Origin: Acidobacteriota bacterium
Lineage (GTDB): Bacteria > Acidobacteriota > Vicinamibacteria > Vicinamibacterales > UBA2999
NCBI GenBank assembly: GCA_016210845.1
Contig: JACQTK010000041.1
Coordinates: 1,781 to 65,780 of the forward strand
DNA: 64,000 bases
Direction: 5' to 3'
The notes under the pieces are model-generated. The model ran no database searches, was not told where the DNA came from, and was given only the letters and a program-made list of their open reading frames with translations. Made by a program: the position numbers and the translations under genes. This document shows, in pieces, positions 1-64,000 of this stretch. Each line of letters starts with the position of its first letter. The first letter of the stretch is position 1.

Positions 1-1
1 C

Positions 2-490
2 CTGAAGGGACGCGCCGAGGAGGGCAAGCACCAGGACGATCACGTGCTGGCCGACGCGGTGTACCTGCTCGGCGCCGTCGACGAGACGGGGCGTCCGCGG
101 CCGCGCGAGGTGCCGCTGCGGAACGCGCTCAACGAGGCGCTGCGGGACTGGTACGAGAAGGACTGTCTGCACAGCGTCGAGCGCTGGAACACGAAGATCG
201 CGAGCCACGGCATCGACTTCCGGATCGCGCTGCCGGACCGGAAGTTCCACCGCCACATCGGGACGTTCGCGGGCCGCCGCTTCGATCCGTCCGGACGGCC
301 GCTCGCCGCGGAGGAGTGGGAGCGCCGCCGCCACGAGTGGCTGCCGTCGTCCGCCGACACCGCATATCTCAAGAGCCTGCAGGCCGCGGCGGTGTACGAG
401 CCGGGCCGGTTCGCCAACTACATCGCGCCGCCGCTGCGCGGCATCAATCAGAGGCCGATCGACTTCGAGTACGTCCGCACGGAGGAGTGA
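2..490 (+). CDS. 3' part of a gene that starts left of the window; tentatively BoxB-like (benzoyl-CoA 2,3-epoxidase di-iron subunit) C-terminus
   Basis: Frame is open from nt 2 to the stop at 488-490 (track ORF 44..490). The tail reads ...YIAPPLRGINQRPIDFEYVRTEE. The family call is from memory of BoxB C-termini and is unverified. Confidence 0.55.
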   Translation: MKGRAEEGKHQDDHVLADAVYLLGAVDETGRPRPREVPLRNALNEALRDWYEKDCLHSVERWNTKIASHGIDFRIALPDRKFHRHIGTFAGRRFDPSGRPLAAEEWERRRHEWLPSSADTAYLKSLQAAAVYEPGRFANYIAPPLRGINQRPIDFEYVRTEE

Positions 491-556
491 CAAGGGCAGG
501 CGCGAGGGTGCCAGGTCCGGAGCGCGGGGTCGCTACGCGGGGTATCGCGGCGGCTC

Positions 557-660
557 GCGGCGGCTAAAGCCGCCGCTCTACAGGTGGCGTGGATCCTCCA
601 CCTGTAGAGCGCACGCTTCAGCGTGCGCGAGCCCGCGCTTCAGCGTGCGCGAGCCCGCGC
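557..660. repeat. REP-like palindromic cluster (CTGAAG-loop hairpin family)
   Basis: Reads gcggcggCTAAAGccgccgc - TCTACAGGTGG..CCACCTGTAGA - gcgcacgCTTCAGcgtgcgc, followed by a partial duplicate. Lies between convergent gene ends. Confidence 0.85.
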
Positions 661-712
661 TACATCAGCGTGAATCGGGTAGACGCGCGAACGATGCATT
701 CGAGGTTCAGGT

Positions 713-1234
713 TCACTGAATCGTGATCGTGCCCTGCAGCGACGTGTTCGTCTCCTGGTTGTGATCGTGGTACGCGCACGTGCGCCGCGTGTTGAGGTTG
801 CTCGTCTGCCGGCTCTGGCCAGGAGTGAGGAACCCCACGGCGTTGATCTCCGGGCAGTCCGTGTGCTCGGGATGCGGATCGGAGTTCATGTCGTGCACGC
901 GGCTGTCGTTGTTGACGAACGTCACGCGGGATCCCACGGGCACCGTGAGGGCGCGGGGAGACACGCCGCTCGAGGTGATGGTAATCGTCGTGCCGCTCGA
1001 GCTCCCGCCGCCGCCGCTGCCAGGGTCCGGCGTGGTGGGAGAAGTCGGGGTCGTGCTGCTTCCGCCGCCGTCGGCGCCGCCGCACGCCGCCACGGTGATC
1101 GCGATCGAGCACGCCAAAGCGACCGCGCACGCTAAAGCGTGCGCTCTACAGGTGGAGGACCCCTGCCGCCTGTAGAGCGGCGGCTTCAGCCGCCGCGGCA
1201 CTGTCGCCCTGTTCAAGACAGAAAGAGTGTTCAT
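713..1234 (-). CDS. cupredoxin-like lipoprotein
   Basis: Tail of track ORF 713..2026. The ATG at 1234 shares a base with the TGA of the upstream gene (TGATG). Has a lipobox ...ITVAAC, a Gly/Ser/Thr linker and a beta-rich domain with His/Cys ligand-like residues (HPEHTDC ... CAYHDH). The first 40 codons are encoded by a REP unit. Confidence 0.65.
   Translation of the reverse strand: MNTLSVLNRATVPRRLKPPLYRRQGSSTCRAHALACAVALACSIAITVAACGGADGGGSSTTPTSPTTPDPGSGGGGSSSGTTITITSSGVSPRALTVPVGSRVTFVNNDSRVHDMNSDPHPEHTDCPEINAVGFLTPGQSRQTSNLNTRRTCAYHDHNQETNTSLQGTITIQ
1125..1196. repeat. REP-like unit lying inside the 5' end of the lipoprotein CDS
   Basis: Reads gcgcacgCTAAAGcgtgcgc TCTACAGG ... CCTGTAGA gcggcggCTTCAGccgccgc. 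Confidence 0.85.
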
Positions 1235-2049
1235 CAGAAAAACTTCCTCGAGATGTTGAAGCCCAGATACCAGTCGTCGTTGGTGAATCCGCCGCGCGCG
1301 ACCTGCGCGGGCGTGGTGCCGAACCCGTTCGAGACGTTGAGCTGGAACGAGTGTCCCCCCGCGCGCTTCTCGATGCCGAACGATCCATGCGTGACGCCCG
1401 GATCGTGGCCCGCCACGCGTGGCGCAATCTCGCCCACCAGGTACACGGTCGGCCGGATGCGCAGGCGCGCCGCCAACCCCACGAGGAGCGTATCCTCGTC
1501 CTCGGCGAACGCCGCGGGCGCGGGGTTGGTGCTGCCGACCCAGAGCGGCTCCACGTACAGCGCCGCCAGGCCGCTGATGGTGCGCGAGACGGCCACGCCC
1601 AGCGCCGGCGAATAGCGGTCGCGGAAGTTGTTGGTCCCCTCGATCGAGGCGAGCACGCCGAGCCCCACCGGAGAACCGCCGCTCTGCTGCAGGAGGTTGT
1701 ACTGCCCGAAGAAGTCGATCGTCTTGTTGCTCGTCCGGTGGATGCCCGCCTGCACGCCCCGCAGCAGCCCGAAGCGGTACTCGAGCCCGATGAGCGCTCC
1801 CGAATCCAGGCCAAAGAGGTCGCCGACGAGGTCGCCGAAGTCTCCCGCGCCGAGCGGCCGCCCGAAGCGGTGCGTCACCCGGAAGGCGCTCTTGAAGCGC
1901 GGGACGCGCAGCGTCGTCGGCAGCGTGACGACGGTGAAATCGGGCTGCTCGACGCTCAGGTCGAGATCGGGATCGTCGTCCGGGGCCTGCGCCAGCGCGC
2001 CCTGCGGTGCCAGCAGTGCAACACACGTCATGACAGCAAACAGTCTCAT
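1234..2049 (-). CDS. outer-membrane beta-barrel protein (DUF5777-like)
   Basis: Internal ATG of track ORF 1234..2622. Has signal peptide MRLFAVMTCVALLAPQGALAQA, an amphipathic beta-strand pattern and a C-terminal ...NISRKFF. Confidence 0.75.
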   Translation of the reverse strand: MRLFAVMTCVALLAPQGALAQAPDDDPDLDLSVEQPDFTVVTLPTTLRVPRFKSAFRVTHRFGRPLGAGDFGDLVGDLFGLDSGALIGLEYRFGLLRGVQAGIHRTSNKTIDFFGQYNLLQQSGGSPVGLGVLASIEGTNNFRDRYSPALGVAVSRTISGLAALYVEPLWVGSTNPAPAAFAEDEDTLLVGLAARLRIRPTVYLVGEIAPRVAGHDPGVTHGSFGIEKRAGGHSFQLNVSNGFGTTPAQVARGGFTNDDWYLGFNISRKFF

Positions 2050-2609
2050 GGGACCGCTATGCGGCTCCTTTCGAGAACGTGTACCGGTTGTGAACGTCGC
2101 ATAGCGGTCCCACGCGCGCGGAGCGCGCCAAGAAACACTGGCCGACCGGCCACGGGCTCGGAGGGCATGAAGGGCTGAGCCCGTGGCTGGTCCTGCTCGC
2201 GTGCCTGGACGACCAGCACGCCGTTCATGTCCTCGTGGCCCTCGCCACAGTACACCGAGCACACGATGGGAAAGCGTCCCGCCTCGCCGGCGACGAAGTC
2301 GATGATGACGGGCGCGCTGCCACGCGGAACCTCCTTCGAGATGTTGAGCGGCTTGATCTCGAAACCGTGGAGGCCGTCGCCCGATCGCACCACGAGCCGG
2401 ACGGCCTCGCCTGCGGTGACGGCGATCTCGGCTGGCTCGAAGCTGTACCGCCTGGCCAGCACCTCGATCGTGCGCGGCTCGGGAGACTGACCAGCCAGGC
2501 CGCTGCCGCCAGCTGTCCCCGCCACCAGGACCGCCGCCGCCGAGCAGCCGATCACGACCATCGGCCACACGGCGCGTACATGCTGGGTGACAGATCGCCT
2601 CATGCGCAT
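2046..2609 (-). CDS. CuA-type cupredoxin domain protein
   Basis: Track ORF with an N-terminal membrane anchor. LHGFEI ... CSVYCGEGHEDM matches the H...C-x3-C-x3-H-x2-M ligand pattern of CuA sites. The last 45 or so codons read through repeat copy 2051-2192 and end in an ATGA overlap with the next gene. Confidence 0.75.
   Translation of the reverse strand: MRMRRSVTQHVRAVWPMVVIGCSAAAVLVAGTAGGSGLAGQSPEPRTIEVLARRYSFEPAEIAVTAGEAVRLVVRSGDGLHGFEIKPLNISKEVPRGSAPVIIDFVAGEAGRFPIVCSVYCGEGHEDMNGVLVVQAREQDQPRAQPFMPSEPVAGRPVFLGALRARGTAMRRSQPVHVLERSRIAVP
2051..2192 (-). repeat. three-hairpin composite element, copy 1 (A-B-C on minus strand)
   Basis: Contains GGACCGCTATGCGG...CGCATAGCGGTCC, GCGCGCGGAGCGCGC and a variant A hairpin GGCCGACCGGCCACGGGCTC...GAGCCCGTGGCTGGTCC. 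Confidence 0.85.
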
Positions 2610-2746
2610 GCCCCCTGAGCAAGGCCGATGCCCAGACGGGTGACCCGAACGCTCACGAAACGTGGGGAGCCAGAGGCTCGGACATTACAGGGTCGGTAAT
2701 CGCGCACGAAAAGCGAAACAGACATGGTGACCGTCGTGGTCGCCCA

Positions 2747-4114
2747 TCAATCGATGCGGTACTTCGCCAGATAGTAGCTCAGGGCCCGCTGGCTGATGCC
2801 CATCTGCTCCGCCGCATCCTTCTTGATGCCGCCCGACTGCTCGAGGGCGCGGCGGATCGTCTCGCGCTCCACCCACTCGATGTTCTGGTGCAGGCGCAGC
2901 GACGGCAATCCGGCCGGCGGCGCCGACGAGGCACCCAGCAGCGAGATCGATCCCATTGTGAGCGTGGTTCCAGTAGCCAGAACCACGGCGCGCTCGATCG
3001 TGTTCTCGAGCTCGCGCACGTTGCCCGGCCAGTCGTAGCGCTGCAGCGACTGCAGCACCTCTTCGTCCACCCGATCGATCCGCTTGCCCGTGCGCTGCCG
3101 GTGCTTCTGCACGAAATGATCGATGAGCACTGGAATGTCGTCGCGCCGCTCGCGCAGGGCCGGAATCGGAATCGGAATGACGTTCAACCGGTAGTACAGG
3201 TCCTCCTGGAAGCGGCCCTCGGTGACCATCTGCTTGAGGTCGCGATTGGTGGCGGCGATGACCCGCACCTCCACGCGCTGGGTGCGCTCGGCGCCGAGCG
3301 GCTCGAACTCGCGCTCCTGCAGCACCCGCAGCAGCTTCGACTGGAGGGTGGTGCTCAGCGTGCCGATCTCGTCGAGGAAGATCGAGCCGCCGTCGGCCAG
3401 GGCGAACTTGCCGCGCTTGGTCATCGTGGCGCCGGTGAAGGCGCCGCGCACGTGGCCGAACAGCTCCGACTCGAGGAGCGTTTCGGGAATCGCGGCGCAG
3501 TTCACCTTGATGAGCGGCATCTCGCGCTGTGCGCTCCGGTGGTGGATCAGCCGTGCCACCATCTCCTTGCCCGTCCCCGTCTCGCCGGTGATGAGCACCG
3601 TGCTCCGGGTCTGCGCCACGAGCTCCGCGCGCTGGATGACCTCCTGCATCGCGCGGCTCCGTCCGACGATGCCGTAGTGGTTGAACTCGGCGTCGCGCTC
3701 GCTGATCAGGTACTGACGCTCGGTCTGGAGGCGAAGGCTCTTGACGGCGCGGCGGGCCAGCGCGAGCAGCTCGTCGATCTCGAACGGCTTCTCGAGGAAG
3801 TCCTCGACGCCGAGCTTGAAGGCCTCGCGCACGATCTGCGTCGATCCGTGCGCGGTCATCATCACCACCTGCGGCCTTTCGGACGGGGCCGTCGTGTGGG
3901 CCATCTCGCGGACCAGATCCAGGCCCGTCATGCCGGGCATGACGTTGTCGACCACCAGCAGGTCGAACGCCCGCTCGCCCAGCAGCCGCTGCGCCTCCCG
4001 CGTCGTCGTCACCTCCACGACGTCGTGCCCCTCGTCCCGGAGCGCCCGGCCGAGCCGCTTGAGGATCTTCTCCTCGTCGTCGGCGAGGAGGATGGAACCG
4101 GCCATCGCCGTCAT
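2747..4114 (-). CDS. sigma-54-dependent response regulator (NtrC/Fis family)
   Basis: Has a REC domain (LLVVDNVMPGMTG), an AAA+ sigma-54 interaction domain (GETGTGKE, GAFTGA) and a C-terminal Fis-type HTH. Confidence 0.95.
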   Translation of the reverse strand: MTAMAGSILLADDEEKILKRLGRALRDEGHDVVEVTTTREAQRLLGERAFDLLVVDNVMPGMTGLDLVREMAHTTAPSERPQVVMMTAHGSTQIVREAFKLGVEDFLEKPFEIDELLALARRAVKSLRLQTERQYLISERDAEFNHYGIVGRSRAMQEVIQRAELVAQTRSTVLITGETGTGKEMVARLIHHRSAQREMPLIKVNCAAIPETLLESELFGHVRGAFTGATMTKRGKFALADGGSIFLDEIGTLSTTLQSKLLRVLQEREFEPLGAERTQRVEVRVIAATNRDLKQMVTEGRFQEDLYYRLNVIPIPIPALRERRDDIPVLIDHFVQKHRQRTGKRIDRVDEEVLQSLQRYDWPGNVRELENTIERAVVLATGTTLTMGSISLLGASSAPPAGLPSLRLHQNIEWVERETIRRALEQSGGIKKDAAEQMGISQRALSYYLAKYRID

Positions 4115-6102
4115 GCGCGGGCCTCCGTCCCGACGGGCGGCTGCTTCGGCAGCTCGATCCGGATCTCGGTGCCCTCCCCGCGGCGACTCGACACCGCGAT
4201 CGTGCCGCCGAGTCCCTCGATGATGTTCTTGGCGATGGGGAGGCCGAGACCCGTGCCCGCCCGCCGCGTGGTGAAGTACGGGTCGAAGATGTGGGGCATG
4301 TCCTCTGGCGCAATGCCCACGCCGCGGTCGCGGACCGAGATCGTCACGCGGCCGTCACCGTGCGTCGTCGTCACGCGAACGCCGGGCTCGACGCGGTCCG
4401 CGTCAGCGGACCGCGCAGCCAGCGCTGGCTCGTCGGGTCGCACAGCGACCCGACCGACGGCGGCCGGCGGACGCCCGCGTGCGCCGGTCTGTGGTCCGGC
4501 CGCGCCAGCATGGCCTCCGGCGTCGGCCGGAAGCGGTGCGTCGCGGCGGATGCCCCGGAGCGCGTGTCGGGCGTTGGTCAGGATGTTGACCAGCGCCGTG
4601 CGCAGCCGCTCCGCATCGGTGATGATGGGCGGCGTCGTGCGATCCAGGTCGAGCGCCACGATCGATCCAGGATCGCCCGTCCACGCCGCTTCAGCGGAGC
4701 TGCGGCAGATGTCGTTGATGTCGGCCTCTCCCAGCTCGAAGCGGATGGGCCTGGCGAAATCGAGCACCTCGGTGACGATGCGGTTCAGGCGCAGCGTCTC
4801 CTCGTCGATGTCCGCCACGGCCTCGCGCAGCTCCGTGGCGGAGAGCCCTTCGCGCCGCAGGCTGGACAGCGAGGCCCGGATGATCATCAGGGGGTTCCGG
4901 ATCTCGTGCGCGATGACGGTCGAGAGCCGCCCGAGCGACGACAGCCGATCCTTGTGCGCCGCCTCCCGCTGAAAGCGTGCGATCGAATCCGTCAGCGTGT
5001 TGAACGTCGAGGCCAGCAGCCGCGCGTCCTCGTCGTCCCAGGGGCGGCTCTCGAGCGTGACCTTGCGGGTGAGATCGCCCGTGGCCGCGACGTCCCGCAT
5101 GGCCGTCGTGATCGCGGCGAGCGGGCGGGTCATCGTGCGCGCCACGCCGTAGCTGAGGATCGTGGCGAGCACGAGCGTCACCACGAGCACGCCGGTCAGG
5201 CCCGTGCGAATCGCGGTCAGAAAGCGCAGACGCTCGGTGCGCGAGCGAAGCACCAGCGAGACAGGCGCGTCCGGGCCGACCTGAAGGTCGGCCCCTGCAT
5301 CATCGGGTTGTCGGGCATCATCGACTTGTAGGGGCCGACCTTCAGGTCGGCCCAACGGCGCAACGAGCGGACGTGCCAAGGCCAGGAACTCTTCCTCGCC
5401 GATCGCCACGGAGGTCATGCCCGACGCGCCGATGGCGAGGGCCAGTGGCTCGCGCGACGCCGCCGGCAGCGTCGATGCGAGGATCCGACCCTGCGCCCCG
5501 AACGCGATCTCGCTGCCCGTGAGGTCCTTGAACTGCGCGGCGAGGCGGTCGTCCAGGAAGACGCCGACCGTGAGGCGGCCGAGGATATCCGGCAGGATGC
5601 CGTCGATCAGGATGGGGACGCTGACGACCTGGAGCACTCCACGCGCGTGAGGTTCGAACGTGGCGACCTCCTCCAACGGCGGAGCGCCCCGCACGGCCGA
5701 GGCGAGCGCCGACGCGTCGGCACCGGCCAGACCCAGGATCGCCTCCCGCCTGCCCGTCAACAGCAGCAGGTCCACCTTCATGTGTTGCAGGTACTCTTCG
5801 GCCAGCGGCTGCGCCGTGGGCGGATCGCCGATGTCCACCACCGCTTTCAGCTTGGGGAGATCTGCGACGACTCGCGCCATCCGCGTGAGTGTGTCGGTCA
5901 GCGTGGCCCGGTGCTGATCCACCAGCGTGGCCGCCTCCGCGAGGCCCCGCCGCAGCTCCGCCTCCGCTTCGGTCGTCGCGCGCGCGTTGACGAAGGAGAA
6001 CGCGACGCCGAGCGACAGCATGGCGAGCACCGTGCACGCCAGGAAGACGCGATTGGTCAGCGACGAGATGATGGACACGGACAGCCTTACCCGATGTGTC
6101 AT
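4111..6102 (-). CDS. sensor histidine kinase (periplasmic sensor, HAMP, HisKA, HATPase_c)
   Basis: Has H-box HEIRNPL and G-boxes DRGVGI and GTGLGL, plus an ATGA overlap with the regulator gene. I chose the start at ATG 6102 (MTHRVRL...) because upstream codons translate the octamer repeat. Confidence 0.9.
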   Translation of the reverse strand: MTHRVRLSVSIISSLTNRVFLACTVLAMLSLGVAFSFVNARATTEAEAELRRGLAEAATLVDQHRATLTDTLTRMARVVADLPKLKAVVDIGDPPTAQPLAEEYLQHMKVDLLLLTGRREAILGLAGADASALASAVRGAPPLEEVATFEPHARGVLQVVSVPILIDGILPDILGRLTVGVFLDDRLAAQFKDLTGSEIAFGAQGRILASTLPAASREPLALAIGASGMTSVAIGEEEFLALARPLVAPLGRPEGRPLQVDDARQPDDAGADLQVGPDAPVSLVLRSRTERLRFLTAIRTGLTGVLVVTLVLATILSYGVARTMTRPLAAITTAMRDVAATGDLTRKVTLESRPWDDEDARLLASTFNTLTDSIARFQREAAHKDRLSSLGRLSTVIAHEIRNPLMIIRASLSSLRREGLSATELREAVADIDEETLRLNRIVTEVLDFARPIRFELGEADINDICRSSAEAAWTGDPGSIVALDLDRTTPPIITDAERLRTALVNILTNARHALRGIRRDAPLPADAGGHAGAAGPQTGARGRPPAAVGRVAVRPDEPALAARSADADRVEPGVRVTTTHGDGRVTISVRDRGVGIAPEDMPHIFDPYFTTRRAGTGLGLPIAKNIIEGLGGTIAVSSRRGEGTEIRIELPKQPPVGTEARA
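5273..5353. repeat. REP-like unit inserted in-frame inside the kinase CDS
   Basis: Reads gggccgacCTGAAGgtcggccc CTGCA...TTGTAG gggccgacCTTCAGgtcggccc. It is translated as ...GRPEGRPLQVDDARQPDDAGADLQVGPDAP... Confidence 0.85.
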
Positions 6103-6132
6103 CGAGTTTCGTGGATCGTAACCCGGGGTTCT

Positions 6133-6240
6133 GGGTAGCTGGGTAGCTGGGTAGCTCGGTAGCTGGGTAGCTGGGTCGTTGGCGCGGCTTCCCAACGTGA
6201 TTCCCAAGCCACCAAGCTACCCAGCCACCTAGCTACCCAG
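6133..6240. repeat. hairpin built from tandem octamers (GGGTAGCT)n / (AGCTACCC)n
   Basis: The left arm has 5 direct GGGTAGCT units and the right arm has imperfect inverted copies. Confidence 0.8.
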
Positions 6241-6678
6241 TGTGAGCACGATCAGCAAGGTGCCTGGCTCGAGGCGCTGCAAAGTTGCGTCCGGATACGG
6301 GGACACGAGCGTCCACGATTCCACGACGCGGCCGTCGACCACCCGGGGACCGCGGGCCACCCTGGCCCGCAGCGGCCCGTACAGCCTCACGAGGCTCCAT
6401 CGGCTGTACGAACCGGTCTGACCGAAGGCGTCGAGTGGCAGCAGCGCCCGCGGCTCCCAGGCACCTGGCGGCCGCAGCAAGGAGGGGTCGTCGGTCAGCC
6501 GAGCCAGAATCGTTGCGAGATCGAGCGGGGTGACGTACGCCCGATAGGCCTCCGCCCGAGCGCCAGGCGGCGCGAACAGTGGCAGGAATGCGGGCGCTTC
6601 TCGCCATTCCCCGCCAGGCTGAGCGGCGGTCTGGAGGCCGCTCAGCAGGAACAGCAGGAGGGCGACGCCGACTGGCAT
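6229..6678 (-). CDS. secreted hypothetical protein
   Basis: Internal ATG of track ORF 6229..6906. Has signal peptide MPVGVALLLFLLSGLQTAAQ. The upstream extension only translates repeat DNA. Confidence 0.6.
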   Translation of the reverse strand: MPVGVALLLFLLSGLQTAAQPGGEWREAPAFLPLFAPPGARAEAYRAYVTPLDLATILARLTDDPSLLRPPGAWEPRALLPLDAFGQTGSYSRWSLVRLYGPLRARVARGPRVVDGRVVESWTLVSPYPDATLQRLEPGTLLIVLTLGS

Positions 6679-6730
6679 GCGGCTCACGGAACCTCCGCGC
6701 AGGTGCGGGTTATACTTGCCGGCTATAGGA

Positions 6731-6752
6731 AGGCGGACCTGCAGGTCCGCCT
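6731..6752. repeat. REP-like hairpin (CTGCAG loop variant)
   Basis: Reads aggcggacCTGCAGgtccgcct. Confidence 0.7.
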
Positions 6753-6757
6753 CGACG

Positions 6758-6904
6758 ACCAGCCAAGGGGCTCCGCCCCTTGATATCCCCGCGGAGCCCC
6801 TTGGCTGGTTGCCAGTATCTCTGGCCGCGCTCCGCGCGGCTAGGACCGCTATGCGGTCGACGCAAGCGAGTACAAACTTCACGTTCTGGGCCGCATAGCG
6901 GTCC
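6758..6904 (+). repeat. three-hairpin composite element, copy 2
   Basis: Hairpins A (ACCAGCCAAGGGG..CCCCTTGGCTGGT), B (GCCGCGCTCCGCGCGGC) and C (GGACCGCTATGCGG..CCGCATAGCGGTCC) occur in that order. Confidence 0.9.
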
Positions 6905-6926
6905 AAAGGAGTAGCGGGAGACGCTC

Positions 6927-7190
6927 GTGGCGTATATCATCTGCGAACCCTGCATCGGCACGAAGGACAGCGCCTGTGTCGATGTGTGTCCGGTGGACTG
7001 TATCCACCCGCGCAAGGACGAACCGGGATACGAATCGGCCGAAATGCTCTATATTCACCCGGACGAGTGCATCGACTGCGGGGCCTGCGTACCCGCGTGT
7101 CCGGTGGAAGCGATCTTCGCGCTCGACGAGACGCCGGAGAAGTGGAAGCACTTCATTCCGGTCAACGCCCAGTACTGTCAACAACAGTAG
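6927..7190 (+). CDS. fdxA: 7Fe ferredoxin (FdxA type)
   Basis: GTG start preceded by AAAGGAG. CEPCIGTKDSACVDVCP and CIDCGACVPACP cluster motifs collinear with Azotobacter-type FdxA. Confidence 0.9.
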   Translation: MAYIICEPCIGTKDSACVDVCPVDCIHPRKDEPGYESAEMLYIHPDECIDCGACVPACPVEAIFALDETPEKWKHFIPVNAQYCQQQ

Positions 7191-7225
7191 GGCACGGCGC
7201 CGCCGCGCCCAGCAAGGATGGTGAC

Positions 7226-8743
7226 ATGGGGACCACGCGCAGGACGTTCCGGTTGGCCGTGGGTGCGGCGGGGCTCGTGGCGGTCTGTACGCTGGGGCTG
7301 AGGGCGGGCCAGATTTCCGTCGATGATGCGGAGCTGCAGTACCAGCTCGGCAACCTGCTGATCGAGGAAACGCGGTACCACGAGGCGCTGGACGCCTTCG
7401 ACCGGGCCACCCGGACGACCGATCCGGAGCTCGCGCAGCGCGCCCGCAAGGGCAAGGTGAAAATGGCGCTGCGGATCGCCGAGTTCGACCTGGCCCTGTC
7501 CGAGGCGGAGCGTCTGACGACCGACGCGCGTCAGGACGCCGAGTCGCTGACGCTGCACGGCGACGCGCTGTGGTCCGCGGGGCTGTTCCTCGAGTCCGAC
7601 CGTCTCTACGAACGCGCCATCGCGCTCGAACCCTCCTCGTCCCGCGCGCAGTTCGGCATCGCGCGCTCGCTCGCCACGCGCAACCGCCTCGAGGAAGCGC
7701 TCGACACCGCGCTCCGGGCGGTCGCGGCCGCGCCGCGCGACGGCGAGATCCATCACGCGGTCGGCGACATCTACGAGCGCCTGCACCGCTTCGACGAGGC
7801 GGTGGCGGCCTACAACAACTACATCAACCTGCTGCCCAACCGCGACCGCAGCGAGAAGGCGGCATGGTCGCGCGCGCAGGTCCGGTTCCTCGAGGCGTTC
7901 GCGGGCCGCACGCCGGTGGAGATCGACGAGCAGGACAACGGCATGCTGCACACCGTGCCGTTCCGGCTGGTGCGGGACAAGGTGGTGGTGCAGGCGCGCG
8001 TGAACGGCGGCAACCCTCAGGACTTCGTGCTCGACACCGGCGCGGAGGAGACGGTGCTCTCGGCGGCGACCGCGCGGCGGGTCGGCGTGCGTCCGATTAC
8101 GTACACCCTCAGCGCAGGCGTCGGCGAGATCGGCCTCCGGGGCCTGGAGCTGGCCCGTCTCGACCGGCTCGAGATCGGCACGCTGCAGATCCGCAACCTG
8201 CCGGTGATGATCAAGAATCCGGCGCTGCGCGGCATTCCGACGCGCGAGGGCGAGAGCTTCTCGCCGCTGTCGCTCGGCATGTCGATGACGATCGACTACC
8301 AGCAGCGGCTGCTGACGATCGGCCGGAAGCTGCCGGACGCCGAGGCCGACATCCGTCTGCCCATGCGCGTGCACCGCCTGGCGATGGTGCGCGGCCTGCT
8401 GAACGCGACGCGCCCCGCGTACTTCGTGGTCGACACGGGGGGCGAAGTGATCTCGATCAGCGCGGCGACTGCCGACTCGCTGGCGCCGTCGCCCTTCCGC
8501 CGCATCCCGCTGCGCGTCTACGGGACGTCGGGATGGGATCCCGACGCGTTCCTGCTGCCTGGCGTCGACCTCGATTTCGAGAGCATCGCCTTTCGCAACT
8601 TTCCGCTCGTCGTCCTCAACCTGCGCGCGCCGAGCGTGCTGCTCGGCTTCCAGGTCGGGGGCATCGTCGGGCACAAGTTCCTCGGCAGCTACCGCGTGAC
8701 GATGGACATGGCGGGCAGCGAGCTGAAGCTGGAGGAGTTCTGA
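7226..8743 (+). CDS. secreted TPR protein with two retropepsin-like (clan AA) aspartic protease domains
   Basis: Internal ATG of track ORF 6986..8743. Has a signal peptide, a TPR-like helical half and two D-T-G motifs (VLDTGAEET, VVDTGGEVIS). Confidence 0.8.
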   Translation: MGTTRRTFRLAVGAAGLVAVCTLGLRAGQISVDDAELQYQLGNLLIEETRYHEALDAFDRATRTTDPELAQRARKGKVKMALRIAEFDLALSEAERLTTDARQDAESLTLHGDALWSAGLFLESDRLYERAIALEPSSSRAQFGIARSLATRNRLEEALDTALRAVAAAPRDGEIHHAVGDIYERLHRFDEAVAAYNNYINLLPNRDRSEKAAWSRAQVRFLEAFAGRTPVEIDEQDNGMLHTVPFRLVRDKVVVQARVNGGNPQDFVLDTGAEETVLSAATARRVGVRPITYTLSAGVGEIGLRGLELARLDRLEIGTLQIRNLPVMIKNPALRGIPTREGESFSPLSLGMSMTIDYQQRLLTIGRKLPDAEADIRLPMRVHRLAMVRGLLNATRPAYFVVDTGGEVISISAATADSLAPSPFRRIPLRVYGTSGWDPDAFLLPGVDLDFESIAFRNFPLVVLNLRAPSVLLGFQVGGIVGHKFLGSYRVTMDMAGSELKLEEF

Positions 8744-8746
8744 CGC

Positions 8747-8823
8747 GCGGCGGCTGAAGCCGCCGCGCTACAGGTGGCACGGGGAACCCCCTTCCCGTGT
8801 AGCGCGGGGGCTTCAGCCCCCGC
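8747..8823. repeat. REP-like unit
   Basis: Reads gcggcggCTGAAGccgccgc GCTACAGG ... CGTGTAGC gcgggggCTTCAGcccccgc. Confidence 0.85.
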
Positions 8824-8831
8824 GTGTGCAT

Positions 8832-10322
8832 ATGCGCGCGATTCCTTGTTTCACGCTGTTCACGGCGATCGTGGCAGCGCTCACTCTGTCTGCCGCCGGC
8901 CAGGACGCCCTTGATCCGGCGGCGAGCTTCCAGCTCGCCGCGCAGTTGTACGACGCTGGCCGGTATCGAGAGGCGCTGGAGGCGTACGACCTGGCGACCC
9001 GTGGCGGCGACGCCGCGTTGGCCGGGCGGGCCCGCCGGGGCAAGGTGCGCGCGGCGCTCCGAGTGGCCGAATTCGAGCTGGCGCGGCGCGAAGCCGAGAC
9101 GCTCGTGGCGGCCCCGGCGGCCGACGCCGAGGCGCGGACGCTGCATGCCGACGCGCTGTGGGCGACCGGACTCTTCGACGAGGCCGATGCCGCATATCGC
9201 ACGGCGCTGGAGGCCGCCCCTGGCTCGGCGCGCGCCCGGTTCGGCCTCGCGCGGTCGCTGGCCACACGCAGCAGGCTCGAGGACGCGCTGGCCGAGGCGT
9301 CCTCCGCCCTGGCGGCCTCGCCCGACGACGCCGAAGTGCACGCGCTGCTCGGCCACGTGTCCGAGCGTCTGGGGCGGTTCGACGAGGCTGCGGATGCCTA
9401 CGAGCGCTACACGGCGCTGCTGCCGATCCGCGAGGATACGATGGCGGCCGTCTTCCTGGCGAAGGTTCAGCTCCTGCGGAGCTTCGCCGGGCGCACGCCG
9501 CTGTCGATCGATCCCCAGACCGCGGGCCGGGTCCACCGCGCGCGCTTCAAGCTCGTCAACAAGAAGATCGTGCTGCAGGGCCGTCTGAACGGCACGGCGG
9601 TGGAGCTCGTGCTCGACACCGGAGCCGAGCGCACGGGCATCTCGCGCGCCACCGCGCGCCGCGCGGGTGTGAGGCCCGTGACCACCACCCTCACCGCGGG
9701 CGTCGGCGCCAGTGTTCGGCGCCTGGATCTCGCGCGCGCCGACAGCCTCGAGATCGGCAGCTTCAAGATTCGCAACGTGCCGGTGTCGATTCGCAACCCT
9801 GCGCCCAACGCCATGCCGCGGTGGCAGAGCGAGAGCTTCTCGCCCATCTCGCTCGGGCTCTCGGTCCTGATCGACTATCAGCGGCAGGAAGTGGCGCTCG
9901 CCAAGACCTTGCCGGCTTCGTCCGCCGACGTCCGCCTGCCGATGCGCGTGAACCGGCTGCCGATGGTGCGCGGGCTGCTCAACTCCACGCGTCCCGCGTA
10001 CTTCGTGGTCGACACGGGCGGCGAGGTGATCTCGATCAGTGCGGAGACGGCCCGCGCGCTGGCGATGATGCCGGTACGGCGGATCCCGCTCCGCGTGTAC
10101 GGCATGTCGGGGTGGGACAGCGAGGCGTTCCTGCTGCCAGGCGTCGATCTCGACTTCGACGCGATCGAGTATCGCAAGGTGGGGCTGGCGGTGCTCAACC
10201 TCCGCGCGCCGAGCGTGTTCCTGGGCTTCCAGCTCGGCGGCATCGTCGGCCACGAGTTCCTGAGCGACTACCGCGTGTCGATGGACGTGGGGCGAAGCGA
10301 GCTGCGGCTGGAGAAGCCGTGA
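8832..10322 (+). CDS. paralog of the TPR / dual retropepsin-like aspartic protease
   Basis: Track ORF 8826..10322; ATG 8832 gives MRAIPCFTLFTAIVAALTLSAAG. Collinear with the upstream gene (VLDTGAERT, VVDTGGEVIS, identical ...RPAYFVVDTGGEVISIS... block). Confidence 0.8.
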   Translation: MRAIPCFTLFTAIVAALTLSAAGQDALDPAASFQLAAQLYDAGRYREALEAYDLATRGGDAALAGRARRGKVRAALRVAEFELARREAETLVAAPAADAEARTLHADALWATGLFDEADAAYRTALEAAPGSARARFGLARSLATRSRLEDALAEASSALAASPDDAEVHALLGHVSERLGRFDEAADAYERYTALLPIREDTMAAVFLAKVQLLRSFAGRTPLSIDPQTAGRVHRARFKLVNKKIVLQGRLNGTAVELVLDTGAERTGISRATARRAGVRPVTTTLTAGVGASVRRLDLARADSLEIGSFKIRNVPVSIRNPAPNAMPRWQSESFSPISLGLSVLIDYQRQEVALAKTLPASSADVRLPMRVNRLPMVRGLLNSTRPAYFVVDTGGEVISISAETARALAMMPVRRIPLRVYGMSGWDSEAFLLPGVDLDFDAIEYRKVGLAVLNLRAPSVFLGFQLGGIVGHEFLSDYRVSMDVGRSELRLEKP

Positions 10323-10326
10323 AGGC

Positions 10327-10414
10327 GCGGCGGCTGAAGCCGCCGCGCTACACCATTCCGTGTGGCGCGCGAACGTTGCGCCGTTACCTGTAGAGCGCAC
10401 GCTTCAGCGTGCGC
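10327..10414. repeat. REP-like unit
   Basis: Reads gcggcggCTGAAGccgccgc GCTACACC ... TACCTGTAGA gcgcacgCTTCAGcgtgcgc. Confidence 0.85.
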
Positions 10415-10438
10415 GATCAGACGCGATCAGATCAGCGA

Positions 10439-13400
10439 TCAGAAGTCGTACCCGATCCACATCGCGAACCGCGGCTTGCGGAACGCGGCGCTGCCGCCCT
10501 GGGCGGCGAATCGCAGGTCCTCCCACTCCTTGTTGAAGAGGGTCCGCCACGCCCAGTCGAAGTGCACCGGAAAGCCGAGCGCAAAGGTCTCGAGGCCGAT
10601 GCCGTACGAGGCGCGCGCGTCCACCAGCCGGAAGCCGTCCACGCGGACCGGGGTCCCGAGGATCTCGGAGCGGATGCCCGTGAACGGATTCACGACGTAG
10701 TCGACGACGGGCGTGAAGGACTCGGCGCTGTTCGACCACCACTTGAACGGCTGACCCTCGAAGCGGCCGCCTCCCATGTTGGCGAAGAGCACCCCCCGGA
10801 TGCCGCCGAGCACGCCGATCGGCGTGAGCATCGCCTCGATGAAGGGGAACCGCAGCTCGGCGTTCAGGAAGGCCGACTCGGAGCCGATGAACTCGAGGTA
10901 CTCGTAGCCCCGCATCTCCGAGTTGCCGCCGAAGTACATGAAGTCGGGCGCATCGCCCCAGCTCTTGAACCCCCGCGCGCGCAGCGCCAGCAGCCCCGTG
11001 CCGCCGAGACGCAGGTAGTAGCGCGCGTCGAGGTCCGCCGTCTGGCGCGACAGCGTGTCGCCGATGCCGGGCGACACCTCGTAGGAGAGCCGCATGGTGT
11101 TCCCCGCCAGCGGGCCGAACTCGCGGAACACCGTCGTCTCCTGGACGTAGTTGACGCCGAGCGGCACGTACGTGCCGTTCTGGAAGAGCCGGCGGCCGAA
11201 CTGCTCCTGCTGGAACTGCTCGGAGAACGCCTGCAGCCCCGGGTCGTTGAACGACTGGGAGTACTGGAGCACGCCGCCGAAGAGCTCGAGCCGCCGGTAC
11301 CGGTCGAACGGCCAGATGCCGAAGACGCTGCCCCCCCGCACCGTGCGCGTGGCCACCGCGAGATCGCGGCTGATCAGGCCCGCGACCTCCGAGGGGTAGA
11401 AGACGTTCTCGAGCGCGCCGTAGTAGAACTGCGTCGCGGAGTACGCCTGGACCGCGTAGTTGAAGCGGCGCGCGATGTTCAGGTACGAGAACGCCAGCGT
11501 CCGGTACTGTGAGACCGACGCCGCGTAGAGGCTGAACTGCTTGTCGCCCAGCACGTCGCTGAACGTCACCGCCGATCCGCCGAACACGTCGCCGCCGCTC
11601 GTCACCCCGACGTTCACCGGCGGACGGCCGTCCAGGAACATCTTCTCGAACGCGCCCTTCTCGCGCTTCTTTTCCGCGATGAGCGTGTGCGAGAGGGGCG
11701 CCTGGAAATCGATGATCGGACCCGGCTCGCCGAAGTCGGACGTGGCCGCCGTGACGATCGGGTCGCGCCGATCGAGGGCGTGCAGCTCGTACTCGGCCTT
11801 GTAATAGCTGACGAAGGCGATCCGCGGGTTCGCCGTCCCGTCGCGGAGCGCGACGGCCGACGTGTTGCCGCCGAGCGCGTCGGTGTACTGCCGCAGCTCG
11901 CCGGTCTTCAGGCTGAGCGTCCAGATGTTGTAGATGTTCCCGTTGCGCGCCACCTCGGCGTCGATCGGCTGCGCGGGGTCGGTGGCCGTCGACGAGAAGA
12001 CGATCGTGTCGTCGTCCAGGAACTGGGCGGACGAGTCGTCGTGCGTGCCGAAGGTGAGCTGCGTCTTGGCGCCCGTGGCCAGGTCGAGGCGGAAGAGCTT
12101 CTCGTTGCCGCTGATGCGGGCCACGTAGACGATCGAGCGGCCGTCAGGCGACCACGTGGGGCCCGAGTCCGCGAAGTCGTCCTTCGTCAGGTTGGTGACC
12201 TGATCGGTCTGGAGGTCGAGGACGAAGATGTCGCCGACGCCGCCCTGCAGCGCCGCGAACGCCACCCGCCGTCCGTCCGGCGAGATGTCGGGCGACTCGG
12301 GGTCGTCCACCGTGGCCATGTCGACCCGCTGCTCGATGTCGCGGTTGAGCACGTTCTGCAGGATCAGCGTGCGCGACTTCTCGCGCCGGACGAAGTAGGC
12401 AAGCCGATCGCCCGACGGCGACCACGAGAGCCACGGCACGGTGTTGAACCGCATGCCGGGCTGGATGATGAACTCGAAGCCGTGGTCCTGATCGAAGCCT
12501 GGCGTCAGGTTGCGGATGATCGACCCGTCCTTCGAGGAGACCAGCACGATGTCCAGCTCGCGGTCGCGCCGGTTGCCCGTGACCATCGCGATCAGGTCGC
12601 CGGAGGGCGACGGCTCGATCGACGCCGCGCCGTTGAACCGCGTCTTCTCCGGATCCGGCGCCAGGTTCCGGCCGTAGTCCGCCGGCCGCTCCTTGTCGCG
12701 GAACGGCTTGAAGCGGTCCTTCAGGTACTTGTCGAACTGCTGGTCGAACTCCTCGGCCGAGATGCGGAACGCCTCCATGTAGGCGTCGTCGCCGCCGCCG
12801 ATCACCGCCTTGCGCAGCGCGAAGAGGTACTGCCGGATGCCCTCCTTGCCCCACCGCGACTCGATGAACTCGAACACGGCGTGGCCCAGGTTGTAGATCA
12901 TCCGCACGCTGCCGACGTTCGTGTAGCCCTCGAGCTCGGTCATCTTCGGGATGATGTCGGCCACCGCCGCGTCGCGGACGGTCATCAGGTCGATCGGACG
13001 CCACACACCCGTCATGTAGTCGGACAGCCCCTCGTTGACCCACAGCGGCACGCTGCGGCGGACGAGCGACGTGGGGATCATGTCGAACTCGAACTGGTGG
13101 GTCAGCTCGTGGACGATCAGCCGGTACAGCAGGTCGGGCGGGTCGTCGAGCGGCATCACGATGCGGCCCCGCATCGGTTCCGCGAAGGCGCCGACGCCCT
13201 CCTGGGCGGCGCCCGGGATCACGTTCTGCTGCTGGAACTCGCTGCTCGTCTTGAAGAGGATGAGCTGGACCTTGGGTGCCAGGTCGTATTTCAGCTCCCC
13301 GCTGACGTGCTGGTAGGCGCTCTCCGCGTAGCTGGCCACCCGCTCGAGATGCTGCTCGATCTCGGGGTAGTAGTAGATCTCGAAGTGGTCGGTCTCGTAG

Positions 13401-13555
13401 ATGAACCAGCGGAAGTTGTCGTAGCGGATCTGGTTCTTGCCGAAGTACGGAATGAACGGTGTGCCCTGCGCCCACGCCACGAGCGGCGCGGACACGAAGG
13501 CCAGGAAGACTGCTGCAGCCGGGAGCAGCGCCCCGCACCGGGTGCGGTTGCTCAT
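10439..13555 (-). CDS. large outer-membrane protein: MA-clan metallopeptidase-like domain + PD40/TolB-like beta-propeller repeats + Omp85 (BamA/D15-type) barrel
   Basis: Internal ATG (MSNRTRCGALLPAAAVFLAFVSAPLVAWAQG) of track ORF 10439..13603. Has HELTH...NEGLSDY, repeated SPDG/SWSPDG PD40 motifs, a C-terminal barrel (FGGNSEMRGYEY ... NAELRFP) and ends ...WIGYDF. Confidence 0.85.
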   Translation of the reverse strand: MSNRTRCGALLPAAAVFLAFVSAPLVAWAQGTPFIPYFGKNQIRYDNFRWFIYETDHFEIYYYPEIEQHLERVASYAESAYQHVSGELKYDLAPKVQLILFKTSSEFQQQNVIPGAAQEGVGAFAEPMRGRIVMPLDDPPDLLYRLIVHELTHQFEFDMIPTSLVRRSVPLWVNEGLSDYMTGVWRPIDLMTVRDAAVADIIPKMTELEGYTNVGSVRMIYNLGHAVFEFIESRWGKEGIRQYLFALRKAVIGGGDDAYMEAFRISAEEFDQQFDKYLKDRFKPFRDKERPADYGRNLAPDPEKTRFNGAASIEPSPSGDLIAMVTGNRRDRELDIVLVSSKDGSIIRNLTPGFDQDHGFEFIIQPGMRFNTVPWLSWSPSGDRLAYFVRREKSRTLILQNVLNRDIEQRVDMATVDDPESPDISPDGRRVAFAALQGGVGDIFVLDLQTDQVTNLTKDDFADSGPTWSPDGRSIVYVARISGNEKLFRLDLATGAKTQLTFGTHDDSSAQFLDDDTIVFSSTATDPAQPIDAEVARNGNIYNIWTLSLKTGELRQYTDALGGNTSAVALRDGTANPRIAFVSYYKAEYELHALDRRDPIVTAATSDFGEPGPIIDFQAPLSHTLIAEKKREKGAFEKMFLDGRPPVNVGVTSGGDVFGGSAVTFSDVLGDKQFSLYAASVSQYRTLAFSYLNIARRFNYAVQAYSATQFYYGALENVFYPSEVAGLISRDLAVATRTVRGGSVFGIWPFDRYRRLELFGGVLQYSQSFNDPGLQAFSEQFQQEQFGRRLFQNGTYVPLGVNYVQETTVFREFGPLAGNTMRLSYEVSPGIGDTLSRQTADLDARYYLRLGGTGLLALRARGFKSWGDAPDFMYFGGNSEMRGYEYLEFIGSESAFLNAELRFPFIEAMLTPIGVLGGIRGVLFANMGGGRFEGQPFKWWSNSAESFTPVVDYVVNPFTGIRSEILGTPVRVDGFRLVDARASYGIGLETFALGFPVHFDWAWRTLFNKEWEDLRFAAQGGSAAFRKPRFAMWIGYDF

Positions 13556-13593
13556 GGAAATTCTCCTCGCAGGGGCGTGCCCCGCATCTACTG

Positions 13594-13733
13594 GACCAGC
13601 CAAGGGGCTAACCGCTCGATATCGCTGGCAGCACCCCTTGGCTGGTCAGCCAGCATCGGCTTGGCGCGCTCCGCGCGCCGAAGACCGCTCTACGGCTCCC
13701 TCACGAGTACAGATCGGAGCCGTAGAGCGGTCT
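13594..13733 (+). repeat. three-hairpin composite element, copy 3
   Basis: A-B-C order. The C stem is the variant GACCGCTCTACGGCTCC..GGAGCCGTAGAGCGGTC, with compensatory changes. Confidence 0.85.
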
Positions 13734-13959
13734 CGACGACCAGAAGTATGCTCGCATCTTACTGCCGACGGTTTGGAACTCGCAATCCACGTCCGACGCC
13801 GCGGCAGCAAAGGACGTACCGATGAGGTCGGAGGCCATCTCCGGCGGAAGTCTCAGGTTCGCGTCGCGCGGGCGAAGTCGGCACGCTACACTGCCCCCTG
13901 GAGAGCGCACGGAATAAACAAGCCAGGCTTCGGGGTTTCACAGGAGGGCCTGAAAGACG

Positions 13960-14553
13960 ATGTTCGGACGCCAGTCGCGGTCAGGCCTTGGAGCGGGGGA
14001 CGGCCCGGACGGTGCTCGCAGCGTGGCTGACGAGGCGCTGGGCCTTCTCGAGCCGATGTATGCCGCGGCGCTGCGCCTGACGCGCAACCGCGCCGATGCC
14101 GAGGATCTGGTGCAGGACACGTTCGTCAAGGCGCTCCGGTTCGGTCATCGGTACACGCCCGGGACCAACCTGAAAGCGTGGCTGTTGACCATCCTCCACA
14201 ACAGCTGGAGGAATCGCGTGCGCGGACGCGCGCGCGGCCGGCTGGACGTGGACAGCTCGCGGGTCGAGGATGCTGCCCTTGCGGGAAGCGCTGCGGCGCC
14301 GGACACGCCGGAGGCCGTTCTGCTGCGCGACACGCTGGACGCCGACCTGCAAGCGGCGCTCGACAGCCTCCCGGAGGCCTTTCGCGAGGCGGTCTGGCTG
14401 CGCGACGTCGAGGAGCTGTCGTACGCGGAGATCAGCAGCGTGCTCGCCGTGCCGCTGGGCACGGTCATGTCGCGCATCTCCAGAGGCCGACGCCTGTTGC
14501 ACGAGCGGCTCGCCGAGAAGCGGCTGGAAACCAGCCAAGGGGCTGCCCGTTGA
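13960..14553 (+). CDS. ECF-type RNA polymerase sigma factor
   Basis: Has region 2 (DAEDLVQDTFVKALR) and region 4 (LSYAEISSVLAVPLGTVMSRISRGR). Confidence 0.9.
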   Translation: MFGRQSRSGLGAGDGPDGARSVADEALGLLEPMYAAALRLTRNRADAEDLVQDTFVKALRFGHRYTPGTNLKAWLLTILHNSWRNRVRGRARGRLDVDSSRVEDAALAGSAAAPDTPEAVLLRDTLDADLQAALDSLPEAFREAVWLRDVEELSYAEISSVLAVPLGTVMSRISRGRRLLHERLAEKRLETSQGAAR

Positions 14554-14674
14554 CACCCCTGGCAGCACCCCTTGGCTGGTTAACCAGTCTCTGCTGGGCG
14601 CGCTCCGCGCGCCTGGGACCGCTATACGGCTCCGCACGACACACGAGAATCTCGTTCGGGCCGTATAGCGGTCC
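14529..14674 (+). repeat. three-hairpin composite element, copy 4 (between sigma and anti-sigma genes)
   Basis: A-B-C order. The C stem is the variant CTATACGG/CCGTATAG. Confidence 0.9.
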
Positions 14675-14689
14675 AGGACGGGGTAGGAA

Positions 14690-15454
14690 ATGGCCATGAC
14701 CGACTGCGATCGCACTGCCGAGCGCCTTGCTGCCTACGCCGACGGGAGCCTGCCGCCGCCCGAGTGGGCCGACGTCGACCGGCACCTGCAGGCCTGCCCT
14801 CCCTGCCGCAAGGCGGCATCGCAGGAGCATGGGGCTTGCTCCCTCGTCCGCGCCCGGGCAGCGGAGCTCCGCGCGCAGCCGCTGCCGCCTGGCCTGCGCT
14901 CGCGCTGCGAGGCGCTGGCGCGCGAGCACGCCCGCAATCCGGTCTCTCGATGGCGCGCCCGCCTGGTCCCGGTTGCGGCGACCGCGATCGTGCTCGTCTT
15001 CGCGGGGACGGCGATCCTGTCGCTGGCCACGCGGCGCTCGAACACGCTGCTGGCCGCCCAGTTGACCGCCGACCACTCCAGATGCTTCAGCCAGTTCGTG
15101 ACGCCCGACGCCCGGGGGCTCGACGCCCGCGAGGTGGAGGCGGACCTGGCCAATCGGTTCGGCTGGGACCTCCACGTACCGCCCGGTGTGGACGCCGAGG
15201 GCGTGCGCCTGGTCCATGCGAGACGATGCCTGTACGCGGACGGAAGGATTCCGCATATCCTCTACCGCGTGAACGGGCACGACGTGTCCCTGTTCATGAT
15301 CGAGGGCGTGGCGCGCGGAGAGGCCGAGGTGACGGCGTTCGGCCACCGGTCGCGCATCTGGACGCGCGGCGGCACGACCTTCGTGCTCGTGGCCTCCGAG
15401 GGCGCTGGCGAACTGGCGAGCCTTGTCCGGTATGTGAGGCAGCAAGCCCGATAA
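14690..15454 (+). CDS. anti-sigma factor (zinc-binding ZAS type, single TM)
   Basis: Has HLQACPPC (H-x3-C-x2-C) near the N-terminus and a TM segment LVPVAATAIVLVFAGTAILSL. Follows an ECF sigma gene. Confidence 0.8.
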   Translation: MAMTDCDRTAERLAAYADGSLPPPEWADVDRHLQACPPCRKAASQEHGACSLVRARAAELRAQPLPPGLRSRCEALAREHARNPVSRWRARLVPVAATAIVLVFAGTAILSLATRRSNTLLAAQLTADHSRCFSQFVTPDARGLDAREVEADLANRFGWDLHVPPGVDAEGVRLVHARRCLYADGRIPHILYRVNGHDVSLFMIEGVARGEAEVTAFGHRSRIWTRGGTTFVLVASEGAGELASLVRYVRQQAR

Positions 15455-15493
15455 GAAGGCCCCGGGGCCCAGGCCCCAGGCCTCGGGCCCCAG

Positions 15494-15525
15494 TGTAGGG
15501 GCCGACCTTCAGGTCGGCCCCTACA
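15494..15525. repeat. REP-like hairpin
   Basis: Reads TGTAGgggccgacCTTCAGgtcggcccCTACA, preceded by GGCCCC(A/G) tandem repeats at 15455-15493. Confidence 0.85.
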
Positions 15526-15542
15526 GTAGAATGAGGCGAGCG

Positions 15543-16202
15543 ATGAACAACGACAGCCCCGACGTCCCGAATACGACCCCGGATGCGGCGGCCGGATCGG
15601 TGCCTCCTGTCGAGCCGCCTGGCGGCGTGAGCCGCCGGAGGGCCTGGATCGGGATGGGGGCGGTGGCCCTGGCGCTCGTGATGCTCATGATGATTCCCGA
15701 GCCTGGCGCCGTCGATCCCAATGCGCCGCCGCCTCCCGCCGATCCCGGAGTGCTGGCCCCCGACGGCGAAGGCGACGCCTCCGTGGCCGGCAAGGACGCG
15801 CCGCTCAATTACACGCTGAAGGACGCCAACGGCGTCGACGTGAACCTGCGATCCTTCATGGGTAAGGTCATCCTGATCAACTTCTGGGCGACCTGGTGCG
15901 GTCCGTGCCGCGTGGAGATTCCCTACCTGATCGAGCTGCAAAAGCAGTACGCCGACGATCTCGTCGTGCTCGGCATCTCGGTGGACGACACGCCCGAGAA
16001 GATGCAGCCGTATGCCGAGGCCATGCAGATCAACTATCCTCTGCTCGTCGGTCTTGGACGCGACGACGTGCAGGACGCGTACGGGCCGCTGTGGGGGATT
16101 CCGGTGTCGGTGTTCGTGGGGCGCGACGGGAAGATCGTGAAGAAGCACTCGGGCATCGCATCCAAGGAGCAGTTCGAGCGCGAGATCGTCGCCGCGCTGT
16201 AG
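15543..16202 (+). CDS. TlpA-family thiol:disulfide oxidoreductase (membrane-anchored thioredoxin fold)
   Basis: Has the WATWCGPC active site. Track ORF starts at 15531, but that ATG lies inside a TAGAAT box, so 15543 is preferred. Confidence 0.9.
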   Translation: MNNDSPDVPNTTPDAAAGSVPPVEPPGGVSRRRAWIGMGAVALALVMLMMIPEPGAVDPNAPPPPADPGVLAPDGEGDASVAGKDAPLNYTLKDANGVDVNLRSFMGKVILINFWATWCGPCRVEIPYLIELQKQYADDLVVLGISVDDTPEKMQPYAEAMQINYPLLVGLGRDDVQDAYGPLWGIPVSVFVGRDGKIVKKHSGIASKEQFEREIVAAL

Positions 16203-16214
16203 TATGATCGGCCT

Positions 16215-16439
16215 ATGCTGAAGGGCTTCACGCACGCCCGCCTCGCCTGCGGCTGCAGGCTGACGTTCCGCGAGGGCGTCGAAGGCAGTCCCGTGACGGT
16301 GGTCATCGAGGAGAAGGGCGCCCACTGCGTGATGCCGCTGCACGTCCGCCACCTGCCCGTGTTCGATTTCCGCGAGGCCCTGCGTCCTCCGACGCGGTTC
16401 CTGCCCCTGGAAGAAGAAGGATTCGAGGAAGAAGGCTGA
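16215..16439 (+). CDS. small Cys/His protein (CGC...C...H..H), hypothetical
   Basis: Track ORF, followed by a canonical terminator. Has a paralog at 62377..62553. Confidence 0.45.
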   Translation: MLKGFTHARLACGCRLTFREGVEGSPVTVVIEEKGAHCVMPLHVRHLPVFDFREALRPPTRFLPLEEEGFEEEG

Positions 16440-16442
16440 TCT

Positions 16443-16560
16443 TAGTAGGCAGTAGGCAGTAGGCAGTCGGCAGTCGGCAGTCGGTCGTTCCGAAGGCGCT
16501 GTGTTGCAGCGCCTTTTCGTTTTTTGGGACTGCCCGCTGCCTACTGCCTACTGCCTACTG
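16443..16560. repeat. hairpin arms built from tandem heptamers (GGCAGTA/GGCAGTC)n ... (TACTGCC)n
   Basis: The left arm has 6 direct heptamers and the right arm has inverted copies. They flank the terminator. Confidence 0.85.
16493..16525 (+). terminator. rho-independent terminator
   Basis: Stem AAGGCGCTG / CAGCGCCTT, loop TGTTG, then TTCGTTTTTT. Confidence 0.75.
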
Positions 16561-17289
16561 AAATTGCACCTTCAACTCCGCCACGAGCGGCAGATGGTCC
16601 GACGCCATCAGCGACAGCCGCGTGCGCGGCAGTTCCAGCTTCGAGACCTCCACCTTGCCGTCGTAATAGATGTGATCGAGGTGCAGCACCGGGAAGACGC
16701 CCGGGTACGTCCGGCGGCGGCGCAGGTGCGCCCGCAGGTCGATGCTCTTCAGCCGCTCGCTGAGCATCTGCGTGGCCAGCCCCCGCATCCACTCGTTGAA
16801 GTCGCCCAGCACGATCTTCGGCTGGCCGACACGCCGGTCGTGGACGATGGCCCCCAGGCGCTCGGCCTGGTGGCGCCGCTCGAGAAACGCCGTGCCGAGG
16901 TGCACGTTGTACAGGTGCAGCGTGTCGTTGCCGACGGCGATGTCGACGCGCTGGCAGCACCGCGGCTCGCACGTCTTCCACGACAGGTCGTACTGCGCGT
17001 GCTGGAGGATCGGAAAACGGCTCAGCACCACGTTGCCGAACAGGGCCCGCCGCAAGTGGCGGGCCGGCGCCATGACCCACCCCATCCCCAGCAGCGCCCC
17101 CAGTTCCTCCGCATGGCCCGGCGTGCTCGGGCCTGCGCCGACGACCTCCTGCAGCGCCATCACGTCGGGATCGATGGCGCGGATGACCGCGGCGACCCGC
17201 GCGGGGTTGGTTCGGCCGTCCAGCCCGCGGCAGCGGTGGACGTTGTAGGTGGCGACTCGGAGCGTCCGCCAGCGGGCCTCGGTGGTCAT
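16555..17289 (-). CDS. endonuclease/exonuclease/phosphatase (EEP) family protein
   Basis: Internal ATG (MTTEARWRTLRVATYNVH...) of track ORF 16555..17385. Has ALQEV, GDFNEW and SDHLPL motifs. Confidence 0.85.
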   Translation of the reverse strand: MTTEARWRTLRVATYNVHRCRGLDGRTNPARVAAVIRAIDPDVMALQEVVGAGPSTPGHAEELGALLGMGWVMAPARHLRRALFGNVVLSRFPILQHAQYDLSWKTCEPRCCQRVDIAVGNDTLHLYNVHLGTAFLERRHQAERLGAIVHDRRVGQPKIVLGDFNEWMRGLATQMLSERLKSIDLRAHLRRRRTYPGVFPVLHLDHIYYDGKVEVSKLELPRTRLSLMASDHLPLVAELKVQFQ

Positions 17290-17290
17290 T

Positions 17291-17444
17291 GGACCGCTAT
17301 GCGGCTCCGAACGAAAATCCTGTACGCGTGGCCGGTCCGCATAGCGGTCCTCGGCGCGCGGAGCGCGCCAAGCAGATACTGGCAACCAGCCAAGGGCTCG
17401 ATTCTATGAGCAAGGGGATATCAACGGCGAGCCCTTGGCTGGTT
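17291..17444 (-). repeat. three-hairpin composite element, copy 5
   Basis: C-B-A order on the plus strand. Hairpin C ends 1 nt from the EEP ATG (17289). Confidence 0.9.
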
Positions 17445-17450
17445 GGTGGG

Positions 17451-17456
17451 TAGAAT
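17451..17456 (+). promoter_or_regulatory. putative -10 box TAGAAT, 6 nt before ATG 17463 (leaderless mRNA?)
   Basis: Hexamer and spacing only; no -35 recognised. Confidence 0.3.
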
Positions 17457-17462
17457 ACTCGT

Positions 17463-17765
17463 ATGGCCAAACTGAAGAGCGAGATCGAGGTGACCTGCCC
17501 CTGCTGCCGCAGCGCGCTGGTCATCGACCTCAACCTGGGTCGCGTCGTCTCGCACCGTGAGCCGGAGCGCGGCGACAAGCCGGAGCTGGACGAGGCGGCC
17601 CGCATCCTGGCGGCCGAGGCGGCGCGCCGCGAGGCCTTGTTCCAGCAGTCGGTCGAGGCGGAAAAGGGCCGCGGCGATGCGCTGGCCAAGCGCTTCGAGG
17701 AGGCGCTGCGCCAGGCCAAGGAAGAGCCGATCACGAGGCCCACGCGCGATTTCGACCTCGATTGA
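17463..17765 (+). CDS. small zinc-ribbon/coiled-coil protein, hypothetical
   Basis: Track ORF with an N-terminal CPCC motif and an Ala/Glu/Arg-rich helical remainder. Confidence 0.5.
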   Translation: MAKLKSEIEVTCPCCRSALVIDLNLGRVVSHREPERGDKPELDEAARILAAEAARREALFQQSVEAEKGRGDALAKRFEEALRQAKEEPITRPTRDFDLD

Positions 17766-17772
17766 GTGGGCG

Positions 17773-18483
17773 TCATCCTCGGCGCCTGAACTGCTCAGGG
17801 AGCTCGGTCCAGCGCTCCCGCCCCGCATAGGACGTCCATGGCTTGTAGCCATGGAGCTCGCGAAACGCGCGATACCGCCGCCGGAGCCGGTCGGCACGCC
17901 GATCGGACGAGACGATCGGGCGATGCGGCCAATCCAGCAGCACCCGCTCCACCTTCCACATGTTGCCCCTCGCCAGCCGCCAGTCGTAGCCGCCCAGCCC
18001 GCGGAGATCGACCACCGCGTACGCCTTGATGCGCCCCGTGAGGTCGATGTAGCCCTCGAAGTAACTGAGCGCGAGCGCCCGCGGGGTGGCGAAGCGCGGC
18101 TTGCGGCCGTGCAGCCCGGGATCCCGCGACCGGGCCACCGATCCCCATCCCTGCGACCCGCGGTACACGAAGATCACGTGGTCCAGCAGATCGATCGACT
18201 CGAAGCTCAGCACGAGCGGCGGATAGCGGTGCTGCTCCAGGATCACGGCGGCGGCCAGCGCCGCCTCCAGGCAGTGCACCGTGCCCGTGCGCACCACGCC
18301 CCGAAAGCTGCGGAGCGTTTCACCGGCCGTCTCCATGTTGTACGGGAGCGCGTTGAGCCATCGCTGCACCGCGGTGGGCGTGCGCAGCCTGGCGATGAGG
18401 CGCCGCTCCCTCGCCGTGAATGGCAGCGCCGGCGGGTCCGCCGGATCAGTTCGCGGGAGCGGGAGCCGCTTGGAGGTCGGCAA
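17773..18483 (-). CDS. conserved hypothetical protein
   Basis: Track ORF with non-biased composition (…VHCLEAALAAAVILEQHRYPPLVL…DHVIFVY…). The start is uncertain: TTG 18483 overlaps the SCO gene by 38 nt. Confidence 0.6.
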   Translation of the reverse strand: MPTSKRLPLPRTDPADPPALPFTARERRLIARLRTPTAVQRWLNALPYNMETAGETLRSFRGVVRTGTVHCLEAALAAAVILEQHRYPPLVLSFESIDLLDHVIFVYRGSQGWGSVARSRDPGLHGRKPRFATPRALALSYFEGYIDLTGRIKAYAVVDLRGLGGYDWRLARGNMWKVERVLLDWPHRPIVSSDRRADRLRRRYRAFRELHGYKPWTSYAGRERWTELPEQFRRRG

Positions 18484-19309
18484 CGAGTTCGGCCGGCGTC
18501 CACATGTTGCCGGAGCGGACGGAGACGAGGCGCCCGTCGGGATCGATCACCGCCGTCCGCAGGTTGTGCACGAGCATGTCGCCCGGCGCACCTGGAGGCT
18601 CGGCGGTCACGCCGAATCGCTTTGCGAAGCTCAAGACCTCCTCACGGTCCCCCGTGACGAAGTGCCAGCGCCGAGGATCGGCCCCCACGCGCTGCGCGTG
18701 CGCCTTCAGCACGTCAGGTGTGTCGACCTCCGGATCGAGGGTCACGGAGACGAGCCGCACGTCAGCCAGCTCGGGAGCCTCCGCGACGGCCTTCTGGACC
18801 TCCACGAAGTTTCGATCCATCCGGGGGCAGAAGTCGGGCAGCGGACAGCGCGTATACATGAACGTGAGCGCCACGCGGTGGCCCCGCAGCGATACCATCA
18901 GACGCGGGATCCGATCCTGGTCGACGAGGACGTGGTCGGGTACCGTGTCGCCTTCCTCGAGCAGATCCGCCGCCGTCAGGATCGGCCCAGCGGGCGGCGT
19001 CTCGATGGGGGCGTGTCCCGTTCGCGTGAGCGTCGACAGGTACGCGTCGACTTCCTCGACCACGAGCGTGGCCGTGAACAGGTCGCCCGGCTCCTTCCCC
19101 TCCAGCAGCGCCGCATCCCGCACCCGATAGGGCATCGTCATGGCCGCCATGAAGCCAGGGATGTCCTCGTGACTGACGAGCACTTCCCGCCGCTCGGGGT
19201 CGATGCGGAGGATCTGGCCCTTCACCTCGTACTGCCGCGGCTCGGGCGCACGGCTGCAGGCGCCCGCCGCCAGCGCCGCCACGAGCGCGATTCCAGCGAT
19301 TCGCCCCAT
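18446..19309 (-). CDS. SCO1/SenC-family copper chaperone lipoprotein with N-terminal Met-rich Cu-binding segment
   Basis: Internal ATG (MGRIAGIALVAALAAGAC) of track ORF 18446..19426. Has PGFMAAMTMPYRV and a thioredoxin-fold part with YTRCPLPDFCP. Confidence 0.8.
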   Translation of the reverse strand: MGRIAGIALVAALAAGACSRAPEPRQYEVKGQILRIDPERREVLVSHEDIPGFMAAMTMPYRVRDAALLEGKEPGDLFTATLVVEEVDAYLSTLTRTGHAPIETPPAGPILTAADLLEEGDTVPDHVLVDQDRIPRLMVSLRGHRVALTFMYTRCPLPDFCPRMDRNFVEVQKAVAEAPELADVRLVSVTLDPEVDTPDVLKAHAQRVGADPRRWHFVTGDREEVLSFAKRFGVTAEPPGAPGDMLVHNLRTAVIDPDGRLVSVRSGNMWTPAELVADLQAAPAPAN

Positions 19310-19320
19310 GTGATTAACTC

Positions 19321-19475
19321 TACCAGCCAAGGGCTGCCCGTGATACCCCTGGTGGCACCCTTGGCTGGTAGACCAGTATCTGCTTGGCGCGCTCCGCGCG
19401 CCTGGGACCGCTATGCGGCTCCCCACGAGGCCGTATCCGGTCCGATGTCCGTCATATGGAGCCGCATAGCGGTCC
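19321..19475 (+). repeat. three-hairpin composite element, copy 6
   Basis: A-B-C order with a perfect 18-bp C stem. It fills 155 of the 167 nt between divergent starts 19309 and 19477. Confidence 0.9.
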
Positions 19476-19476
19476 G

Positions 19477-20187
19477 ATGATCTGGATCGGGACGTCCGGC
19501 TACAACTACCCGGAGTGGAAGGGCGCCTTCTATCCGGAGACGCTGTCCGCGGGGAAGATGCTCCCGTACTATGCCGAGCACTTCCCGACGGTCGAGATCA
19601 ACTACACGTTCTACCGGACGCCGAACGAGAAGATCCTCGACGGCTGGAACAGGGCCACGCCCGACCGCTTCAAGCTGACGCTCAAGGCGCCGCGGCGGAT
19701 CACGCACGACGCCAGGCTCCGTGACTGCGGCGATCGTGTGCGGCAGTTTCTCGAGACCTCCGCCACGCTCGGGCCCAAGCTCGGCGCCCTGCTGTTCCAG
19801 TTCCCGCCCAGCCTGAAAAAAGATCTCGCGCTGTTCGACGCGTTCCTCGACACCTTCCCACCCCGGGTCTGCGCGGCCTTCGAGTTCCGACACACCTCCT
19901 GGCTGGACGCGGCGATCTACGAGCGCCTCCACGCGCGGAACCTGGCGCTCTGCGTGGCCGACAGCCAGAAGCTCTCGACGCCGGTGGAGATCACCGCCGA
20001 CTACGCGTACTTCCGTCTCCGTGACGAGGGGTACACCGCGGCGGATATCGATCGCTGGGCGGAGGCCATCGCGGAGCGAACGAAGGCGTGCGGCGACGCC
20101 TTCGTGTACTTCAAGCACGAGGAATCGGGGAAGGGGCCGGAGTTCGCGAAGATGCTGATGGAGTGCCTCGGAATCGGGCCGACTTAA
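19477..20187 (+). CDS. DUF72 family protein (YecE-like)
   Basis: Internal ATG (MIWIGTSGYNYPEWKGAFYP...) of track ORF 19384..20187. The N-terminus is typical of DUF72. Confidence 0.85.
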   Translation: MIWIGTSGYNYPEWKGAFYPETLSAGKMLPYYAEHFPTVEINYTFYRTPNEKILDGWNRATPDRFKLTLKAPRRITHDARLRDCGDRVRQFLETSATLGPKLGALLFQFPPSLKKDLALFDAFLDTFPPRVCAAFEFRHTSWLDAAIYERLHARNLALCVADSQKLSTPVEITADYAYFRLRDEGYTAADIDRWAEAIAERTKACGDAFVYFKHEESGKGPEFAKMLMECLGIGPT

Positions 20188-20282
20188 AGGTCGGCCCCTA
20201 CATCGACTCCGTTCCCGCGCGTGTAGGGGCCGACCTTCAGGTCGGCCCGTGTGCCGGCCAGGTCGGCCCGTATGTCGGACCG
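20176..20282. repeat. REP-like cluster; both convergent genes stop in its first loop
   Basis: Reads gggccgacTTAAAGgtcggccc CTACA...TGTAG gggccgacCTTCAGgtcggccc plus partial copies. Confidence 0.85.
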
Positions 20283-21260
20283 AGCGTGGGCGTTGGCGAA
20301 TCTCACGATCTCGCGTTCGGCCCAGTAGCCGTCGTAGTCGCGTCCGGCGCGCTCGAGGTAGGCGCAGTGTCCGCCGTGCGGCGTCACCACCACGGTGATG
20401 AACGGGTTGCGTGTGACCGGGGGGTCGCGGAAGGCGGCCACGGGCACGAAGGGGTCGTCTTCGGCGGTCAGCACCAGGGTCGGCACGCGCACGCGGTCGA
20501 TGACGCGCAGTGCGCTGGCCCGATGGTAGTAGTCGTCGGCGTCGCGGAACCCGTGATGCGGCGCGGTGTAGACCTCGTCGAACTGGCGCACGGTCCGGAC
20601 GCGCCGCAGCGGCTCCAGCGAGTACGCCGCGGGAAACGCCGCCGCCTTCCGCCGCATCCGGGCTTTCAGGTTGCGGACGAAGTTCCACTGATACACGACG
20701 TTGGCGCGGCGTTCGAGCGCCCGCACGCACCCCGCCAGATCCAGCGTCGGCGACACGGCGCACACCGCGTTGAGGGCCGCTGGGGCCGCATCGCTCAGCT
20801 CACCCGCCAGCTTCAGGGCCAGATTGCCGCCCAGCGAGTAGCCCGCCACCGCTATCGACTGAATGCCGTCCCGCTCGACGAGCTCGCGGAGGACGAACAG
20901 CGGATCGTGCGTCAGGCCGGAGTGGTACAGGCCGCGGGACAGGCGCTCGGTGCCGCCGCAGTTGCGCTGATTCAGCCGGACCACGTTCCAGCCCGCCGCC
21001 CAGGCCTTGTCGGCCACGCCGCACATGTAGTGGGCCTGGCTCGATCCCTCGAGGCCGTGGAGCAGGATGAGCGCAGGATGGTCCTGCGGCCGCACGTGCC
21101 AGTGGCAATGCGCGAGCACGCGCGCATCGGCGGCCGCGTCGAAGTACCGCTCGGCTGGCGGCGGCAGCGATCGGAACCGGCGGCGGCGCGCCCAGGCGTA
21201 CAGCGTTTGCGTGTGGCCGCCCGTGAAGCGCGGGCGGTAGGGAGACACCGCGAACGTCAC
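20184..21260 (-). CDS. alpha/beta hydrolase (YheT-like)
   Basis: Has LLHGLEGS and the nucleophile elbow GYSLGGN. The last 30 or so codons translate REP DNA. Confidence 0.85.
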   Translation of the reverse strand: MTFAVSPYRPRFTGGHTQTLYAWARRRRFRSLPPPAERYFDAAADARVLAHCHWHVRPQDHPALILLHGLEGSSQAHYMCGVADKAWAAGWNVVRLNQRNCGGTERLSRGLYHSGLTHDPLFVLRELVERDGIQSIAVAGYSLGGNLALKLAGELSDAAPAALNAVCAVSPTLDLAGCVRALERRANVVYQWNFVRNLKARMRRKAAAFPAAYSLEPLRRVRTVRQFDEVYTAPHHGFRDADDYYHRASALRVIDRVRVPTLVLTAEDDPFVPVAAFRDPPVTRNPFITVVVTPHGGHCAYLERAGRDYDGYWAEREIVRFANAHARSDIRADLAGTRADLKVGPYTRGNGVDVGADL

Positions 21261-21263
21261 GGG

Positions 21264-23099
21264 TCAGCGCACGACCTGGAAGGCCACCCGCTGCTGGATC
21301 TCCGAATCGCCCGCGCTCGCCGTGAGACGCAGGACGTAGGTGCTGGGGGCGAGGCTCGAGATCGGCAGGGTGAGGCGAGTCTTGCCGCCCGAGACCGGGG
21401 GCACGGGAAGCTCCACGAGCGTCTCGCCTTTCCCGTTCAGCAGGTGCGCGGCCACGGACGGCGTGTCCGCGCCCGCGGCATAGCATTCGACCTCGACGAC
21501 CACGCGATCCGTGGTCCGGAAGCGCCGCGTCGCCGAGGGCGCACGGTCCGTGCCCGCCGCGAGCGCCCGCGCCTCGAACGCGGTTTGCGCCCTGAACACG
21601 CGGGGCGTACCCATCACGAGGCCGCCGCCGCCAAGCGCCGGTACGGTGACCGGCTTCGTCCAGCGCTCGAGGATCTCGCCGTCGGCAGCCAGCGCGGAGA
21701 ACCGCAGCAGGAAGGAGGTGCCAGGGCGCAGGTGGAACGTCGCCGCCGATGGCGAATCGCTCGATACCGCGGCGGCATTGAGGATCGACTGGAGGTCGCC
21801 GATGGGCTCCTGCGTGGCGCTGTCGAGTGGCTCCACGGTAAGACGCGCGGGCCTCGACACGTCAGCGGCGTCCGCCGGATCCCACGACACCGTCAGCCGG
21901 GTCGTCGACTCCGGGCCTCGGGTGGCGCCAATCCAGACGTCGGCCGCGCGCCCGGTCACCGGGGTGGCGAGGGCGGCGAGCGCGTCCGCAAGCCCTGGCT
22001 CGGCCGGCGTGGGGTCGGGGGCGTTGACCTCCTCAGCCGTTGGCGCCCAGTACCCGTTCCGCGCGAGCACGCGGACGCCTTCTCGCTTGACGCGCACGTC
22101 GATCCGATGGAACTTGCCGTCGGCCAGCGCCCGCGTGGGGGAGTAGCCGACCAGGTAGTAGGCGCTGGCGTCGGTGACGACCTGGCGCATGCGCTCAGCG
22201 GTCCCGTTGGCGTTGAAGAACTCGCGTCCTCCGGTCTCGGTGCGCAGCCGCTGCAGGACGTCGCGGCCGCCTCGTCCCGCGAAGCCGAACGGCTGCGGAT
22301 CGTAGACGTGGATCGTGACGTTGCCCCGATTGGCGGCCTGCAGCACCTCGCGCAGCCCCTTCTCGTTCGGGCTCCCGGGAAACGTGGGCGGCCCCTGACT
22401 CACGAACAGCACCGACTTGCGGCCCTCGCGGAGCCCGCCAAGATGGCTCACCAGGGCGCTCAGCGCGGAGATGGTGACGCCCGCCCGGATCTCGATCACG
22501 TTCCGCTGTCCCTGCTGCTCGGCCTCGGCCGCGTTGCGCGGCGGCAGCGATCGGCCGCGGCGCCCTTCGAACCTGTCGATGCGGACCTGCAGATCGTCGA
22601 TCGAGCGCGTGAACCGCAGCGCGCTCAGCGGGGTGAGCGGATCCATGATGGTCACGAGATCGTTCGGGCCGATCTGCTTCAGCAGCTCCTTGAGCTCGCG
22701 CTTGGCGCGGCTCGCGATCTCGGGGTTCCAGTCGACGTGGTAGTCGTCCAGGAAGATCGCGAACACCCGCACATCGTCTCGAGCCGCCTCGGCCGCGGCG
22801 TGCTCGGGCGATCGAATCTCGAGCGACTCTCCCAGGTCGGTGGTTCGGGTGCCGTCGAGCGAGACGAACTGCACGGTCTCGACTGCCTGCGGAATGCCGT
22901 CTTCGTCGATCTCGAAGTCGGAGGCCTGGAGGTCGGTGACCGGCGCGTCGTCGCGTCCCGTGACCGAGATGTCGACCCGCACGAGCGCCACGCTCGATCG
23001 GAACGTGGGCTGCGTTTGCGAAGGATCCTGGGCATGCCCGACGGCCGACGCGGCGACGACGAGGCCCGGGATGAGCGCGAGCGGTGACGACCTCTTCAT
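21264..23099 (-). CDS. VWA domain-containing secreted protein (acidobacterial VWFA-related, TIGR03436-like)
   Basis: Has a signal peptide, then FRSSVALVRVDISVTGRD..PVTDLQASDFEIDEDG and a VWA-like core. Confidence 0.8.
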   Translation of the reverse strand: MKRSSPLALIPGLVVAASAVGHAQDPSQTQPTFRSSVALVRVDISVTGRDDAPVTDLQASDFEIDEDGIPQAVETVQFVSLDGTRTTDLGESLEIRSPEHAAAEAARDDVRVFAIFLDDYHVDWNPEIASRAKRELKELLKQIGPNDLVTIMDPLTPLSALRFTRSIDDLQVRIDRFEGRRGRSLPPRNAAEAEQQGQRNVIEIRAGVTISALSALVSHLGGLREGRKSVLFVSQGPPTFPGSPNEKGLREVLQAANRGNVTIHVYDPQPFGFAGRGGRDVLQRLRTETGGREFFNANGTAERMRQVVTDASAYYLVGYSPTRALADGKFHRIDVRVKREGVRVLARNGYWAPTAEEVNAPDPTPAEPGLADALAALATPVTGRAADVWIGATRGPESTTRLTVSWDPADAADVSRPARLTVEPLDSATQEPIGDLQSILNAAAVSSDSPSAATFHLRPGTSFLLRFSALAADGEILERWTKPVTVPALGGGGLVMGTPRVFRAQTAFEARALAAGTDRAPSATRRFRTTDRVVVEVECYAAGADTPSVAAHLLNGKGETLVELPVPPVSGGKTRLTLPISSLAPSTYVLRLTASAGDSEIQQRVAFQVVR

Positions 23100-24586
23100 G
23101 GTGACGCCTGCCGAAGCGAATAGATGCGGAACCGGTCGTTGCGATACGCGAGCGGCAACGGCAGATCGGCTTCCGTAATCAGATAGTCCAGATCATAGCG
23201 TGCGGCGAGGGTGGCGGCGCGATCGGCGGTCAGGGCGGCAAAATCGCCGAGCGCCGAGACGCGGTCCACGAACCGGACGGCGACGTCGCGGGAGTAGATC
23301 GCCAGCGCCGAGTCCTTGACCTCTTCCAGCAGCACGTCGCGCTCGGCCGAGACGCGCGCGCTGGTGCCGTACTTCCAGGCATGGCCCGGATCGGCCAGCA
23401 GATGCACGTCGCGGGGCTGGCGGGCCACCCAGCGCATGGCGTCCTCCCAGGGCGACTGCTCGATCCCGACTGCGAACAGGGCCCGCTCGGGGCGCTCGAC
23501 GAGCATGATGTAGGCGCCGCGGGCCGCGGACAACGCCACCAGCAGCGCGGCCGTCACAACGGCAAGGCGGGGCGCGGCCGCCCCCTCCCGCCGGCCGTCC
23601 GCCACAACCCCGATCACGTAGACCGTCGCCAGGAAGTCGACGAGCCAGAACACGCGCGAAATCTGGAACTGCACCGCGAGCGAGAGTCCAGCCGCCACCG
23701 CGGGGAGCGTCGCGAGGAAGAGGGCCACGAGCGCTGTGGCCCCCCAGACGAGCGCGGCATCCTCGCGTGTGGCGTCGCCACGACGCGACCGGATCCGGTG
23801 CGCCCACCAGAGCAGCCCGAGAAAGGCCAGGTTGGCGGCCCAGGCCCAGACCGGCCACGCGGTGGCAAAGAGCGAGTCCTTGCTGGCGACGGCCTGCAGC
23901 CACGTGTCGTCCATGCCCGTCAGTGCTGCCTGCAGCGGCCCCGCCGCCACGGCCCACACGAGGCCAGCCAGCGCGCCCCCTGCCGCCACCACGGCGAGGC
24001 GCCGCATCCGGGCGTCGAGCGTCGCCAGCGCCACCCCGACGAGCACGGCAAACCAGAGCGCCGTCGTGACGTGGACGACGGCGGACGCGGCCACCAGCGC
24101 CACGGCAGTCCACCCGCGGCGGCGAAGCAGGGCGGCCACGGCCAGCGCGCCAAGACCGAAGGCCAGCATGCGCGGATGGAAGTACGGCTCGAACGAGTTG
24201 GCGCTCGTGCGTGGGATGCGATGGCGCATCGTGAATGCCGCCGCCAGCGCCGCGGTCGCCCACCCGTGGTGATACACGCGCGCGCCGATCAGCACCAGGG
24301 CCGCCCACGTCAGCATCAGCGACGCCACGTAGCCTGCGAGGAACAGCGCATCGAGCGGCAGCCCGCTGGCGCGGACCAGGCCGGCCAGTACCTCGTCCAC
24401 GAGCATCAGACGGCCCTGCGCGTCGATCAGCGCGGCGTCGCGCGGAAAGGCCGAGCCGTCGAGCGCGCGCACGACGACGGGAATGTACAGAGCTTGATCG
24501 GACACGCCGTACCGGTAGCCGGCGCCGTTGGCCGTCGCCAGCAGAACGAACGTGCTTGCGCCAAGACTGAAGAAGAGCAGCTTCAC
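23096..24586 (-). CDS. polytopic integral membrane protein, function unknown
   Basis: Track ORF 23096..24703 with at least 10 hydrophobic segments. GTG 24586 is preferred because upstream codons translate the GGCCCC repeats. ATGA overlap with the VWA gene. Confidence 0.7.
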   Translation of the reverse strand: MKLLFFSLGASTFVLLATANGAGYRYGVSDQALYIPVVVRALDGSAFPRDAALIDAQGRLMLVDEVLAGLVRASGLPLDALFLAGYVASLMLTWAALVLIGARVYHHGWATAALAAAFTMRHRIPRTSANSFEPYFHPRMLAFGLGALAVAALLRRRGWTAVALVAASAVVHVTTALWFAVLVGVALATLDARMRRLAVVAAGGALAGLVWAVAAGPLQAALTGMDDTWLQAVASKDSLFATAWPVWAWAANLAFLGLLWWAHRIRSRRGDATREDAALVWGATALVALFLATLPAVAAGLSLAVQFQISRVFWLVDFLATVYVIGVVADGRREGAAAPRLAVVTAALLVALSAARGAYIMLVERPERALFAVGIEQSPWEDAMRWVARQPRDVHLLADPGHAWKYGTSARVSAERDVLLEEVKDSALAIYSRDVAVRFVDRVSALGDFAALTADRAATLAARYDLDYLITEADLPLPLAYRNDRFRIYSLRQASP

Positions 24587-24591
24587 AGCAG

Positions 24592-24682
24592 GCCCCAGGC
24601 CCCGGGCCTCAGGGCCCAGGGCTGTCTCGGGAACCAGACCTGGGGCCTGGCTGAGGCCAGGGGGCTGAGCCCTGGGGCCTTC
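24592..24682. repeat. long imperfect hairpin built from GGCCCCA-type short repeats
   Basis: AGGCCCCAGGCCCC... pairs with ...CCCTGGGGCCT. Lies directly downstream of the DinB-like gene. Confidence 0.7.
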
Positions 24683-25178
24683 AGAACGCGCGTTCGTCAG
24701 CACTCGGTCCGTAGATCGACGGAATCGGCACGTCGAGCATCCGGAGGTAGACGCTCAACTGGCCGCGATGGTGCACCAGATGGTTGAGCACGAACGAGCG
24801 CCATACCGCCGCCTTCGGCATCGAGAAGATCACGTGGCCGTCCCGCTTCAGCGACCAGGTGGCCATCAGCTCGGCGTCGGTCTTGCCGACGAGCGCGGCG
24901 CGGGTACCGGCGGCGTGGGCGTCGAAGGCGGCAAGGAGATCGGCCTTCGACGGCGGGACACCGGGCGGCGGCCCGGTCGTGATGTCGACTTCGGGGTGGT
25001 TGACGGTCATCGCCCCCCACATGGGAATGGTGGCGACGTGCGCGGCGAGCTGGCACAGGGAATACGACTTCGCGTGCGGCTTCCAGTCGAACTTCTTCTC
25101 CGGCAGCCGCTCGAGCAGCTTGCGCGTGGTCGTCATCTCGCGATCGAACTCGGGCAGCAGCGCATCGACCAGAGGCAT
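24681..25178 (-). CDS. DinB-family protein
   Basis: Track ORF with a four-helix DinB pattern (LAAHVATIP ... LNHLVHHRGQLSVYLR). Confidence 0.8.
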   Translation of the reverse strand: MPLVDALLPEFDREMTTTRKLLERLPEKKFDWKPHAKSYSLCQLAAHVATIPMWGAMTVNHPEVDITTGPPPGVPPSKADLLAAFDAHAAGTRAALVGKTDAELMATWSLKRDGHVIFSMPKAAVWRSFVLNHLVHHRGQLSVYLRMLDVPIPSIYGPSADERAF

Positions 25179-25191
25179 GGGGCGACTGCGG

Positions 25192-25419
25192 TCAGGACGG
25201 TTGACGGCCGAAGTCCACCCGCGGCACGCGCTCGGCCTCGGGCGGCGCGTTGAAGACCGGGTACTCCTCGAACCCGAAGAGGCCCGCCGTGATGTTCGAC
25301 GGGAACTGCCGCCGCAGCGTGTTGTACTGGGAGACGAAGCGGTTGTACGAGCAGCCGGACGACAGCACGGCCGCTGCCGCCAGCACCGCCACGCCGGCGG
25401 GTCGAGTCATCGCGTTCAT
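25192..25419 (-). CDS. LemA-like lipoprotein remnant (signal peptide fused to the last 50 or so aa of LemA)
   Basis: MNAMTRPAGVAVLAAAAVLSSGC then YNRFVSQYNTLRRQFPSNITAGLFGFEEYPVF...PRVDF. This is 75 aa against about 185 aa expected. Confidence 0.5.
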   Translation of the reverse strand: MNAMTRPAGVAVLAAAAVLSSGCSYNRFVSQYNTLRRQFPSNITAGLFGFEEYPVFNAPPEAERVPRVDFGRQPS

Positions 25420-25451
25420 CGTGTGCGCCTCGCCTTGACCGTCAACGCGTT

Positions 25452-25597
25452 GGACCGCTATGCGGCCCGGAACGCGAATTTTGTTCTCGTTGTGCCCTCC
25501 GCATAGCGGTCCTCGCCGCGCGAAGCGCGGCAGAAAAATACTGGCACCCAGCCAAGGGGCTCCGGGGATATCAAGGGGCGGAGCCCCTTGGCTGGTT
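25452..25597 (-). repeat. three-hairpin composite element, copy 7
   Basis: C-B-A order on the plus strand. The A loop is nearly identical to copies 2 and 8. Confidence 0.9.
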
Positions 25598-25649
25598 TCC
25601 ACTTTCTACTCACTTTCCACTTTCCACTTTTGACTTTTCACCTTACAGG

Positions 25650-26340
25650 CTACCACCTTGCTCCGCCGCCGCCGCCGCTCCGTCCGCCCCCGAAACCGCC
25701 AAAGCCGCCGCCAAAGCCCCCAACGCCGCCCCCGAACGGGCCGACGCCGCTGTGCCAGCCGCTCCATGGTCCGCCGCCCCACCGCCGCCGCCGATGGAAT
25801 CGCCGGCCGCCCCGCAGGCGGGCGGCAATCGCGCTGAGCACCAGCATGGAGACGAACATGATCACCAGGAGGCCCGCTCCGGGCTCGACACCAGGCACGC
25901 GCGGCTGAGGGGAGGGCACCCCTGGCAGCGCGACGTTGCGTCGCTCTGCGACGCGTTCAACGATGCGTGAGACGCCGGCCAGCAGTCCCGCTCCATAGTT
26001 GCCGCGGCGGAACTCGGGCGCCATGTACCGTCGGCTCGTCTCGCCCGCGAAGCCGTCGGTGATGAACTCCTCGAGGTCGTAGCCGACCTCCACCCAGACG
26101 TCACGGTCCTCGACCGCCAGCACGATCAGCAGGCCGTTGTCCTTGCCGCGCTGGCCGATGCCGCGCCCCCGGTTCTCGAACAGCGCGTTGGCGTACTCGC
26201 GAATGTCGGCGTAGGGGGCGTACGTGTCGACGGCAGCGACGACCACCACGTCGCCGCTGGCGCGCTGAAGCGAGCGGACGAGCGCGTCCATCGCCTGCTC
26301 GCTGGCTGGGGAAAGCGGCCGGTAAGAGGAAAGGGCGCGT
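25650..26340 (-). pseudogene. TPM-domain (YgcG-like) protein, 5'-truncated at the island junction
   Basis: Track ORF 25650..26291 has a TPM core (...NGLLIVLAVEDRDVWVEVGYDLEEF...), a TM segment and a Gly-rich tail. The signal peptide and first 30 or so aa are missing, and homology fades around 26.30-26.34 kb. Confidence 0.6.
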
Positions 26341-27965
26341 TCGTGCCCACCAGCGCCTCGAAATCGCCCTCACCGACCGCGCGCAGATATGGCTTCTGGC
26401 TTTCCTCGTAGACGGGGTAGAGCGTGAACCGCACCCCCAGCCGTGATAACTCCGCCTTGACGCGCTCCGGCCGATCCTGGAGAAGCGCGACGATATCAGC
26501 AACCTGCTGCGTCACCCAGCTGGGAATCACGGTGACGCGTCTGGCGTCGAGAGGAACGTCGAGTGCCGCGATTTCGGCCTCGACCGTGGCCAGCTCGCGT
26601 TCGCGCTCTCTGAGCGCCTGCAGGACCGTCGTACTGGCCATGCCGCTTTCGATCGCGGCCAGCAAATGCCGGATCTTCTGGCCGAGCGCGTCGCGTTGGT
26701 GGAGCAACGTCTCGCGCCGGCTGGGCCGCGTCTCGACGGCCTCCTGGACCGCCGAGGAGAGCCGCGATGTACTCGAGTGTCTCCAGTCGGGTAATTTCCG
26801 CCTGCACACCAGCGAGCAGCGCGCGCTCGGCGTCCTCGGCGCGCGCCGTGACCCGGTTGGTGCAAACCGCTTGGCCGTTCTTCGCGTAGTTGCTACAGCC
26901 GTAGTAGCGGTACACCCGATCGCGATACAGGTGCTGCGAGACGATGCTCACGGCCCGGCCGCACTCCCCACACCGCAGGAATCCGCTGAACACAGCGCGA
27001 CCGTGTATCACCCCGCACCGACCACGGAGGAGGCTTCGACCGGGCTGTCGATGACTCGAAAGGGCGTGTGTCAATGCCTGCCGGCGACGCTGAACGCGCG
27101 CCCACATGGCGTCGTCGACGATGCGAAGGTCGGGTCGCTCCGCGATCTGCCACTCGCTGCGTGCGACGGGGCGCTGGATCTTCGCGCGCGTGCCCGGCTT
27201 CCGCTCCGTGCGCGTCCGCCCCCAGATCAGCCGGCCTAAGTACCGCTGGTTCACGAGCAGTCGGCGGACTGCCGCGATGCGCCACCCGCCGAGGCTCCCC
27301 CCGCCACGCGGGGCGGGGGCGCCTGCCTCGTGCAGCTTCGCGACGATCGCCGGCAGCGTCAGGCCCTCGGCATACCACTCGAAGATCTGCCGCACGTAGG
27401 CTGCTTCGGTCGGCTCGATCTCCACGCGATACCCGAGGGGCACATCAGGACACGTGGGATCGGGACCTCGGACCGTGCGGTAGCCGTAGGTAACCCCACC
27501 GGTGGCAAACCCACGGGTCAACTGGCCGCTGAGGCCGCGCCGAATCTTGGCCGCGGACTCCTGAAGATACAGACCGTCCACAAGGCCATGCACGATGAGC
27601 AACGTCTCGTACTGCGCGCTGTGGCTGTCGATCTGTTGCGAGATGTAGATCACGCGAATACGGGCAAACGTCAGTTGCTGGACGACGCGCAAGGCGTCAG
27701 GCAGGTAACGTGCGACCCGGCTGCTGTCGTCGACAAGCAGGACGTCGAACGGCGGGGGAATGACTGCTGCGGCCGTGAGGAGGGCGTGCAAGCCGCGTCG
27801 GCCCTCCATGGACGCCCCGGACATGCCGGCGTCCCTGTACACGTGCTCAGCCTGCCAAGTCCAGCCCTGACGCTCGGCGTACTCTCGGCAATTGCGGATC
27901 TGATCGTCCAGCGAGGTTTCCCGCTGCAGGTCGGATGAGAATCGGGCGTAGCAGGCGCATCGCAT
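26340..27965 (-). pseudogene. large serine recombinase (integrase), apparently frameshifted near 26.77 kb
   Basis: MRCACYARFSSDLQ... resolvase domain, recombinase domain and zinc ribbon (CGECG...C..C) occupy the frame of ORF 26496..27986. The coiled-coil/C-terminal part (…LHQRDALGQKIRHLLAAIESG…VRFTLYP…) continues in the frame of ORF 26126..26809. Confidence 0.8.
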
Positions 27966-28437
27966 GGCAGGGGAGTCTACACTCAAGCGGCCGATCGCTG
28001 CTCGCGCAACAATCGCTCCAGCAGTGCGGGCACGATCACGGCGTCGATGAACCGCTGCAACTCCGGAGATGAGGGCCGCGGCTCCCTGTTTGCACGTGCG
28101 GAGGTCGTGTGGGTGGTTCGTCGTTCACCATCCTGAGCCATGTGTGACCAGCAGCGCTGATCCGGCACGCATGCCGAACCGGGCCGATCGCGCGCTCGTC
28201 ATGCCGACGATGTCACGCGTCTCGTTACGCAGCATCGGGATCGCTCCCGTCGCAGGAGTCGAGGGTGAGGGTGACTGCGGGTCGCAGGCAGTCCCCTCTT
28301 GGAATGACGAACTGGTAGCTCTTGCCGGCGTGGAGCGTCAGCCGACGCCGCTCCTGGCCGATCACTTCGCAGGTCAGCGTGAACTCGAAAAAGCCGTGCT
28401 TCAAGCCGTCGTGAATTTCCGCGAGCAGGAGTTGGTG

Positions 28438-29150
28438 GGCCGTCCGGGCAAGCAGCCCGACGGCTCCGCCAGGACGCGCGAGGTCAAGCTGTGCACGGTC
28501 TGGAGTGCCGAGGGCCGCGACGAGGACGGCACACCCGTGCGCGACGAGGGGTCGATCAGCTACTCGGCCGCCATCGAGAGCGCGGCCCAGAAGGACACCG
28601 ACGAGGTGCCGAGCGAGTTCGCGGCGCGCGTCGAGCGCGAAACCACGCGGCGCGCCTTCGACCGCGCGGCGCGCCGGGCCGTGCTCGGCGATGGGGCCAC
28701 GTGGATCTGGAACCTCGCCACCGAGCACTACCCTGACGCTGTCCAGATCGTCGACCGCTTCCACGCCAAGCAGCACCTCTCGGACGTGAGCAAGTCCGTC
28801 TACGGGGCGGGCAGCGACCGGGGCGCGCAGTGGGCGCGCGCGCGCCACGACGAGTTGGACGCTGGCGACATCGATGCCGTCCTGACCGCCGTACGCGTGC
28901 ACGCGCCGAAAGACGAGGAGGCGCGCACGTGCGTCGGGTATGTCGAGGACAACCGTGCCCGCATGCGCTACGCCGAGTTCCGGGCGGCGGGGCTGTGCAC
29001 CTCGACCGGGGTCGTCGAGGCGGGATGCAAGGTCGCGATCGGGACGCGCCTCAAGCGCGCCGGCATGCACTGGACCGTGGCGGGCGCCGACGCCATCATC
29101 CCGCTGCTGCAAGCTCAGCGGACGCTTCGAGGACTTCTGGGAGCGCCGCG
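28438..29150 (+). pseudogene. ISKra4-family transposase fragment (N-terminus missing, 3' frameshift)
   Basis: Reads ...LGDGATWIWNLATEHYPDAVQIVDRFHAKQHL...RMRYAEFRAAGLCTSTGVVEAGCKVAIGTRLKRAGMHWTV. The terminal ...CCKLSGRFEDFWERR lies in another frame (ORF 28940..29173). Confidence 0.6.
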
Positions 29151-29151
29151 C

Positions 29152-29790
29152 TCAGCACCGGCTGGCCGCATGACCGCCCGTCATCTCACAATCGTGACGT
29201 GCGCCCGGGTCCGCCTTCGGATCCGGCAGCACGTAGTCCCGGATGTCCCCCGTCCGGGGATCGAGCCGCCCGATGCGGTTCGGGACACTGCGGTCGGTGT
29301 ACCAGACGTTGCCGTCCCGATCCAGGTAAGGCTCCTGAGCCCGGCGTGAGGTGTTGTTCTTGTCGAGCTCTGGATCGAGAGGCAGGTAGTACTCGACGTA
29401 CATCGCCTGGGCCAACGCCCGTTCGTCGACAGGGTAATCGACATCCACACGAAGCGCGCGGCGCGCGCTGCCCGGGCCGAAGTTCGCCGTCAGGTAGCTG
29501 AGGATGGCTTCCCGGTCGGTCTGACTCACGGTGCCCTGCGGAACCATGGTCGCCTGGTTCGCGGTTCTGCTGGTCATCAGCGTGATGGCGCTGTTCCACT
29601 GCGCCGCCGTCAGTTGGCGAGACGGAAGAAGTTGGGGCCATGGCAGTAGACGCAGTGCTTCAAGAGCGCGTCCCGCTCCGGTCCGGCGGGATACAGCTCG
29701 TCATGGGGCACCAGGGGAATCCCTCGGGCGTTCAACGCCGATTGCTGGGCCTCGGCCGGAACCTCCTTCGATCTCGGTCAGCGCATCGAA
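29152..29790 (-). pseudogene. remnant of a cytochrome c + beta-propeller protein, frameshifted and 3'-truncated by the IS fragment
   Basis: Heme motif KHCVYCHG (about 29.64 kb) is in one frame. RQLTAAQWNSAITLM...REAILSYLTANFGP...NVWYTDRSVPNRIGRLDPRTGD is in the next frame (ORF 29152..29577). Confidence 0.5.
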
Positions 29791-29839
29791 CAGCTTCGGG
29801 CGGTGAGCACACTGGTGTACAACGATGGTCTCCGAGGGA

Positions 29840-30289
29840 ATGGCCAAGATCGGTCGCAACGACCCCTGTCACTGCGGGAGTGGCCTGAAGTACAAGCGGT
29901 GCTGCCTGCCGCGTGAGGAAGCCGCCGCCGCCGCGCGGGCCGTGACGCGTGCGCGCGAGGCGGCACCCGGCCTCGCCACCTCGGTGGAGATCGTAGCGGA
30001 GAACGATGGCCTCGACGAGGCGTCGAATCGCCCGATCGACCTCATCGACGCGGGACGACTTGACGAGGCTGAACAGGCGGCCTACGACCTCCTACAACGC
30101 TACCCCCAGGTGCACGATGGGCTCGAACGCCTGGCGATGGTCTACGCCGCCCGCGGCGATCGCGTCCGTGCCGCCGAGTACTATCGCAAGGCTGCGGACT
30201 TCGTCCTCGTGCACGGCGATCCGTACGACCTTGCGATGCACACCTATCTGCGAAAGCGGGCGGCGGCATTGGACCCGCCGATTCGGTGA
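29840..30289 (+). CDS. SEC-C motif protein
   Basis: MAKIGRNDPCHCGSGLKYKRCC is a SecA-type metal-binding motif at the N-terminus, followed by a helical TPR-like remainder. GAGGG lies upstream. Confidence 0.7.
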   Translation: MAKIGRNDPCHCGSGLKYKRCCLPREEAAAAARAVTRAREAAPGLATSVEIVAENDGLDEASNRPIDLIDAGRLDEAEQAAYDLLQRYPQVHDGLERLAMVYAARGDRVRAAEYYRKAADFVLVHGDPYDLAMHTYLRKRAAALDPPIR

Positions 30290-30430
30290 GTGGTCAGGCG
30301 GTCAGGCTACGTGAGGGAGCGAAGAGTCGGTCCCTCGCCGTCCGTGATTCACAGGTCGAAATAGACCCTCAACGACTGTGGCGATTCTGACTCGCCTGAC
30401 ATTTCGTGCAGTTTGAATCGAGGAACACAG

Positions 30431-30676
30431 ATGACAGACGAAGATCTGAGAGCGGAGCTCGAGCGGCTCAAGGCGGAAAATGAGCGCCTCAGGAGCCAAC
30501 GTGGTCGCGTCAGCCTCAAGGTCAGCGAGAAAGGGGGCGTGTCGGTCTATGGGCTCGGTCGCTTTCCCGTGACGCTCTATAAGGAGCAGTGGACCAAGTT
30601 GCTCGCAATGGCCGACGAAATTCTGGCGTTCATCAAGGAGCACGACGCGGAGCTGAAGGCAAAGCCGGAAGCATAG
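30431..30676 (+). CDS. small hypothetical protein (phage/plasmid-like)
   Basis: ATG preceded by GAGGA. Has a coiled-coil N-terminus, then VSVYGLGRFPVTLYKEQW. Lies in an AT-richer stretch. Confidence 0.5.
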   Translation: MTDEDLRAELERLKAENERLRSQRGRVSLKVSEKGGVSVYGLGRFPVTLYKEQWTKLLAMADEILAFIKEHDAELKAKPEA

Positions 30677-30997
30677 GGGATCGCCATAACGTGAGCCGGC
30701 AGTGGCGGCGCATCCGCGGGCCGTGCCGAGGCGGACCGAAGCTACGGCGTGTCCTACCGAACTCCCGGCCGCGCGGCGTCCTAAACGCCGGCCGATCGTC
30801 GCGTGCTGCTGACCATGACAGCAGACCGACCGAGGCGCGTTCACGAAGCGGAATGGTGGAAGCTCGAACGCGAGTTCCTGCGCGCATCCCCTTTTTGGCG
30901 TGCCAAAGGAGTGTTCGCGCGGAGTTGCCGCCGAAGATTCGGGTGAAAGTTGTGATTCGTTGACCCAAGTCGTATCTCGGGCGTACTCTTCCAGTGA

Positions 30998-31378
30998 ATG
31001 GCCAGCCGGAAAACTACCGGGCGGATACCGACACCAAAGGCCGCCAGCCTGGCAAATCTGCGCCGTGGGGGCGGCCGGCCGAGAGGCGTGCCGAACAAGG
31101 TGACCCGCGAGGTGCGCGAACTGGCACAGCGGCTGTTTGATGAGGCGTACTGGAAGCGGACGCAGCAGCGCCTGGCTCAGGGCCGACTCGCGCCGGCCGT
31201 CGAATGCCGCTTGTTGGCGTACGCGTATGGCGAGCCAAAGACGCAGCCGCAGCCTCCACAGTGGAATTTGGATCCGACGGCCTTGGCAAAGCTCTCGAAC
31301 GAGGACCTCGAGCGGGCCCTGCAACACGCGGAGGCCATCCAGACAATTCTGGGCGACGGGCCAGCGCAGGCGGAGTAA
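30998..31378 (+). CDS. hypothetical protein, phage-like (basic N-terminus GGGRPRGVPNKVT, ...LLAYAYGEP...)
   Basis: Track ORF. The pattern is reminiscent of small phage DNA-binding or terminase-small-subunit-like proteins; this is weak. Confidence 0.45.
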   Translation: MASRKTTGRIPTPKAASLANLRRGGGRPRGVPNKVTREVRELAQRLFDEAYWKRTQQRLAQGRLAPAVECRLLAYAYGEPKTQPQPPQWNLDPTALAKLSNEDLERALQHAEAIQTILGDGPAQAE

Positions 31379-31503
31379 CTCAAGCTTAAACTCAAGCCAG
31401 GCTCGATTTTGGGGGCACCGTGACCCTTCTTCGGGTGCCGATCGACGTGCCTGGGGCAACGTCGCAAGCCGAAAAATCGTGCCGCTTTCTGCCGCGCACA
31501 CTC

Positions 31504-31690
31504 CTAGCCTACTGGCGCCGTCGTCCCTGAACGTCCGCCGTGCTGGGCCGTCCGCAGGTAGTTATCGATCTCGTAAGGACTGAACCGGAAGTGGCCACGT
31601 TTCCCAAAGCGCGGAAGGTGCGGCACAGGATACGCGGCGCTGATCTTCCTCACCTGACTGCGTACTTCGTGAACGCGGAGCCCGCCGCTT
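31504..31690 (-). pseudogene. excisionase-type HTH fragment (no start codon)
   Basis: Tail of ORF 31504..32091 reads ...VHEVRSQVRKISAAYPVPHLPRFGKRGHFRFSPYEIDNYLR, which resembles Xis/AlpA-family DNA-binding domains. It overlaps the end of the NHL gene. Confidence 0.35.
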
Positions 31691-32804
31691 CGAGCGATGC
31701 CGGCCCCTCGGCCGCGTACACGTTGCCGTCGGCGTCGACTGCCACGCCCTCGCCTGCCACACCCTGGTACGGCCGGCTGTCGGACTCCCACGGCGGAATA
31801 AAGCCCACGATCCAGTCCCGGTCGACGTGTCCGATGCGGATGCCGTCTCTCCAGTTGGGGTGGTTGGTCATCGCCGACTCGGAGTCGATGGTGTAGACCA
31901 TGTCGTCGTCGGTGATGTAGAGCCCGCTGATGCGACCGTACGCGTAGCGCGAGTCCAGGTAGTTGCCCTCCTGGTCGTAAATCTCGAGACGATGGTTGCC
32001 GCGGTCGGCGATCCAGAGCCGGCCCTGGGAGTCGAACTCCAGTGCGTGCGGCGTGCGGAACTCCCCGTGCAGCGTGCCGATCTGGCCCCACTCCATGAGG
32101 TACTTGCCCTCAGGCGAGAACTTGACGATGCGGGCCGTCATCGCGGCGGCACGTCCCTCGGCAATCGCCTGGGCCGACGTCATTCCCTGACCGCTGTGGC
32201 CGTCGGCCACGTAGATGCTCCCATCCGGGCCGACGATGACGTCGTTTGGCTGGTTGAGCTGGCCGGGGACACTACCTGGCTGACCCGCGACGCCGAGGCT
32301 CAGGAGCAGCTCTCCTGTCGGGCTGAACTTGTGGACCTGGTGCCCCTTCGTGCCGGTCGCGTTTCCGGCGAAGTCGGTGACCCAAACGTTGCCCTCCTGG
32401 TCCACGTGGATGCCGTGCGGGGTCACGAAGACACCGGCGCCGAAGTTCTCGAGGATCTCCCCCGTGTTCCGGTCGAATTTGAAGATCGGATCCACCGGGT
32501 TGTTGTCGCAGTTCACCCCCGGCCCTCCGGCCGAGCCCGAGCCGCACCGCTCGTAGGCCCAGACGTGCCCGTCGGTCGGGTCGATGTCGATGCCGGCCGT
32601 CGAGCCCCACTCGCGTCCTTCGGGCAGGGTCGCCCAGTTCCCGATCCGCGTCGGGTTCGGGTTCGGGATTCCCTGGCCCGTGATCGGGTTCGGGTACGTC
32701 TCCGTTTCTTCCGTTCCCGAGTTCGCTGGGTCCGCCGCACAGCCCGTGAGGACGGCGCCGGAGAAGGCGGCGAGCGCAAAGATCAGAGCGCGGCGCAGTG
32801 ACAT
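31650..32804 (-). CDS. NHL-repeat six-bladed beta-propeller lipoprotein
   Basis: Internal ATG (MSLRRALIFALAAFSGAVLTGC) of ORF 31650..32870. Has repeated ...P.G...D..GN.WV.D... blades. Confidence 0.8.
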   Translation of the reverse strand: MSLRRALIFALAAFSGAVLTGCAADPANSGTEETETYPNPITGQGIPNPNPTRIGNWATLPEGREWGSTAGIDIDPTDGHVWAYERCGSGSAGGPGVNCDNNPVDPIFKFDRNTGEILENFGAGVFVTPHGIHVDQEGNVWVTDFAGNATGTKGHQVHKFSPTGELLLSLGVAGQPGSVPGQLNQPNDVIVGPDGSIYVADGHSGQGMTSAQAIAEGRAAAMTARIVKFSPEGKYLMEWGQIGTLHGEFRTPHALEFDSQGRLWIADRGNHRLEIYDQEGNYLDSRYAYGRISGLYITDDDMVYTIDSESAMTNHPNWRDGIRIGHVDRDWIVGFIPPWESDSRPYQGVAGEGVAVDADGNVYAAEGPASLEAAGSAFTKYAVR

Positions 32805-32894
32805 GGAAGCCTCCTTCGCGGTGAAAAGCGGAAAATCAATAATTCTCCCGGACCGGCTGCCTTCGGTCAAACGTGCGGCCGATCCGGGCGAAAG

Positions 32895-33320
32895 TCAGGC
32901 GCTTGCCGAGAAGGTTTGTCCCGGCACATGTCCGGAGGCCATCCGCCGCGCGGCCGTGCTCTTCGAGACGCCCCACAGGTCCGCTGCCTGCCGCACCGTG
33001 AGACCCGCTGCAGCCACCTGGGACGGCGTTTGGCGTCGAGGTCGGCCGGCAAAGCCCTCTTCCCTTGCGCCTTGGCGCGTTGTAGGCCCGCCGGGACGCG
33101 GGGTGCGGTTGGCTGACTTGGTCGAGTTCGAGAAGTAGCCCTTCGACCCGTCCGCGGTGGGGAAGCGTTCCGGTAAACCCTTTCCTTTCGCCCGTATTAC
33201 GGATCGCCCGATAACCGCCTTTTCGCCTCTCACAGCAGGTTGTCCCCAAAGGGGTTGTTTGAGGAACGATAGGCCGGCGGTCACAGCCGGCGGCGCCATG
33301 CCGACCCCCACGTTCGGCAA
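32895..33320 (-). pseudogene. possible HTH remnant (resolvase/transposase-type)
   Basis: Only the C-terminal ...GRPRRQTPSQVAAAGLTVRQAADLWGVSKSTAARRM looks protein-like. Confidence 0.25.
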
Positions 33321-33438
33321 GCACAGCGTATCGACGGAGGTCGTAACGCGTTAGCACTCCCTGGGTCTTCCTCGCCGCCTTCCTTCTCGGACCCTAAGGG
33401 CAGCCCGTAAGCCCATGTAGAATCGGCCGGGACCACTG

Positions 33439-36400
33439 ATGAAGATTCTTGCCGATCGATTCGTCCTCTCCGATGCCGAACCTCGGAAGGGGGGCATGGC
33501 CGAGGTCTATCGAGCGGCCGATCACCAAGACAACCTAAAGCCGGTCGCGATCAAGTTCATGAAGGGTTCTCGGATTCACGACGACCGAATCCTGCGAGAA
33601 GCCTTCAGCCGGGAGTTGTCGGCACTGCACGAGCTCGACCACCCCAACATCGTCAAGATCATCGACTTCGATCCACGTTACGACCCTCCATATATGGTGC
33701 TCGAGTGGCTGGATCGCGACCTCGGCGCGTACCTCGACACAATCGTGCTCCGCGGCTGGGATGACTTCTACGCCAGGATCGGCCGTCCCGTTCTCGACGC
33801 GCTTTCGTATGCGCTGACCAAGCGCCTTGTGCATCGCGACCTCAAGCCGGGCAATGTCCTCTTTGACGACCATGGCACGCCGAAGGTCGCGGACTTTGGA
33901 ATCTCCAGGTTTTGCGTTCAGGGTCCGGGAGGCCTCACTCTGGCTGCTTTCAAGTCCGAACCGTACGCTCCGTTCGAGGAGTCCGCGTCCTACGAGTCCC
34001 GCGACCCCTACTCGTTTGCTGTGCTCGCGCTTCGTTGCTTCGCTATGCGTGAGCTGACTTCGCACGAGGAGGTTGCAGCCGCGCTCCGAGACTTTGTGGG
34101 CCCGCCCGAGATTAAAGAAGTGCTGCACCGAGCGCTGCATCAGGAATCGGCGGCGCGCTTTCCCAGCATCGTCGAACTGCAGGGTGCGTTGGAGAGAATA
34201 GGGGCTGCGGATCGAGGTCAGCAGAAGGATGTTCGCGTCTGCTATGTCGTCGTGTTCGACCAGGCGCTCACTCGCCTCGCTCAACAGATCGGCGAGGACG
34301 ATCTGAGCAAGATCCGACGCGTTCTTGAGCGGGACATGGCCGAATCCTGCTCATTCTTCTTCTGGCGCGACAAGGAGTCCGGAAAGAAAGTAGAGCAGCA
34401 CTTCCTTGCGCGCACCTCTCAATTTGGTCTGAGGTTGGCCGTGCGCGAGAAGTCGGGAGATCACCTCGTCCTGCAGACCGCGTGGCTCGAGGAGTCCGAG
34501 GGGCGCGAAGCACACGGCGACTTCGGCTTTCATGCACCCGTCACGTTTAGGTTCGGCACACCACCCGTTGGATCCGACGGCGTTCCGGTTATCAGGTGGT
34601 TGCTCGACGCCCTCCAACAGCACGAGCTTGACGATGCAGACGCGCGCCGCGCCAGAAAAGAAGAAGAGGTCCTGCGCGAGTGGGCTAGCACGCTACGTTT
34701 CCGTCAGCACCTGGACGAAGGTCGTCATTTGCCGGTCGCCTATGACGGATGTCGCGTTGACGGAAACCGCGTCAGCTTCTCCATCTCTTTGCTGCCGGAC
34801 GGTGTCGTGCTCGATCAGCCACGCATGATCCGCCGCGATCAGCGCACCGTGCTGTCCGGTGTAGTCGACGACATCGCGGTGGATCGTCTTGTCCTCTGGG
34901 TCGAGAGGGGCGTGTCCGAGTTCCCTCCCGAAAAGGGCCAGTTGATCCTCGACGACCGCGCCAGCCGCGTCGCAATCGACAGACAGAAGGGAGCGCTCGA
35001 TGCGGTTCGGTATGGCCGTTGCCTTCGTCCATCCTTGCGGGCGCTGATCCTCGATCCGGGCCAGTCACGAGCGCCCTCACCTTTCGATGACCGAGAAGTG
35101 AAGTGGATCCACACCGAGTTCGACGATGACAAGAAGGTAGCCGTGTCAAAGGCGATGGGGGCTGAAGACGTCCTCGTTGTGCATGGGCCTCCTGGTACAG
35201 GCAAGACCGTCTGCATCACTGAGCTAGTGGCACAACTCCTCGAGCGCAATCCGGACTGCAAGATCCTCTTGACCTCCCAGACTCACGTCGCGCTGGACAA
35301 TGCGCTCGAGCGGCTCCATGCACTGCGCCCCGCCGCACGGCTCCTTCGAGTCGCCCAGCGCGACGACGACCGCGTCTCGGCGAAGGTGCAGGAATTGACG
35401 ATCGATCGCGTCGCGGATCGATGGCGATCCGACGTGGCCAAGGCCTCGGAGGAGTTCCTTGCTTCAGCAGCAACTGAGATGGGTGTTAAGCGCGAGGACA
35501 TCGCCCTCGGCATCGCCGTCGGTCGGCTGCGCGTCGAGTCCGCGGAACTCGACCGCATTCAGGCTCACCTGGACGAGTGCGAGAAGATCCTCTCGGCGGC
35601 CGAGCAGAAACTCGTCGAAGCCCAGGTTGGTCACGTTGCTGACACCTACCCGGAAACGAGTGAAGAAATCGACGAGCTGCGCGAACAGGCGCGGGAGTTA
35701 CGCGAGGACAAGAAGACCGTCGGTGCAAGACGGCGCAAGGCCGCCCGAGCGCTCGAGGCTACTGGCGAGCTTGGTGTTCAGCTGTCGGCTGTTGGGACGA
35801 GCGAACTTGCCGAGTGGGAACTGGGCCTCCTCGCAGGGAGTCCCGCGGACCGGAAGTTCCATGAGATTCTTCGACTTGCGGAGGAGTGGCAGCTCCGCTT
35901 CGGTCGTTCGCGTGAGTTTTATGCAGCGATGATTGCGGACTCGTCGGTGGTGGCGGGCACGTGTCTAGGATTTGCCCGCGTCCCAGGGATGCTCTCAGCC
36001 GAGTTCGACGTCTGCATCGTGGACGAGGCATCGAAGGCAACGCCGACCGAGTTGCTCGTCCCCCTTTCCCTCGCGCGGCGTTGGATTCTCGTGGGGGATC
36101 CGAAGCAGCTCCCACCCTTCGTCGAGGATCTCTTGGACGATCCGGGCCTTCTGAAGGACTACGACCTTGACCGCGAGTCGTTCCAGACGACGTTGCTGGA
36201 TCGCTTCGTAGCTGCTCTCCCTGAAGCGTGTATAGCGTCCCTGAAGACCCAGCATCGCATGATCCAACCTATCGGCGACCTGATCAGCGAGTGCTTCTAC
36301 GGTGGTGCGCTGAACAGCGTCCGTCACGAGCGGGACGAGTGCCTTCGCATGGTGATGCCGAAGCCAGTGACGTGGCTGACAACCGCTCGACTCCAGCGGC

Positions 36401-36879
36401 ACGATGAAACCGAGTTCGACAGAAAAAACTTCAAGAATGTTGGCGAGGCACGAGTCATTGGGCAGTGGCTCCGACGGCTCGACTTCATCGCCAAGGCGGC
36501 CGGAACAACGTACCGCGTGGGGGTGATCAGCGGATACGTCGGCCAATGCACCGAATTACGGCGCATCGTCGCCTCGATCCAGCAGACCAGTTCCGCCCTA
36601 TCCATCGAGTGCAACACGGTGGACGCTTTTCAGGGGCGCGAGGTCGATGTGTGCATCTACTCCGTCACTCGTTGCAACGAACGTGGCGTGATCGGATTCT
36701 TACGTGATGAGCGTCGGATGAACGTCGCACTGTCACGTGGCCGCAGTGGCCTACTGATAGTGGGCGACCATCTCTTCTGCCGTACAGCCAAAAGTCCAAA
36801 CCCGCTGCGCACGGTCGTCACTTACATCGACAATCATCCAGACGATTGCACAATCGAGGAAGTGCGGGCGAACGCATGA
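33439..36879 (+). CDS. Ser/Thr protein kinase fused to an SF1 Upf1/DNA2-like helicase (Mokosh MkoA-like)
   Basis: Kinase motifs: VAIKFMK, HRDLKPGNVLF, DFGISR. Helicase motifs: VVHGPPGTGKT, CIVDEASKAT, ILVGDPKQLPPF, TQHRM, VDAFQGREVDV, NVALSRGR. Confidence 0.9.
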   Translation: MKILADRFVLSDAEPRKGGMAEVYRAADHQDNLKPVAIKFMKGSRIHDDRILREAFSRELSALHELDHPNIVKIIDFDPRYDPPYMVLEWLDRDLGAYLDTIVLRGWDDFYARIGRPVLDALSYALTKRLVHRDLKPGNVLFDDHGTPKVADFGISRFCVQGPGGLTLAAFKSEPYAPFEESASYESRDPYSFAVLALRCFAMRELTSHEEVAAALRDFVGPPEIKEVLHRALHQESAARFPSIVELQGALERIGAADRGQQKDVRVCYVVVFDQALTRLAQQIGEDDLSKIRRVLERDMAESCSFFFWRDKESGKKVEQHFLARTSQFGLRLAVREKSGDHLVLQTAWLEESEGREAHGDFGFHAPVTFRFGTPPVGSDGVPVIRWLLDALQQHELDDADARRARKEEEVLREWASTLRFRQHLDEGRHLPVAYDGCRVDGNRVSFSISLLPDGVVLDQPRMIRRDQRTVLSGVVDDIAVDRLVLWVERGVSEFPPEKGQLILDDRASRVAIDRQKGALDAVRYGRCLRPSLRALILDPGQSRAPSPFDDREVKWIHTEFDDDKKVAVSKAMGAEDVLVVHGPPGTGKTVCITELVAQLLERNPDCKILLTSQTHVALDNALERLHALRPAARLLRVAQRDDDRVSAKVQELTIDRVADRWRSDVAKASEEFLASAATEMGVKREDIALGIAVGRLRVESAELDRIQAHLDECEKILSAAEQKLVEAQVGHVADTYPETSEEIDELREQARELREDKKTVGARRRKAARALEATGELGVQLSAVGTSELAEWELGLLAGSPADRKFHEILRLAEEWQLRFGRSREFYAAMIADSSVVAGTCLGFARVPGMLSAEFDVCIVDEASKATPTELLVPLSLARRWILVGDPKQLPPFVEDLLDDPGLLKDYDLDRESFQTTLLDRFVAALPEACIASLKTQHRMIQPIGDLISECFYGGALNSVRHERDECLRMVMPKPVTWLTTARLQRHDETEFDRKNFKNVGEARVIGQWLRRLDFIAKAAGTTYRVGVISGYVGQCTELRRIVASIQQTSSALSIECNTVDAFQGREVDVCIYSVTRCNERGVIGFLRDERRMNVALSRGRSGLLIVGDHLFCRTAKSPNPLRTVVTYIDNHPDDCTIEEVRANA

Positions 36880-38327
36880 CGCTAGACGAAATCGCCAAGC
36901 GCCTCGACAACCGTGCCGGCTACGAGCTGATCACGTATGGGGAGGTCGGTCTCCCGATGTTCGGAGTTTACGCGACCGCACTGGTCCTGGAGAGCCAGGA
37001 ACGGAATTGCATCGAGGAGTTCACTCTTCGCGCGCTCTCGGCGGGCCTCGATACCTCCGCGCAGATCCAAGGAATCTTGGGTCTGCCCCGGAGCATCATC
37101 GATACGACGCTTGCTGATCTCGTTCGACAGGAAGCGCTTCGCACCGCCAGCGACAGCGATCAACTGCTCCTCACGGAGCGTGGCAAGCAGCTCGTCGGTG
37201 CCACAGCAGTGGTCTCTCCTTCTGAGCAGACCATCTGGTTCCCTTTCGATGGATTGCTGCGCAGGCCGAAGTGGTACGGGGGTACAGCGTTCCTCAAACC
37301 CAATGAGGCCAAGGAACAGGGGCTTCCGCAGTTAAAGGCAATACCGACTCGAGGGCCGGCAGTCGACGAGCTGTCCGCAGCGGATGTCTCCGAAGTCATA
37401 CGGCTCGCTGTTGGCGCTAGCCGCGGGGAACGCGAAGTCCTGCGAGTGGTGACGATCGAGAAGCGCTTTCGCCAGTTCCTGCCGGCGGTCGCCCTCGTCT
37501 ATCGCGCGCTCGAACGCGATGACTTGCAAGTTGGCTTCGCGATTGACGGGCGCATCTCTCAGGAGCACGAGCTCGCGTTCGCACGTGGCGGCGGTCTCGA
37601 ACGACAGCCAATCTTTGAGGGACTGCAGGAAAAGGTACGACCTCCAATCGACGACGTTCTCGGGGGCCGCGTCGCCGAGATGGTCGAAGCCGCCGAAGCC
37701 CTTCGCAAGAAGGCGGCTCGTGTAACGACTTCGCGGTCAGCGCTCGACATGGCGTCGCTCGCGGTGGTCAGGGCGCAGTCTGGGGCCCAACGTGCGGAAG
37801 CTGCTGCTGCAGAGGAGCAAGCCCGTGATGAACTCGCAGAGGTCGAGGCCAACCTTCAGAAAGCTCCTGTACGGCCCCTGCCCGTGTATGAGCATCCGGC
37901 GATCCTCGACGAAGCAGTCTCCAGCGCGGCTAAGCGCCTCCTGATTCTGTCACCCTGGGTCCGCCGAGCTGTAGTGGACGACGCGTTTCTTCGCAATCTC
38001 CAACGTGCTTGTGAGAGAGGCGTACGAGTCTCGATCGGTTTCGGTCTAGGAGAAGCCGACCTTGGGGAAAAGGCTTGGGACGCCGAGGCCCGGCGAAAGC
38101 TCGAGAACCTGTCGAAAGACGTGCCGCTGCTCGAGGTGCGTCGCCTTGGCAATACGCATGCGAAGGTGCTCGTCAAGGACTCAGAGTTCTTCGTCATTAC
38201 AAGCTTCAACTGGTTGTCTTTCCGGGGAGACCCGTCGAAGCCGTTCCGGGAGGAGTGGGGAACCATAGTGCGCGACCCGATACTCGTGGACGACTTCTAT
38301 GCCGAGATCATGAAGAGATTCGCATGA
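36876..38327 (+). CDS. HKD/PLD-family nuclease-like protein with long N-terminal region (Mokosh MkoB-like)
   Basis: ATG 36876 overlaps the upstream TGA (ATGA). Has a single HxK(x4)D motif, NTHAKVLVKD at nt 38157-38180, followed by ITSFNW. Confidence 0.85.
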   Translation: MTLDEIAKRLDNRAGYELITYGEVGLPMFGVYATALVLESQERNCIEEFTLRALSAGLDTSAQIQGILGLPRSIIDTTLADLVRQEALRTASDSDQLLLTERGKQLVGATAVVSPSEQTIWFPFDGLLRRPKWYGGTAFLKPNEAKEQGLPQLKAIPTRGPAVDELSAADVSEVIRLAVGASRGEREVLRVVTIEKRFRQFLPAVALVYRALERDDLQVGFAIDGRISQEHELAFARGGGLERQPIFEGLQEKVRPPIDDVLGGRVAEMVEAAEALRKKAARVTTSRSALDMASLAVVRAQSGAQRAEAAAAEEQARDELAEVEANLQKAPVRPLPVYEHPAILDEAVSSAAKRLLILSPWVRRAVVDDAFLRNLQRACERGVRVSIGFGLGEADLGEKAWDAEARRKLENLSKDVPLLEVRRLGNTHAKVLVKDSEFFVITSFNWLSFRGDPSKPFREEWGTIVRDPILVDDFYAEIMKRFA

Positions 38328-38406
38328 ACAGGGCGAATGTGTTTCGAAAACACCTGTCTGCGGGACGCCTTTCCAGGCGGTCTGACCCGTCCAGAGTCCC
38401 CAAGAA

Positions 38407-39008
38407 TCAGACTCCCGTCCCGAGAGGATTGCGGGACACCCTTGCCCGGTGAAGAACCGAGCACGGGACTCCGACCGCGGCGGCTGCTTTTCGGGTTGAA
38501 AGGTCGGCAACCCGCAGCAGGTCTGCGTCGCTGATTCGGTGCGGTCGTCGTCCGAGCCGTTGCCCCTGCGCCCTGGCTCGCGCCAGACCGGCGCGCACCC
38601 GCTCCGCGATTCTTTCCCTCTCGAATTGATGGCACCAAGGACGGCCATCTGGAGACGTCCAGCGGGAGTGGTGGCGTCGATTCCTTCGTTTAATGATACA
38701 AACCCAATCCCGAGCGCAGAGAGGTCCTCGAGCGTTACGACCAGATGCCGGAGGTTCCGACCCAGGCGGTCGAGGCGCCAGACGATGAGCACGTCGAAGC
38801 GTCGACGTCGAGCGTCTTTCAAGAGGGCGTCGAGCGCGGGCCGACGGTCCTTCGCGCCGGATACGCCCCGGTCTACGTAATCGACGGCCGTCCAGCCTCG
38901 GGCGTCGACGTACCGGTGAAGCTCGAGAAGCTGGTTGTCGCACGTCTGGTCTGCCGTGCTGACGCGCGCGTAGATGGCCGCGCGCAAGGTTGTCGGGGAG
39001 GTGGTCAT
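38407..39008 (-). pseudogene. small serine recombinase (resolvase/invertase) with a 1-nt frameshift near 38.64 kb
   Basis: MTTSPTTLRAAIYARVSTADQ...RLDRLGRN...QMAVLGAI is in the frame of ORF 38181..39245. ...QFERERIAERVRAGLARARAQGQRLGRRP plus the HTH is in the frame of ORF 38407..38943. Confidence 0.8.
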
Positions 39009-39340
39009 GGCCGCTCCTTCGTGAAGAGACGGCCGGTGGCGGACTGCTAAGATCGGCGCAGCCTCGTCAGCCGGTCGATTCGGTTGACAGGTTAGGGTCG
39101 GGTCACAGTTCCTGCTGTGGCTCGGCCCGTCTTTCCCTTTCTGTATCGCGTTCAGAGACGCAGTGCAAGGGCTTTCTGGAGTGACTGGGCGGCGAAGGTT
39201 GTACGTAGGACCAACCCTGTCACCCCATCGGCCTATCCTCCACAAGCTAGAATGCCGCAGCCCGGGAAGGTTAATGGCCGCGCGTCGGGTGCTGTCACGC
39301 TCCGCCCTGGTCGGTCACCTTTAGATACAAGCCTCTCCCC

Positions 39341-42300
39341 ATGGACGTCTTTGATCTTCGCACTCGGCTCGTCGAGGATTACGCGCGTTACACGCGCAGC
39401 TTCATCAAGATTGCCGACCCTCGCGTCAAGGCGAAGGTCGATGGAGCATTGGACGACGGCGCCCTCTGGCCGGAGCCTCTTCTTCAGCTGAACCCGACAT
39501 TTCTGCCGGGCGGGACGATCGACGATCTGGTCGCGGACGGAACTCTGCATCCGGAGTGCAAGAAGATCTTCCGGATCGACAAGTCTGATTCAGACCACTC
39601 CGGCAAACAACTCCTGCTGCACACGCATCAGACCGAGGCGATCCGGAAGTCGAAGGAAGGCAAGTCGTACGTCCTGACAAGCGGAACAGGTTCTGGCAAG
39701 AGCCTCACCTATATCGTTCCGATCGTCGATCACGTGCTGAGATGCGGCTCAGGCAAGGGCATCCAGGCGGTCGTGGTGTATCCGATGAACGCGCTGGCGA
39801 ACAGCCAGGTGGAGGAACTCAGAAAGTTTCTCGAAAAGGGATTCGGCCCGGGTCAAGCTCCCGTGAAGGTTCGCCGGTACACCGGGCAGGAGAAGGGGGA
39901 CGAGCGGGAGGCGATCCGCAGCAACCCGCCGGACATCCTCCTCACGAACTACATGATGCTGGAGTTGCTCCTCACACGGCGTGAGGACCGCGCGCTCATC
40001 AAGGCGGCGCAAGGCCTCCGGTTTCTGGTGTTCGACGAGCTTCACACCTATCGCGGCCGGCAGGGGGCTGACATCGCGTTGTTGATCCGCCGGTGCCGGA
40101 TTGCCTTCAGCGGGCACGACCTCATCTGCGTCGGAACGTCCGCCACGATGGCCAGCGAGGGCTCGGCGCTGGATCAGAGAAGAGAAGTCGCGCGGGTCGC
40201 AGAGACGCTGTTCGGAGCCTCGGTCAACGAAACGCAAGTCATCGGCGAGACACTCGAGCGTGCGACACCCGAGCTGACGTGGGCGCCGCCCCATCGGGAG
40301 GCGACGAAGAAGTCGTTGGTGGAGAGTGTGTTGTCCACGACGAGTCCCCCAGCCGACTACGAGTCATTCCGCGCGCATCCGTTGTCCAGTTGGATCGAGT
40401 CCACCTTCGGTGTTCAGGCAGAAGAGGGGACGGACCGGCTGATTCGGCAGGCTCCGCGTCGTCTGCGAGGGCCCGACAGTGCCGCGGCCGAACTTGCGGA
40501 GCTGGCAGGCGTTGACGCCGGCCGCGCGTACGAACTGCTGCGATCGTTTCTCCTGCAGGGGGCTCAGCTTCGGCGCTCAGAGTCGAGTCGGTTCCCGATC
40601 TTCGCGTTTCGCCTGCACCAGTTCCTCACCCGCGGCGACACGGTCTGGGCCACCATCGAGCCCGAGGCCGACCGCCATCTCGAGTTCGCAAAGCTGGTAT
40701 CGAAACCCGGTGAGCCAGACAAGACACTGTTCCCATTGGTGTTCTGCCGACAGTGTGGAACCGCGTATTACCGGGTCACTGTGTTCACGGACAAACAGGG
40801 GCGTGGCCTGGCACCACGCGAGGACCGGCGCGAAGAAGTCCTTGAAGGTCACTCCGACGCCTATCTGTACGTCTCACAAGCGACGCCCTGGCCAAGGGGC
40901 GACGAAAAGGCCCTACTGGATCGACTCCCGTCATCGATGAAGGAATCGATGGGAGATGGAACTGAGCGGGTTCGAGGCGATTCGCGCGGGGACCTGCCCG
41001 AGCCCACCTTCGTCGATGCGACCGGCCGCATGGTGCCGGAGGGCATGGGGGTTGCCGCAGCTCTGATCCCTCGCAACTTTCTGTTCTGCCTGGAGCCGGC
41101 CTGCGGCGTGGCTTACGTCAAGACGCAGCGGTCGGAGCGGGCCAAGCTGGCGACGCTGGGCGTGGACAACCGGAGCACAGCAACGACCGTGCTGGCGGTG
41201 CGGGCTTTGCTGGACCTCCAGAGCGACCGTGACCTGAAGCCTGAGGCGCGAAAGCTGCTCAGCTTCACGGACAACCGGCAGGATGCGTCGCTGCAGGCCG
41301 GCCACTTCAACGACTTCACGCAAGTGGCTCTGCTCCGGTCGGCGCTGTACAAGGCGGCGGCGGAGAAGGGTCCGAGAGGGCTGTTGCACACCGACCTCTC
41401 CGGAGGTGTATTCGATGCGCTCTCGCTGAACTTCAGCGACTACGCCGCCGACCCGGAGATCCGGGGGCCAGCACGGACCTCCACCAACGACGCGCTTCGG
41501 CGCGTCATCCAGTACCACGTCTACCGGGACCTCCAGCGCCTGTGGCGTGTGACGGCGCCGAACCTCGAGGACTGCGGTCTCCTGAGGTTTGAGTACGAAG
41601 GGTTGGCCGGCACGGAAGGGTTGCTCGAAGAGTCGGAATTGTGGAGTCGCGGGTTCTCGGTGCGAGAGGGCCGGAACGCGGAGGTGTTTGTAGAGACTCC
41701 CGAGCCTCTTCGCCTGTGCCCACCCGAAGTACGCCAGGAGCTCGCGACGACCTTGCTCGATGTCCTTCGGCGGAACCTCGCGCTTAAGGTCCCAGTGCTG
41801 GATCCGCTGCAGCAGCGTGACTTGGTCGATCAGACACAGCCGCGTCTCCTCGAAGGCACCATGTGGTATCTCGACGAGCTTCGCGAACTGCAACAGTCTG
41901 TGGTGGCGTATGCGCGGGCGCGCCAGAACAGCGACTCCTCAGGCCTGTTCATCTCGTCGTACGGCGGCTACGGACGCTACCTGCGCCGCCGGCTCAAGGG
42001 GTACGTGCCGCAGGGAGATGTCTTTGGCCGCGCCGAGGTGGACGCCGCCATCCGCTTCCTCCTGCTTGCCCTGAAGCGTTACGGCATCGTCGAGCAGGTG
42101 CGAGGTGGTGACGTTCCTGGTTACCAGATCAATCCCGACGCTCTGCGGTGGGTGGCCGGCGCAGGCGACGAACGGCCGCTGGACCGTACGCGACTTCTCG
42201 ACGCTGGCGAAATCCCGCCGCAGGTGAACGACTACTTCGTCGAGTGCTACAGGCGTTTTGTCGATCTGAAGGCCAGGCTTGAAGCCAGGGAGCACACAGC

Positions 42301-42928
42301 CCAGGTCACGGCGGAAGACCGGCAGGAGCGGGAGGATCGATTCCGATCGGCGGATCTGCCACTCCTGTTCTGCTCGCCGACCATGGAACTGGGCGTCGAC
42401 ATCGCGCAGCTCAACGTGGTGAACCTGCGAAACGTCCCGCCGACGCCGGCCAACTACGCTCAGCGAAGCGGCCGCGCAGGCCGCGGGGGCCAACCCGCTC
42501 TGGTCTACACCTACTGCGCCGGGCGGAGTCCCCACGACCAGTACTACTTCCGCCAGCCTGAAGACATGGTGGCGGGATCAGTGGCTGCGCCGCGAATCGA
42601 TCTCCGGAACAGCGATCTCGTGCGTTCGCACCTGCACGCGTTGTGGATGGAAGTCGCCAAGCCAGACCTTGGGAAGATCCTGCCCGCAAAGGTGCAGGTC
42701 GAATCGGTCACCGGGCTGCTGCCGCCTTCCGAGCGCGAGGCGCGAATCGCGAGGCTCGCCGCCGAGCCTGGCGAGTATGTCCTCGTTTGTACTGATTGTC
42801 TGTCCGAGGGCATCAACCTCCAGCAGCACTTCAACGCGGTGCTGCACTACGACCTTGCCTGGAACCCCACGCGCCACGAGCAGCGCGAGGGCCGCGTCGA
42901 CCGCTTCGGCCAAACGCGCGGTGGATGA
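39341..42928 (+). CDS. DExH helicase of the DUF1998-associated defence type (DrmA/DruE/YprA-like), ending in a foreign SNF2-type RecA2 fragment
   Basis: Has [20 protein letters not shown], zinc ribbon FCRQCG...[26 protein letters not shown] and [10 protein letters not shown]. The last 75 or so aa read [33 protein letters not shown]. Confidence 0.85.
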
Positions 42929-44780
42929 CCTCGCGACGCTTGGCGATGCGGAACTGCGCGCCATGTTTGCCGAGGGGACGGCGTACTCAACGTTCTTCGA
43001 AGACAACTACGCCATGGTTCTGCTTGGCGCCAGGCCCGGAGGTGTGGCCGATGCTTTGGCGAAGGTTCTTGGGCTCGAGGCGCGCTCGCTCTCTCTCGAG
43101 ATTCGCCGCCGAGCCGCGAAGTACATCGGTCGAGCGAAGAGGCTTCAGCGAGCCGACCGAATGGAGGCAGCTCAAGCGGCGGCGCTCGAGCTCTTGAAGG
43201 AGCGCCAGGATGCCCTGGGAGAACACGCACGAATCATCTGGCACGAACGGTTCGAAACGTCCATCCGCAAGGCCTCTGCTAGTGAGGCTCCCGACGTCAC
43301 AGACGCATTGGAGCAGGCGACATTCTTCACCGAGATCCGGCGGCCCGATCGCGAAGCGTTGCGAGCGGCGCTGTGGCCCGAACCCCGGCCTGGTTCCGAG
43401 CGCAAGCGGTTTCGTGAACAGCAGCAGCGAAGCCAGGTGCTGGCGACTGTGGCGCGGCTGGGGCACTCGTTGATCGACTTGTACGTCCTCACGGTCCAGC
43501 GGCTCGGAAGCCTCGAGCAGCGAACCCTTGAAGCCGAGGGTGACGAAGGCGACGCGCTGGATCGCCGGCGCATCGACGAGTACCTCGACGTGCTGGAACG
43601 GCAGCGAGTCACGCCTCTTGGTGAGCGAGGCTGGGCGGCGTTCGACGAGCTCTCTCAGATTGCCCGGCACTTCGACTTGATTCTCGATGTGAACGCCCCT
43701 GAGGCTCGCGACATGCCTCTCGTTGAAACCGCGCGCTACTTCGGGTCGATCCTGCGACAGCAGCAGCCGGTCGGTGGGATGTTTGGCCAGGTCAACCGAA
43801 CTCTTGTCCAGCAGTTCCGAATGCCGGGCTATCCCTTCGTCCTCGTCACCACCGACCTACTGCAGGAAGGGGAAGACCTGCATACCTTCTGCTCCGCGGT
43901 ACATCACTACGGCATCGCCTGGACGCCATCGTCGATGGAGCAGCGCGTTGGACGGATCGATCGCGTGCGCTCACAATCCGACCGTCGTCTCTCAGGCCTT
44001 CCAGCTATCCCGAACGGCGGGGACTTGCTGCAGGTGCACTACCCACACCTCGAAGACACCGTCGAAGTCCTTCAGGTGCAGCGCGTCCTCGAACGGATGA
44101 ATACGTTCTTGCGCCTCATGCATGAGGGACTGTCGGTGCCCAAGGGCGATCACCGGCGCGTTGACGTCGGTCGGGAGATGGTCGAGGGCCGTCGGACCAT
44201 TGAGGCGATCCGTGGGCGGCTCCAGAGTGCCTTTCCAATTCCAGGTTGGGCGCTTCAGGGAGGAACGCGGACGCTGGCCACTGACGCCGGTACGGCGGCA
44301 GGAGTACTCGCCCGATTCGAGCGGCTGTCAGGGGTTGAGTACACCGGTCTGTCGATTGAATGGGAGCCGTCTCTTCGGAACGGCATCCTGCTGGGCACGG
44401 TGAGGCTCTCGACCGGCCGGATTCAACCGTTCGGCCTGCTGCTCAAGTCCGATGGCGAGATGCTCCTCGTCAGATGCGTGAGCCCAGTGGGCCTCGTCGA
44501 TCCGGGTTCCACGATGCAAGCTGTTGAAGAGAGCGCGCGGCTGCGCCACGTCCGGATCGGCGCGATTGTCGGACGCGACGAAGCGTCGTATGACCTGACC
44601 GTTGAGGAAGATGTTCTACTGGCGCATCCGGAGCACGACGTGTCGCGCGTCGCGATCCTCCTGCGACGCGTAGCTGACCAGGCCGACAGCCTCGAACAGA
44701 TCCATCTGCCCTCGCTTGACCAACCGCTCGATGCGTTTGAAGCAGATCTCAAGCAAGAGGGAGGCGCCAACCGTGCCTGA
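42921..44780 (+). CDS. helicase C-terminal-lobe-only protein with extra C-terminal domain
   Basis: GTG 42921 sits in a GTGGATGA overlap with the upstream stop. There is no Walker A. Has [15 protein letters not shown]...[18 protein letters not shown]. The upstream part of track ORF 42669.. is an out-of-frame overlap. Confidence 0.65.
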
Positions 44781-45147
44781 CTGGCGACAGTTCTGCCGAG
44801 GCGCAGACGGGGTGATCGTCGACGGCGATCGCGTGGACGTAGCCGCATCCAACGAGCGTCGCCATCGCATCAGCGTTCGTGAGACGACGGAGACCTACGA
44901 GCTTGTGGGCATCGTCGCACGTCCGGCCGCTATCGACTCCATTCCGGACGTGCCGCTGCGAGCCTGGCGCCGCAATCGCAGCACGCAGCTCGTGGGGTTC
45001 AGAATCGATCGCAAGGGTCGCCTCGTCGGCGAGGCCTGGGTGCCGAAGGCCGGTCTCGATCGCGAAGAGTTCTTGCTGTACCTCAGGCGTGTCGCTGCTG
45101 CGTGCGATCTGTTCGAGTATCACCTCACCGGCACAGATCGAGAATAG
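44773..45147 (+). CDS. small protein related to the C-terminal domain of the preceding ORF (YbjN-like fold guessed)
   Basis: GTG 44773 sits in a GTGCCTGA overlap and is preceded by GAGGGAGG. The motif LYLRRVAAACDLFEY corresponds to [15 protein letters not shown] upstream. Confidence 0.6.
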   Translation: MPDWRQFCRGADGVIVDGDRVDVAASNERRHRISVRETTETYELVGIVARPAAIDSIPDVPLRAWRRNRSTQLVGFRIDRKGRLVGEAWVPKAGLDREEFLLYLRRVAAACDLFEYHLTGTDRE

Positions 45148-45385
45148 GGGGTTCCGCCAGCCCGAGGAGTCGACGGCGCCGTTCCGAAATCGTGGCCGTC
45201 CACCGCACCACTTTCGCCTCGATTTCACTGTCTTTCCACGGGACAGCGAGCGCGTTCCGCAAAGACTTGATTCTGGGACAGCCGGTCCCAGATGCGGACG
45301 TATCAACTCGACCAAATCGCTCTCGATCTGAAACGCGACGAGCTTCAGCACGTTGGTGAGATGCTTGCGATCAGTAGCCTCGATC

Positions 45386-45457
45386 GCGGCGGCTGAAGCC
45401 GCCGCTCTACAGGTGGCGAGGTATCTCTCCCCTGTAGCGCGGGGCGTCAGCCCCCGC
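45386..45457. repeat. REP-like unit (first host repeat after the island)
   Basis: Reads gcggcggCTGAAGccgccgc TCTACAGG ... CCTGTAGC gcggggCGTCAGcccccgc. Confidence 0.85.
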
Positions 45458-45463
45458 GTCGGG

Positions 45464-45469
45464 TAGAAT
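45464..45469 (+). promoter_or_regulatory. putative -10 box TAGAAT, 7 nt before ATG 45477
   Basis: Hexamer and spacing only. Confidence 0.3.
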
Positions 45470-45476
45470 CGCGTCA

Positions 45477-46478
45477 ATGCAGCTGCGCGAGTTGAACATC
45501 GGGTGCATCGGCGGTGGCACGGGCCTGCCAAGCCTGCTCGGCGGCCTGAAGAGCAATCCCTGGCTCAAGCTCAACGCGGTCGTCACGATGTTCGACAGCG
45601 GCGGCAGCTCGGGCCAGCTCCGCGACGAGCTGGGCGTGCTGCCGCCGGGCGACGTGCTGAAATGCGCGCTGGCGCTGGCGCGCAACGAAGGGGAAGCGCG
45701 GCGCGTGCTGCTGTCCCGGCTGCCCACGCTCGAGTCGCGCCTCGCGGGCCACACGGGCGGCAATCTGCTGCTCTCGATGATGGAGCAGTACAGCGGCGAT
45801 TTCCTGGCGGCGGTCGACGGCCTGCGCGCCCTGCTCGGCTGCCGGGGCCGCGTCTGGCCCGTCAGCGTGCAGCCCGCGTCGCTGTGCGCGGAGTACGGCG
45901 ACGGATCGCAGACGCGCGGCGAAGTCGAGGTGGACGCGGAGCAGTCGCGCGGCAGCCGGGTCAAGCGCCTCTGGCTCGAGCCCGACGTGGCGATTCATCC
46001 CGTCGTCGCCGACGCCATCCGGGGGTTCGACGCCGTCCTCATCGGCCCCGGCAGCTTCTTCACGAGCCTGATGCCGCCGCTGCTGGTGCGCGGCATGACG
46101 GAGGCGCTCGCGGAGGTGCGCGGGCCCATCGTGCTCATCTCGAACCTGCTGACCGAAGGCCGGGGGATGGCGGGACTTACGGCGGCCGACGCCGCGTGCT
46201 GGGTCTCGCGCGCGATCCAGCGCCCCGTCGACGTCGTGATTGCCAACTCCGGCGCACCGTCGGCCGACGCCGTCGGCCGCTATGCGGCCGAGCACAAGGC
46301 GCCGCTGGAGCTGGGCGTCCTTGGTCCGGAGATTCAAGCGGTGCTCGGACGCTTCTGGTGCACCGAGATCGCGCGGCACGACCGGCGGCGCCTCGCGTAT
46401 GCGGTCTGGACAGTGCTCAGCCAGCGGCTCCTCCAGAATCATGCGATCCCACAGGCACAGGAGGTCCGGACCTCGTGA
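45477..46478 (+). CDS. YvcK/CofD-family protein (UPF0052, gluconeogenesis factor-like)
   Basis: Has IGGGTGLPSLLGGLK ... VTMFDSGGSSG ... IGPGSFFTSL. Confidence 0.85.
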   Translation: MQLRELNIGCIGGGTGLPSLLGGLKSNPWLKLNAVVTMFDSGGSSGQLRDELGVLPPGDVLKCALALARNEGEARRVLLSRLPTLESRLAGHTGGNLLLSMMEQYSGDFLAAVDGLRALLGCRGRVWPVSVQPASLCAEYGDGSQTRGEVEVDAEQSRGSRVKRLWLEPDVAIHPVVADAIRGFDAVLIGPGSFFTSLMPPLLVRGMTEALAEVRGPIVLISNLLTEGRGMAGLTAADAACWVSRAIQRPVDVVIANSGAPSADAVGRYAAEHKAPLELGVLGPEIQAVLGRFWCTEIARHDRRRLAYAVWTVLSQRLLQNHAIPQAQEVRTS

Positions 46479-46545
46479 CCTCGAGAGAGGAGGGCGCGTG
46501 CATCGACGCCCCTCCCGAGTCTCCGAGCATGTGCTCCCGCACGGT

Positions 46546-47397
46546 TCAGGACGCCCGTTTGCGCGGGGCGCGCGTCTGCGCTTTTCGAGAACGTGAACCC
46601 GTCGAACCTCGTGAACCTCCTGAACGTGTTCCCGTCGAACCCTTTGCACGCCTTGAAGCCGGTGAACCCGACGCCGCAGGCCGTCGCGCCTTCATCTCCA
46701 ATGACCGCGCGATGATCCGTTCGAAGAGGGCTCCGGTCTCTCCACCGCGCGCGGGTCGCGCCGAACGCCAGATGTCCGGGTTGTCCTGCGCGAGGATGTC
46801 GGCGAAGTCGCCGCGGCTCTTCACGCTGAGCGGGGCGAATTCGGCGATGTCCACGGCGCCCGCCCACTCGTCGCGATGCTTGATCAGCAGCCACGAGCGG
46901 CCGGGGGCGGCGCCACGCGCGGCGCCGCCTTCGCCAAGGCTTCGGCGCCCAGGCCAAGCGCCCTTGGTCCGCACCAGCACCCACGATCCCTTCAGCTTGT
47001 AGCCGTCGAGGGTGAACTTGAGGTCGACCTTGGCGAGGGCCGCGTCAACGTCCTCGACCTCGGGCGTCCAGGTGCCGCGGTCCCACAGCATGACGATGCC
47101 CGCGCCGTACCCCGCGGGGATCACCCCTTCGAACTCGCCGTACTCGAGCGGATGATCCTCGACGTGCATGGCGAGCCGCTTGGTCGCGGGATCGAGCGAG
47201 GGGCCCTTCGGCACCGCCCACGACAGCAGCACGCCGTCGTGCTCGAGCCGGAAGTCGTAGTGCAGGTGGCTCGCGAGGTGCTTCTGTACGCAGAAGAAGC
47301 GCGGCTGGCGCCCGGCCGGCGACCGGTGCGGCGTGGTGCCCGCAGGTTCGGGCGTCTCCTTGAAATTGCGCTTCCGCTTGTATTCCTCGAGTGGCAT
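46546..47397 (-). CDS. stand-alone DNA ligase D 3'-phosphoesterase (PE) domain protein
   Basis: Has FCVQKHLASHLHYDFRLE..GVLLSWAVPKGPS...HVEDHPLEYGEFEG. The basic, repeat-encoded C-terminal tail is low complexity. Confidence 0.85.
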   Translation of the reverse strand: MPLEEYKRKRNFKETPEPAGTTPHRSPAGRQPRFFCVQKHLASHLHYDFRLEHDGVLLSWAVPKGPSLDPATKRLAMHVEDHPLEYGEFEGVIPAGYGAGIVMLWDRGTWTPEVEDVDAALAKVDLKFTLDGYKLKGSWVLVRTKGAWPGRRSLGEGGAARGAAPGRSWLLIKHRDEWAGAVDIAEFAPLSVKSRGDFADILAQDNPDIWRSARPARGGETGALFERIIARSLEMKARRPAASGSPASRRAKGSTGTRSGGSRGSTGSRSRKAQTRAPRKRAS

Positions 47398-47439
47398 TCA
47401 GGAACCTACTCCGCAGGGCACTTGCATTGAGGTCCGAGC

Positions 47440-47459
47440 GCGCACGCTTCAGCGTGCGC
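47440..47459. repeat. REP-like hairpin
   Basis: Reads gcgcacgCTTCAGcgtgcgc. Confidence 0.8.
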
Positions 47460-47463
47460 GACG

Positions 47464-49017
<1,554 letters not shown>

Positions 49018-49053
49018 GTCTGATCCTCCCGCAAGAGAATAATCCCTTTTCCA

Positions 49054-49059
49054 TACAAT
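49054..49059 (+). promoter_or_regulatory. putative -10 box TACAAT, 6 nt before GTG 49066
   Basis: Hexamer and spacing only. Confidence 0.3.
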
Positions 49060-49065
49060 GGTGGG

Positions 49066-50493
49066 GTGCGCGTGCTGCTCGTTTCAACCTACGACCTCGG
49101 CCGGCAGCCGTTCGGTCTGGCGTCGCCCGCGGCCTGGCTGCGCCGCGCGGGGGTCGAGGCGGAGTGCGCCGACACGTCGCGCGAGCCCCTGGACGACGGC
49201 CGCCTGGCGGCGGCGTCCGTCGTGGCGTTCTATCTGCCGATGCACACGGCCACCCGCCTGGCCGCGCCGCTCATCGACCGGGCGCGGCGCGTGAACCCGG
49301 GCGCGCGGCTCTGCGCGTATGGCCTGTACGCGCCGCTCAACGCGGAGTGGCTGCGGGAGCAGGGGATACACGAGGTGCTCGGCCCCGAGGCCGAGGAAGA
49401 CCTCGTTCAGCTTGTGAAGACGCTTGACGAGGCGCGTGGCGCGAACCCTGTCGGCATCGCGCAGGCGAGCCTGACAAGGCTCGCCCCACCACGAGCATCA
49501 ACCCTTTCGGGCGGGATTGCTCGCTTGCCGTTCATTCAGCCAGACCGCGCTGGGCTGCCCGCCTTGTCGCGCTACGCGTCGCTGCAGATGCCCGACGGGA
49601 GCCGCCGCGTGATCGGGACGACCGATGCGACACGCGGGTGCAAGCACCTCTGTCGCCACTGCCCGATCGTGCCCGTCTATCGCGGCCAGTTCCGGGCGGT
49701 GCCCCTGGAGGTGGTGCTCGGCGACATCACGGCGCAGGTGGAGGCGGGCGCCCAGCACATCACCTTCGGCGATCCCGACTTTCTCAACGGCCCGACGCAC
49801 GCGCGTCGGCTCGTGGAGCGTCTCGCGCGGGAGTGTCCGGGCGTGTCCTACGACGTGACGATCAAGATCGAGCACCTGTTGCGGCACGCGGATCTCCTCC
49901 CCGTGCTGCGCGACACCGGGTGTCTGTTCATCACGAGCGCCGTCGAGTCGATCGACGACCACGTCCTCGGACGCTTGCGAAAGGGGCATACGCGCAACGA
50001 CTTCATTCGGGCCGCGGCGCTGTGCCGCGAGGCTGGCGTCCTGCTCGCGCCGACGTTCGTGCCGTTCACGCCCTGGACGACGGTCGAGGGCTACGTGGAG
50101 CTGCTGGATCTCGTCGACGAGCTCGATCTCGTCGAGCAGGTGGCGCCGATCCAGCTCGCGATTCGGCTGTTGATCACGTCCGGATCGCCGCTGCTCGAGT
50201 TGCCCGACATCCGCCGCGCCATCGGGCTGTTCGATCCCGCCTCGCTCACATGGCCGTGGCGGCACCCCGATGCGAACGTGGACGCCGTGCAGCGCGACGT
50301 GATGCAGATCGTGGGGGCGGCCCGTGGCGCCACACGGTCGGAGGTGTTTGCCGCGATTGCGTCGGCGGCGTGCGAACGGGCAGGCGCGCCAGCCAGGACC
50401 TATCCATCTCGCTCGCCGCGTGCGGTGCCGTCGATCAGCGAACCGTGGTACTGCTGCGCGGAGCCGAGCCCCGAGCAGATGGGGGCCATCTGA
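49066..50493 (+). CDS. radical SAM protein with CCAEP C-terminal tail (CUAEP/CCAEP-tail family, as recalled)
   Basis: Has CKHLCRHC (C-x3-C-x2-C) and an N-terminal B12-binding-like part. Ends ...EPWYCCAEPSPEQMGAI, with TGC TGC at 50452-50457. Confidence 0.8.
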   Translation: MRVLLVSTYDLGRQPFGLASPAAWLRRAGVEAECADTSREPLDDGRLAAASVVAFYLPMHTATRLAAPLIDRARRVNPGARLCAYGLYAPLNAEWLREQGIHEVLGPEAEEDLVQLVKTLDEARGANPVGIAQASLTRLAPPRASTLSGGIARLPFIQPDRAGLPALSRYASLQMPDGSRRVIGTTDATRGCKHLCRHCPIVPVYRGQFRAVPLEVVLGDITAQVEAGAQHITFGDPDFLNGPTHARRLVERLARECPGVSYDVTIKIEHLLRHADLLPVLRDTGCLFITSAVESIDDHVLGRLRKGHTRNDFIRAAALCREAGVLLAPTFVPFTPWTTVEGYVELLDLVDELDLVEQVAPIQLAIRLLITSGSPLLELPDIRRAIGLFDPASLTWPWRHPDANVDAVQRDVMQIVGAARGATRSEVFAAIASAACERAGAPARTYPSRSPRAVPSISEPWYCCAEPSPEQMGAI

Positions 50494-50499
50494 GGATTC

Positions 50500-50570
50500 G
50501 CGGGGCTAAAGCCCCCGCGCTACAGGTGACCGATCAAGACCGGGTGTAGAGCGCGGGCTTCAGCCCGCGC
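50500..50570. repeat. REP-like unit
   Basis: Reads gcggggCTAAAGcccccgc GCTACAGG ... GGTGTAGA gcgcgggCTTCAGcccgcgc. Confidence 0.85.
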
Positions 50571-50575
50571 GGCGT

Positions 50576-51874
50576 ATGAAGACTATTCTTCTGATTGCGA
50601 CGACGACCGGCTACCAGATCCGGTCGTTCGGCGAGGCGGCCGAGACGCTTGGCGTTCGCCTCGTGTTTGCCAGCGATCGGTGCGAACGGCTGGAGGACCC
50701 CTGGTGGGATCAGGCGATCCCTGTGCGGTTTCACGAGCCCGAGCGCGCCACCGCCGCCGTGGTCACGGCCTTCAAGGGCACGCGTCCGGACGGCATCATG
50801 GCCGTCGGCGATCGCCCTACGCTGCTGGCGGCTCGTCTCGCCAGCGCGTTCGGTCTCGACGGCAACCCGCCTGCCGCTGCGGACGCCAGCCGGAACAAGC
50901 TCGCCAGTCGGCGCGCCCTTGCGGCCGCGGGCCTTCCGGCCCCATGGTTCGAGCCGGTGTCGATCGACACCGACGCGCTCGCCCTGGCTGGCGGCGTGCC
51001 GTATCCAGCCGTCATCAAGCCTCTTGCGCTTTCAGGGAGTCGGGGCGTGATGCGCGTCGACGAACCGGCTCAGTTCGTGGCGGCCTTCGAGCGGCTGCGG
51101 CGGCTGCTTCGGTCGCCCGACGTGCGCGTCGAGCGAGACGAGGCGCACCAGATGGCGATGATCGAGGCGTTCATTCCAGGGCGGGAGTTTGCCGTGGAAG
51201 GGTTGCTCACGCGCGGCGCCCTGCGCGTGCTGGCGATCTTCGACAAGCCCGACCCGCTCGACGGCCCGTTCTTCGAGGAGACGATCTACGTGACGCCGTC
51301 GCGGGCGCCTGCGGACGTGGGGCGCCGCATGGCGGACGCGGTGGCGGCGGCGGCTGCGGCGTTGGGCCTGTGGCACGGTCCCATCCATGCCGAATGTCGC
51401 GTCCATGACGACGGCGTCTACGTGCTCGAGGCGGCCGCGCGGCCGATTGGCGGCCTGTGTTCGCGCGCGCTGCGCTTCCATTCCGGACGCCTTCAGGCTT
51501 CCGCGCGAACCGGTGTGTCGCTCGAAGAGGTGCTGCTGCGCCACGCCCTCGGCGAGGACGTGTCTGCATACGAGCGCGAGGTACGGGCATCGGGCGTGAT
51601 GATGATTCCCATTCCGCAGCGCGGCATCTACCGGCGCGTCGAGGGTGCGGAGCAGGCACGATTGGTGGCGGGCATCGAGGACGTCCAGATCACCGCGAAG
51701 GAGGATGCCCTGCTCGTGCCGCTGCCCGAAGGGAAGAGCTATCTGGGATTCATCTTTGCGCGGGCGGAGAGCCCAGAAGCGGTCGAGGGAGCGCTGCGCG
51801 AGGCGCACGCCCGCCTGCGCTTCACGATCGATCGCGAGATCCCCGTCACGGAGTCCCTCCGACCTGGGGCCTGA
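50576..51874 (+). CDS. ATP-grasp domain protein
   Basis: Has YPAVIKPLALSGSRGV, EAFIPGREFAVEG and GPIHAECRV..DGVYVLEAAARPIGG. Confidence 0.85.
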   Translation: MKTILLIATTTGYQIRSFGEAAETLGVRLVFASDRCERLEDPWWDQAIPVRFHEPERATAAVVTAFKGTRPDGIMAVGDRPTLLAARLASAFGLDGNPPAAADASRNKLASRRALAAAGLPAPWFEPVSIDTDALALAGGVPYPAVIKPLALSGSRGVMRVDEPAQFVAAFERLRRLLRSPDVRVERDEAHQMAMIEAFIPGREFAVEGLLTRGALRVLAIFDKPDPLDGPFFEETIYVTPSRAPADVGRRMADAVAAAAAALGLWHGPIHAECRVHDDGVYVLEAAARPIGGLCSRALRFHSGRLQASARTGVSLEEVLLRHALGEDVSAYEREVRASGVMMIPIPQRGIYRRVEGAEQARLVAGIEDVQITAKEDALLVPLPEGKSYLGFIFARAESPEAVEGALREAHARLRFTIDREIPVTESLRPGA

Positions 51875-51877
51875 GGC

Positions 51878-52144
51878 CTATTTGGCCTGCTCTGGGACGT
51901 ACCCTGGCGGCAGCGCGGCTCCCTCGCCGAAGAAGAAATCCTCCATCTGCTTGGCGATGAGATCCTGCGCCTCCTTCTGCCACGGCATGAGGCGGTACTC
52001 GTTGAGGATCATCTTCATCCGCTCTTCCCAGAGCTTCCACGCCTGCGCCGAGACCTGCTCGTAGATCCGCTGGCCCAGTTCGCCGGGCCATGGCAGGGCG
52101 TCGAGCCCGGGCAGCTCCTTCTGGAACTTCACGCACTGGACCAT
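51878..52144 (-). CDS. yggX: Fe(2+)-trafficking / oxidative damage protection protein YggX
   Basis: MVQCVKFQKELPGLD..PWPGELGQRIYEQVSAQAW..W...MILNEYRL is collinear with E. coli YggX. This is the internal ATG of track ORF 51878..52201. Confidence 0.85.
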   Translation of the reverse strand: MVQCVKFQKELPGLDALPWPGELGQRIYEQVSAQAWKLWEERMKMILNEYRLMPWQKEAQDLIAKQMEDFFFGEGAALPPGYVPEQAK

Positions 52145-52224
52145 CCGGCCGCTCGTGTTGCCACCCGGGGCCTGCGTCGGTGTGGGGGCGCATTCGTCCA
52201 TGAACTCGATGGTAACCCGAAAGA

Positions 52225-52247
52225 CGGACCTGAAGGTCCGCCTCTAC
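52225..52247. repeat. REP-like hairpin
   Basis: Reads cggaccTGAAggtccg CCTCTAC. Confidence 0.65.
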
Positions 52248-52560
52248 GTACACAGGGAAAAGGCACAACAGGAAGAGGCTCGTACAGTGGTACAGTCCTA
52301 CCACCGGGCGATGAGCGTTCGCTGGCACTCAGGGAAAGCATTTGTCGGGAGTTGGTACGAATTCCAACCTCAACTGTAAGGATCTGCATCAGTCCCATCG
52401 AAGGGCGGGTCTTGTCCTAAGAAACAACGCGTGCGTTCACAGCCACTTGCAGCGATGTCGGTTTTGGTCGGGGTGGCATACGCCTTGTAGCCGGCCGCTG
52501 CATGCGTGACCACCGGCTCCGCCGGTTGGCACGCGAGTTCGGGAAACCAGGAGGAGAGCT

Positions 52561-52821
52561 GTGGACGGACTGCGTAAGGAACGCCGCGGATTTGCTTCGA
52601 TGTCACCGGAAAAGCAGCGCGAGATTGCTAGCAAGGGCGGTCGCGCGGCTCACGAAAAGGGCACCGCGCACGAGTGGACGCCAGACGAGGCGCGCTCGGC
52701 GGGACGCAAAGGCGGTCAGATCAGCCGCGGCGGCCGCGGACGTCTGATTCCTGCTTCCCCGGTGGACCTGAATGCCTTCACGGCTCCTGCTTCCGGTGTG
52801 GAGCCCGGCCGTGCGGACTAG
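52561..52821 (+). CDS. KGG-repeat general stress protein (YciG-like)
   Basis: GTG start after AGGAGG. Has ...EKQREIASKGGRAAHEKG...EARSAGRKGGQ. Confidence 0.75.
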   Translation: MDGLRKERRGFASMSPEKQREIASKGGRAAHEKGTAHEWTPDEARSAGRKGGQISRGGRGRLIPASPVDLNAFTAPASGVEPGRAD

Positions 52822-52892
52822 CGCGTAGTTCGCCCGGCCCGCCTTTCGACTCGACCGGAGAAAAGTGAGATGACGCTGTGTTAGTGCGTACG

Positions 52893-54608
52893 ATGTGTTG
52901 CGGGTTCTTCATGGCCGCCCTTGCGGCCCCCGCCCTCGCCCACCCCGCCCCGGGCCAGACACCCACGACCTCCCAGACGGCGATCACGCAGGACGAAATC
53001 GTGCTCCAGGGGGAGACGACGCCGAGGCGCGCGCTGCCGAGCGTCCACGGCGATACCGGCTTCTGGTGGCTGCCGACCGCCGAGACGATGCCCGCCGGCC
53101 GCTGGTCGGCCAGCCTCTTCCGCGCCAACTTCGATCGGCGGCAGGGGCTGACCGACGTGCATCACATCGGGATCACCGCCGCCGTGGCGCCGACCGATCG
53201 CCTCGAGCTGTTCGCCTCCTGGCGGATCGTGCGGATCGATCGCGACGTGCGGCCGACCTTCATCCCCGACGACCCGGTGTTCGGCGGCGTCTCGCAGGAA
53301 TATCCGTACCTGCGGCGCGGCTGGTCGAAGACGCTCGGCGGCCCGATCATCGTCGGCGGCAAGGCCAGCCTCATCTCGCAGTCGCGGGGCGACGCGATGA
53401 GCCTCGCGCCGCGCATCATGGTGAAGTTTCCCAGCGGCTCGTCGTGGGCGAGCACCAACGACTGGGACGGCCACTTCGATCTCGTGGCCAGCCGTGAGTT
53501 CGAGGAGCGCGTCGAGCTGACGGGCATGGCAGGCGGCGTGATCCGGGGCGACCCGGACGAGTTCCGTGTCTCGGATGGCATCACGTGGGGCCTTGGCGCG
53601 TCGTTCCCCACCCGGTCCGCGCTGCGCGCGCTCGTGGAGTGGCACGGCGAGTTCGTGATCAAGGACCAGACTCGCGTGATCGCTCAGCCCTACGTCGCCG
53701 AGGACGGGAGCATCGCGCCGCTGCTCAGCCCGATCTCGGATCCCACGAACTTCAAGATCGGCGGCGTCTGGCAGGCCGATAACGGCCTGTTCGTCCACCT
53801 CGGCGCGAACTACAGCTGGGGCACGGGCGGCCGGACGGTCGCGGGGACTGCCTTCGATCACAACTCGTGGGGCGTCGACGTCCGGGTCGGCTGGCATCCG
53901 GGCGTGACGCCGCCGCGCGAGCGCGTGCGCGTCATCAAGGAGACGACGACGGTCACGCAGACCGTGGCGGCCCCGCCGCCGCCCGCGCCGAACCGCAACC
54001 CGGTCTTCAGCGTCAACGCGACGTGCAATCCTGCGGTCGTCGAAGTGGGCCAGACCTCGAACTGCACGGCGACGGCCACGGACCCCGACGGCGATCCGGT
54101 GACGTACCGGTGGACCGCGCCGCAGGGCACCTTCAGCGCGGCCAACGCCCAGAACACGGTGTGGACGGCGCCGAATCAGGTAGGCAGCGTGCCGATCACG
54201 GTGACCGCGCAGGACAACCGCGGCGGCACGGCCACGAGCACGGTGACCGTACAGGTGGTGCAGCGCGAGACGATCATGTTCGAGGACGTACACTTCGACT
54301 TCGATCGGTTCAACCTGCGCCCGGAGGCGCTGACGATCCTCGACGACGCGGTGGCGAGGCTGCAGTCGAACCCGGATCTGAACGTCACGATCGAAGGGCA
54401 CTGCGACAGCATCGGCACCGTGGAGTACAACCTGGCGCTCGGCGAGCGCCGCGCCAACTCGGTCCGCGACTACCTCGTGAGCCTGGGCATCGCGGCGGGA
54501 CGCCTGCGCACGGTGAGCTACGGCGAGGAGCGTCCGATTGCCGACAACGCCACGGTGTCGGGACGCGCCATGAACCGCCGGGCGCATCTGATGGTGATCA
54601 TCGAGTAG
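52893..54608 (+). CDS. OmpA-family outer-membrane protein (N-terminal barrel, Ig/PKD-like domain, C-terminal OmpA peptidoglycan-binding domain)
   Basis: Has ...FDFDRFNLRPEA...EGHCDSIGTVEYNLALGERRANSVRDYL...NRRAHL. The start is ATG 52893 or GTG 52878. Confidence 0.9.
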   Translation: MCCGFFMAALAAPALAHPAPGQTPTTSQTAITQDEIVLQGETTPRRALPSVHGDTGFWWLPTAETMPAGRWSASLFRANFDRRQGLTDVHHIGITAAVAPTDRLELFASWRIVRIDRDVRPTFIPDDPVFGGVSQEYPYLRRGWSKTLGGPIIVGGKASLISQSRGDAMSLAPRIMVKFPSGSSWASTNDWDGHFDLVASREFEERVELTGMAGGVIRGDPDEFRVSDGITWGLGASFPTRSALRALVEWHGEFVIKDQTRVIAQPYVAEDGSIAPLLSPISDPTNFKIGGVWQADNGLFVHLGANYSWGTGGRTVAGTAFDHNSWGVDVRVGWHPGVTPPRERVRVIKETTTVTQTVAAPPPPAPNRNPVFSVNATCNPAVVEVGQTSNCTATATDPDGDPVTYRWTAPQGTFSAANAQNTVWTAPNQVGSVPITVTAQDNRGGTATSTVTVQVVQRETIMFEDVHFDFDRFNLRPEALTILDDAVARLQSNPDLNVTIEGHCDSIGTVEYNLALGERRANSVRDYLVSLGIAAGRLRTVSYGEERPIADNATVSGRAMNRRAHLMVIIE

Positions 54609-54700
54609 GCAGGGTAGGCGGGGTAGGCAGGGCAGGCGGGGTGGGGGTGACCTACTCCGCCCCTACCCCGCTTACCCCGCCCACTCCGCTCCGCCTGCCA
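54605..54700. repeat. hairpin built from tandem GGTAGGC(A/G)G units and their inverted copies
   Basis: GTAGGCAGGGTAGGCGGGGTAGGCAGGGCAGGCGGGG ... CCGCCCCTACCCCGCTTACCCCGCC. Confidence 0.75.
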
Positions 54701-54715
54701 GGCGCTCACTCTTGC

Positions 54716-54889
54716 ATGCACCTCCTCCAGATTTACCTCATCGGTTACTTCCTGCTCCTTGCGGGCGCCGCGTGGGCGTTGTGGCGATCGGGCATCCTCG
54801 GTGAGATTCCGTTGGCGTGGGCGGCGATTGGCGTCGCTATCGCTGTCGGACTCGCCATCGTGCTCGCGTCGCGTCCAGCCCATCTGTGA
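54716..54889 (+). CDS. small two-TM membrane protein, hypothetical
   Basis: MHLLQIYLIGYFLLLAGAAWALW...LAWAAIGVAIAVGLAIVLA, flanked by hairpin repeats on both sides. Confidence 0.45.
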   Translation: MHLLQIYLIGYFLLLAGAAWALWRSGILGEIPLAWAAIGVAIAVGLAIVLASRPAHL

Positions 54890-54902
54890 CGCGCGACTGA
54901 TT

Positions 54903-54957
54903 GGGCAGGTGAGGCGGGTAGGGCTGGTGGGGCTGCCCACCCGCCTTACCTGCCCCA
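54903..54957. repeat. GC-rich hairpin (terminator-like)
   Basis: GGGCAGGTGAGGCGGGT ... CCCACCCGCCTTACCTGCCC. Confidence 0.65.
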
Positions 54958-54964
54958 ACGTGGC

Positions 54965-56466
54965 ATGGTCTGTGTTACGGCACAGACCGCCATGCCCGGA
55001 GTGCGTCTCGTCTTTCCCTTTTTGCTCCTTCTGGCGGCGGCAGCCGGGGCGAGCTGCCGCGAGGACGGCGAGATCCAGATCTCCAGCCTGAGATTCCGCG
55101 GCGTCGAGCAGATCGAGGAGAGCGCCCTCAAAGGCGTGCTGCAGACGCGCGCGGGCTCGCGTCTGCCGTGGGGGCGCAAACGCTTCTTCGACCGCCGTGC
55201 GTTCGAGGCGGACCTGAAGCGCATCGAGGCGTTCTATCTCGATCGCGGCTTTCCCGACGCCCGCGTCAGCAGCTTCGACGTGGCACTCAGCCAGGATCAG
55301 GAGACGGTCGACATCACGGTGACGATCGCCGAGGGCGAGCCCATCCTCTACGGGCTGGAGCTGTTCGAGTTCGCGAACATCGAGGCGCTGGCGGACGCGC
55401 GGACGCAGCCTCCCGACGTGCCCGTGCGCGTGACCGTGGCGGAAGGCGATCACCAGAAGATCACGGTGGGGGTGGGATATGGCACGGAGGAGCAGGCGCG
55501 CGCGCGGCTGCGGTGGGATCACGTCAACTTCGTCGGCGGCGCCAGGCACGCCGGCTTCGAGGGCAAGTGGTCGTCGCTCGACCGCGGCGTGCGCCTCGAT
55601 TACCTCGGTGGCCCGCCGGTTCGTGCTGGCCAATCGCCTGCGCCCGAGGTGCCGCGCGCCGCGTTCCTCGATGCCGTGGACCTCGAGATCGGCGTCTCGG
55701 TACCGAGCAACCTCGTGCTGCGCGGCAGCGACCTCCGCCCGGCCAACGCGCCCATCGACATCGGCGACCTGAACGTGACCGTCGGCGGCCTCGTCCAGGT
55801 GCGCAAGGCGCCGCGCGAGCGCGTCCGGGTGATCGGCGAGGTCAATACCGTTCGCGGCAGCTACACCTTCCAGGGGCGCCGTTTCGACATTCTCCGCGAC
55901 GGCCGCATCCGGTTCGCGGGCACCGAGGAGATCGACCCGACGATCGATCTGCGCGCGCGACGCGTCATCTCGGGCGTCGAGACGTTCGTGCGCCTGCAGG
56001 GGACGATGCGGCAGCCCGAGCTGGCGTTCAGCAGCAGCCCGCCGCTCGACCAGGCCGACATCCTGTCGCTGGTCGTCTTCAACCTGCCGATCAACGAGCT
56101 CGGGGAGGGACAGCAGATCTCGCTGGCCGAGCGCGCGGGGGCGCTGGCGGGCGGCTATCTCGTATCGGGCCTCACCCGCTCCGTCGCCAACGCGCTGGAG
56201 CTGGACGCGTTCGAGATCCAGGCGCAGGGCGAGCGCGGCCTCGGGCCGAGCCTGACCCTCGGCGAGCAGGTGGGCGAGCGGACGTACTTTCGCATTCGCC
56301 AGGGCTTCGGCGCCGAGCAGACCACCGAGCTGATCCTCGAGTATCAGATCGCCGATTTTCTGCGCGTGCAGGGCGCCGTGGCGGAAACCTCCGGCGGCAC
56401 CCAGCGCGTGACGTTCCGGCGCATCGAGCGCGCGGGGCTCGATCTGATCTTCTTCTTCAGCTATTA

Positions 56467-56467
<1 letters not shown>
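54965..56467 (+). CDS. chimeric ORF: TamA/BamA-like N-terminus (POTRA + first barrel strands) joined to a TamB (DUF490) C-terminus
   Basis: POTRA part: LRFRGVEQIEESALKGVLQTRAG...FYLDRGFPDARV...VTVAEGDHQKITVGVGYGTEE. TamB-like part: ...GSYTFQGRRFDILRDGRIRFAGTEEIDPTIDLRA...MRQPELAFSSSPPLDQADILSL...LEYQI. Confidence 0.65.
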
Positions 56468-58614
<2,147 letters not shown>

Positions 58615-58739
58615 AGCGGTCCTAGCCGCGCGGAGCGCGGCAGAAGAGACTGGAACCAGCCAAGGGGCTCCGCGGGGATATCAAGGGGCGGAGCCCCTTG
58701 GCTGGTTTCATGATCGGCGACCAGTGTACATTGCCCTGG

Positions 58740-59048
58740 GTGCGGCATGTCCTCCCCACACGTGGTCATCGAGATCCGCGTCGGGTGCTGCTGGCCTTCG
58801 AGCGTGCCGAGCGCGAGCCCGATCCCGCCAGACGGCAGGAGCTGCTCACGTTCGTGCTCGTGGGCGCGGCCGTCACGGACATCGATGGGCACGGCGTCAT
58901 GCTCGGGTCGAAGCTCTTCCTCCACATCTTCATGCTCATCGGTTTCCGCAATCGCGTGGTCGTGCTGCCGCAGTGGGCGGTCGCGTACTTCACCTTCCAG
59001 CGGAGCGTGCGGCTGATTACCTCCCAGGATCAGCTCGACCGGCAATAG
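58740..59048 (+). pseudogene. NDH-2 (type II NADH dehydrogenase) remnant with internal deletion
   Basis: ...RRVLLAFERAE....LLTFVLVG (second Rossmann start) is joined directly to ...LFLHIFMLIGFRNRVVVLPQWAVAYFTFQRSVRLIT (the C-terminal membrane helix). About 100 aa against about 430 expected. Confidence 0.55.
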
Positions 59049-59196
59049 GGCGCGCGCCCGGTCCGGCTCTTGCTATTCCGCCCGGCGCGGCGTAAAGCCG
59101 CACCCTACGCGTCGCAGGTAGGGCGGGCCATCGGCACCCCACCGCGCAGGCGTGCGCGGTGGGGACCCCGCCTGGCGGCCCGCCGGAGGTTCGGCC

Positions 59197-59691
59197 ATGA
59201 GGACCCTGTTCTGTCTTTCTCTCGCCGTCGTGCTCGTCGGCTGCGGGCGGCCCAGCACGGAGGACAACGTGCGCGAGGCGCTCGACGAGGCCGACATCAG
59301 GTCGGTCGACGTGGCCGTCGACGAGGACGCGAACGTCGTGCACCTGTCGGGCACGGTGGAAACGCTGGCCGATCGCACGCGGGCGGAAGAAATCGCCGCG
59401 GCGACGGTGGGAACGAGCGGCCGAGTACTGAACGACGTCACCGTGGAAACGCTCGAAGAGGCGCCGCCGGAGGATCCCGATCAGGCCGTCGCGCGCGCGA
59501 TCGACCGTCTCATCGACGAGGATCCCGTGCTGCGGGAGCGCGACGTCAACATCGCCGTGACGCAGGGGCGGGTGACCGTGACCGGCGAGGTGCGAAGCGC
59601 TGCGGAGAAGGCCCGCGCCGACCGCATCGTGTCCTCTGCGCCTGGCGTCGCCGCGGTGGCCAACGAGCTGCGCGTCAGAGGCGAGCCTTGA
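59197..59691 (+). CDS. BON-domain lipoprotein (two BON domains)
   Basis: Has MRTLFCLSLAVVLVGC after GGAGG, and twice ...V.V....VV.L.G.V.....R..A..IA....GV..V.N.L.V. Confidence 0.75.
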   Translation: MRTLFCLSLAVVLVGCGRPSTEDNVREALDEADIRSVDVAVDEDANVVHLSGTVETLADRTRAEEIAAATVGTSGRVLNDVTVETLEEAPPEDPDQAVARAIDRLIDEDPVLRERDVNIAVTQGRVTVTGEVRSAAEKARADRIVSSAPGVAAVANELRVRGEP

Positions 59692-59735
59692 AGGCTAGAG
59701 GCCGAACAGAGCGGCCGCTTCGACGACGACCGGAT

Positions 59736-60980
<1,245 letters not shown>

Positions 60981-61024
60981 GATACGCGGTTACGCGCCAT
61001 GCGGGCGGGTCCGCTCCGGCTCGA

Positions 61025-62107
61025 TCAAATCCTCGCGGAACCCGCCCTACGTACTCCGGTGGTACGTAGGCCGGGTTCCGCGGCGCGCGTGATCAGGCGC
61101 CGCGGACCCGGCGGTGTTCGGGCTACTCCCGCGATACGCGATGGCGCCGTGGGCGAGACGACCAGCGTGTTCACGAGGATCCGCTGGCCGTCGGGCGCGA
61201 CGTCGAACCCGTGTGAGTCGAGGAAGAAGAACCGGGGCTCGAAGAGGCGCTGCATCACACCCACCTCGACGGTCGCGCCCTCGCCGTTGACGGCGGTGAC
61301 CATGAGGCTGCGGTCCTGCCCGACGTAGAAGATCTCCCTGCCGTCGCGGCTCCAGCGCGCCTGGCTGCCGCCATCGGCCGAGACGCGCCGCCTGGCGGCC
61401 ATACCGGCCGGAGTCGGCGGAAACGGCGCCACGTACACTTCGGCGAGTCCGGATTCGGTCGAGCTGTAGGCCACCCATCGGCCATCAGGAGAGAACGCGG
61501 CCCAGTTCTCGCTCGCGTCCTCGGTCCGCGAGAAGGGGAACGGCTGCCGGTTGCCGAAGAGCGGCAGCACCATCACGTCGTTGTCCACCGCGTCGCCGAC
61601 CCTCCGGCTCGTCACGAAGAGGATGTGGCGGCCGTCTGGAGCCCAGCTCACCGGCCACATGCCGTTCTCGAGGAGCATCTCGGGCGCGCTGCCGGCCGTC
61701 GAGGCGGATTGGAAGAGGTCGAGCCGTCCGGGCCCGTTGCGGGTGGAGTTGAACACGATCCGGCGGCCGTCGCGCGACCAGATCGCCCAGTTCTCGTCGG
61801 CGTCGCCCGCCGTGAACCTCGTGCGTGCGGCGCTGGCGACGTCGTACAGCCAGATATCGCGCGTTCCGACGGCCGTATCCAGGATCGTCACGGCGACCTG
61901 GCGTCCGTCGGGCGACAGCTCGATGTTGCCGTGATTCGCCACGGGGCCCACCGTGCCGAGCCGCGCGCCGGTGCGGTCGAACCAGACGAGCTGCGACAGC
62001 AGCGACAGCGACCCGCCTTGGGCGCTGACCAGCGCAGCCTGTCCGTGCACGGTGACGAGCGCCGCGACGGCCGCCGCGGCCGTGAGCAGTGAAAGCGGGC
62101 TCAGCAT
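61025..62107 (-). CDS. secreted PD40/TolB-like beta-propeller protein
   Basis: Internal ATG (MLSPLSLLTAAAAVAALVTV) of ORF 61025..62302. Has repeated SPDGR/WSRDGR/FSPDGRW motifs. Confidence 0.8.
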   Translation of the reverse strand: MLSPLSLLTAAAAVAALVTVHGQAALVSAQGGSLSLLSQLVWFDRTGARLGTVGPVANHGNIELSPDGRQVAVTILDTAVGTRDIWLYDVASAARTRFTAGDADENWAIWSRDGRRIVFNSTRNGPGRLDLFQSASTAGSAPEMLLENGMWPVSWAPDGRHILFVTSRRVGDAVDNDVMVLPLFGNRQPFPFSRTEDASENWAAFSPDGRWVAYSSTESGLAEVYVAPFPPTPAGMAARRRVSADGGSQARWSRDGREIFYVGQDRSLMVTAVNGEGATVEVGVMQRLFEPRFFFLDSHGFDVAPDGQRILVNTLVVSPTAPSRIAGVARTPPGPRRLITRAAEPGLRTTGVRRAGSARI

Positions 62108-62373
62108 GTCTCGCCCGTGGCCGACCAGCCGTCTCGCAGGAGAATCCCGCGTATCTCGTCGGACCTCGCCAGGGCCAGCTCCATGGAGTCGTAGTTCTCG
62201 GCACGGTCCATCACGCCGTCGAAGAACCAGGTCAGCGTCGCGTGCGTGCCGCCGGGGAAGATTGTGGCATGAGCGGTCGAACGGCCGCGCGTCAGCCTCC
62301 ACAGCACCGCGGGATCGCTCGGGTCGACGCTCATCCAGTCAAATGTACGCCCCACCCTGCGTACAATATCCAT
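62101..62373 (-). CDS. hypothetical protein (90 aa)
   Basis: Internal ATG (MDIVRRVGRTFDWMSVDPSD...) of ORF 62101..62538, with unbiased composition. Confidence 0.5.
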   Translation of the reverse strand: MDIVRRVGRTFDWMSVDPSDPAVLWRLTRGRSTAHATIFPGGTHATLTWFFDGVMDRAENYDSMELALARSDEIRGILLRDGWSATGETC

Positions 62374-62376
62374 CGA

Positions 62377-62553
62377 ATGAACGAGACTGCGAGAAAAACA
62401 CTGCCCTGCGGATGCCAGGTCGATACGCAGCGCGACTACCTGGGCCGCGTGGTCGGGACGATCGTCGCCCGCGGGGAGGCCTGCCCGCGTCCGGAGCACG
62501 TGTCCGGTCACGTCGTCGTCATGCCCGGCCGCGAGCACGCCAGGCCGGAATGA
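62377..62553 (+). CDS. small Cys/His protein, paralog of 16215..16439
   Basis: MNETARKTLPCGCQVD...GEACPRPEHVSGH. The stop overlaps the next ATG (ATGA at 62550-62553). Confidence 0.45.
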   Translation: MNETARKTLPCGCQVDTQRDYLGRVVGTIVARGEACPRPEHVSGHVVVMPGREHARPE

Positions 62554-63743
62554 ACATCGCCAGCGTGTCCTGGGGAGACCATCTGGCCTTCGGCGAGGGC
62601 GACGGTCGGCTCGACACCCTCGAGGCCCTGAGCCGGAGGCTGCGCGTGTGGCGCGAGGAGCTGAGGGCTGGCGCTCTCCACTGGCGGATGCTGCGCACGC
62701 GGCTGGAAGGGCGCTTCTTCGCGGCGCGGGGCTACCGCCATCCCACGCTGGCCGCCGCGCGGTCGCTGACCTGGAACGACTTCGAACTCGTGCCCGCGCT
62801 GGCGCACGAGGCCGGCCTCGAGGCGTGGCTGTACGTGAGCCTGTTCGACGAGGGCTGGCCGCTGGCCCCGCCGCGCGTGCGGGCGGTGAGCCATCACAAC
62901 GCGATGCACGGCCAGCACGTCGCGTGGCAGAGCGACCTGACCCGCCTCCACCCCGAATGGATCACGACCGATCGTACCGGCCGCCTGCGGCAGCACGGTG
63001 TCGTCTCCCTGGCCTATCGGGAGGCGCGCCAGGCCTTCATCGACCGCTGGGACGCGCTGGTGGCCCCTACGCGCTTCGACGGCCTGTTCGTGTGCCTGCG
63101 GTCGCAGTCGCGGCCCGCGGACCACGGCGACCAGTTCGGCTTCAACGCCCCAGTCCGCGCGGACTGTCTCGCGCGATATGGCGACGACATCGCCAGTGGC
63201 GAGTTCGGCGTGCAGGCGTGGCGCGATCTGCTGGGCGAGTATCTGACGACGTTCCTGGTCGAGCTGCGCGACGCGCTCGGACGTCGCGGCCGCCGTCTCG
63301 GCGTTGGTGTCGCGCGCGGCGACGTCCTGGGACCGCCGCTGGGCAACATGACGCTGCCGTGGCGCGAGTGGGTCCGCCGCGGCCTCGTCGATCAGCTCGT
63401 CGTCGACCAGAACTCGTGCCGCTGTCCGTCGATGTGGCACGAGCTCTGGCCGATGCATCGCGGCACGGGGTACGTGCAGAACTATCTCGACGGGACGGGA
63501 TTGCCGCCGCTCGTGGAACACCTGCGGACCGCGTATGCCCCCGCGGTCGACGGTACAGGTGCGGAGTTGTTCGTCGCGCGCCAGTGGGGCGACCGATCGG
63601 AGACACAGGAGCGGGAGCTGCAGGCGCTCGAGGGCGTCGCGGGGCTGGTCTTCAGCAGCTTCCGTCACGACAATCCGAATGCGATTGCGCGCGGCGACTG
63701 GCGCGCGGGACGCCTCGCCACGAAGAGCACGAAGACGGATTAA
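62550..63743 (+). CDS. hypothetical protein (397 aa)
   Basis: Internal ATG of track ORF 61953..63743 (MNIASVSWGDHLAFGEG...). No family recognised. Confidence 0.65.
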   Translation: MNIASVSWGDHLAFGEGDGRLDTLEALSRRLRVWREELRAGALHWRMLRTRLEGRFFAARGYRHPTLAAARSLTWNDFELVPALAHEAGLEAWLYVSLFDEGWPLAPPRVRAVSHHNAMHGQHVAWQSDLTRLHPEWITTDRTGRLRQHGVVSLAYREARQAFIDRWDALVAPTRFDGLFVCLRSQSRPADHGDQFGFNAPVRADCLARYGDDIASGEFGVQAWRDLLGEYLTTFLVELRDALGRRGRRLGVGVARGDVLGPPLGNMTLPWREWVRRGLVDQLVVDQNSCRCPSMWHELWPMHRGTGYVQNYLDGTGLPPLVEHLRTAYAPAVDGTGAELFVARQWGDRSETQERELQALEGVAGLVFSSFRHDNPNAIARGDWRAGRLATKSTKTD

Positions 63744-63750
63744 GACAGCT

Positions 63751-64000
63751 CTACCTTTCGAGCATCAACAATCCCACGGACACCGTGGCGAGCAGCCAAA
63801 GGGCCACGGGCACTTCGCGGTGCCGGCCGCTCACGGCGTACAGCAGGGCGTGCAGGATGAACCCCCACAGGATGCCCTGCGTGATGGAAAACGTGAGCGG
63901 GATCAGCACGATGGTGACGAAGGGCGGCAGTGAATCCTCGATCGAGGAGAAGTCGAGTCGGGCGATCGTCTGGAACATGGCGGCGCCCACCAGCACCAAC
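63751..64000 (-). CDS. NCS2/AzgA-family purine permease, 3' end only (gene continues beyond the right edge)
   Basis: Frame is open to nt 64000. Reads ...LPPFVTIVLIPLTFSITQGILWGFILHALLY... Confidence 0.7.
   Translation of the reverse strand, partial: LVLVGAAMFQTIARLDFSSIEDSLPPFVTIVLIPLTFSITQGILWGFILHALLYAVSGRHREVPVALWLLATVSVGLLMLER

Follow-up and report, generated by a model that had tools for sequence, protein, structure and literature searches.

A three-hairpin repeat that abuts start codons in Vicinamibacterales (Acidobacteriota) is probably a non-autonomous mobile element

The eight copies and the genes around them

The window (the whole stretch of 64,000 nucleotides that was analysed) contains a divergent pair of genes, an SCO1/CusF gene and a DUF72 gene, whose spacer is occupied almost entirely by an element that folds into three hairpins. 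This copy, c6, is one of eight in the window (Table 1). The element is about 147 nt long and non-coding, and has four parts: hairpin A, an unpaired spacer, hairpin B and hairpin C. A preliminary description of the window had listed eight copies of about 150 bp, with the four parts in this order, and both points are borne out by alignment, motif searches and cmsearch: all eight copies lie at those coordinates and on those strands, score 129-150 bits each, and have the modules in the same order (8/8). The stem motifs of hairpins A and C each occur 15 times in the window, against 0.2-1.0 expected, and all occurrences lie within the eight copies except for one chance-level match at 46274; searches with these motifs reveal no ninth copy in the window. 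True GTAG REPs are also present in the same window, and look different from the element.

Table 1. Copies of the element, modules of copy c6 and host features at the c5 and c6 sites.
Feature	Positions	Strand	Description
c1	2051..2192	-	between cupredoxin and DUF5777 genes of a single operon
c2	6758..6904	+	149.7 bits; sense, between a conserved TATACT box and a ferredoxin gene
c3	13594..13733	+	divergent spacer, Tricorn-like peptidase / ECF sigma factor
c4	14529..14674	+	between ECF sigma factor and its anti-sigma factor
c5	17291..17444	-	between Exo_endo_phos gene (start 17289, minus) and 100-aa gene p100 (start 17463, plus)
TAGAAT, -10-like box	17451..17456	+	6 nt before the p100 ATG; pre-existing host sequence, outside the element
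SCO1/CusF gene	start 19309	-	neighbour of c6
TAGAGT, -10-like box	19317..19322	-	7 nt before the SCO1 ATG; host sequence
c6	19321..19475	+	flagged copy, full length; cmsearch 131.6 bits; fold z = -7.9
c6 hairpin A	19321..19370	+	stem (T)ACCAGCCAAGGG / CCCTTGGCTGGTA; conserved loop motif TGATAyCC; MFE structure
c6 unpaired spacer	19371..19385	+	GACCAGTATCTGCTT; conserved alignment columns
c6 hairpin B	19386..19402	+	GGCGCGC-TCC-GCGCGCC
c6 hairpin C	19405..19475	+	GGACCGCTATGCGGCTCC…GGAGCCGCATAGCGGTCC; MFE structure
DUF72 gene	start 19477	+	neighbour of c6
c7	25452..25597	-	between co-directional TPM-domain gene and LemA-like gene
c8	58562..58707	-	divergent spacer beside molybdopterin oxidoreductase gene

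The genes beside the copies are functionally unrelated to each other. Relative to the gene beside hairpin C, all eight window copies are sense. Both c5 and c6 take up nearly the whole of a divergent spacer. The copies had been described as lying between genes, at most overlapping gene ends, which applies with one exception: at c1, the upstream cupredoxin ORF reads in frame across all 141 nt and stops at an ATGA overlap with the DUF5777 gene (a public gene call also carries this ORF through c1). At c4, the sigma-factor ORF ends 25 nt inside the element, its TGA being in loop A. The possibility that c7 interrupts the LemA-like gene was rejected, as the part missing from this gene is internal, and its own lipoprotein signal lies downstream of c7. 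An ATG follows hairpin C after 1 nt in the DUF72 (19477), DUF5777 (2049) and Exo_endo_phos (17289) genes; these start codons, as proposed from the sequence, agree with homolog lengths and with N-terminal alignments. The ferredoxin gene 3′ of c2 has a Shine-Dalgarno sequence.

Folding, covariation and termini of the element

The fold of c6 has a free energy of -92.3 kcal/mol (z = -7.9) and that of its reverse complement -96.4 kcal/mol (z = -8.0), i.e., the fold of this copy is equally good on either strand, and its energy favours neither. The palindromic units are 50-70 nt long, with arms of 14-18 nt and loops of 15-40 nt, and no tandem multiplication of the middle module is seen. Conservation is high in loop A (TTGATATCC), the spacer (CCAGTATCTGCTTGG) and hairpin B, though these are unpaired or invariant, the spacer columns being conserved in both the 8-copy and the 89-copy alignments. 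The 5′ arm of hairpin C contains AGGA-N5-ATG, which the hairpin sequesters, and the apical part of this hairpin is a run of mostly G·T pairs on the sense strand. It could be that the conserved loops and spacer and the apical G·T run reflect a function at the level of the host or of the RNA.

The compensatory stem changes seen between window copies are real, and an alignment of 91 full copies gives them statistical support. Paired cells amount to 92.1% (28-45% in slid controls), and double changes occur at 21 pairs compared with 10.3±1.5 in shuffles, none of 500 shuffles reaching 21. In hairpin A, pairs 7-46 (CG to TA) and 10-43 (AT to CG) covary throughout the family; the second stem pair of hairpin B (compact pair 68-82) has changed from GC to CG in 24 of the 91 copies; and pair 96-136 of hairpin C has changed from GC to AT in 27-29 copies. 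In the solid stems, G·T mismatches are about as frequent as A·C mismatches (roughly 19 and 20, respectively, in hairpin C). Covariation of this kind is equally expected for DNA hairpins that are needed in mobilisation.

The ends of the element have been corrected: its conserved termini are AACCAGCC…GCGGTCCA(A). The 5′ end (AACCAGCCAAGG) and the reverse-complemented 3′ end (TTGGACCGCTATG) have only ACC..GC in common, so that terminal inverted repeats of the MITE type are absent, as had been stated, and each end pairs inside its own hairpin. No duplication is seen in logos of the sequences flanking 89 copies, and the junctions of filled and empty sites permit a duplication of at most 3 bp (CCA), which is indistinguishable from the conserved ends of the element itself. 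The sequence (A)ACCA is found at the left junction in the empty c6 sites of relatives and in the c5 and L012 empty sites deduced by removal of the element; the ACCA/AACCA of the empty sites is identical to the 5′ terminus of the element. A 2-bp duplication, AA, was considered and rejected, as the left and right dinucleotides do not co-vary and the junction in the locus L012 does not fit. Within the element, GTAG occurs only as a stem variant in c3, and the consensus ends contain neither GTAG nor CGTC.

Relatives, empty sites and host promoters

A covariance model built on the family finds 91 full copies (E ≤ 1e-16), all of them in MAGs of Vicinamibacterales-type Acidobacteriota from soil and groundwater, together with decayed partial copies consisting of A+B only or B+C only. 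Similar DNA was absent from plasmid and phage collections. Comparison with Rfam, suggested in the preliminary description, produced no family: in Rfam 15 there is no match at gathering scores over the whole window, and at c6 with E ≤ 10 there are only two chance-level matches (E = 5). Matches to a 20-base pattern in Sorangium, Noviherbaspirillum, Didemnitutus and others are due to chance, with no covariance-model match. A literature search on the literal stem sequences and on repeats or MITEs of Vicinamibacter or Acidobacteria yielded no description of the family, which is an undescribed repeat in Acidobacteriota.

Close relatives with the same gene order have no copies in 85 syntenic loci (329 kb), in a search for which the positive control worked, and the 17.6-kb loci of L188 and L189, which are syntenic with the window, have none either. 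One relative contig (L189 + L185) spans the sites of c1 to c6, and all six are empty. At the c6 site, L100, L110, L128, L167 and others have no element but a spacer of 17 nt (CAT rTGyTTAACTCTAyCAr ATG), and relatives that lack c5 have spacers of 14-25 nt at its site. In L184, the cupredoxin and DUF5777 genes overlap by ATGA, without the element found there as c1; in L189, the spacer at the c2 site is 50 nt and the sigma and anti-sigma genes, separated by c4 in the window, are 1 nt apart; and the element is absent from the c3 site in L188 and L189. Conversely, L076 has a copy where the syntenic spacer of the window, at 52.2-52.5 kb, has none. In L003, the sigma/anti-sigma spacer contains the element in the opposite orientation to c4 and at a different position, and the ortholog of c3 retains only A, spacer and B, hairpin C having been lost. 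The junctions between filled and empty sites are precise for c6, c5 and c1, and for L012 compared with L091; in L012, the internal ATG of hairpin C is in frame with XseB. Mobility is deduced here from comparison between genomes at 73-86% protein identity, not from polymorphism within a population. Between the window copies and their nearest sampled relatives, identity is only 71-91%; most insertions are therefore old, and the family may be inactive.

The relatives also reveal what the promoter regions were like without the element. There, the divergent genes at the c5 and c6 sites are about 14-25 nt apart, and a conserved -10-like box precedes each ATG by 6-8 nt, an arrangement that looks like leaderless promoters. 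TAGAAT is found 6 nt from the p100 ATG in 51/58 relatives regardless of the length of the spacer, including 36 of the 41 spacers that have expanded, and all expansions lie beyond this box. TAGAGT, which overlaps the first 2 nt aligned to c6, is conserved in the empty 17-nt spacers. The c5 and c6 junctions in relatives are filled by unrelated repeats. A promoter scan of 13.4-19.7 kb, with c3 to c6 inside, found no sigma-70-like site, and the terminator-like sites in the same region are all outside the copies. It had been reasoned that the promoters or 5′ ends of both genes must lie within or at the edge of the element; given ancestral spacers of only about 14-25 nt, this reasoning is sound. Short divergent spacers with boxes near the ATG suggest that leaderless expression is widespread in Vicinamibacterales.

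Throughout the family, copies are found between divergent genes (26), between co-directional genes in sense (26) or antisense (17) orientation, and between convergent genes (8). Divergent spacers exceed convergent ones (p = 0.003), and sense and antisense copies do not differ significantly in number (p = 0.22). The order A-B-C follows transcription in the three co-directional window copies, as had been noted, but this does not extend to the family. Of the two biases that the preliminary description proposed looking for, one towards gene starts is present, as element ends facing a start are enriched (102/166, p = 0.004), and one of orientation is not. A start is faced by the C end in 55/83 cases and by the A end in 47/83 (p = 0.26). 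An ATG directly at the 3′ junction is also enriched (10/87 copies, about 3.3 expected, p = 0.002), which could reflect target choice rather than survivorship. The window has four plus and four minus copies under a uniformly positive GC skew, i.e., no replication-strand bias, which at n = 8 is a weak observation.

No transposase or autonomous partner was found, and 190 sequences (1.15 Mb) contain no A…gene…C composite, only decayed solo hairpins. A 1.7-kb segment bounded by pieces of the element in L009 and L094 was rejected as an autonomous element: its ORF is an ordinary gene rather than a transposase, reads like a PepSY-type membrane protein and adjoins an ORF that reads like a TonB-dependent receptor.

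Interpretation and comparison with known repeats

We consider it likely (probability about 0.78) that the family is a non-autonomous mobile DNA repeat of the BOX/ERIC/REP/MITE kind, about 147 bp long, with three palindromic modules, that has been amplified in a subset of Vicinamibacterales. The element has inserted at sites that lack it in close relatives, has done so independently and in opposite orientations in one spacer, has decayed in some copies, has kept its stems by compensatory changes and occurs only in some lineages; of the roles first suggested for it, mobility is the one that these observations favour. The terminal hairpins A and C and the conserved loops and spacer would be the structures that a transposase or recombinase provided in trans recognises, and the pairing of hairpins A and C would be conserved because of this recognition. 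Insertion would proceed without terminal inverted repeats and with a duplication of at most 3 bp (CCA), at sites resembling (A)ACCA, and the host would decide where copies survive. In many divergent gene pairs of the clade, the two ATGs would be about 14-25 nt apart, each with a -10 box 6-8 nt away, and the boxes would overlap; an insertion there would spare both promoters only if it fell in the last few bases before one ATG. The abutment of the element on start codons can be attributed to survivorship, because compact promoter regions tolerate insertion only there. Copies surviving in operons would be those that retain a stop/start overlap (c1) or whose hairpin C furnishes a substitute ATG (L012). 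Its position as a structured 5′ UTR or inter-cistronic segment would then be a side effect, not the purpose of the element.

A specific version of the mobile-repeat explanation is that the element is REPIN/BIME-like or derived from IS200/IS605, and is mobilised as a single strand by a Y1 (HUH) transposase or a RAYT, with recognition of the terminal hairpins and insertion on the 3′ side of (A)ACCA. The hairpin ends, the lack of terminal inverted repeats and of any duplication longer than 3 bp, and the identity of ACCA/AACCA at empty sites (seen for c6, deduced for c5 and L012) with the 5′ terminus are consistent with this; moreover, the same genome has classical GTAG-type REP/REPIN families, which implies RAYT activity, and REPs are thought to be mobilised by RAYTs (PMC3733652). 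We nevertheless find it doubtful, given ends without a GTAG or CGTC head, units of 50-70 nt rather than 20-40 nt, stems that extend to the very termini unlike IS608-type ends, four plus versus four minus copies under uniform GC skew (n = 8), no Y1 gene seen adjoining any copy, and a 3-bp CCA duplication that fits the junctions equally well. Quite unlikely is a mobile switch of translation mode, whereby the element and the unrelated hairpin repeats at the same junctions home in on leaderless genes where transcription starts or the open complex forms, at (A)ACCA immediately before the ATG, and turn these into genes with long structured leaders; the hairpins might then also be processed to regenerate a 5′-AUG.

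The other readings give the element a function for the genes beside it. A structured cis-regulatory RNA or 5′ leader, transcribed from A to C, whose hairpins control translation or stability of the C-side gene, could account for the significant stem covariation, for the sense orientation of 8/8 window copies, for the G·T run in hairpin C and for the sequestered AGGA-N5-ATG, of which the ATG is used in frame in L012; in addition, c2, c5 and c6 would lie between a -10-like box and a start codon and so be transcribed as 5′ UTR. As a general explanation it is very unlikely: orthologous genes in relatives do without the element (85 syntenic loci, L188, L189), neighbouring genes are unrelated in function, 17 of 43 co-directional copies are antisense and eight lie between convergent genes, partial and decayed copies exist, the reverse strand folds equally well, the solid stems have no surplus of G·T over A·C, and Rfam has no match. 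Highly improbable, too, is a mobile element carrying one or more outward-facing promoters that rewires adjacent genes as Correia elements do. It would suit the enrichment of start-facing ends, the nearly complete filling of the c5 and c6 spacers and the distance of about 150 bp now put between the C-side genes there (DUF72, Exo_endo_phos) and their ancestral -10 box. However, the empty sites already have -10-like boxes and the A-side genes keep theirs, there is no sigma-70-type match in the 13.4-19.7 kb that hold four copies and, as read from the sequence, no TANNNT box suitably spaced from either end, the C end is no likelier than the A end to face a start, and copies also lie within operons and between convergent genes. 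The least probable reading is a DNA feature recruited by the host (e.g., a cruciform, or an array bound by a nucleoid protein, by gyrase or by a regulator) and kept in promoters for DNA topology; the conservation of loop A, spacer and hairpin B and the excess of divergent over convergent spacers point towards it, whereas close relatives have the same promoters without the element, copies decay, loop A does not resemble the IHF consensus by eye, and there is no tie to any particular class of genes.

The family adds a repeat to a major, barely studied soil phylum. It affects annotation in that it breaks assemblies and extends ORF calls (e.g., at c1 and c4). There is also a risk of taking it for a structured RNA, as compensatory stem changes are seen in mobile palindromes as well. 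The short spacers illustrate how purifying selection funnels insertions to the base beside a start codon. Should the element still be active, its hairpin ends could point the way to a new pair of transposase and target.

Several known repeat systems resemble the element in part. REP/BIME/REPIN sequences (PMC3733652) are likewise palindromic, high in copy number, lineage-specific and intergenic, with inverted doublets that form long hairpins and with maintained stems. The present element differs in having no GTAG/CGTC head and no flanked RAYT gene found in the 8-kb pieces that represent the genomes with the family, in its arms of 14-18 nt and loops of 15-40 nt compared with REP units of 20-40 nt, and in its bias to gene starts, REPs being mostly at 3′ ends. 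The PATEs derived from IS200/IS605 share hairpins at both ends, the absence of terminal inverted repeats and of a long duplication, and a conserved short sequence at the left junction; the hairpins of the present element are terminal rather than subterminal, there is no orientation bias in the window, and the 1.15 Mb searched contain no parent IS. Correia/NEMIS elements of Neisseria and MITEs are also non-autonomous, abundant and about 100-160 bp long, are often near gene starts and co-transcribed, and can alter expression. Correia elements, however, end in inverted repeats of 26 bp, show a TA duplication and contain an IHF site; the present element has neither terminal inverted repeats nor a TA duplication. 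It resembles a classical MITE in being small, non-coding, multi-copy and variably present between related genomes, but not in its termini.

The reading of c1 in frame by the upstream ORF recalls RPE of Rickettsia and MIRU of mycobacteria, and c1 and the L012 copy lie exactly at operon stop/start overlaps, the typical position of MIRU. Most present copies are non-coding, and copy lengths leave remainders of 0, 1 and 2 on division by three in 26, 18 and 43 copies, without an excess of multiples of three; on these remainders, RPE-like in-frame insertion was rejected as a general rule, c1 being the only copy read through. ERIC/IRU sequences of enterobacteria (127-bp imperfect palindromes) are similar in size, in presence and absence between relatives, in occurring in both orientations and in transcribed intergenic regions, including those inside operons, and in having no known mobilising enzyme; they are unrelated in sequence and consist of one long imperfect palindrome rather than three separate hairpins with asymmetric ends. 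Finally, the BOX element of Streptococcus pneumoniae (boxA-boxB-boxC) belongs to another phylum, is unrelated in sequence and differs from the present element, whose ends are long perfect hairpins. The likeness is one of architecture only: both are non-coding, intergenic and about 150 bp long, have no known transposase and lie near unrelated genes, and both consist of three distinct modules in fixed order, with stable predicted hairpins and variants that lack a module.

The repeat family and the pairing of its stems

The eight copies in the window, numbered c1 to c8 in order, form a real family: on alignment their columns average 70–73% identity and long blocks are invariant, and the compensatory stem variants quoted in the preliminary description are present in the copies. 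The stem words ACCAGCCAAGGG and GGACCGCTATGCGG occur 15 times each in the window, where 0.2 and 1.0 occurrences are expected and the G+C content is 67.5%. All of these occurrences fall within the eight copies, save one chance-level match at 46274, and a stem-word search of the whole window gave no ninth copy. The flagged copy, c6, between the SCO1 and DUF72 genes, is predicted to fold into three hairpins (see table), an unpaired spacer separating A from B, with an energy of -92.3 kcal/mol (z = -7.9); its reverse strand folds equally well (-96.4 kcal/mol, z = -8.0).

One genome per species was scanned with a 20-base pattern from invariant columns of the element, which gave at least 97 stretches, mainly in MAGs of Vicinamibacterales/Acidobacteriota. 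Among the pattern matches listed, a covariance model from the eight copies found at least 91 full-length copies (E ≤ 1e-16), and nhmmer found the same set plus partial copies, some comprising A, spacer and B only, others B and C only; pattern matches in other phyla are without a covariance-model hit and were rejected as chance. In the 87–89 copies that were anchored, the element ends are conserved, as AACCAGCC…GCGGTCCA(A), and the flanks beyond them are essentially random. Copies are 73.5% identical within one genome, as against 67.8% between genomes. Since the window copies are only 71–91% identical to the nearest sampled copy, most insertions are old, which fits c3 being common to the window and a syntenic locus, L003. 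Plasmid and phage collections held no DNA similar to the element, the searchable literature has no mention of its stem sequences, and no Rfam family matched (gathering scores for the whole window; E ≤ 10 for c6). The feature is real and non-random, and constitutes a new family of bacterial interspersed palindromic/mosaic repeat, from a phylum that has received little study.

The proposed covariation of the stems was borne out over 91 copies: 21 pairs carried double-sided changes, whereas shuffles gave 10.3 ± 1.5 and 0/500 of them reached the observed count, and 92.1% of cells were paired, against only 28–45% in slid controls. As the main switches are compensatory in hairpin A (CG to TA, AT to CG), hairpin B (GC to CG) and hairpin C (GC to AT), stem pairing is maintained. 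A G·T mismatch is a wobble pair on the sense strand, and an A·C mismatch is one on the antisense strand. In the solid stems the two are about equally common (about 19 and about 20 in hairpin C), and thus the covariation does not point to RNA; DNA hairpins that serve mobilisation would be expected to keep their palindromes just as much. At one position of hairpin A, 26 copies have A·C, and the G·T excess on the sense strand is confined to the apical part of hairpin C.

Coordinates of features in the window and in loci (L) of other Acidobacteriota or metagenomes
Feature	Position	Strand	Remark
Hairpin A of c6	19321-19370	+	predicted fold
Hairpin B of c6	19386-19402	+	predicted fold
Hairpin C of c6	19405-19475	+	predicted fold
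Cupredoxin ORF call	2046-2609	-	47 extra residues encoded by c1
Sigma-factor ORF call	13960-14553	+	ends at TGA in loop A of c4
GTAG-type REP sites	556-629, 1124-1197, 8746-8778, 10326-10416, 45385-45458, 47431-47461, 50498-50572		
Second GTAG-headed family	5267-5353, 15493-15527, 20175-20255; also 6732-6751, ~52200		
Heptamer/8-mer arrays	16428-16560, 56450-56568; also 6123-6184, 25605-25650		
LemA-like lipoprotein gene	25192-25419	-	profile match only 103-149 of 149 positions
Tandem paralogous TPR + aspartyl-protease genes	7226-8743, 8832-10322		~74% identical over 300 nt
Candidate acquired island	~26500-45000		weaker host-like codon scores; ORFs of 1146 and 1195 aa; zero element copies
IS256-family transposase (Transposase_mut)	L184 1-906; L188 1386-2660		relative without element
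Copies in one MAG (JBOGIR01)	L024 4255-4402; L017 6256-6404		identical left flank, differing right flanks
Copies centred in heptamer-array hairpins	L010 5051-5191; L061 2261-2407; L069 6170-6317		flanks are mutual inverted repeats
Indel from another hairpin family	L006 5052-5215 vs L037 5815-5865		CTTCCGCCTGAAGGCGGAAG arms; genomes 96-97% identical

Empty and filled sites and their gene context

Copies c5 (between the Exo_endo_phos gene and p100, a gene of 100 aa) and c6 were compared with 80 metagenomic loci obtained via the gene between them and 5 obtained via DUF72 homologs; these 85 syntenic loci (329 kb) held zero copies, and the positive control worked. The c6 site in relatives comprises short spacers with a common conserved sequence, in L100, L110, L128 and L167 the 17-nt CAT rTGyTTAACTCTAyCAr ATG, which in the window is CAT GTGATTAACTC[TACCAGCC…GCGGTCC]G ATG. 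The ancestral c5 spacer is 14–25 nt, e.g. CAT AGCAC TATTCTAGTGGCAC ATG, and the filled site is TATTCTACCCACC[AACCAGCC…GCGGTCC]AATG. No copy was found in L188 or L189 (17.6 kb each, gene order as in the window), and on one relative contig, L189 with L185, the sites of c1 to c6 are empty (6/6), the sigma and anti-sigma genes of L189 being 1 nt apart at the c4 site and its ferredoxin spacer being 50 nt at the c2 site. At the c1 site of L184 the cupredoxin gene shares an ATGA overlap with the DUF5777 gene; the window has the 141-nt element immediately 5′ of that ATGA, and its cupredoxin ORF continues in frame through c1 to the same stop, in agreement with a public gene call. In L184 and L188 the IS256-family transposase stands in place of the sigma-54 activator adjoining this operon.

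In L091, xseB overlaps its upstream gene by TGATG. In L012 the ATGGAA of xseB is directly followed by the element, and the ORF upstream terminates at the loop-A TGA. Hairpin C contributes, from its 5′ arm (CTATGCGG), an ATG in frame with XseB, whose Pfam Exonuc_VII_S match begins at residue 24; before this ATG stands GGGA instead of the AGGA of the family consensus. L076 carries a copy that the syntenic window spacer at 52.2–52.5 kb lacks. L003 is syntenic with the window at 7.6–16.4 kb (~76% nucleotide identity); the element in its sigma/anti-sigma spacer is opposite in orientation to c4 and differently placed, and from the L003 copy orthologous to c3 hairpin C has been lost. The differing right flanks in L024 and L017 stem from recombination between the copies, or else from a break or chimera of the assembly at the repeat.

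Genes around the copies were called with a purpose-built codon log-odds caller, and 77 copies had genes called on both sides: 26 between divergent genes, 8 between convergent genes (p = 0.003 for the excess of divergent spacers), and, among co-directional genes, 26 in sense and 17 in antisense, a difference that is not significant (p = 0.22). Thus, the order A-B-C following transcription holds in the window but is not general. Of 166 element ends, 102 face a gene start, which is an enrichment (p = 0.004), with no excess for the C end over the A end (p = 0.26). Upstream ORFs often enter the element; their stop is either a TAA/TGA at the junction, to which the element contributes AA, or the loop-A TGA 24–26 nt inside. 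ORF calls extended in this way by the element are likely to give rise to annotation artefacts in public records.

The earlier proposal of a regulatory RNA is not supported, given the empty sites in relatives, the mixed orientation and the lack of an Rfam match. As for a mobile promoter-carrying element, the empty sites uphold mobility, whereas the carriage of a promoter is unproven.

Compact spacers and insertion at start codons

In the divergent pairs of relatives (L100–L182; window 17445–17465 and 19307–19322) the spacers are only ~14–25 nt, with conserved -10-like boxes (TAGAAT/TATTCT, TAGAGT) 6–8 nt before each ATG and no Shine-Dalgarno sequence. In 51/58 loci the p100 ATG has TAGAAT 6 nt ahead of it, and this box keeps its position in 36 of the 41 p100 spacers expanded by other insertions; the SCO1 ATG has TAGAGT 7 nt ahead of it. 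This sequence arrangement suggests overlapping leaderless divergent promoters in Vicinamibacterales. Within such a spacer, only an insertion in the few bases closest to the opposite gene's ATG would leave both boxes and their spacing intact. In keeping with this, the very junctions used by c5 and c6 are taken up in relatives by unrelated repeats that leave the p100 or SCO1 box untouched, which makes these two promoter junctions recurrent hot spots of insertion or expansion. The repeats there are heptamer arrays (AACCACC, CTACCAG, CACAGAG) and small GGGTCC…GGACCC hairpins (L098, L134, L136, L150, L151, L164, L173, L182, L119 and others).

Survivorship explains the ATG 1 nt after hairpin C, since insertion elsewhere in such short spacers would disrupt the boxes, and also the in-frame read-through of c1 and the replacement ATG of L012. 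Target choice may contribute to the position next to ATG: (A)ACCA at the c6 empty sites of relatives and at the inferred c5 and L012 empty sites equals the element's 5′ end, T after CCAA is enriched (28/89 copies, p = 4e-4), and ATG lies directly at the junction in 10/87 copies against ~3.3 expected (p = 0.002). Two by-products are worth recording: these compact spacers, which resemble leaderless promoters, and the way insertions are channelled towards start codons.

Mode of spread and known repeat systems

The element is best seen as a mobile non-autonomous palindromic repeat (probability about 0.8). Both termini are hairpins, and the loop and spacer sequences are conserved; there are no terminal inverted repeats in the element and no duplication > 3 bp, the junctions being equally compatible with a 3-bp CCA duplication or with insertion 3′ of ACCA without duplication. 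In the 1.15 Mb examined, no transposase adjoins a copy and no A…gene…C composite occurs. A Y1-type enzyme is a candidate for mobilising the element because the window has classical GTAG-type REP/REPIN repeats, RAYT transposases being the presumed mobilisers of REP repeats (PMC3733652); however, such an enzyme is unlikely, as the element is without a GTAG head, its stems extend to the termini, and the window copies are 4 plus and 4 minus under a uniformly positive GC skew (n=8). Tests of the IS200/IS605 type on the element had a mixed outcome.

The GTAG-type REP family, CCTGTAGAGCG plus a GC-rich hairpin …GCTTCAGC…, often in inverted, REPIN-like doublets of ~74 nt, would imply RAYT-type activity in the window's genome. 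A second GTAG-headed family of small hairpins, GTGTAGGGGCCGACCTTCAGGTCGGCCC and the related GGCGGACCTGCAGGTCCGCC, directly adjoins c2 at one site. Heptamer arrays, (GGCAGTA)n then inverted (TACTGCC)n, form long hairpins between convergent genes, with an 8-mer array, (CTGGGTAG)n, also in the window and (GTGGAAA)n adjoining c7. The L006/L037 indel polymorphism shows that repeats have turned over recently in those genomes. In the LemA-like gene an internal deletion, independent of c7, seems to have brought GCSYNRFVS next to QYNTLRRQFP, and the stretch with weaker codon scores may be an acquired island.

The absence of terminal inverted repeats sets the element apart from classical MITEs, the missing GTAG head and the unit size from REPs, and the failed in-frame length test from RPEs. 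As compared by description, it comes closest in architecture to pneumococcal BOX elements, likewise of three modules in fixed order, and to ERIC elements, which are of similar size, occur in both orientations, are present or absent between relatives and have no known enzyme; its genome biology is closest to that of REP/BIME/REPIN and of MITEs such as Correia.

What the first reader, a model, noticed from the sequence alone, without database searches (positions are those of the whole stretch)
33439..38327. Ser/Thr kinase::Upf1-like helicase fusion plus HKD (PLD) nuclease partner: a Mokosh type I-like two-gene defence candidate
The 1146-aa ORF has three parts. The N-terminus is a Hanks-type kinase with intact catalytic motifs (VAIKFMK, HRDLKPGNVLF, DFGISR). 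Next is an unassignable linker of about 300 aa. The C-terminus is a complete SF1 Upf1/DNA2-type helicase (GPPGTGKT, VDEASKAT, VGDPKQLPPF, QHRM, VDAFQGREVDV, NVALSRGR). Its TGA overlaps the ATG (ATGA, 36876-36879) of a 483-aa ORF. That ORF's C-terminus carries a single HxK(x4)D motif (HAKVLVKD, nt 38157-38180), and its first 330 or so aa are unassigned. The pair sits in a horizontally acquired island next to recombinases and a second helicase module. A COG1112-type helicase plus a PLD nuclease is the defining combination of Mokosh (Millman et al. 2022). As I recall, the type I helicase gene there also carries an STK domain, and the parts parallel the piRNA factors MOV10L1 and Zucchini. To my knowledge the mechanism is still poorly understood. 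This high-GC version is a divergent case, with a long linker and a large extra N-terminal region on the nuclease partner.
Basis: partly seen in the sequence, partly recalled or inferred. Interest (0 to 1): 0.8.

Follow-up and report, generated by a model that had tools for sequence, protein, structure and literature searches.

The report
Typical Mokosh type I defence pair
This is an intact two-gene Mokosh type I anti-phage system, a kinase-helicase protein plus a PLD-type nuclease, on a 4.9-kb mobile cassette in an Acidobacteria genome; it is a standard member of a described family, not a divergent version.

Summary

ORF1 matches the PADLOC MkoA model end to end (E 2.4e-220, residues 3-1143 on profile 6-1110 of 1112). 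ORF2 matches MkoB (E 1.7e-71). Kinase, helicase and HKD catalytic residues are invariant across 64-67 homologues. In 77 of 77 testable genome loci an MkoA gene lies directly upstream of MkoB. Both genes are under purifying selection (dN/dS about 0.1).

The claim that this is a divergent case is not supported:
- The "300-aa linker" is folded and family-typical. It comprises an alpha/beta domain plus Upf1-type stalk helices and a beta-barrel.
- The "extra" MkoB N-terminus is a conserved winged-helix/beta region covered by the MkoB model.
- Homologues have the same lengths.

The pair is a tight 4.94-kb cassette. It is 92.6% identical to a copy elsewhere that sits beside a type I R-M system. Here it lies in a low-GC island among serine recombinases and a truncated DruE-like helicase.

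Verdict: a new, unannotated member of a known system. The mechanism of Mokosh I remains unresolved in the literature, but this locus adds little that is new. Interest is low.

The parts
33410..38348 (+). Mobile two-gene Mokosh cassette (shared block)
   Evidence: blastn finds 92.6% nt identity to metagenome locus L005, confined to window 33410-38348. That runs from 29 bp before the mkoA ATG to 21 bp after the mkoB stop. The flanks are unrelated. In L005 the block sits between ParB/serine-recombinase genes and a type I R-M operon.
33415..33422 (+). TGTAGAAT, an extended -10-like box 17-24 nt upstream of the mkoA ATG (putative promoter; inferred)
   Evidence: It is conserved as TGTAGAAT in L005 and TGTAAAAT in L001, although upstream sequence is otherwise unrelated. 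The consensus scan requires a -35 hexamer and did not flag it. Function is not shown.
33439..36879 (+). mkoA: Ser/Thr kinase fused to an Upf1-like SF1 helicase, 1146 aa
   Evidence: PADLOC MkoA PDLC03920 matches at E 2.4e-220, aa 3-1143 on profile 6-1110 of 1112. AF2 mean pLDDT is 86.7. dN/dS is 0.11 against L005.
33439..34221 (+). MkoA Hanks-type kinase domain (aa 1-261)
   Evidence: Pfam Pkinase at E 4e-24. A profile search against PDB hits PknB, StkP and PknA at E 1e-44 to 1e-52. Invariant in 67 homologues: K39, H132/R133/D134, N139, D152/G154, T167, D189, R240.
34222..34563 (+). MkoA alpha/beta domain (aa 262-375), the only truly unassigned part of the 'linker'
   Evidence: AF2 predicts it folded, with pLDDT mostly 84-93 (one 10-residue block at 61): strands 266-272, 305-310, 317-325, 329-335, 343-350, 368-372 and helices 274-284, 289-302, 353-360. 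It is the most variable region (mean identity to the window 0.24) but is still under purifying selection (omega 0.10-0.13). No Pfam hit.
34564..35118 (+). MkoA stalk helices and beta-barrel (aa 376-560), Upf1-family accessory module (1B-like)
   Evidence: AF2 predicts helices 382-428, a barrel at 433-504 and a helix at 507-524. Foldseek alignments to IGHMBP2, SETX and Upf1 span about 765-787 columns (E 1e-28 to 3e-32), so I infer the helicase module starts near aa 375-390. The PADLOC long-MkoA model aligns from aa 493.
35119..36879 (+). MkoA SF1 helicase core (aa 561-1146), RecA1 and RecA2
   Evidence: AAA_11 at E 3e-40 and AAA_12 at E 1.5e-40. PDB profile hits: IGHMBP2 1e-75, UPF1 3e-68, DNA2, SETX, Sen1, ZNFX1. 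Invariant: G583-T590 (Walker A, except G588 which is nearly invariant at 90% or more), D862/E863, Q890, Q938/R940, Q1065/G1066, R1100.
35380..35940 (+). Large helical insertion in RecA1 (aa 648-834; Upf1 1C-like, coiled-coil)
   Evidence: AF2 predicts long helices at 655-681, 685-731, 736-773 and 802-822. An insertion is also present at the same place in the E. coli long-subtype MkoA, where the BLASTP alignment runs through it.
36876..38327 (+). mkoB: winged-helix plus single-HKD PLD nuclease, 483 aa, translationally coupled (ATGA)
   Evidence: PADLOC MkoB PDLC03922 at E 1.7e-71. The PLD part also matches the type II MkoC C-terminus at E 1.1e-16. AF2 mean pLDDT is 88.2. dN/dS is 0.15 against L005.
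36876..37625 (+). MkoB N-terminal beta-rich region with embedded winged helix-turn-helix (aa 1-250; wHTH about aa 45-110)
   Evidence: AF2 predicts helices 45-55, 61-68 and 72-84 with a wing at 88-99, set between long beta-hairpins. The profile weakly hits MarR/ZitR wHTH structures at E 1e-3. 13 of 64 homologues hit wHTH-PRTase_assc. P27, L68 and D125 are invariant. This region is the only part alignable to the E. coli long-subtype MkoB (E 3e-4).
37665..37865 (+). MkoB long helical connector (aa 264-330)
   Evidence: AF2 predicts helices 264-279, 281-299 and 303-329. It is the least conserved segment.
37866..38324 (+). MkoB PLD-fold nuclease domain (aa 331-483), with HxK(x4)D at nt 38157-38180
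   Evidence: PLDc_2 passes the gathering cut-off and is hit in 64 of 64 homologues. H428, K430, D435 and S443/N445 are invariant. Foldseek hits PLD, PLD3, NucT (TM 0.62 on target), Zucchini and TrmBL2 at E 1e-4 to 7e-7.

Best explanation
The two genes are an intact, expressed-as-an-operon Mokosh type I anti-phage system of the 'short' subtype. MkoA is an N-terminal Hanks kinase fused to an Upf1-like SF1 helicase. MkoB is a winged-helix protein with a single-HKD PLD nuclease domain. The pair travels as a self-contained 4.94-kb cassette between mobile elements and defence islands.

Shown here:
- family membership
- intact catalytic residues in all three enzymatic domains
- translational coupling
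- strict co-conservation of the pair
- purifying selection on every domain
- horizontal mobility

Known from the literature for other family members:
- Mokosh protects E. coli from phages, and protection needs the helicase ATP site and the PLD active site (Millman et al.).
- T4-like phages need DNA glucosylation and the Alt ADP-ribosyltransferase to escape Mokosh I (HIDEN-SEQ preprint).

Inferred mechanism (about 40% confidence as a whole):
1. The MkoA helicase module, with its 1B-like barrel and enlarged helical insertion, loads on a phage-derived single-stranded nucleic acid or RNA/DNA hybrid and translocates using ATP.
2. This engages MkoB. MkoB must dimerise through its single HKD domain to build one active site, as Nuc, NucT and Zucchini do. 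It uses its wHTH to hold nucleic acid.
3. MkoB cleaves phage nucleic acid.
4. The kinase acts as a switch or amplifier. It either autophosphorylates (invariant activation-loop T167) or phosphorylates MkoB or other targets, rather than serving as a passive appendage.
For: Membership and anatomy:
- MkoA PDLC03920 at E 2.4e-220 over the full length; MkoB PDLC03922 at E 1.7e-71; the MkoC PLD region at E 1.1e-16.
- Pkinase, AAA_11, AAA_12 and PLDc_2 all above gathering cut-offs.
- invariant K39, HRD, DFG, Walker A and B, Q and R motifs, and H428/K430/D435/N445.
- confident AF2 models with Upf1/IGHMBP2/SETX and PLD/NucT/Zucchini structural matches.

Co-conservation and selection:
- five distinct homologous contexts (six loci; L001 and L002 are the same locus) all have a 483-491-aa PLD partner with a 4-bp overlap.
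- 303 related loci in GTDB genomes. Of the best 80, 77 of 77 with upstream DNA carry MkoA directly upstream on the same strand.
- dN/dS of 0.02-0.20 in every domain.

Mobility and context:
- cassette boundaries.
- a type I R-M system adjacent in the 94%-identical copy.
- low-GC island.

Literature:
- definition of the system and mutant data.
- Alt and glucosyltransferase dependence.
Against: - No experiment exists on this locus or, as far as I could establish, on this exact subtype from a high-GC organism.
- The trigger, the substrate (RNA or DNA) and the role of the kinase are unknown for the whole family. Mokosh I resisted purification, and a 2026 review still lists Mokosh as incompletely characterised.
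- The PLDc_2 score is only just above threshold (28.8 against 27).
- The neighbouring island genes are decayed: a truncated DruE and a truncated recombinase. Inactivity through lack of expression therefore cannot be excluded.
- The promoter assignment rests on conservation of one 8-nt box only.
- I could not model the MkoA-MkoB complex.
Confidence: 0.82

Rival explanations
1. Same family, different logic. The kinase is the main effector. The helicase senses phage nucleic acid and unleashes broad Ser/Thr phosphorylation of host and phage proteins, arresting growth (abortive infection), as described for stand-alone defence kinases. MkoB is an accessory or secondary nuclease.
For: - The kinase catalytic residues are invariant and the domain is under purifying selection.
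- The kinase domain matches many PD-T4-6 and MAD6 defence-kinase models at E 1e-12 to 1e-33.
- T4 Alt, which modifies host proteins, contributes to escape from Mokosh I.
Against: - In tested Mokosh systems the PLD active site is required for defence.
- Type II Mokosh works without any kinase.
- MkoB is strictly co-conserved with MkoA.
- The E. coli long subtype has an atypical HGD kinase motif, which suggests kinase chemistry is not the universal effector.
Confidence: 0.11
2. The pair is not a defence system. It could be a housekeeping or mobile-element function, for example RNA surveillance or turnover as with Upf1, or a cassette maintenance or competition module.
For: - The helicase is most similar to eukaryotic RNA-surveillance helicases.
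- In some loci (L003, L004) the neighbours are ordinary metabolic genes.
Against: - Distribution is patchy: 303 loci among 185,579 species genomes, across unrelated phyla.
- The pair is a tight mobile cassette with foreign GC.
- It sits next to R-M, toxin-antitoxin and recombinase genes.
- It matches models built from a family shown to defend.
Confidence: 0.04
3. The pair is an intact-looking but functionally dead relic in a decaying island, silent or recently inactivated.
For: Adjacent genes are visibly degraded: a DruE-like helicase truncated at about aa 1110 and fused to foreign fragments, and a recombinase that reads into the cassette.
Against: - There are no frameshifts or stops and the start codons are conserved.
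- All catalytic residues are intact.
- dN/dS is 0.11-0.15 against a 92.6%-identical copy.
- The upstream -10-like box is conserved.
Confidence: 0.03

Closest known systems
Mokosh type I, 'short' subtype (PADLOC MkoA PDLC03920 + MkoB PDLC03922; Millman et al. 2022)
   Same: - Same two-gene order.
- MkoA is an N-terminal STK plus a COG1112/Upf1-like helicase of about 1110-1170 aa.
- MkoB is about 480-490 aa with a C-terminal single-HKD PLD domain.
- Full-length HMM match and 4-bp gene overlap.
   Different: Nothing architectural. This copy comes from an Acidobacteria MAG, has 61% GC, and its MkoB is annotated as 'hypothetical protein' in NCBI. It covers profile positions 4-380 of the 610-position MkoB model in its best stretch, so the model includes insertions that this protein lacks.
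Mokosh type I, 'long' enterobacterial subtype (PDLC03921 + PDLC03923), e.g. E. coli H240 locus L087
   Same: - Two overlapping genes in the same order.
- The helicase core is 29% identical, including the helical insertion.
- The MkoB N-terminal winged helix is shared (E 3e-4).
   Different: - The E. coli MkoA is 1656 aa, with an N-terminal NERD domain and an atypical kinase (HGD in place of HRD).
- Its 478-aa MkoB gives no Pfam PLD hit and does not align to the window's HKD region.
Mokosh type II (MkoC; single polypeptide, helicase then PLD; e.g. E. coli yjhR)
   Same: The helicase and PLD modules are homologous: MkoC model at E 1.4e-33 on MkoA aa 953-1122 and E 1.1e-16 on MkoB aa 333-468.
   Different: Type II is one gene with no kinase and, as far as the domain descriptions go, no wHTH region. 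It was reported to be monomeric and to defend only against an ssDNA phage.
Upf1-like SF1B helicases (UPF1, IGHMBP2, SETX/Sen1, DNA2, ZNFX1, MOV10L1)
   Same: RecA1/RecA2 core, stalk plus 1B-type barrel, and an insertion in RecA1. Foldseek E 1e-23 to 3e-32, TM up to 0.70 on the target. Profile E 1e-50 to 1e-75.
   Different: MkoA is fused to a kinase and an extra alpha/beta domain. It has a much longer helical insertion (about 190 aa) and lacks the CH, R3H or nuclease domains of the eukaryotic proteins.
Single-HKD PLD nucleases (Nuc, NucT, Zucchini/PLD6, BfiI-type)
   Same: One HxK(x4)D...S.N motif per chain on a PLD fold. Dimerisation to form one active site is therefore expected; this follows from established knowledge of the family.
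   Different: MkoB carries a 330-aa N-terminal wHTH/beta/coiled region and is obligately paired with a helicase gene. The parallel with piRNA MOV10L1 and Zucchini is domain-level only.
Stand-alone defence Ser/Thr kinases (PD-T4-6, MADS MAD6)
   Same: The Hanks kinase domain matches at E 1e-12 to 1e-33 over aa 3-160 or 17-260.
   Different: These models cover only the kinase domain. The window protein has the helicase and a nuclease partner, so it is not a member.

Membership tests
Mokosh type I | MkoA contains a COG1112/Upf1-like SF1 helicase domain with an intact ATP site | tested here: met
   AAA_11 at E 3e-40 and AAA_12 at E 1.5e-40. UPF1, IGHMBP2 and SETX match by sequence profile and by fold. 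Walker A G583-T590, D862/E863 and R1100 are invariant, except G588 which is nearly invariant.
Mokosh type I | The helicase gene additionally carries a Ser/Thr kinase domain (Millman et al.) | tested here: met
   Pkinase at E 4e-24, aa 17-207. PknB and StkP match at E about 1e-45 to 1e-52. K39, HRD132-134, N139 and DFG152-154 are invariant.
Mokosh type I | A separate adjacent gene encodes a PLD-family nuclease with an HKD active site | tested here: met
   PLDc_2 at 28.8 bits against a cut-off of 27, hit in 64 of 64 homologues. H428, K430, D435 and N445 are invariant. PLD fold by Foldseek. ATGA overlap.
Mokosh type I | Significant match to the family-specific MkoA and MkoB profile HMMs | tested here: met
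   PADLOC PDLC03920 at E 2.4e-220 (732.8 bits, full length) and PDLC03922 at E 1.7e-71 (240.3 bits). DefenseFinder's own models and thresholds were not available.
Mokosh type I | The two genes are co-conserved as a unit | tested here: met
   The partner is present in all five distinct homologous contexts examined, six loci in all. MkoA lies directly upstream in 77 of 77 genome loci that have upstream DNA.
Mokosh type I | Association with defence islands or mobile elements | tested here: met
   The 94%-identical copy sits next to hsdM/S/R and serine recombinase/ParB genes. In the window the pair lies in a low-GC island with recombinases and a DruE remnant. L003 is near HipA and Phd toxin-antitoxin genes. 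This is qualitative only; no enrichment statistic was computed.
Mokosh type I | Confers phage resistance that depends on the helicase ATP site and the PLD active site | not testable with these tools
   Shown for other members only.
Mokosh type II | A single polypeptide with an N-terminal helicase and a C-terminal PLD, and no kinase | tested here: not met
   There are two ORFs and a kinase domain. The MkoC model matches only partially.
Mokosh type I, long (enterobacterial) subtype | An approximately 1600-aa MkoA with an N-terminal NERD domain (PDLC03921), paired with PDLC03923 MkoB | tested here: not met
   PDLC03921 aligns only to aa 493-1142. There is no NERD hit. PDLC03923 scores only E 2.3e-8 over aa 26-109.
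DISARM DrmC | Score above the NCBIfam or PADLOC DrmC thresholds, in a drm operon | tested here: not met
   NF038319 scores 34 bits against a cut-off of 133. No Drm partners are adjacent.
Druantia type III (for the neighbouring helicase) | Full-length DruE (about 1700-2050 aa) with an adjacent DruH | tested here: not met
   Homology stops at about aa 1110 of proteins that are 1700-1790 aa long. No DruH hit was found among the neighbouring ORFs scanned.

The most novel reading that the evidence does not exclude
The winged-helix N-terminal region of MkoB, not the PLD domain, may be the conserved core of MkoB. It is the only part shared between the two Mokosh I subtypes. In that reading MkoB is the nucleic-acid recognition subunit, and its nuclease is licensed by MkoA-catalysed phosphorylation after helicase engagement. 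That would make Mokosh I a kinase-gated helicase-nuclease, a control logic not yet described for nuclease-NTPase defence systems. This compact, high-GC, well-folding orthologue could then be the tractable model that the E. coli system has not been.
Probability: 0.15. Interest if true: 0.55.

Novelty: new member of a known kind. Interest (0 to 1): 0.2.

Why it matters
For genome annotation, this turns a 'hypothetical protein' pair in an Acidobacteria MAG into a named defence system. It shows that the short Mokosh I subtype is spread over Cyanobacteria, Actinomycetes, Alphaproteobacteria, Acidobacteriota, Planctomycetota and other phyla.

For the field the gain is modest:
- a residue-level domain map of MkoA and MkoB, with only aa 262-375 of MkoA still unassigned and a wHTH in MkoB
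- exact cassette boundaries (33410-38348) suitable for cloning
- a list of invariant residues to mutate

The mechanism of Mokosh type I is still open and the E. coli system resisted purification. An alternative orthologue could therefore be useful, but nothing here changes what is known about the family.

Tried and rejected
- Divergence hypothesis (long linker, extra nuclease N-terminus). Rejected. The HMM covers the full length, homologue lengths are the same, and the regions are folded and conserved.
- A solved Mokosh structure. None is found by sequence. Only generic helicase, kinase and MarR hits appear.
- NCBIfam. There is no Mokosh-specific model and every hit is far below its cut-off, which explains the uninformative public annotation.
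- A third conserved gene. The flanks of homologous loci share nothing.
- Flanking direct or inverted repeats or att-like sites around the cassette. Only short chance-level matches turned up.
- Rfam scan of the whole window. No hits at gathering threshold.
- Sigma-70 consensus scan. It found nothing upstream of mkoA. The -10-like box rests on conservation alone.
- Exact-sequence contig look-ups for P0113 and P0065 returned nothing.
- Direct comparison with the experimentally tested E. coli H10407 MkoA. I could not retrieve that sequence. An E. coli H240 locus was used instead and proved to be the other (long) subtype.
- Intact Druantia next door. Rejected; the DruE homologue is truncated.

Full report
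**Observation**

The window contains two co-oriented ORFs exactly as described: 33439-36879 (ATG, 1146 aa) and 36876-38327 (ATG, 483 aa). The stop of the first overlaps the start of the second in ATGA at 36876-36879.

Pfam confirms the domains:
- Pkinase, E 4e-24, aa 17-207
- AAA_11, E 3e-40, aa 561-895
- AAA_12, E 1.5e-40, aa 916-1111
- For the second ORF, PLDc_2 at 28.8 bits against a gathering score of 27, aa 346-446

**Identity**

Against PADLOC-DB, ORF1 matches the MkoA model PDLC03920 at E 2.4e-220, with residues 3-1143 aligned to profile positions 6-1110 of 1112. ORF2 matches MkoB PDLC03922 at E 1.7e-71, and its C-terminal 135 aa also match the PLD end of the type II protein MkoC at E 1.1e-16.

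The published definition of Mokosh is a COG1112/Upf1-like RNA helicase plus a PLD nuclease. In type I the two are separate genes and the helicase gene additionally carries an STK domain. Defence is abolished by mutations in the helicase ATP site or the PLD active site (bioRxiv 10.1101/2022.05.11.491447).

**Catalytic competence**

In an alignment of 67 full-length MkoA homologues (28-94% identity) the following are invariant:
- Kinase: K39, H132-R133-D134, N139, D152/G154, the activation-loop T167, D189 and R240
- Helicase: G583-T590 (except G588, which is nearly invariant), D862/E863, Q890, Q938/R940, Q1065/G1066 and R1100

In 64 MkoB homologues H428, K430, D435 and S443/N445 are invariant. 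All 64 hit PLDc_2.

**Not divergent**

About 100 homologue clusters have the same architecture at 1130-1170 aa. MkoB homologues are 450-510 aa, mostly 480-495.

The AlphaFold2 model of MkoA (mean pLDDT 86.7) shows that the '300-aa linker' is folded:
- an alpha/beta domain at aa 262-375
- two stalk helices at aa 382-428
- a beta-barrel at aa 433-504

Foldseek aligns about 765-787 columns of MkoA to IGHMBP2, SETX and UPF1 (E 1e-28 to 3e-32, TM up to 0.70 on the target). From that span I infer that the Upf1-type module, stalk and 1B-like barrel included, begins near aa 375-390. This matches the 756-residue 'helicase domain' Millman et al. delimited in E. coli MkoA. Only aa 262-375 remains unassigned. 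It is the most variable segment but is still under purifying selection. A 190-aa helical insertion (aa 648-834) sits in RecA1.

The MkoB model (pLDDT 88.2) has three parts:
- an N-terminal beta-rich region with an embedded winged helix (about aa 45-110). It gives weak MarR/ZitR profile hits, and 13 of 64 homologues hit a wHTH Pfam family.
- a long helical connector at aa 264-330
- a PLD fold at aa 331-483 that matches PLD, PLD3, NucT and Zucchini

This N-terminal region is covered by the MkoB HMM (profile positions 4-380), so it is canonical and not an extra.

**Co-conservation, selection and mobility**

In all five distinct homologous contexts retrieved by exact protein look-up (six loci; L001 and L002 are the same locus), a 483-491-aa PLD partner follows MkoA with a 4-bp overlap. 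Identity to the window ranged from 34% to 94%.

A scan of one genome per GTDB species found 303 loci encoding MkoB relatives. They fall in Cyanobacteria, Actinomycetes, Alphaproteobacteria, Acidobacteriota, Planctomycetota, Gemmatimonadota and other phyla. Of the best 80:
- 67 have a full-length kinase-helicase directly upstream on the same strand
- 7 have one that is cut by the contig end
- 3 have partial or near-full copies
- 3 have no upstream DNA

That makes 77 of 77 testable loci.

dN/dS against a 92.6%-identical copy is 0.11 for mkoA and 0.15 for mkoB, and ranges from 0.02 to 0.20 in every domain.

Nucleotide similarity to that copy (L005) is confined to 33410-38348, from 29 bp before the ATG to 21 bp after the stop. 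The flanks are unrelated. In L005 the cassette sits between serine recombinase/ParB genes and a type I R-M operon. An extended -10-like box, TGTA(G/A)AAT, lies 17-24 nt upstream of the ATG. It is the only conserved upstream element, and its function is inferred.

**Context**

MkoB is 100% identical to an NCBI 'hypothetical protein' from an Acidobacteria MAG. The pair lies in a low-GC island:
- GC is 0.61-0.65 in the island against about 0.69-0.71 outside it.
- GC3 of the two genes is about 0.70, against 0.85-0.95 in core genes.

The island is bounded on the left by an intact large serine recombinase (26496-27986) and on the right by cofD (45477). The neighbours are decayed:
- The recombinase ORF at 38181-39245 has only a catalytic domain and reads antisense into the cassette.
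- The 'second helicase module' is a DruE-family gene truncated at about aa 1110 of an expected 1700-1790. It is fused to a foreign Helicase_C fragment and followed by another fragment. No DruH is present.

**Subtypes**

An E. coli locus (L087) represents the other PADLOC subtype:
- MkoA is 1656 aa, with a NERD domain, an atypical HGD kinase motif and the helicase (PDLC03921).
- MkoB is 478 aa (PDLC03923) and gives no Pfam PLD hit.
- With the window proteins it shares the helicase core (29% identity) and only the MkoB winged helix (E 3e-4).

The window belongs to the short, canonical STK-helicase + PLD subtype.

**Mechanism**

Shown here are the anatomy, the intact active sites, the gene coupling, the co-conservation, the purifying selection and the mobility.

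From the literature:
- Defence depends on the helicase ATP site and the PLD site.
- T4-like phages need DNA glucosylation and Alt to evade Mokosh I (10.1101/2025.11.20.689424).
- Mokosh I could not be purified, and Mokosh II is monomeric and narrow in range (10.1101/2025.07.10.664194).
- A 2026 review still lists Mokosh as incompletely characterised (PMC13276650).

My inferred model has four steps. The Upf1-like module senses and translocates on phage single-stranded nucleic acid or hybrids. MkoB dimerises through its single HKD domain. MkoB binds nucleic acid through its wHTH and cleaves it. The kinase, which is invariant in sequence, gates or amplifies the response.

The main rival is that kinase-driven phosphorylation is itself the effector. 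A non-defence role and a dead relic are both unlikely.

**Verdict**

This is a correctly identified but ordinary Mokosh type I system: a new member of a known kind that standard defence-annotation tools would call automatically. Interest is low (0.2). The residual value lies in the domain map, the cassette boundaries and its possible use as a tractable orthologue.

Noticed in passing
window 39341-44780 (+): The DruE-family helicase ORF (1195 aa) is truncated. Its homologues are 1700-1790 aa and align only up to about residue 1110. The last 75 aa or so are a foreign second Helicase_C (DpdE/DrmD-like) that ends just after motif VI. The next ORF (42669-44780, in another frame) carries a third Helicase_C (PDC-M27C-like). 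No DruH is present. This looks like a recombined and decayed helicase region, or a MAG assembly chimera.
   Followed up: partly
window 38181-39245 (-): This serine-recombinase ORF has only the catalytic domain (Pfam Resolvase, aa 89-208). Its best NCBIfam hits are the N-termini of large serine recombinases (CcrB, XisF). Its last 55 codons or so run antisense into the conserved Mokosh cassette, convergently overlapping mkoB by 147 nt. It is probably 3'-truncated at the cassette junction.
   Followed up: partly
window 26496-27986 (-) and 28069-29349 (+): An intact large serine recombinase (Resolvase + Recombinase + Zn_ribbon_recom) and a weak transposase-like ORF lie at the left edge of the low-GC island. 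cofD at 45477-46478 marks the return to core genes. No att repeats were found.
   Followed up: partly
L087 (E. coli H240, NZ_OL790696.1 2842194-2855156): The enterobacterial Mokosh I subtype differs strongly. MkoA is 1656 aa, with NERD, a kinase carrying HGD in place of HRD, and the helicase. Its 478-aa MkoB has no detectable Pfam PLD domain and shares only the N-terminal winged helix with the window's MkoB. The record is a 4.8-Mb chromosome filed as a plasmid, and nothing is annotated at this locus.
   Followed up: partly
window 33415-33422: TGTAGAAT (TGTAAAAT in L001) is the only conserved element upstream of mkoA in otherwise unrelated flanks. It may be an extended -10 promoter giving a very short leader.
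   Followed up: partly
window 1141-1232 (+): ARAGORN calls a 92-nt tRNA-Tyr, but the Rfam gathering-threshold scan of the window reports no tRNA or any other family. It may be a false positive or an atypical gene.
   Followed up: no
window 32895-33010 (-): The C-terminal tail of an ORF reads LTVRQAADLWGVSKSTAARRM, a helix-turn-helix-like motif typical of IS or recombinase DNA-binding domains. It lies in the 570-bp gap upstream of mkoA and is probably a mobile-element remnant.
   Followed up: no
window 29825-30289 (+) and 31650-32870 (-): Two other island ORFs were noted. One is a small SEC-C motif + TPR protein with weak PADLOC hits (PDC-S12, E2-like) through its SEC-C motif only. The other is an NHL-repeat beta-propeller protein with a signal-like N-terminus and core-like GC3 (0.86). 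Neither is linked to the Mokosh pair in other loci.
   Followed up: no
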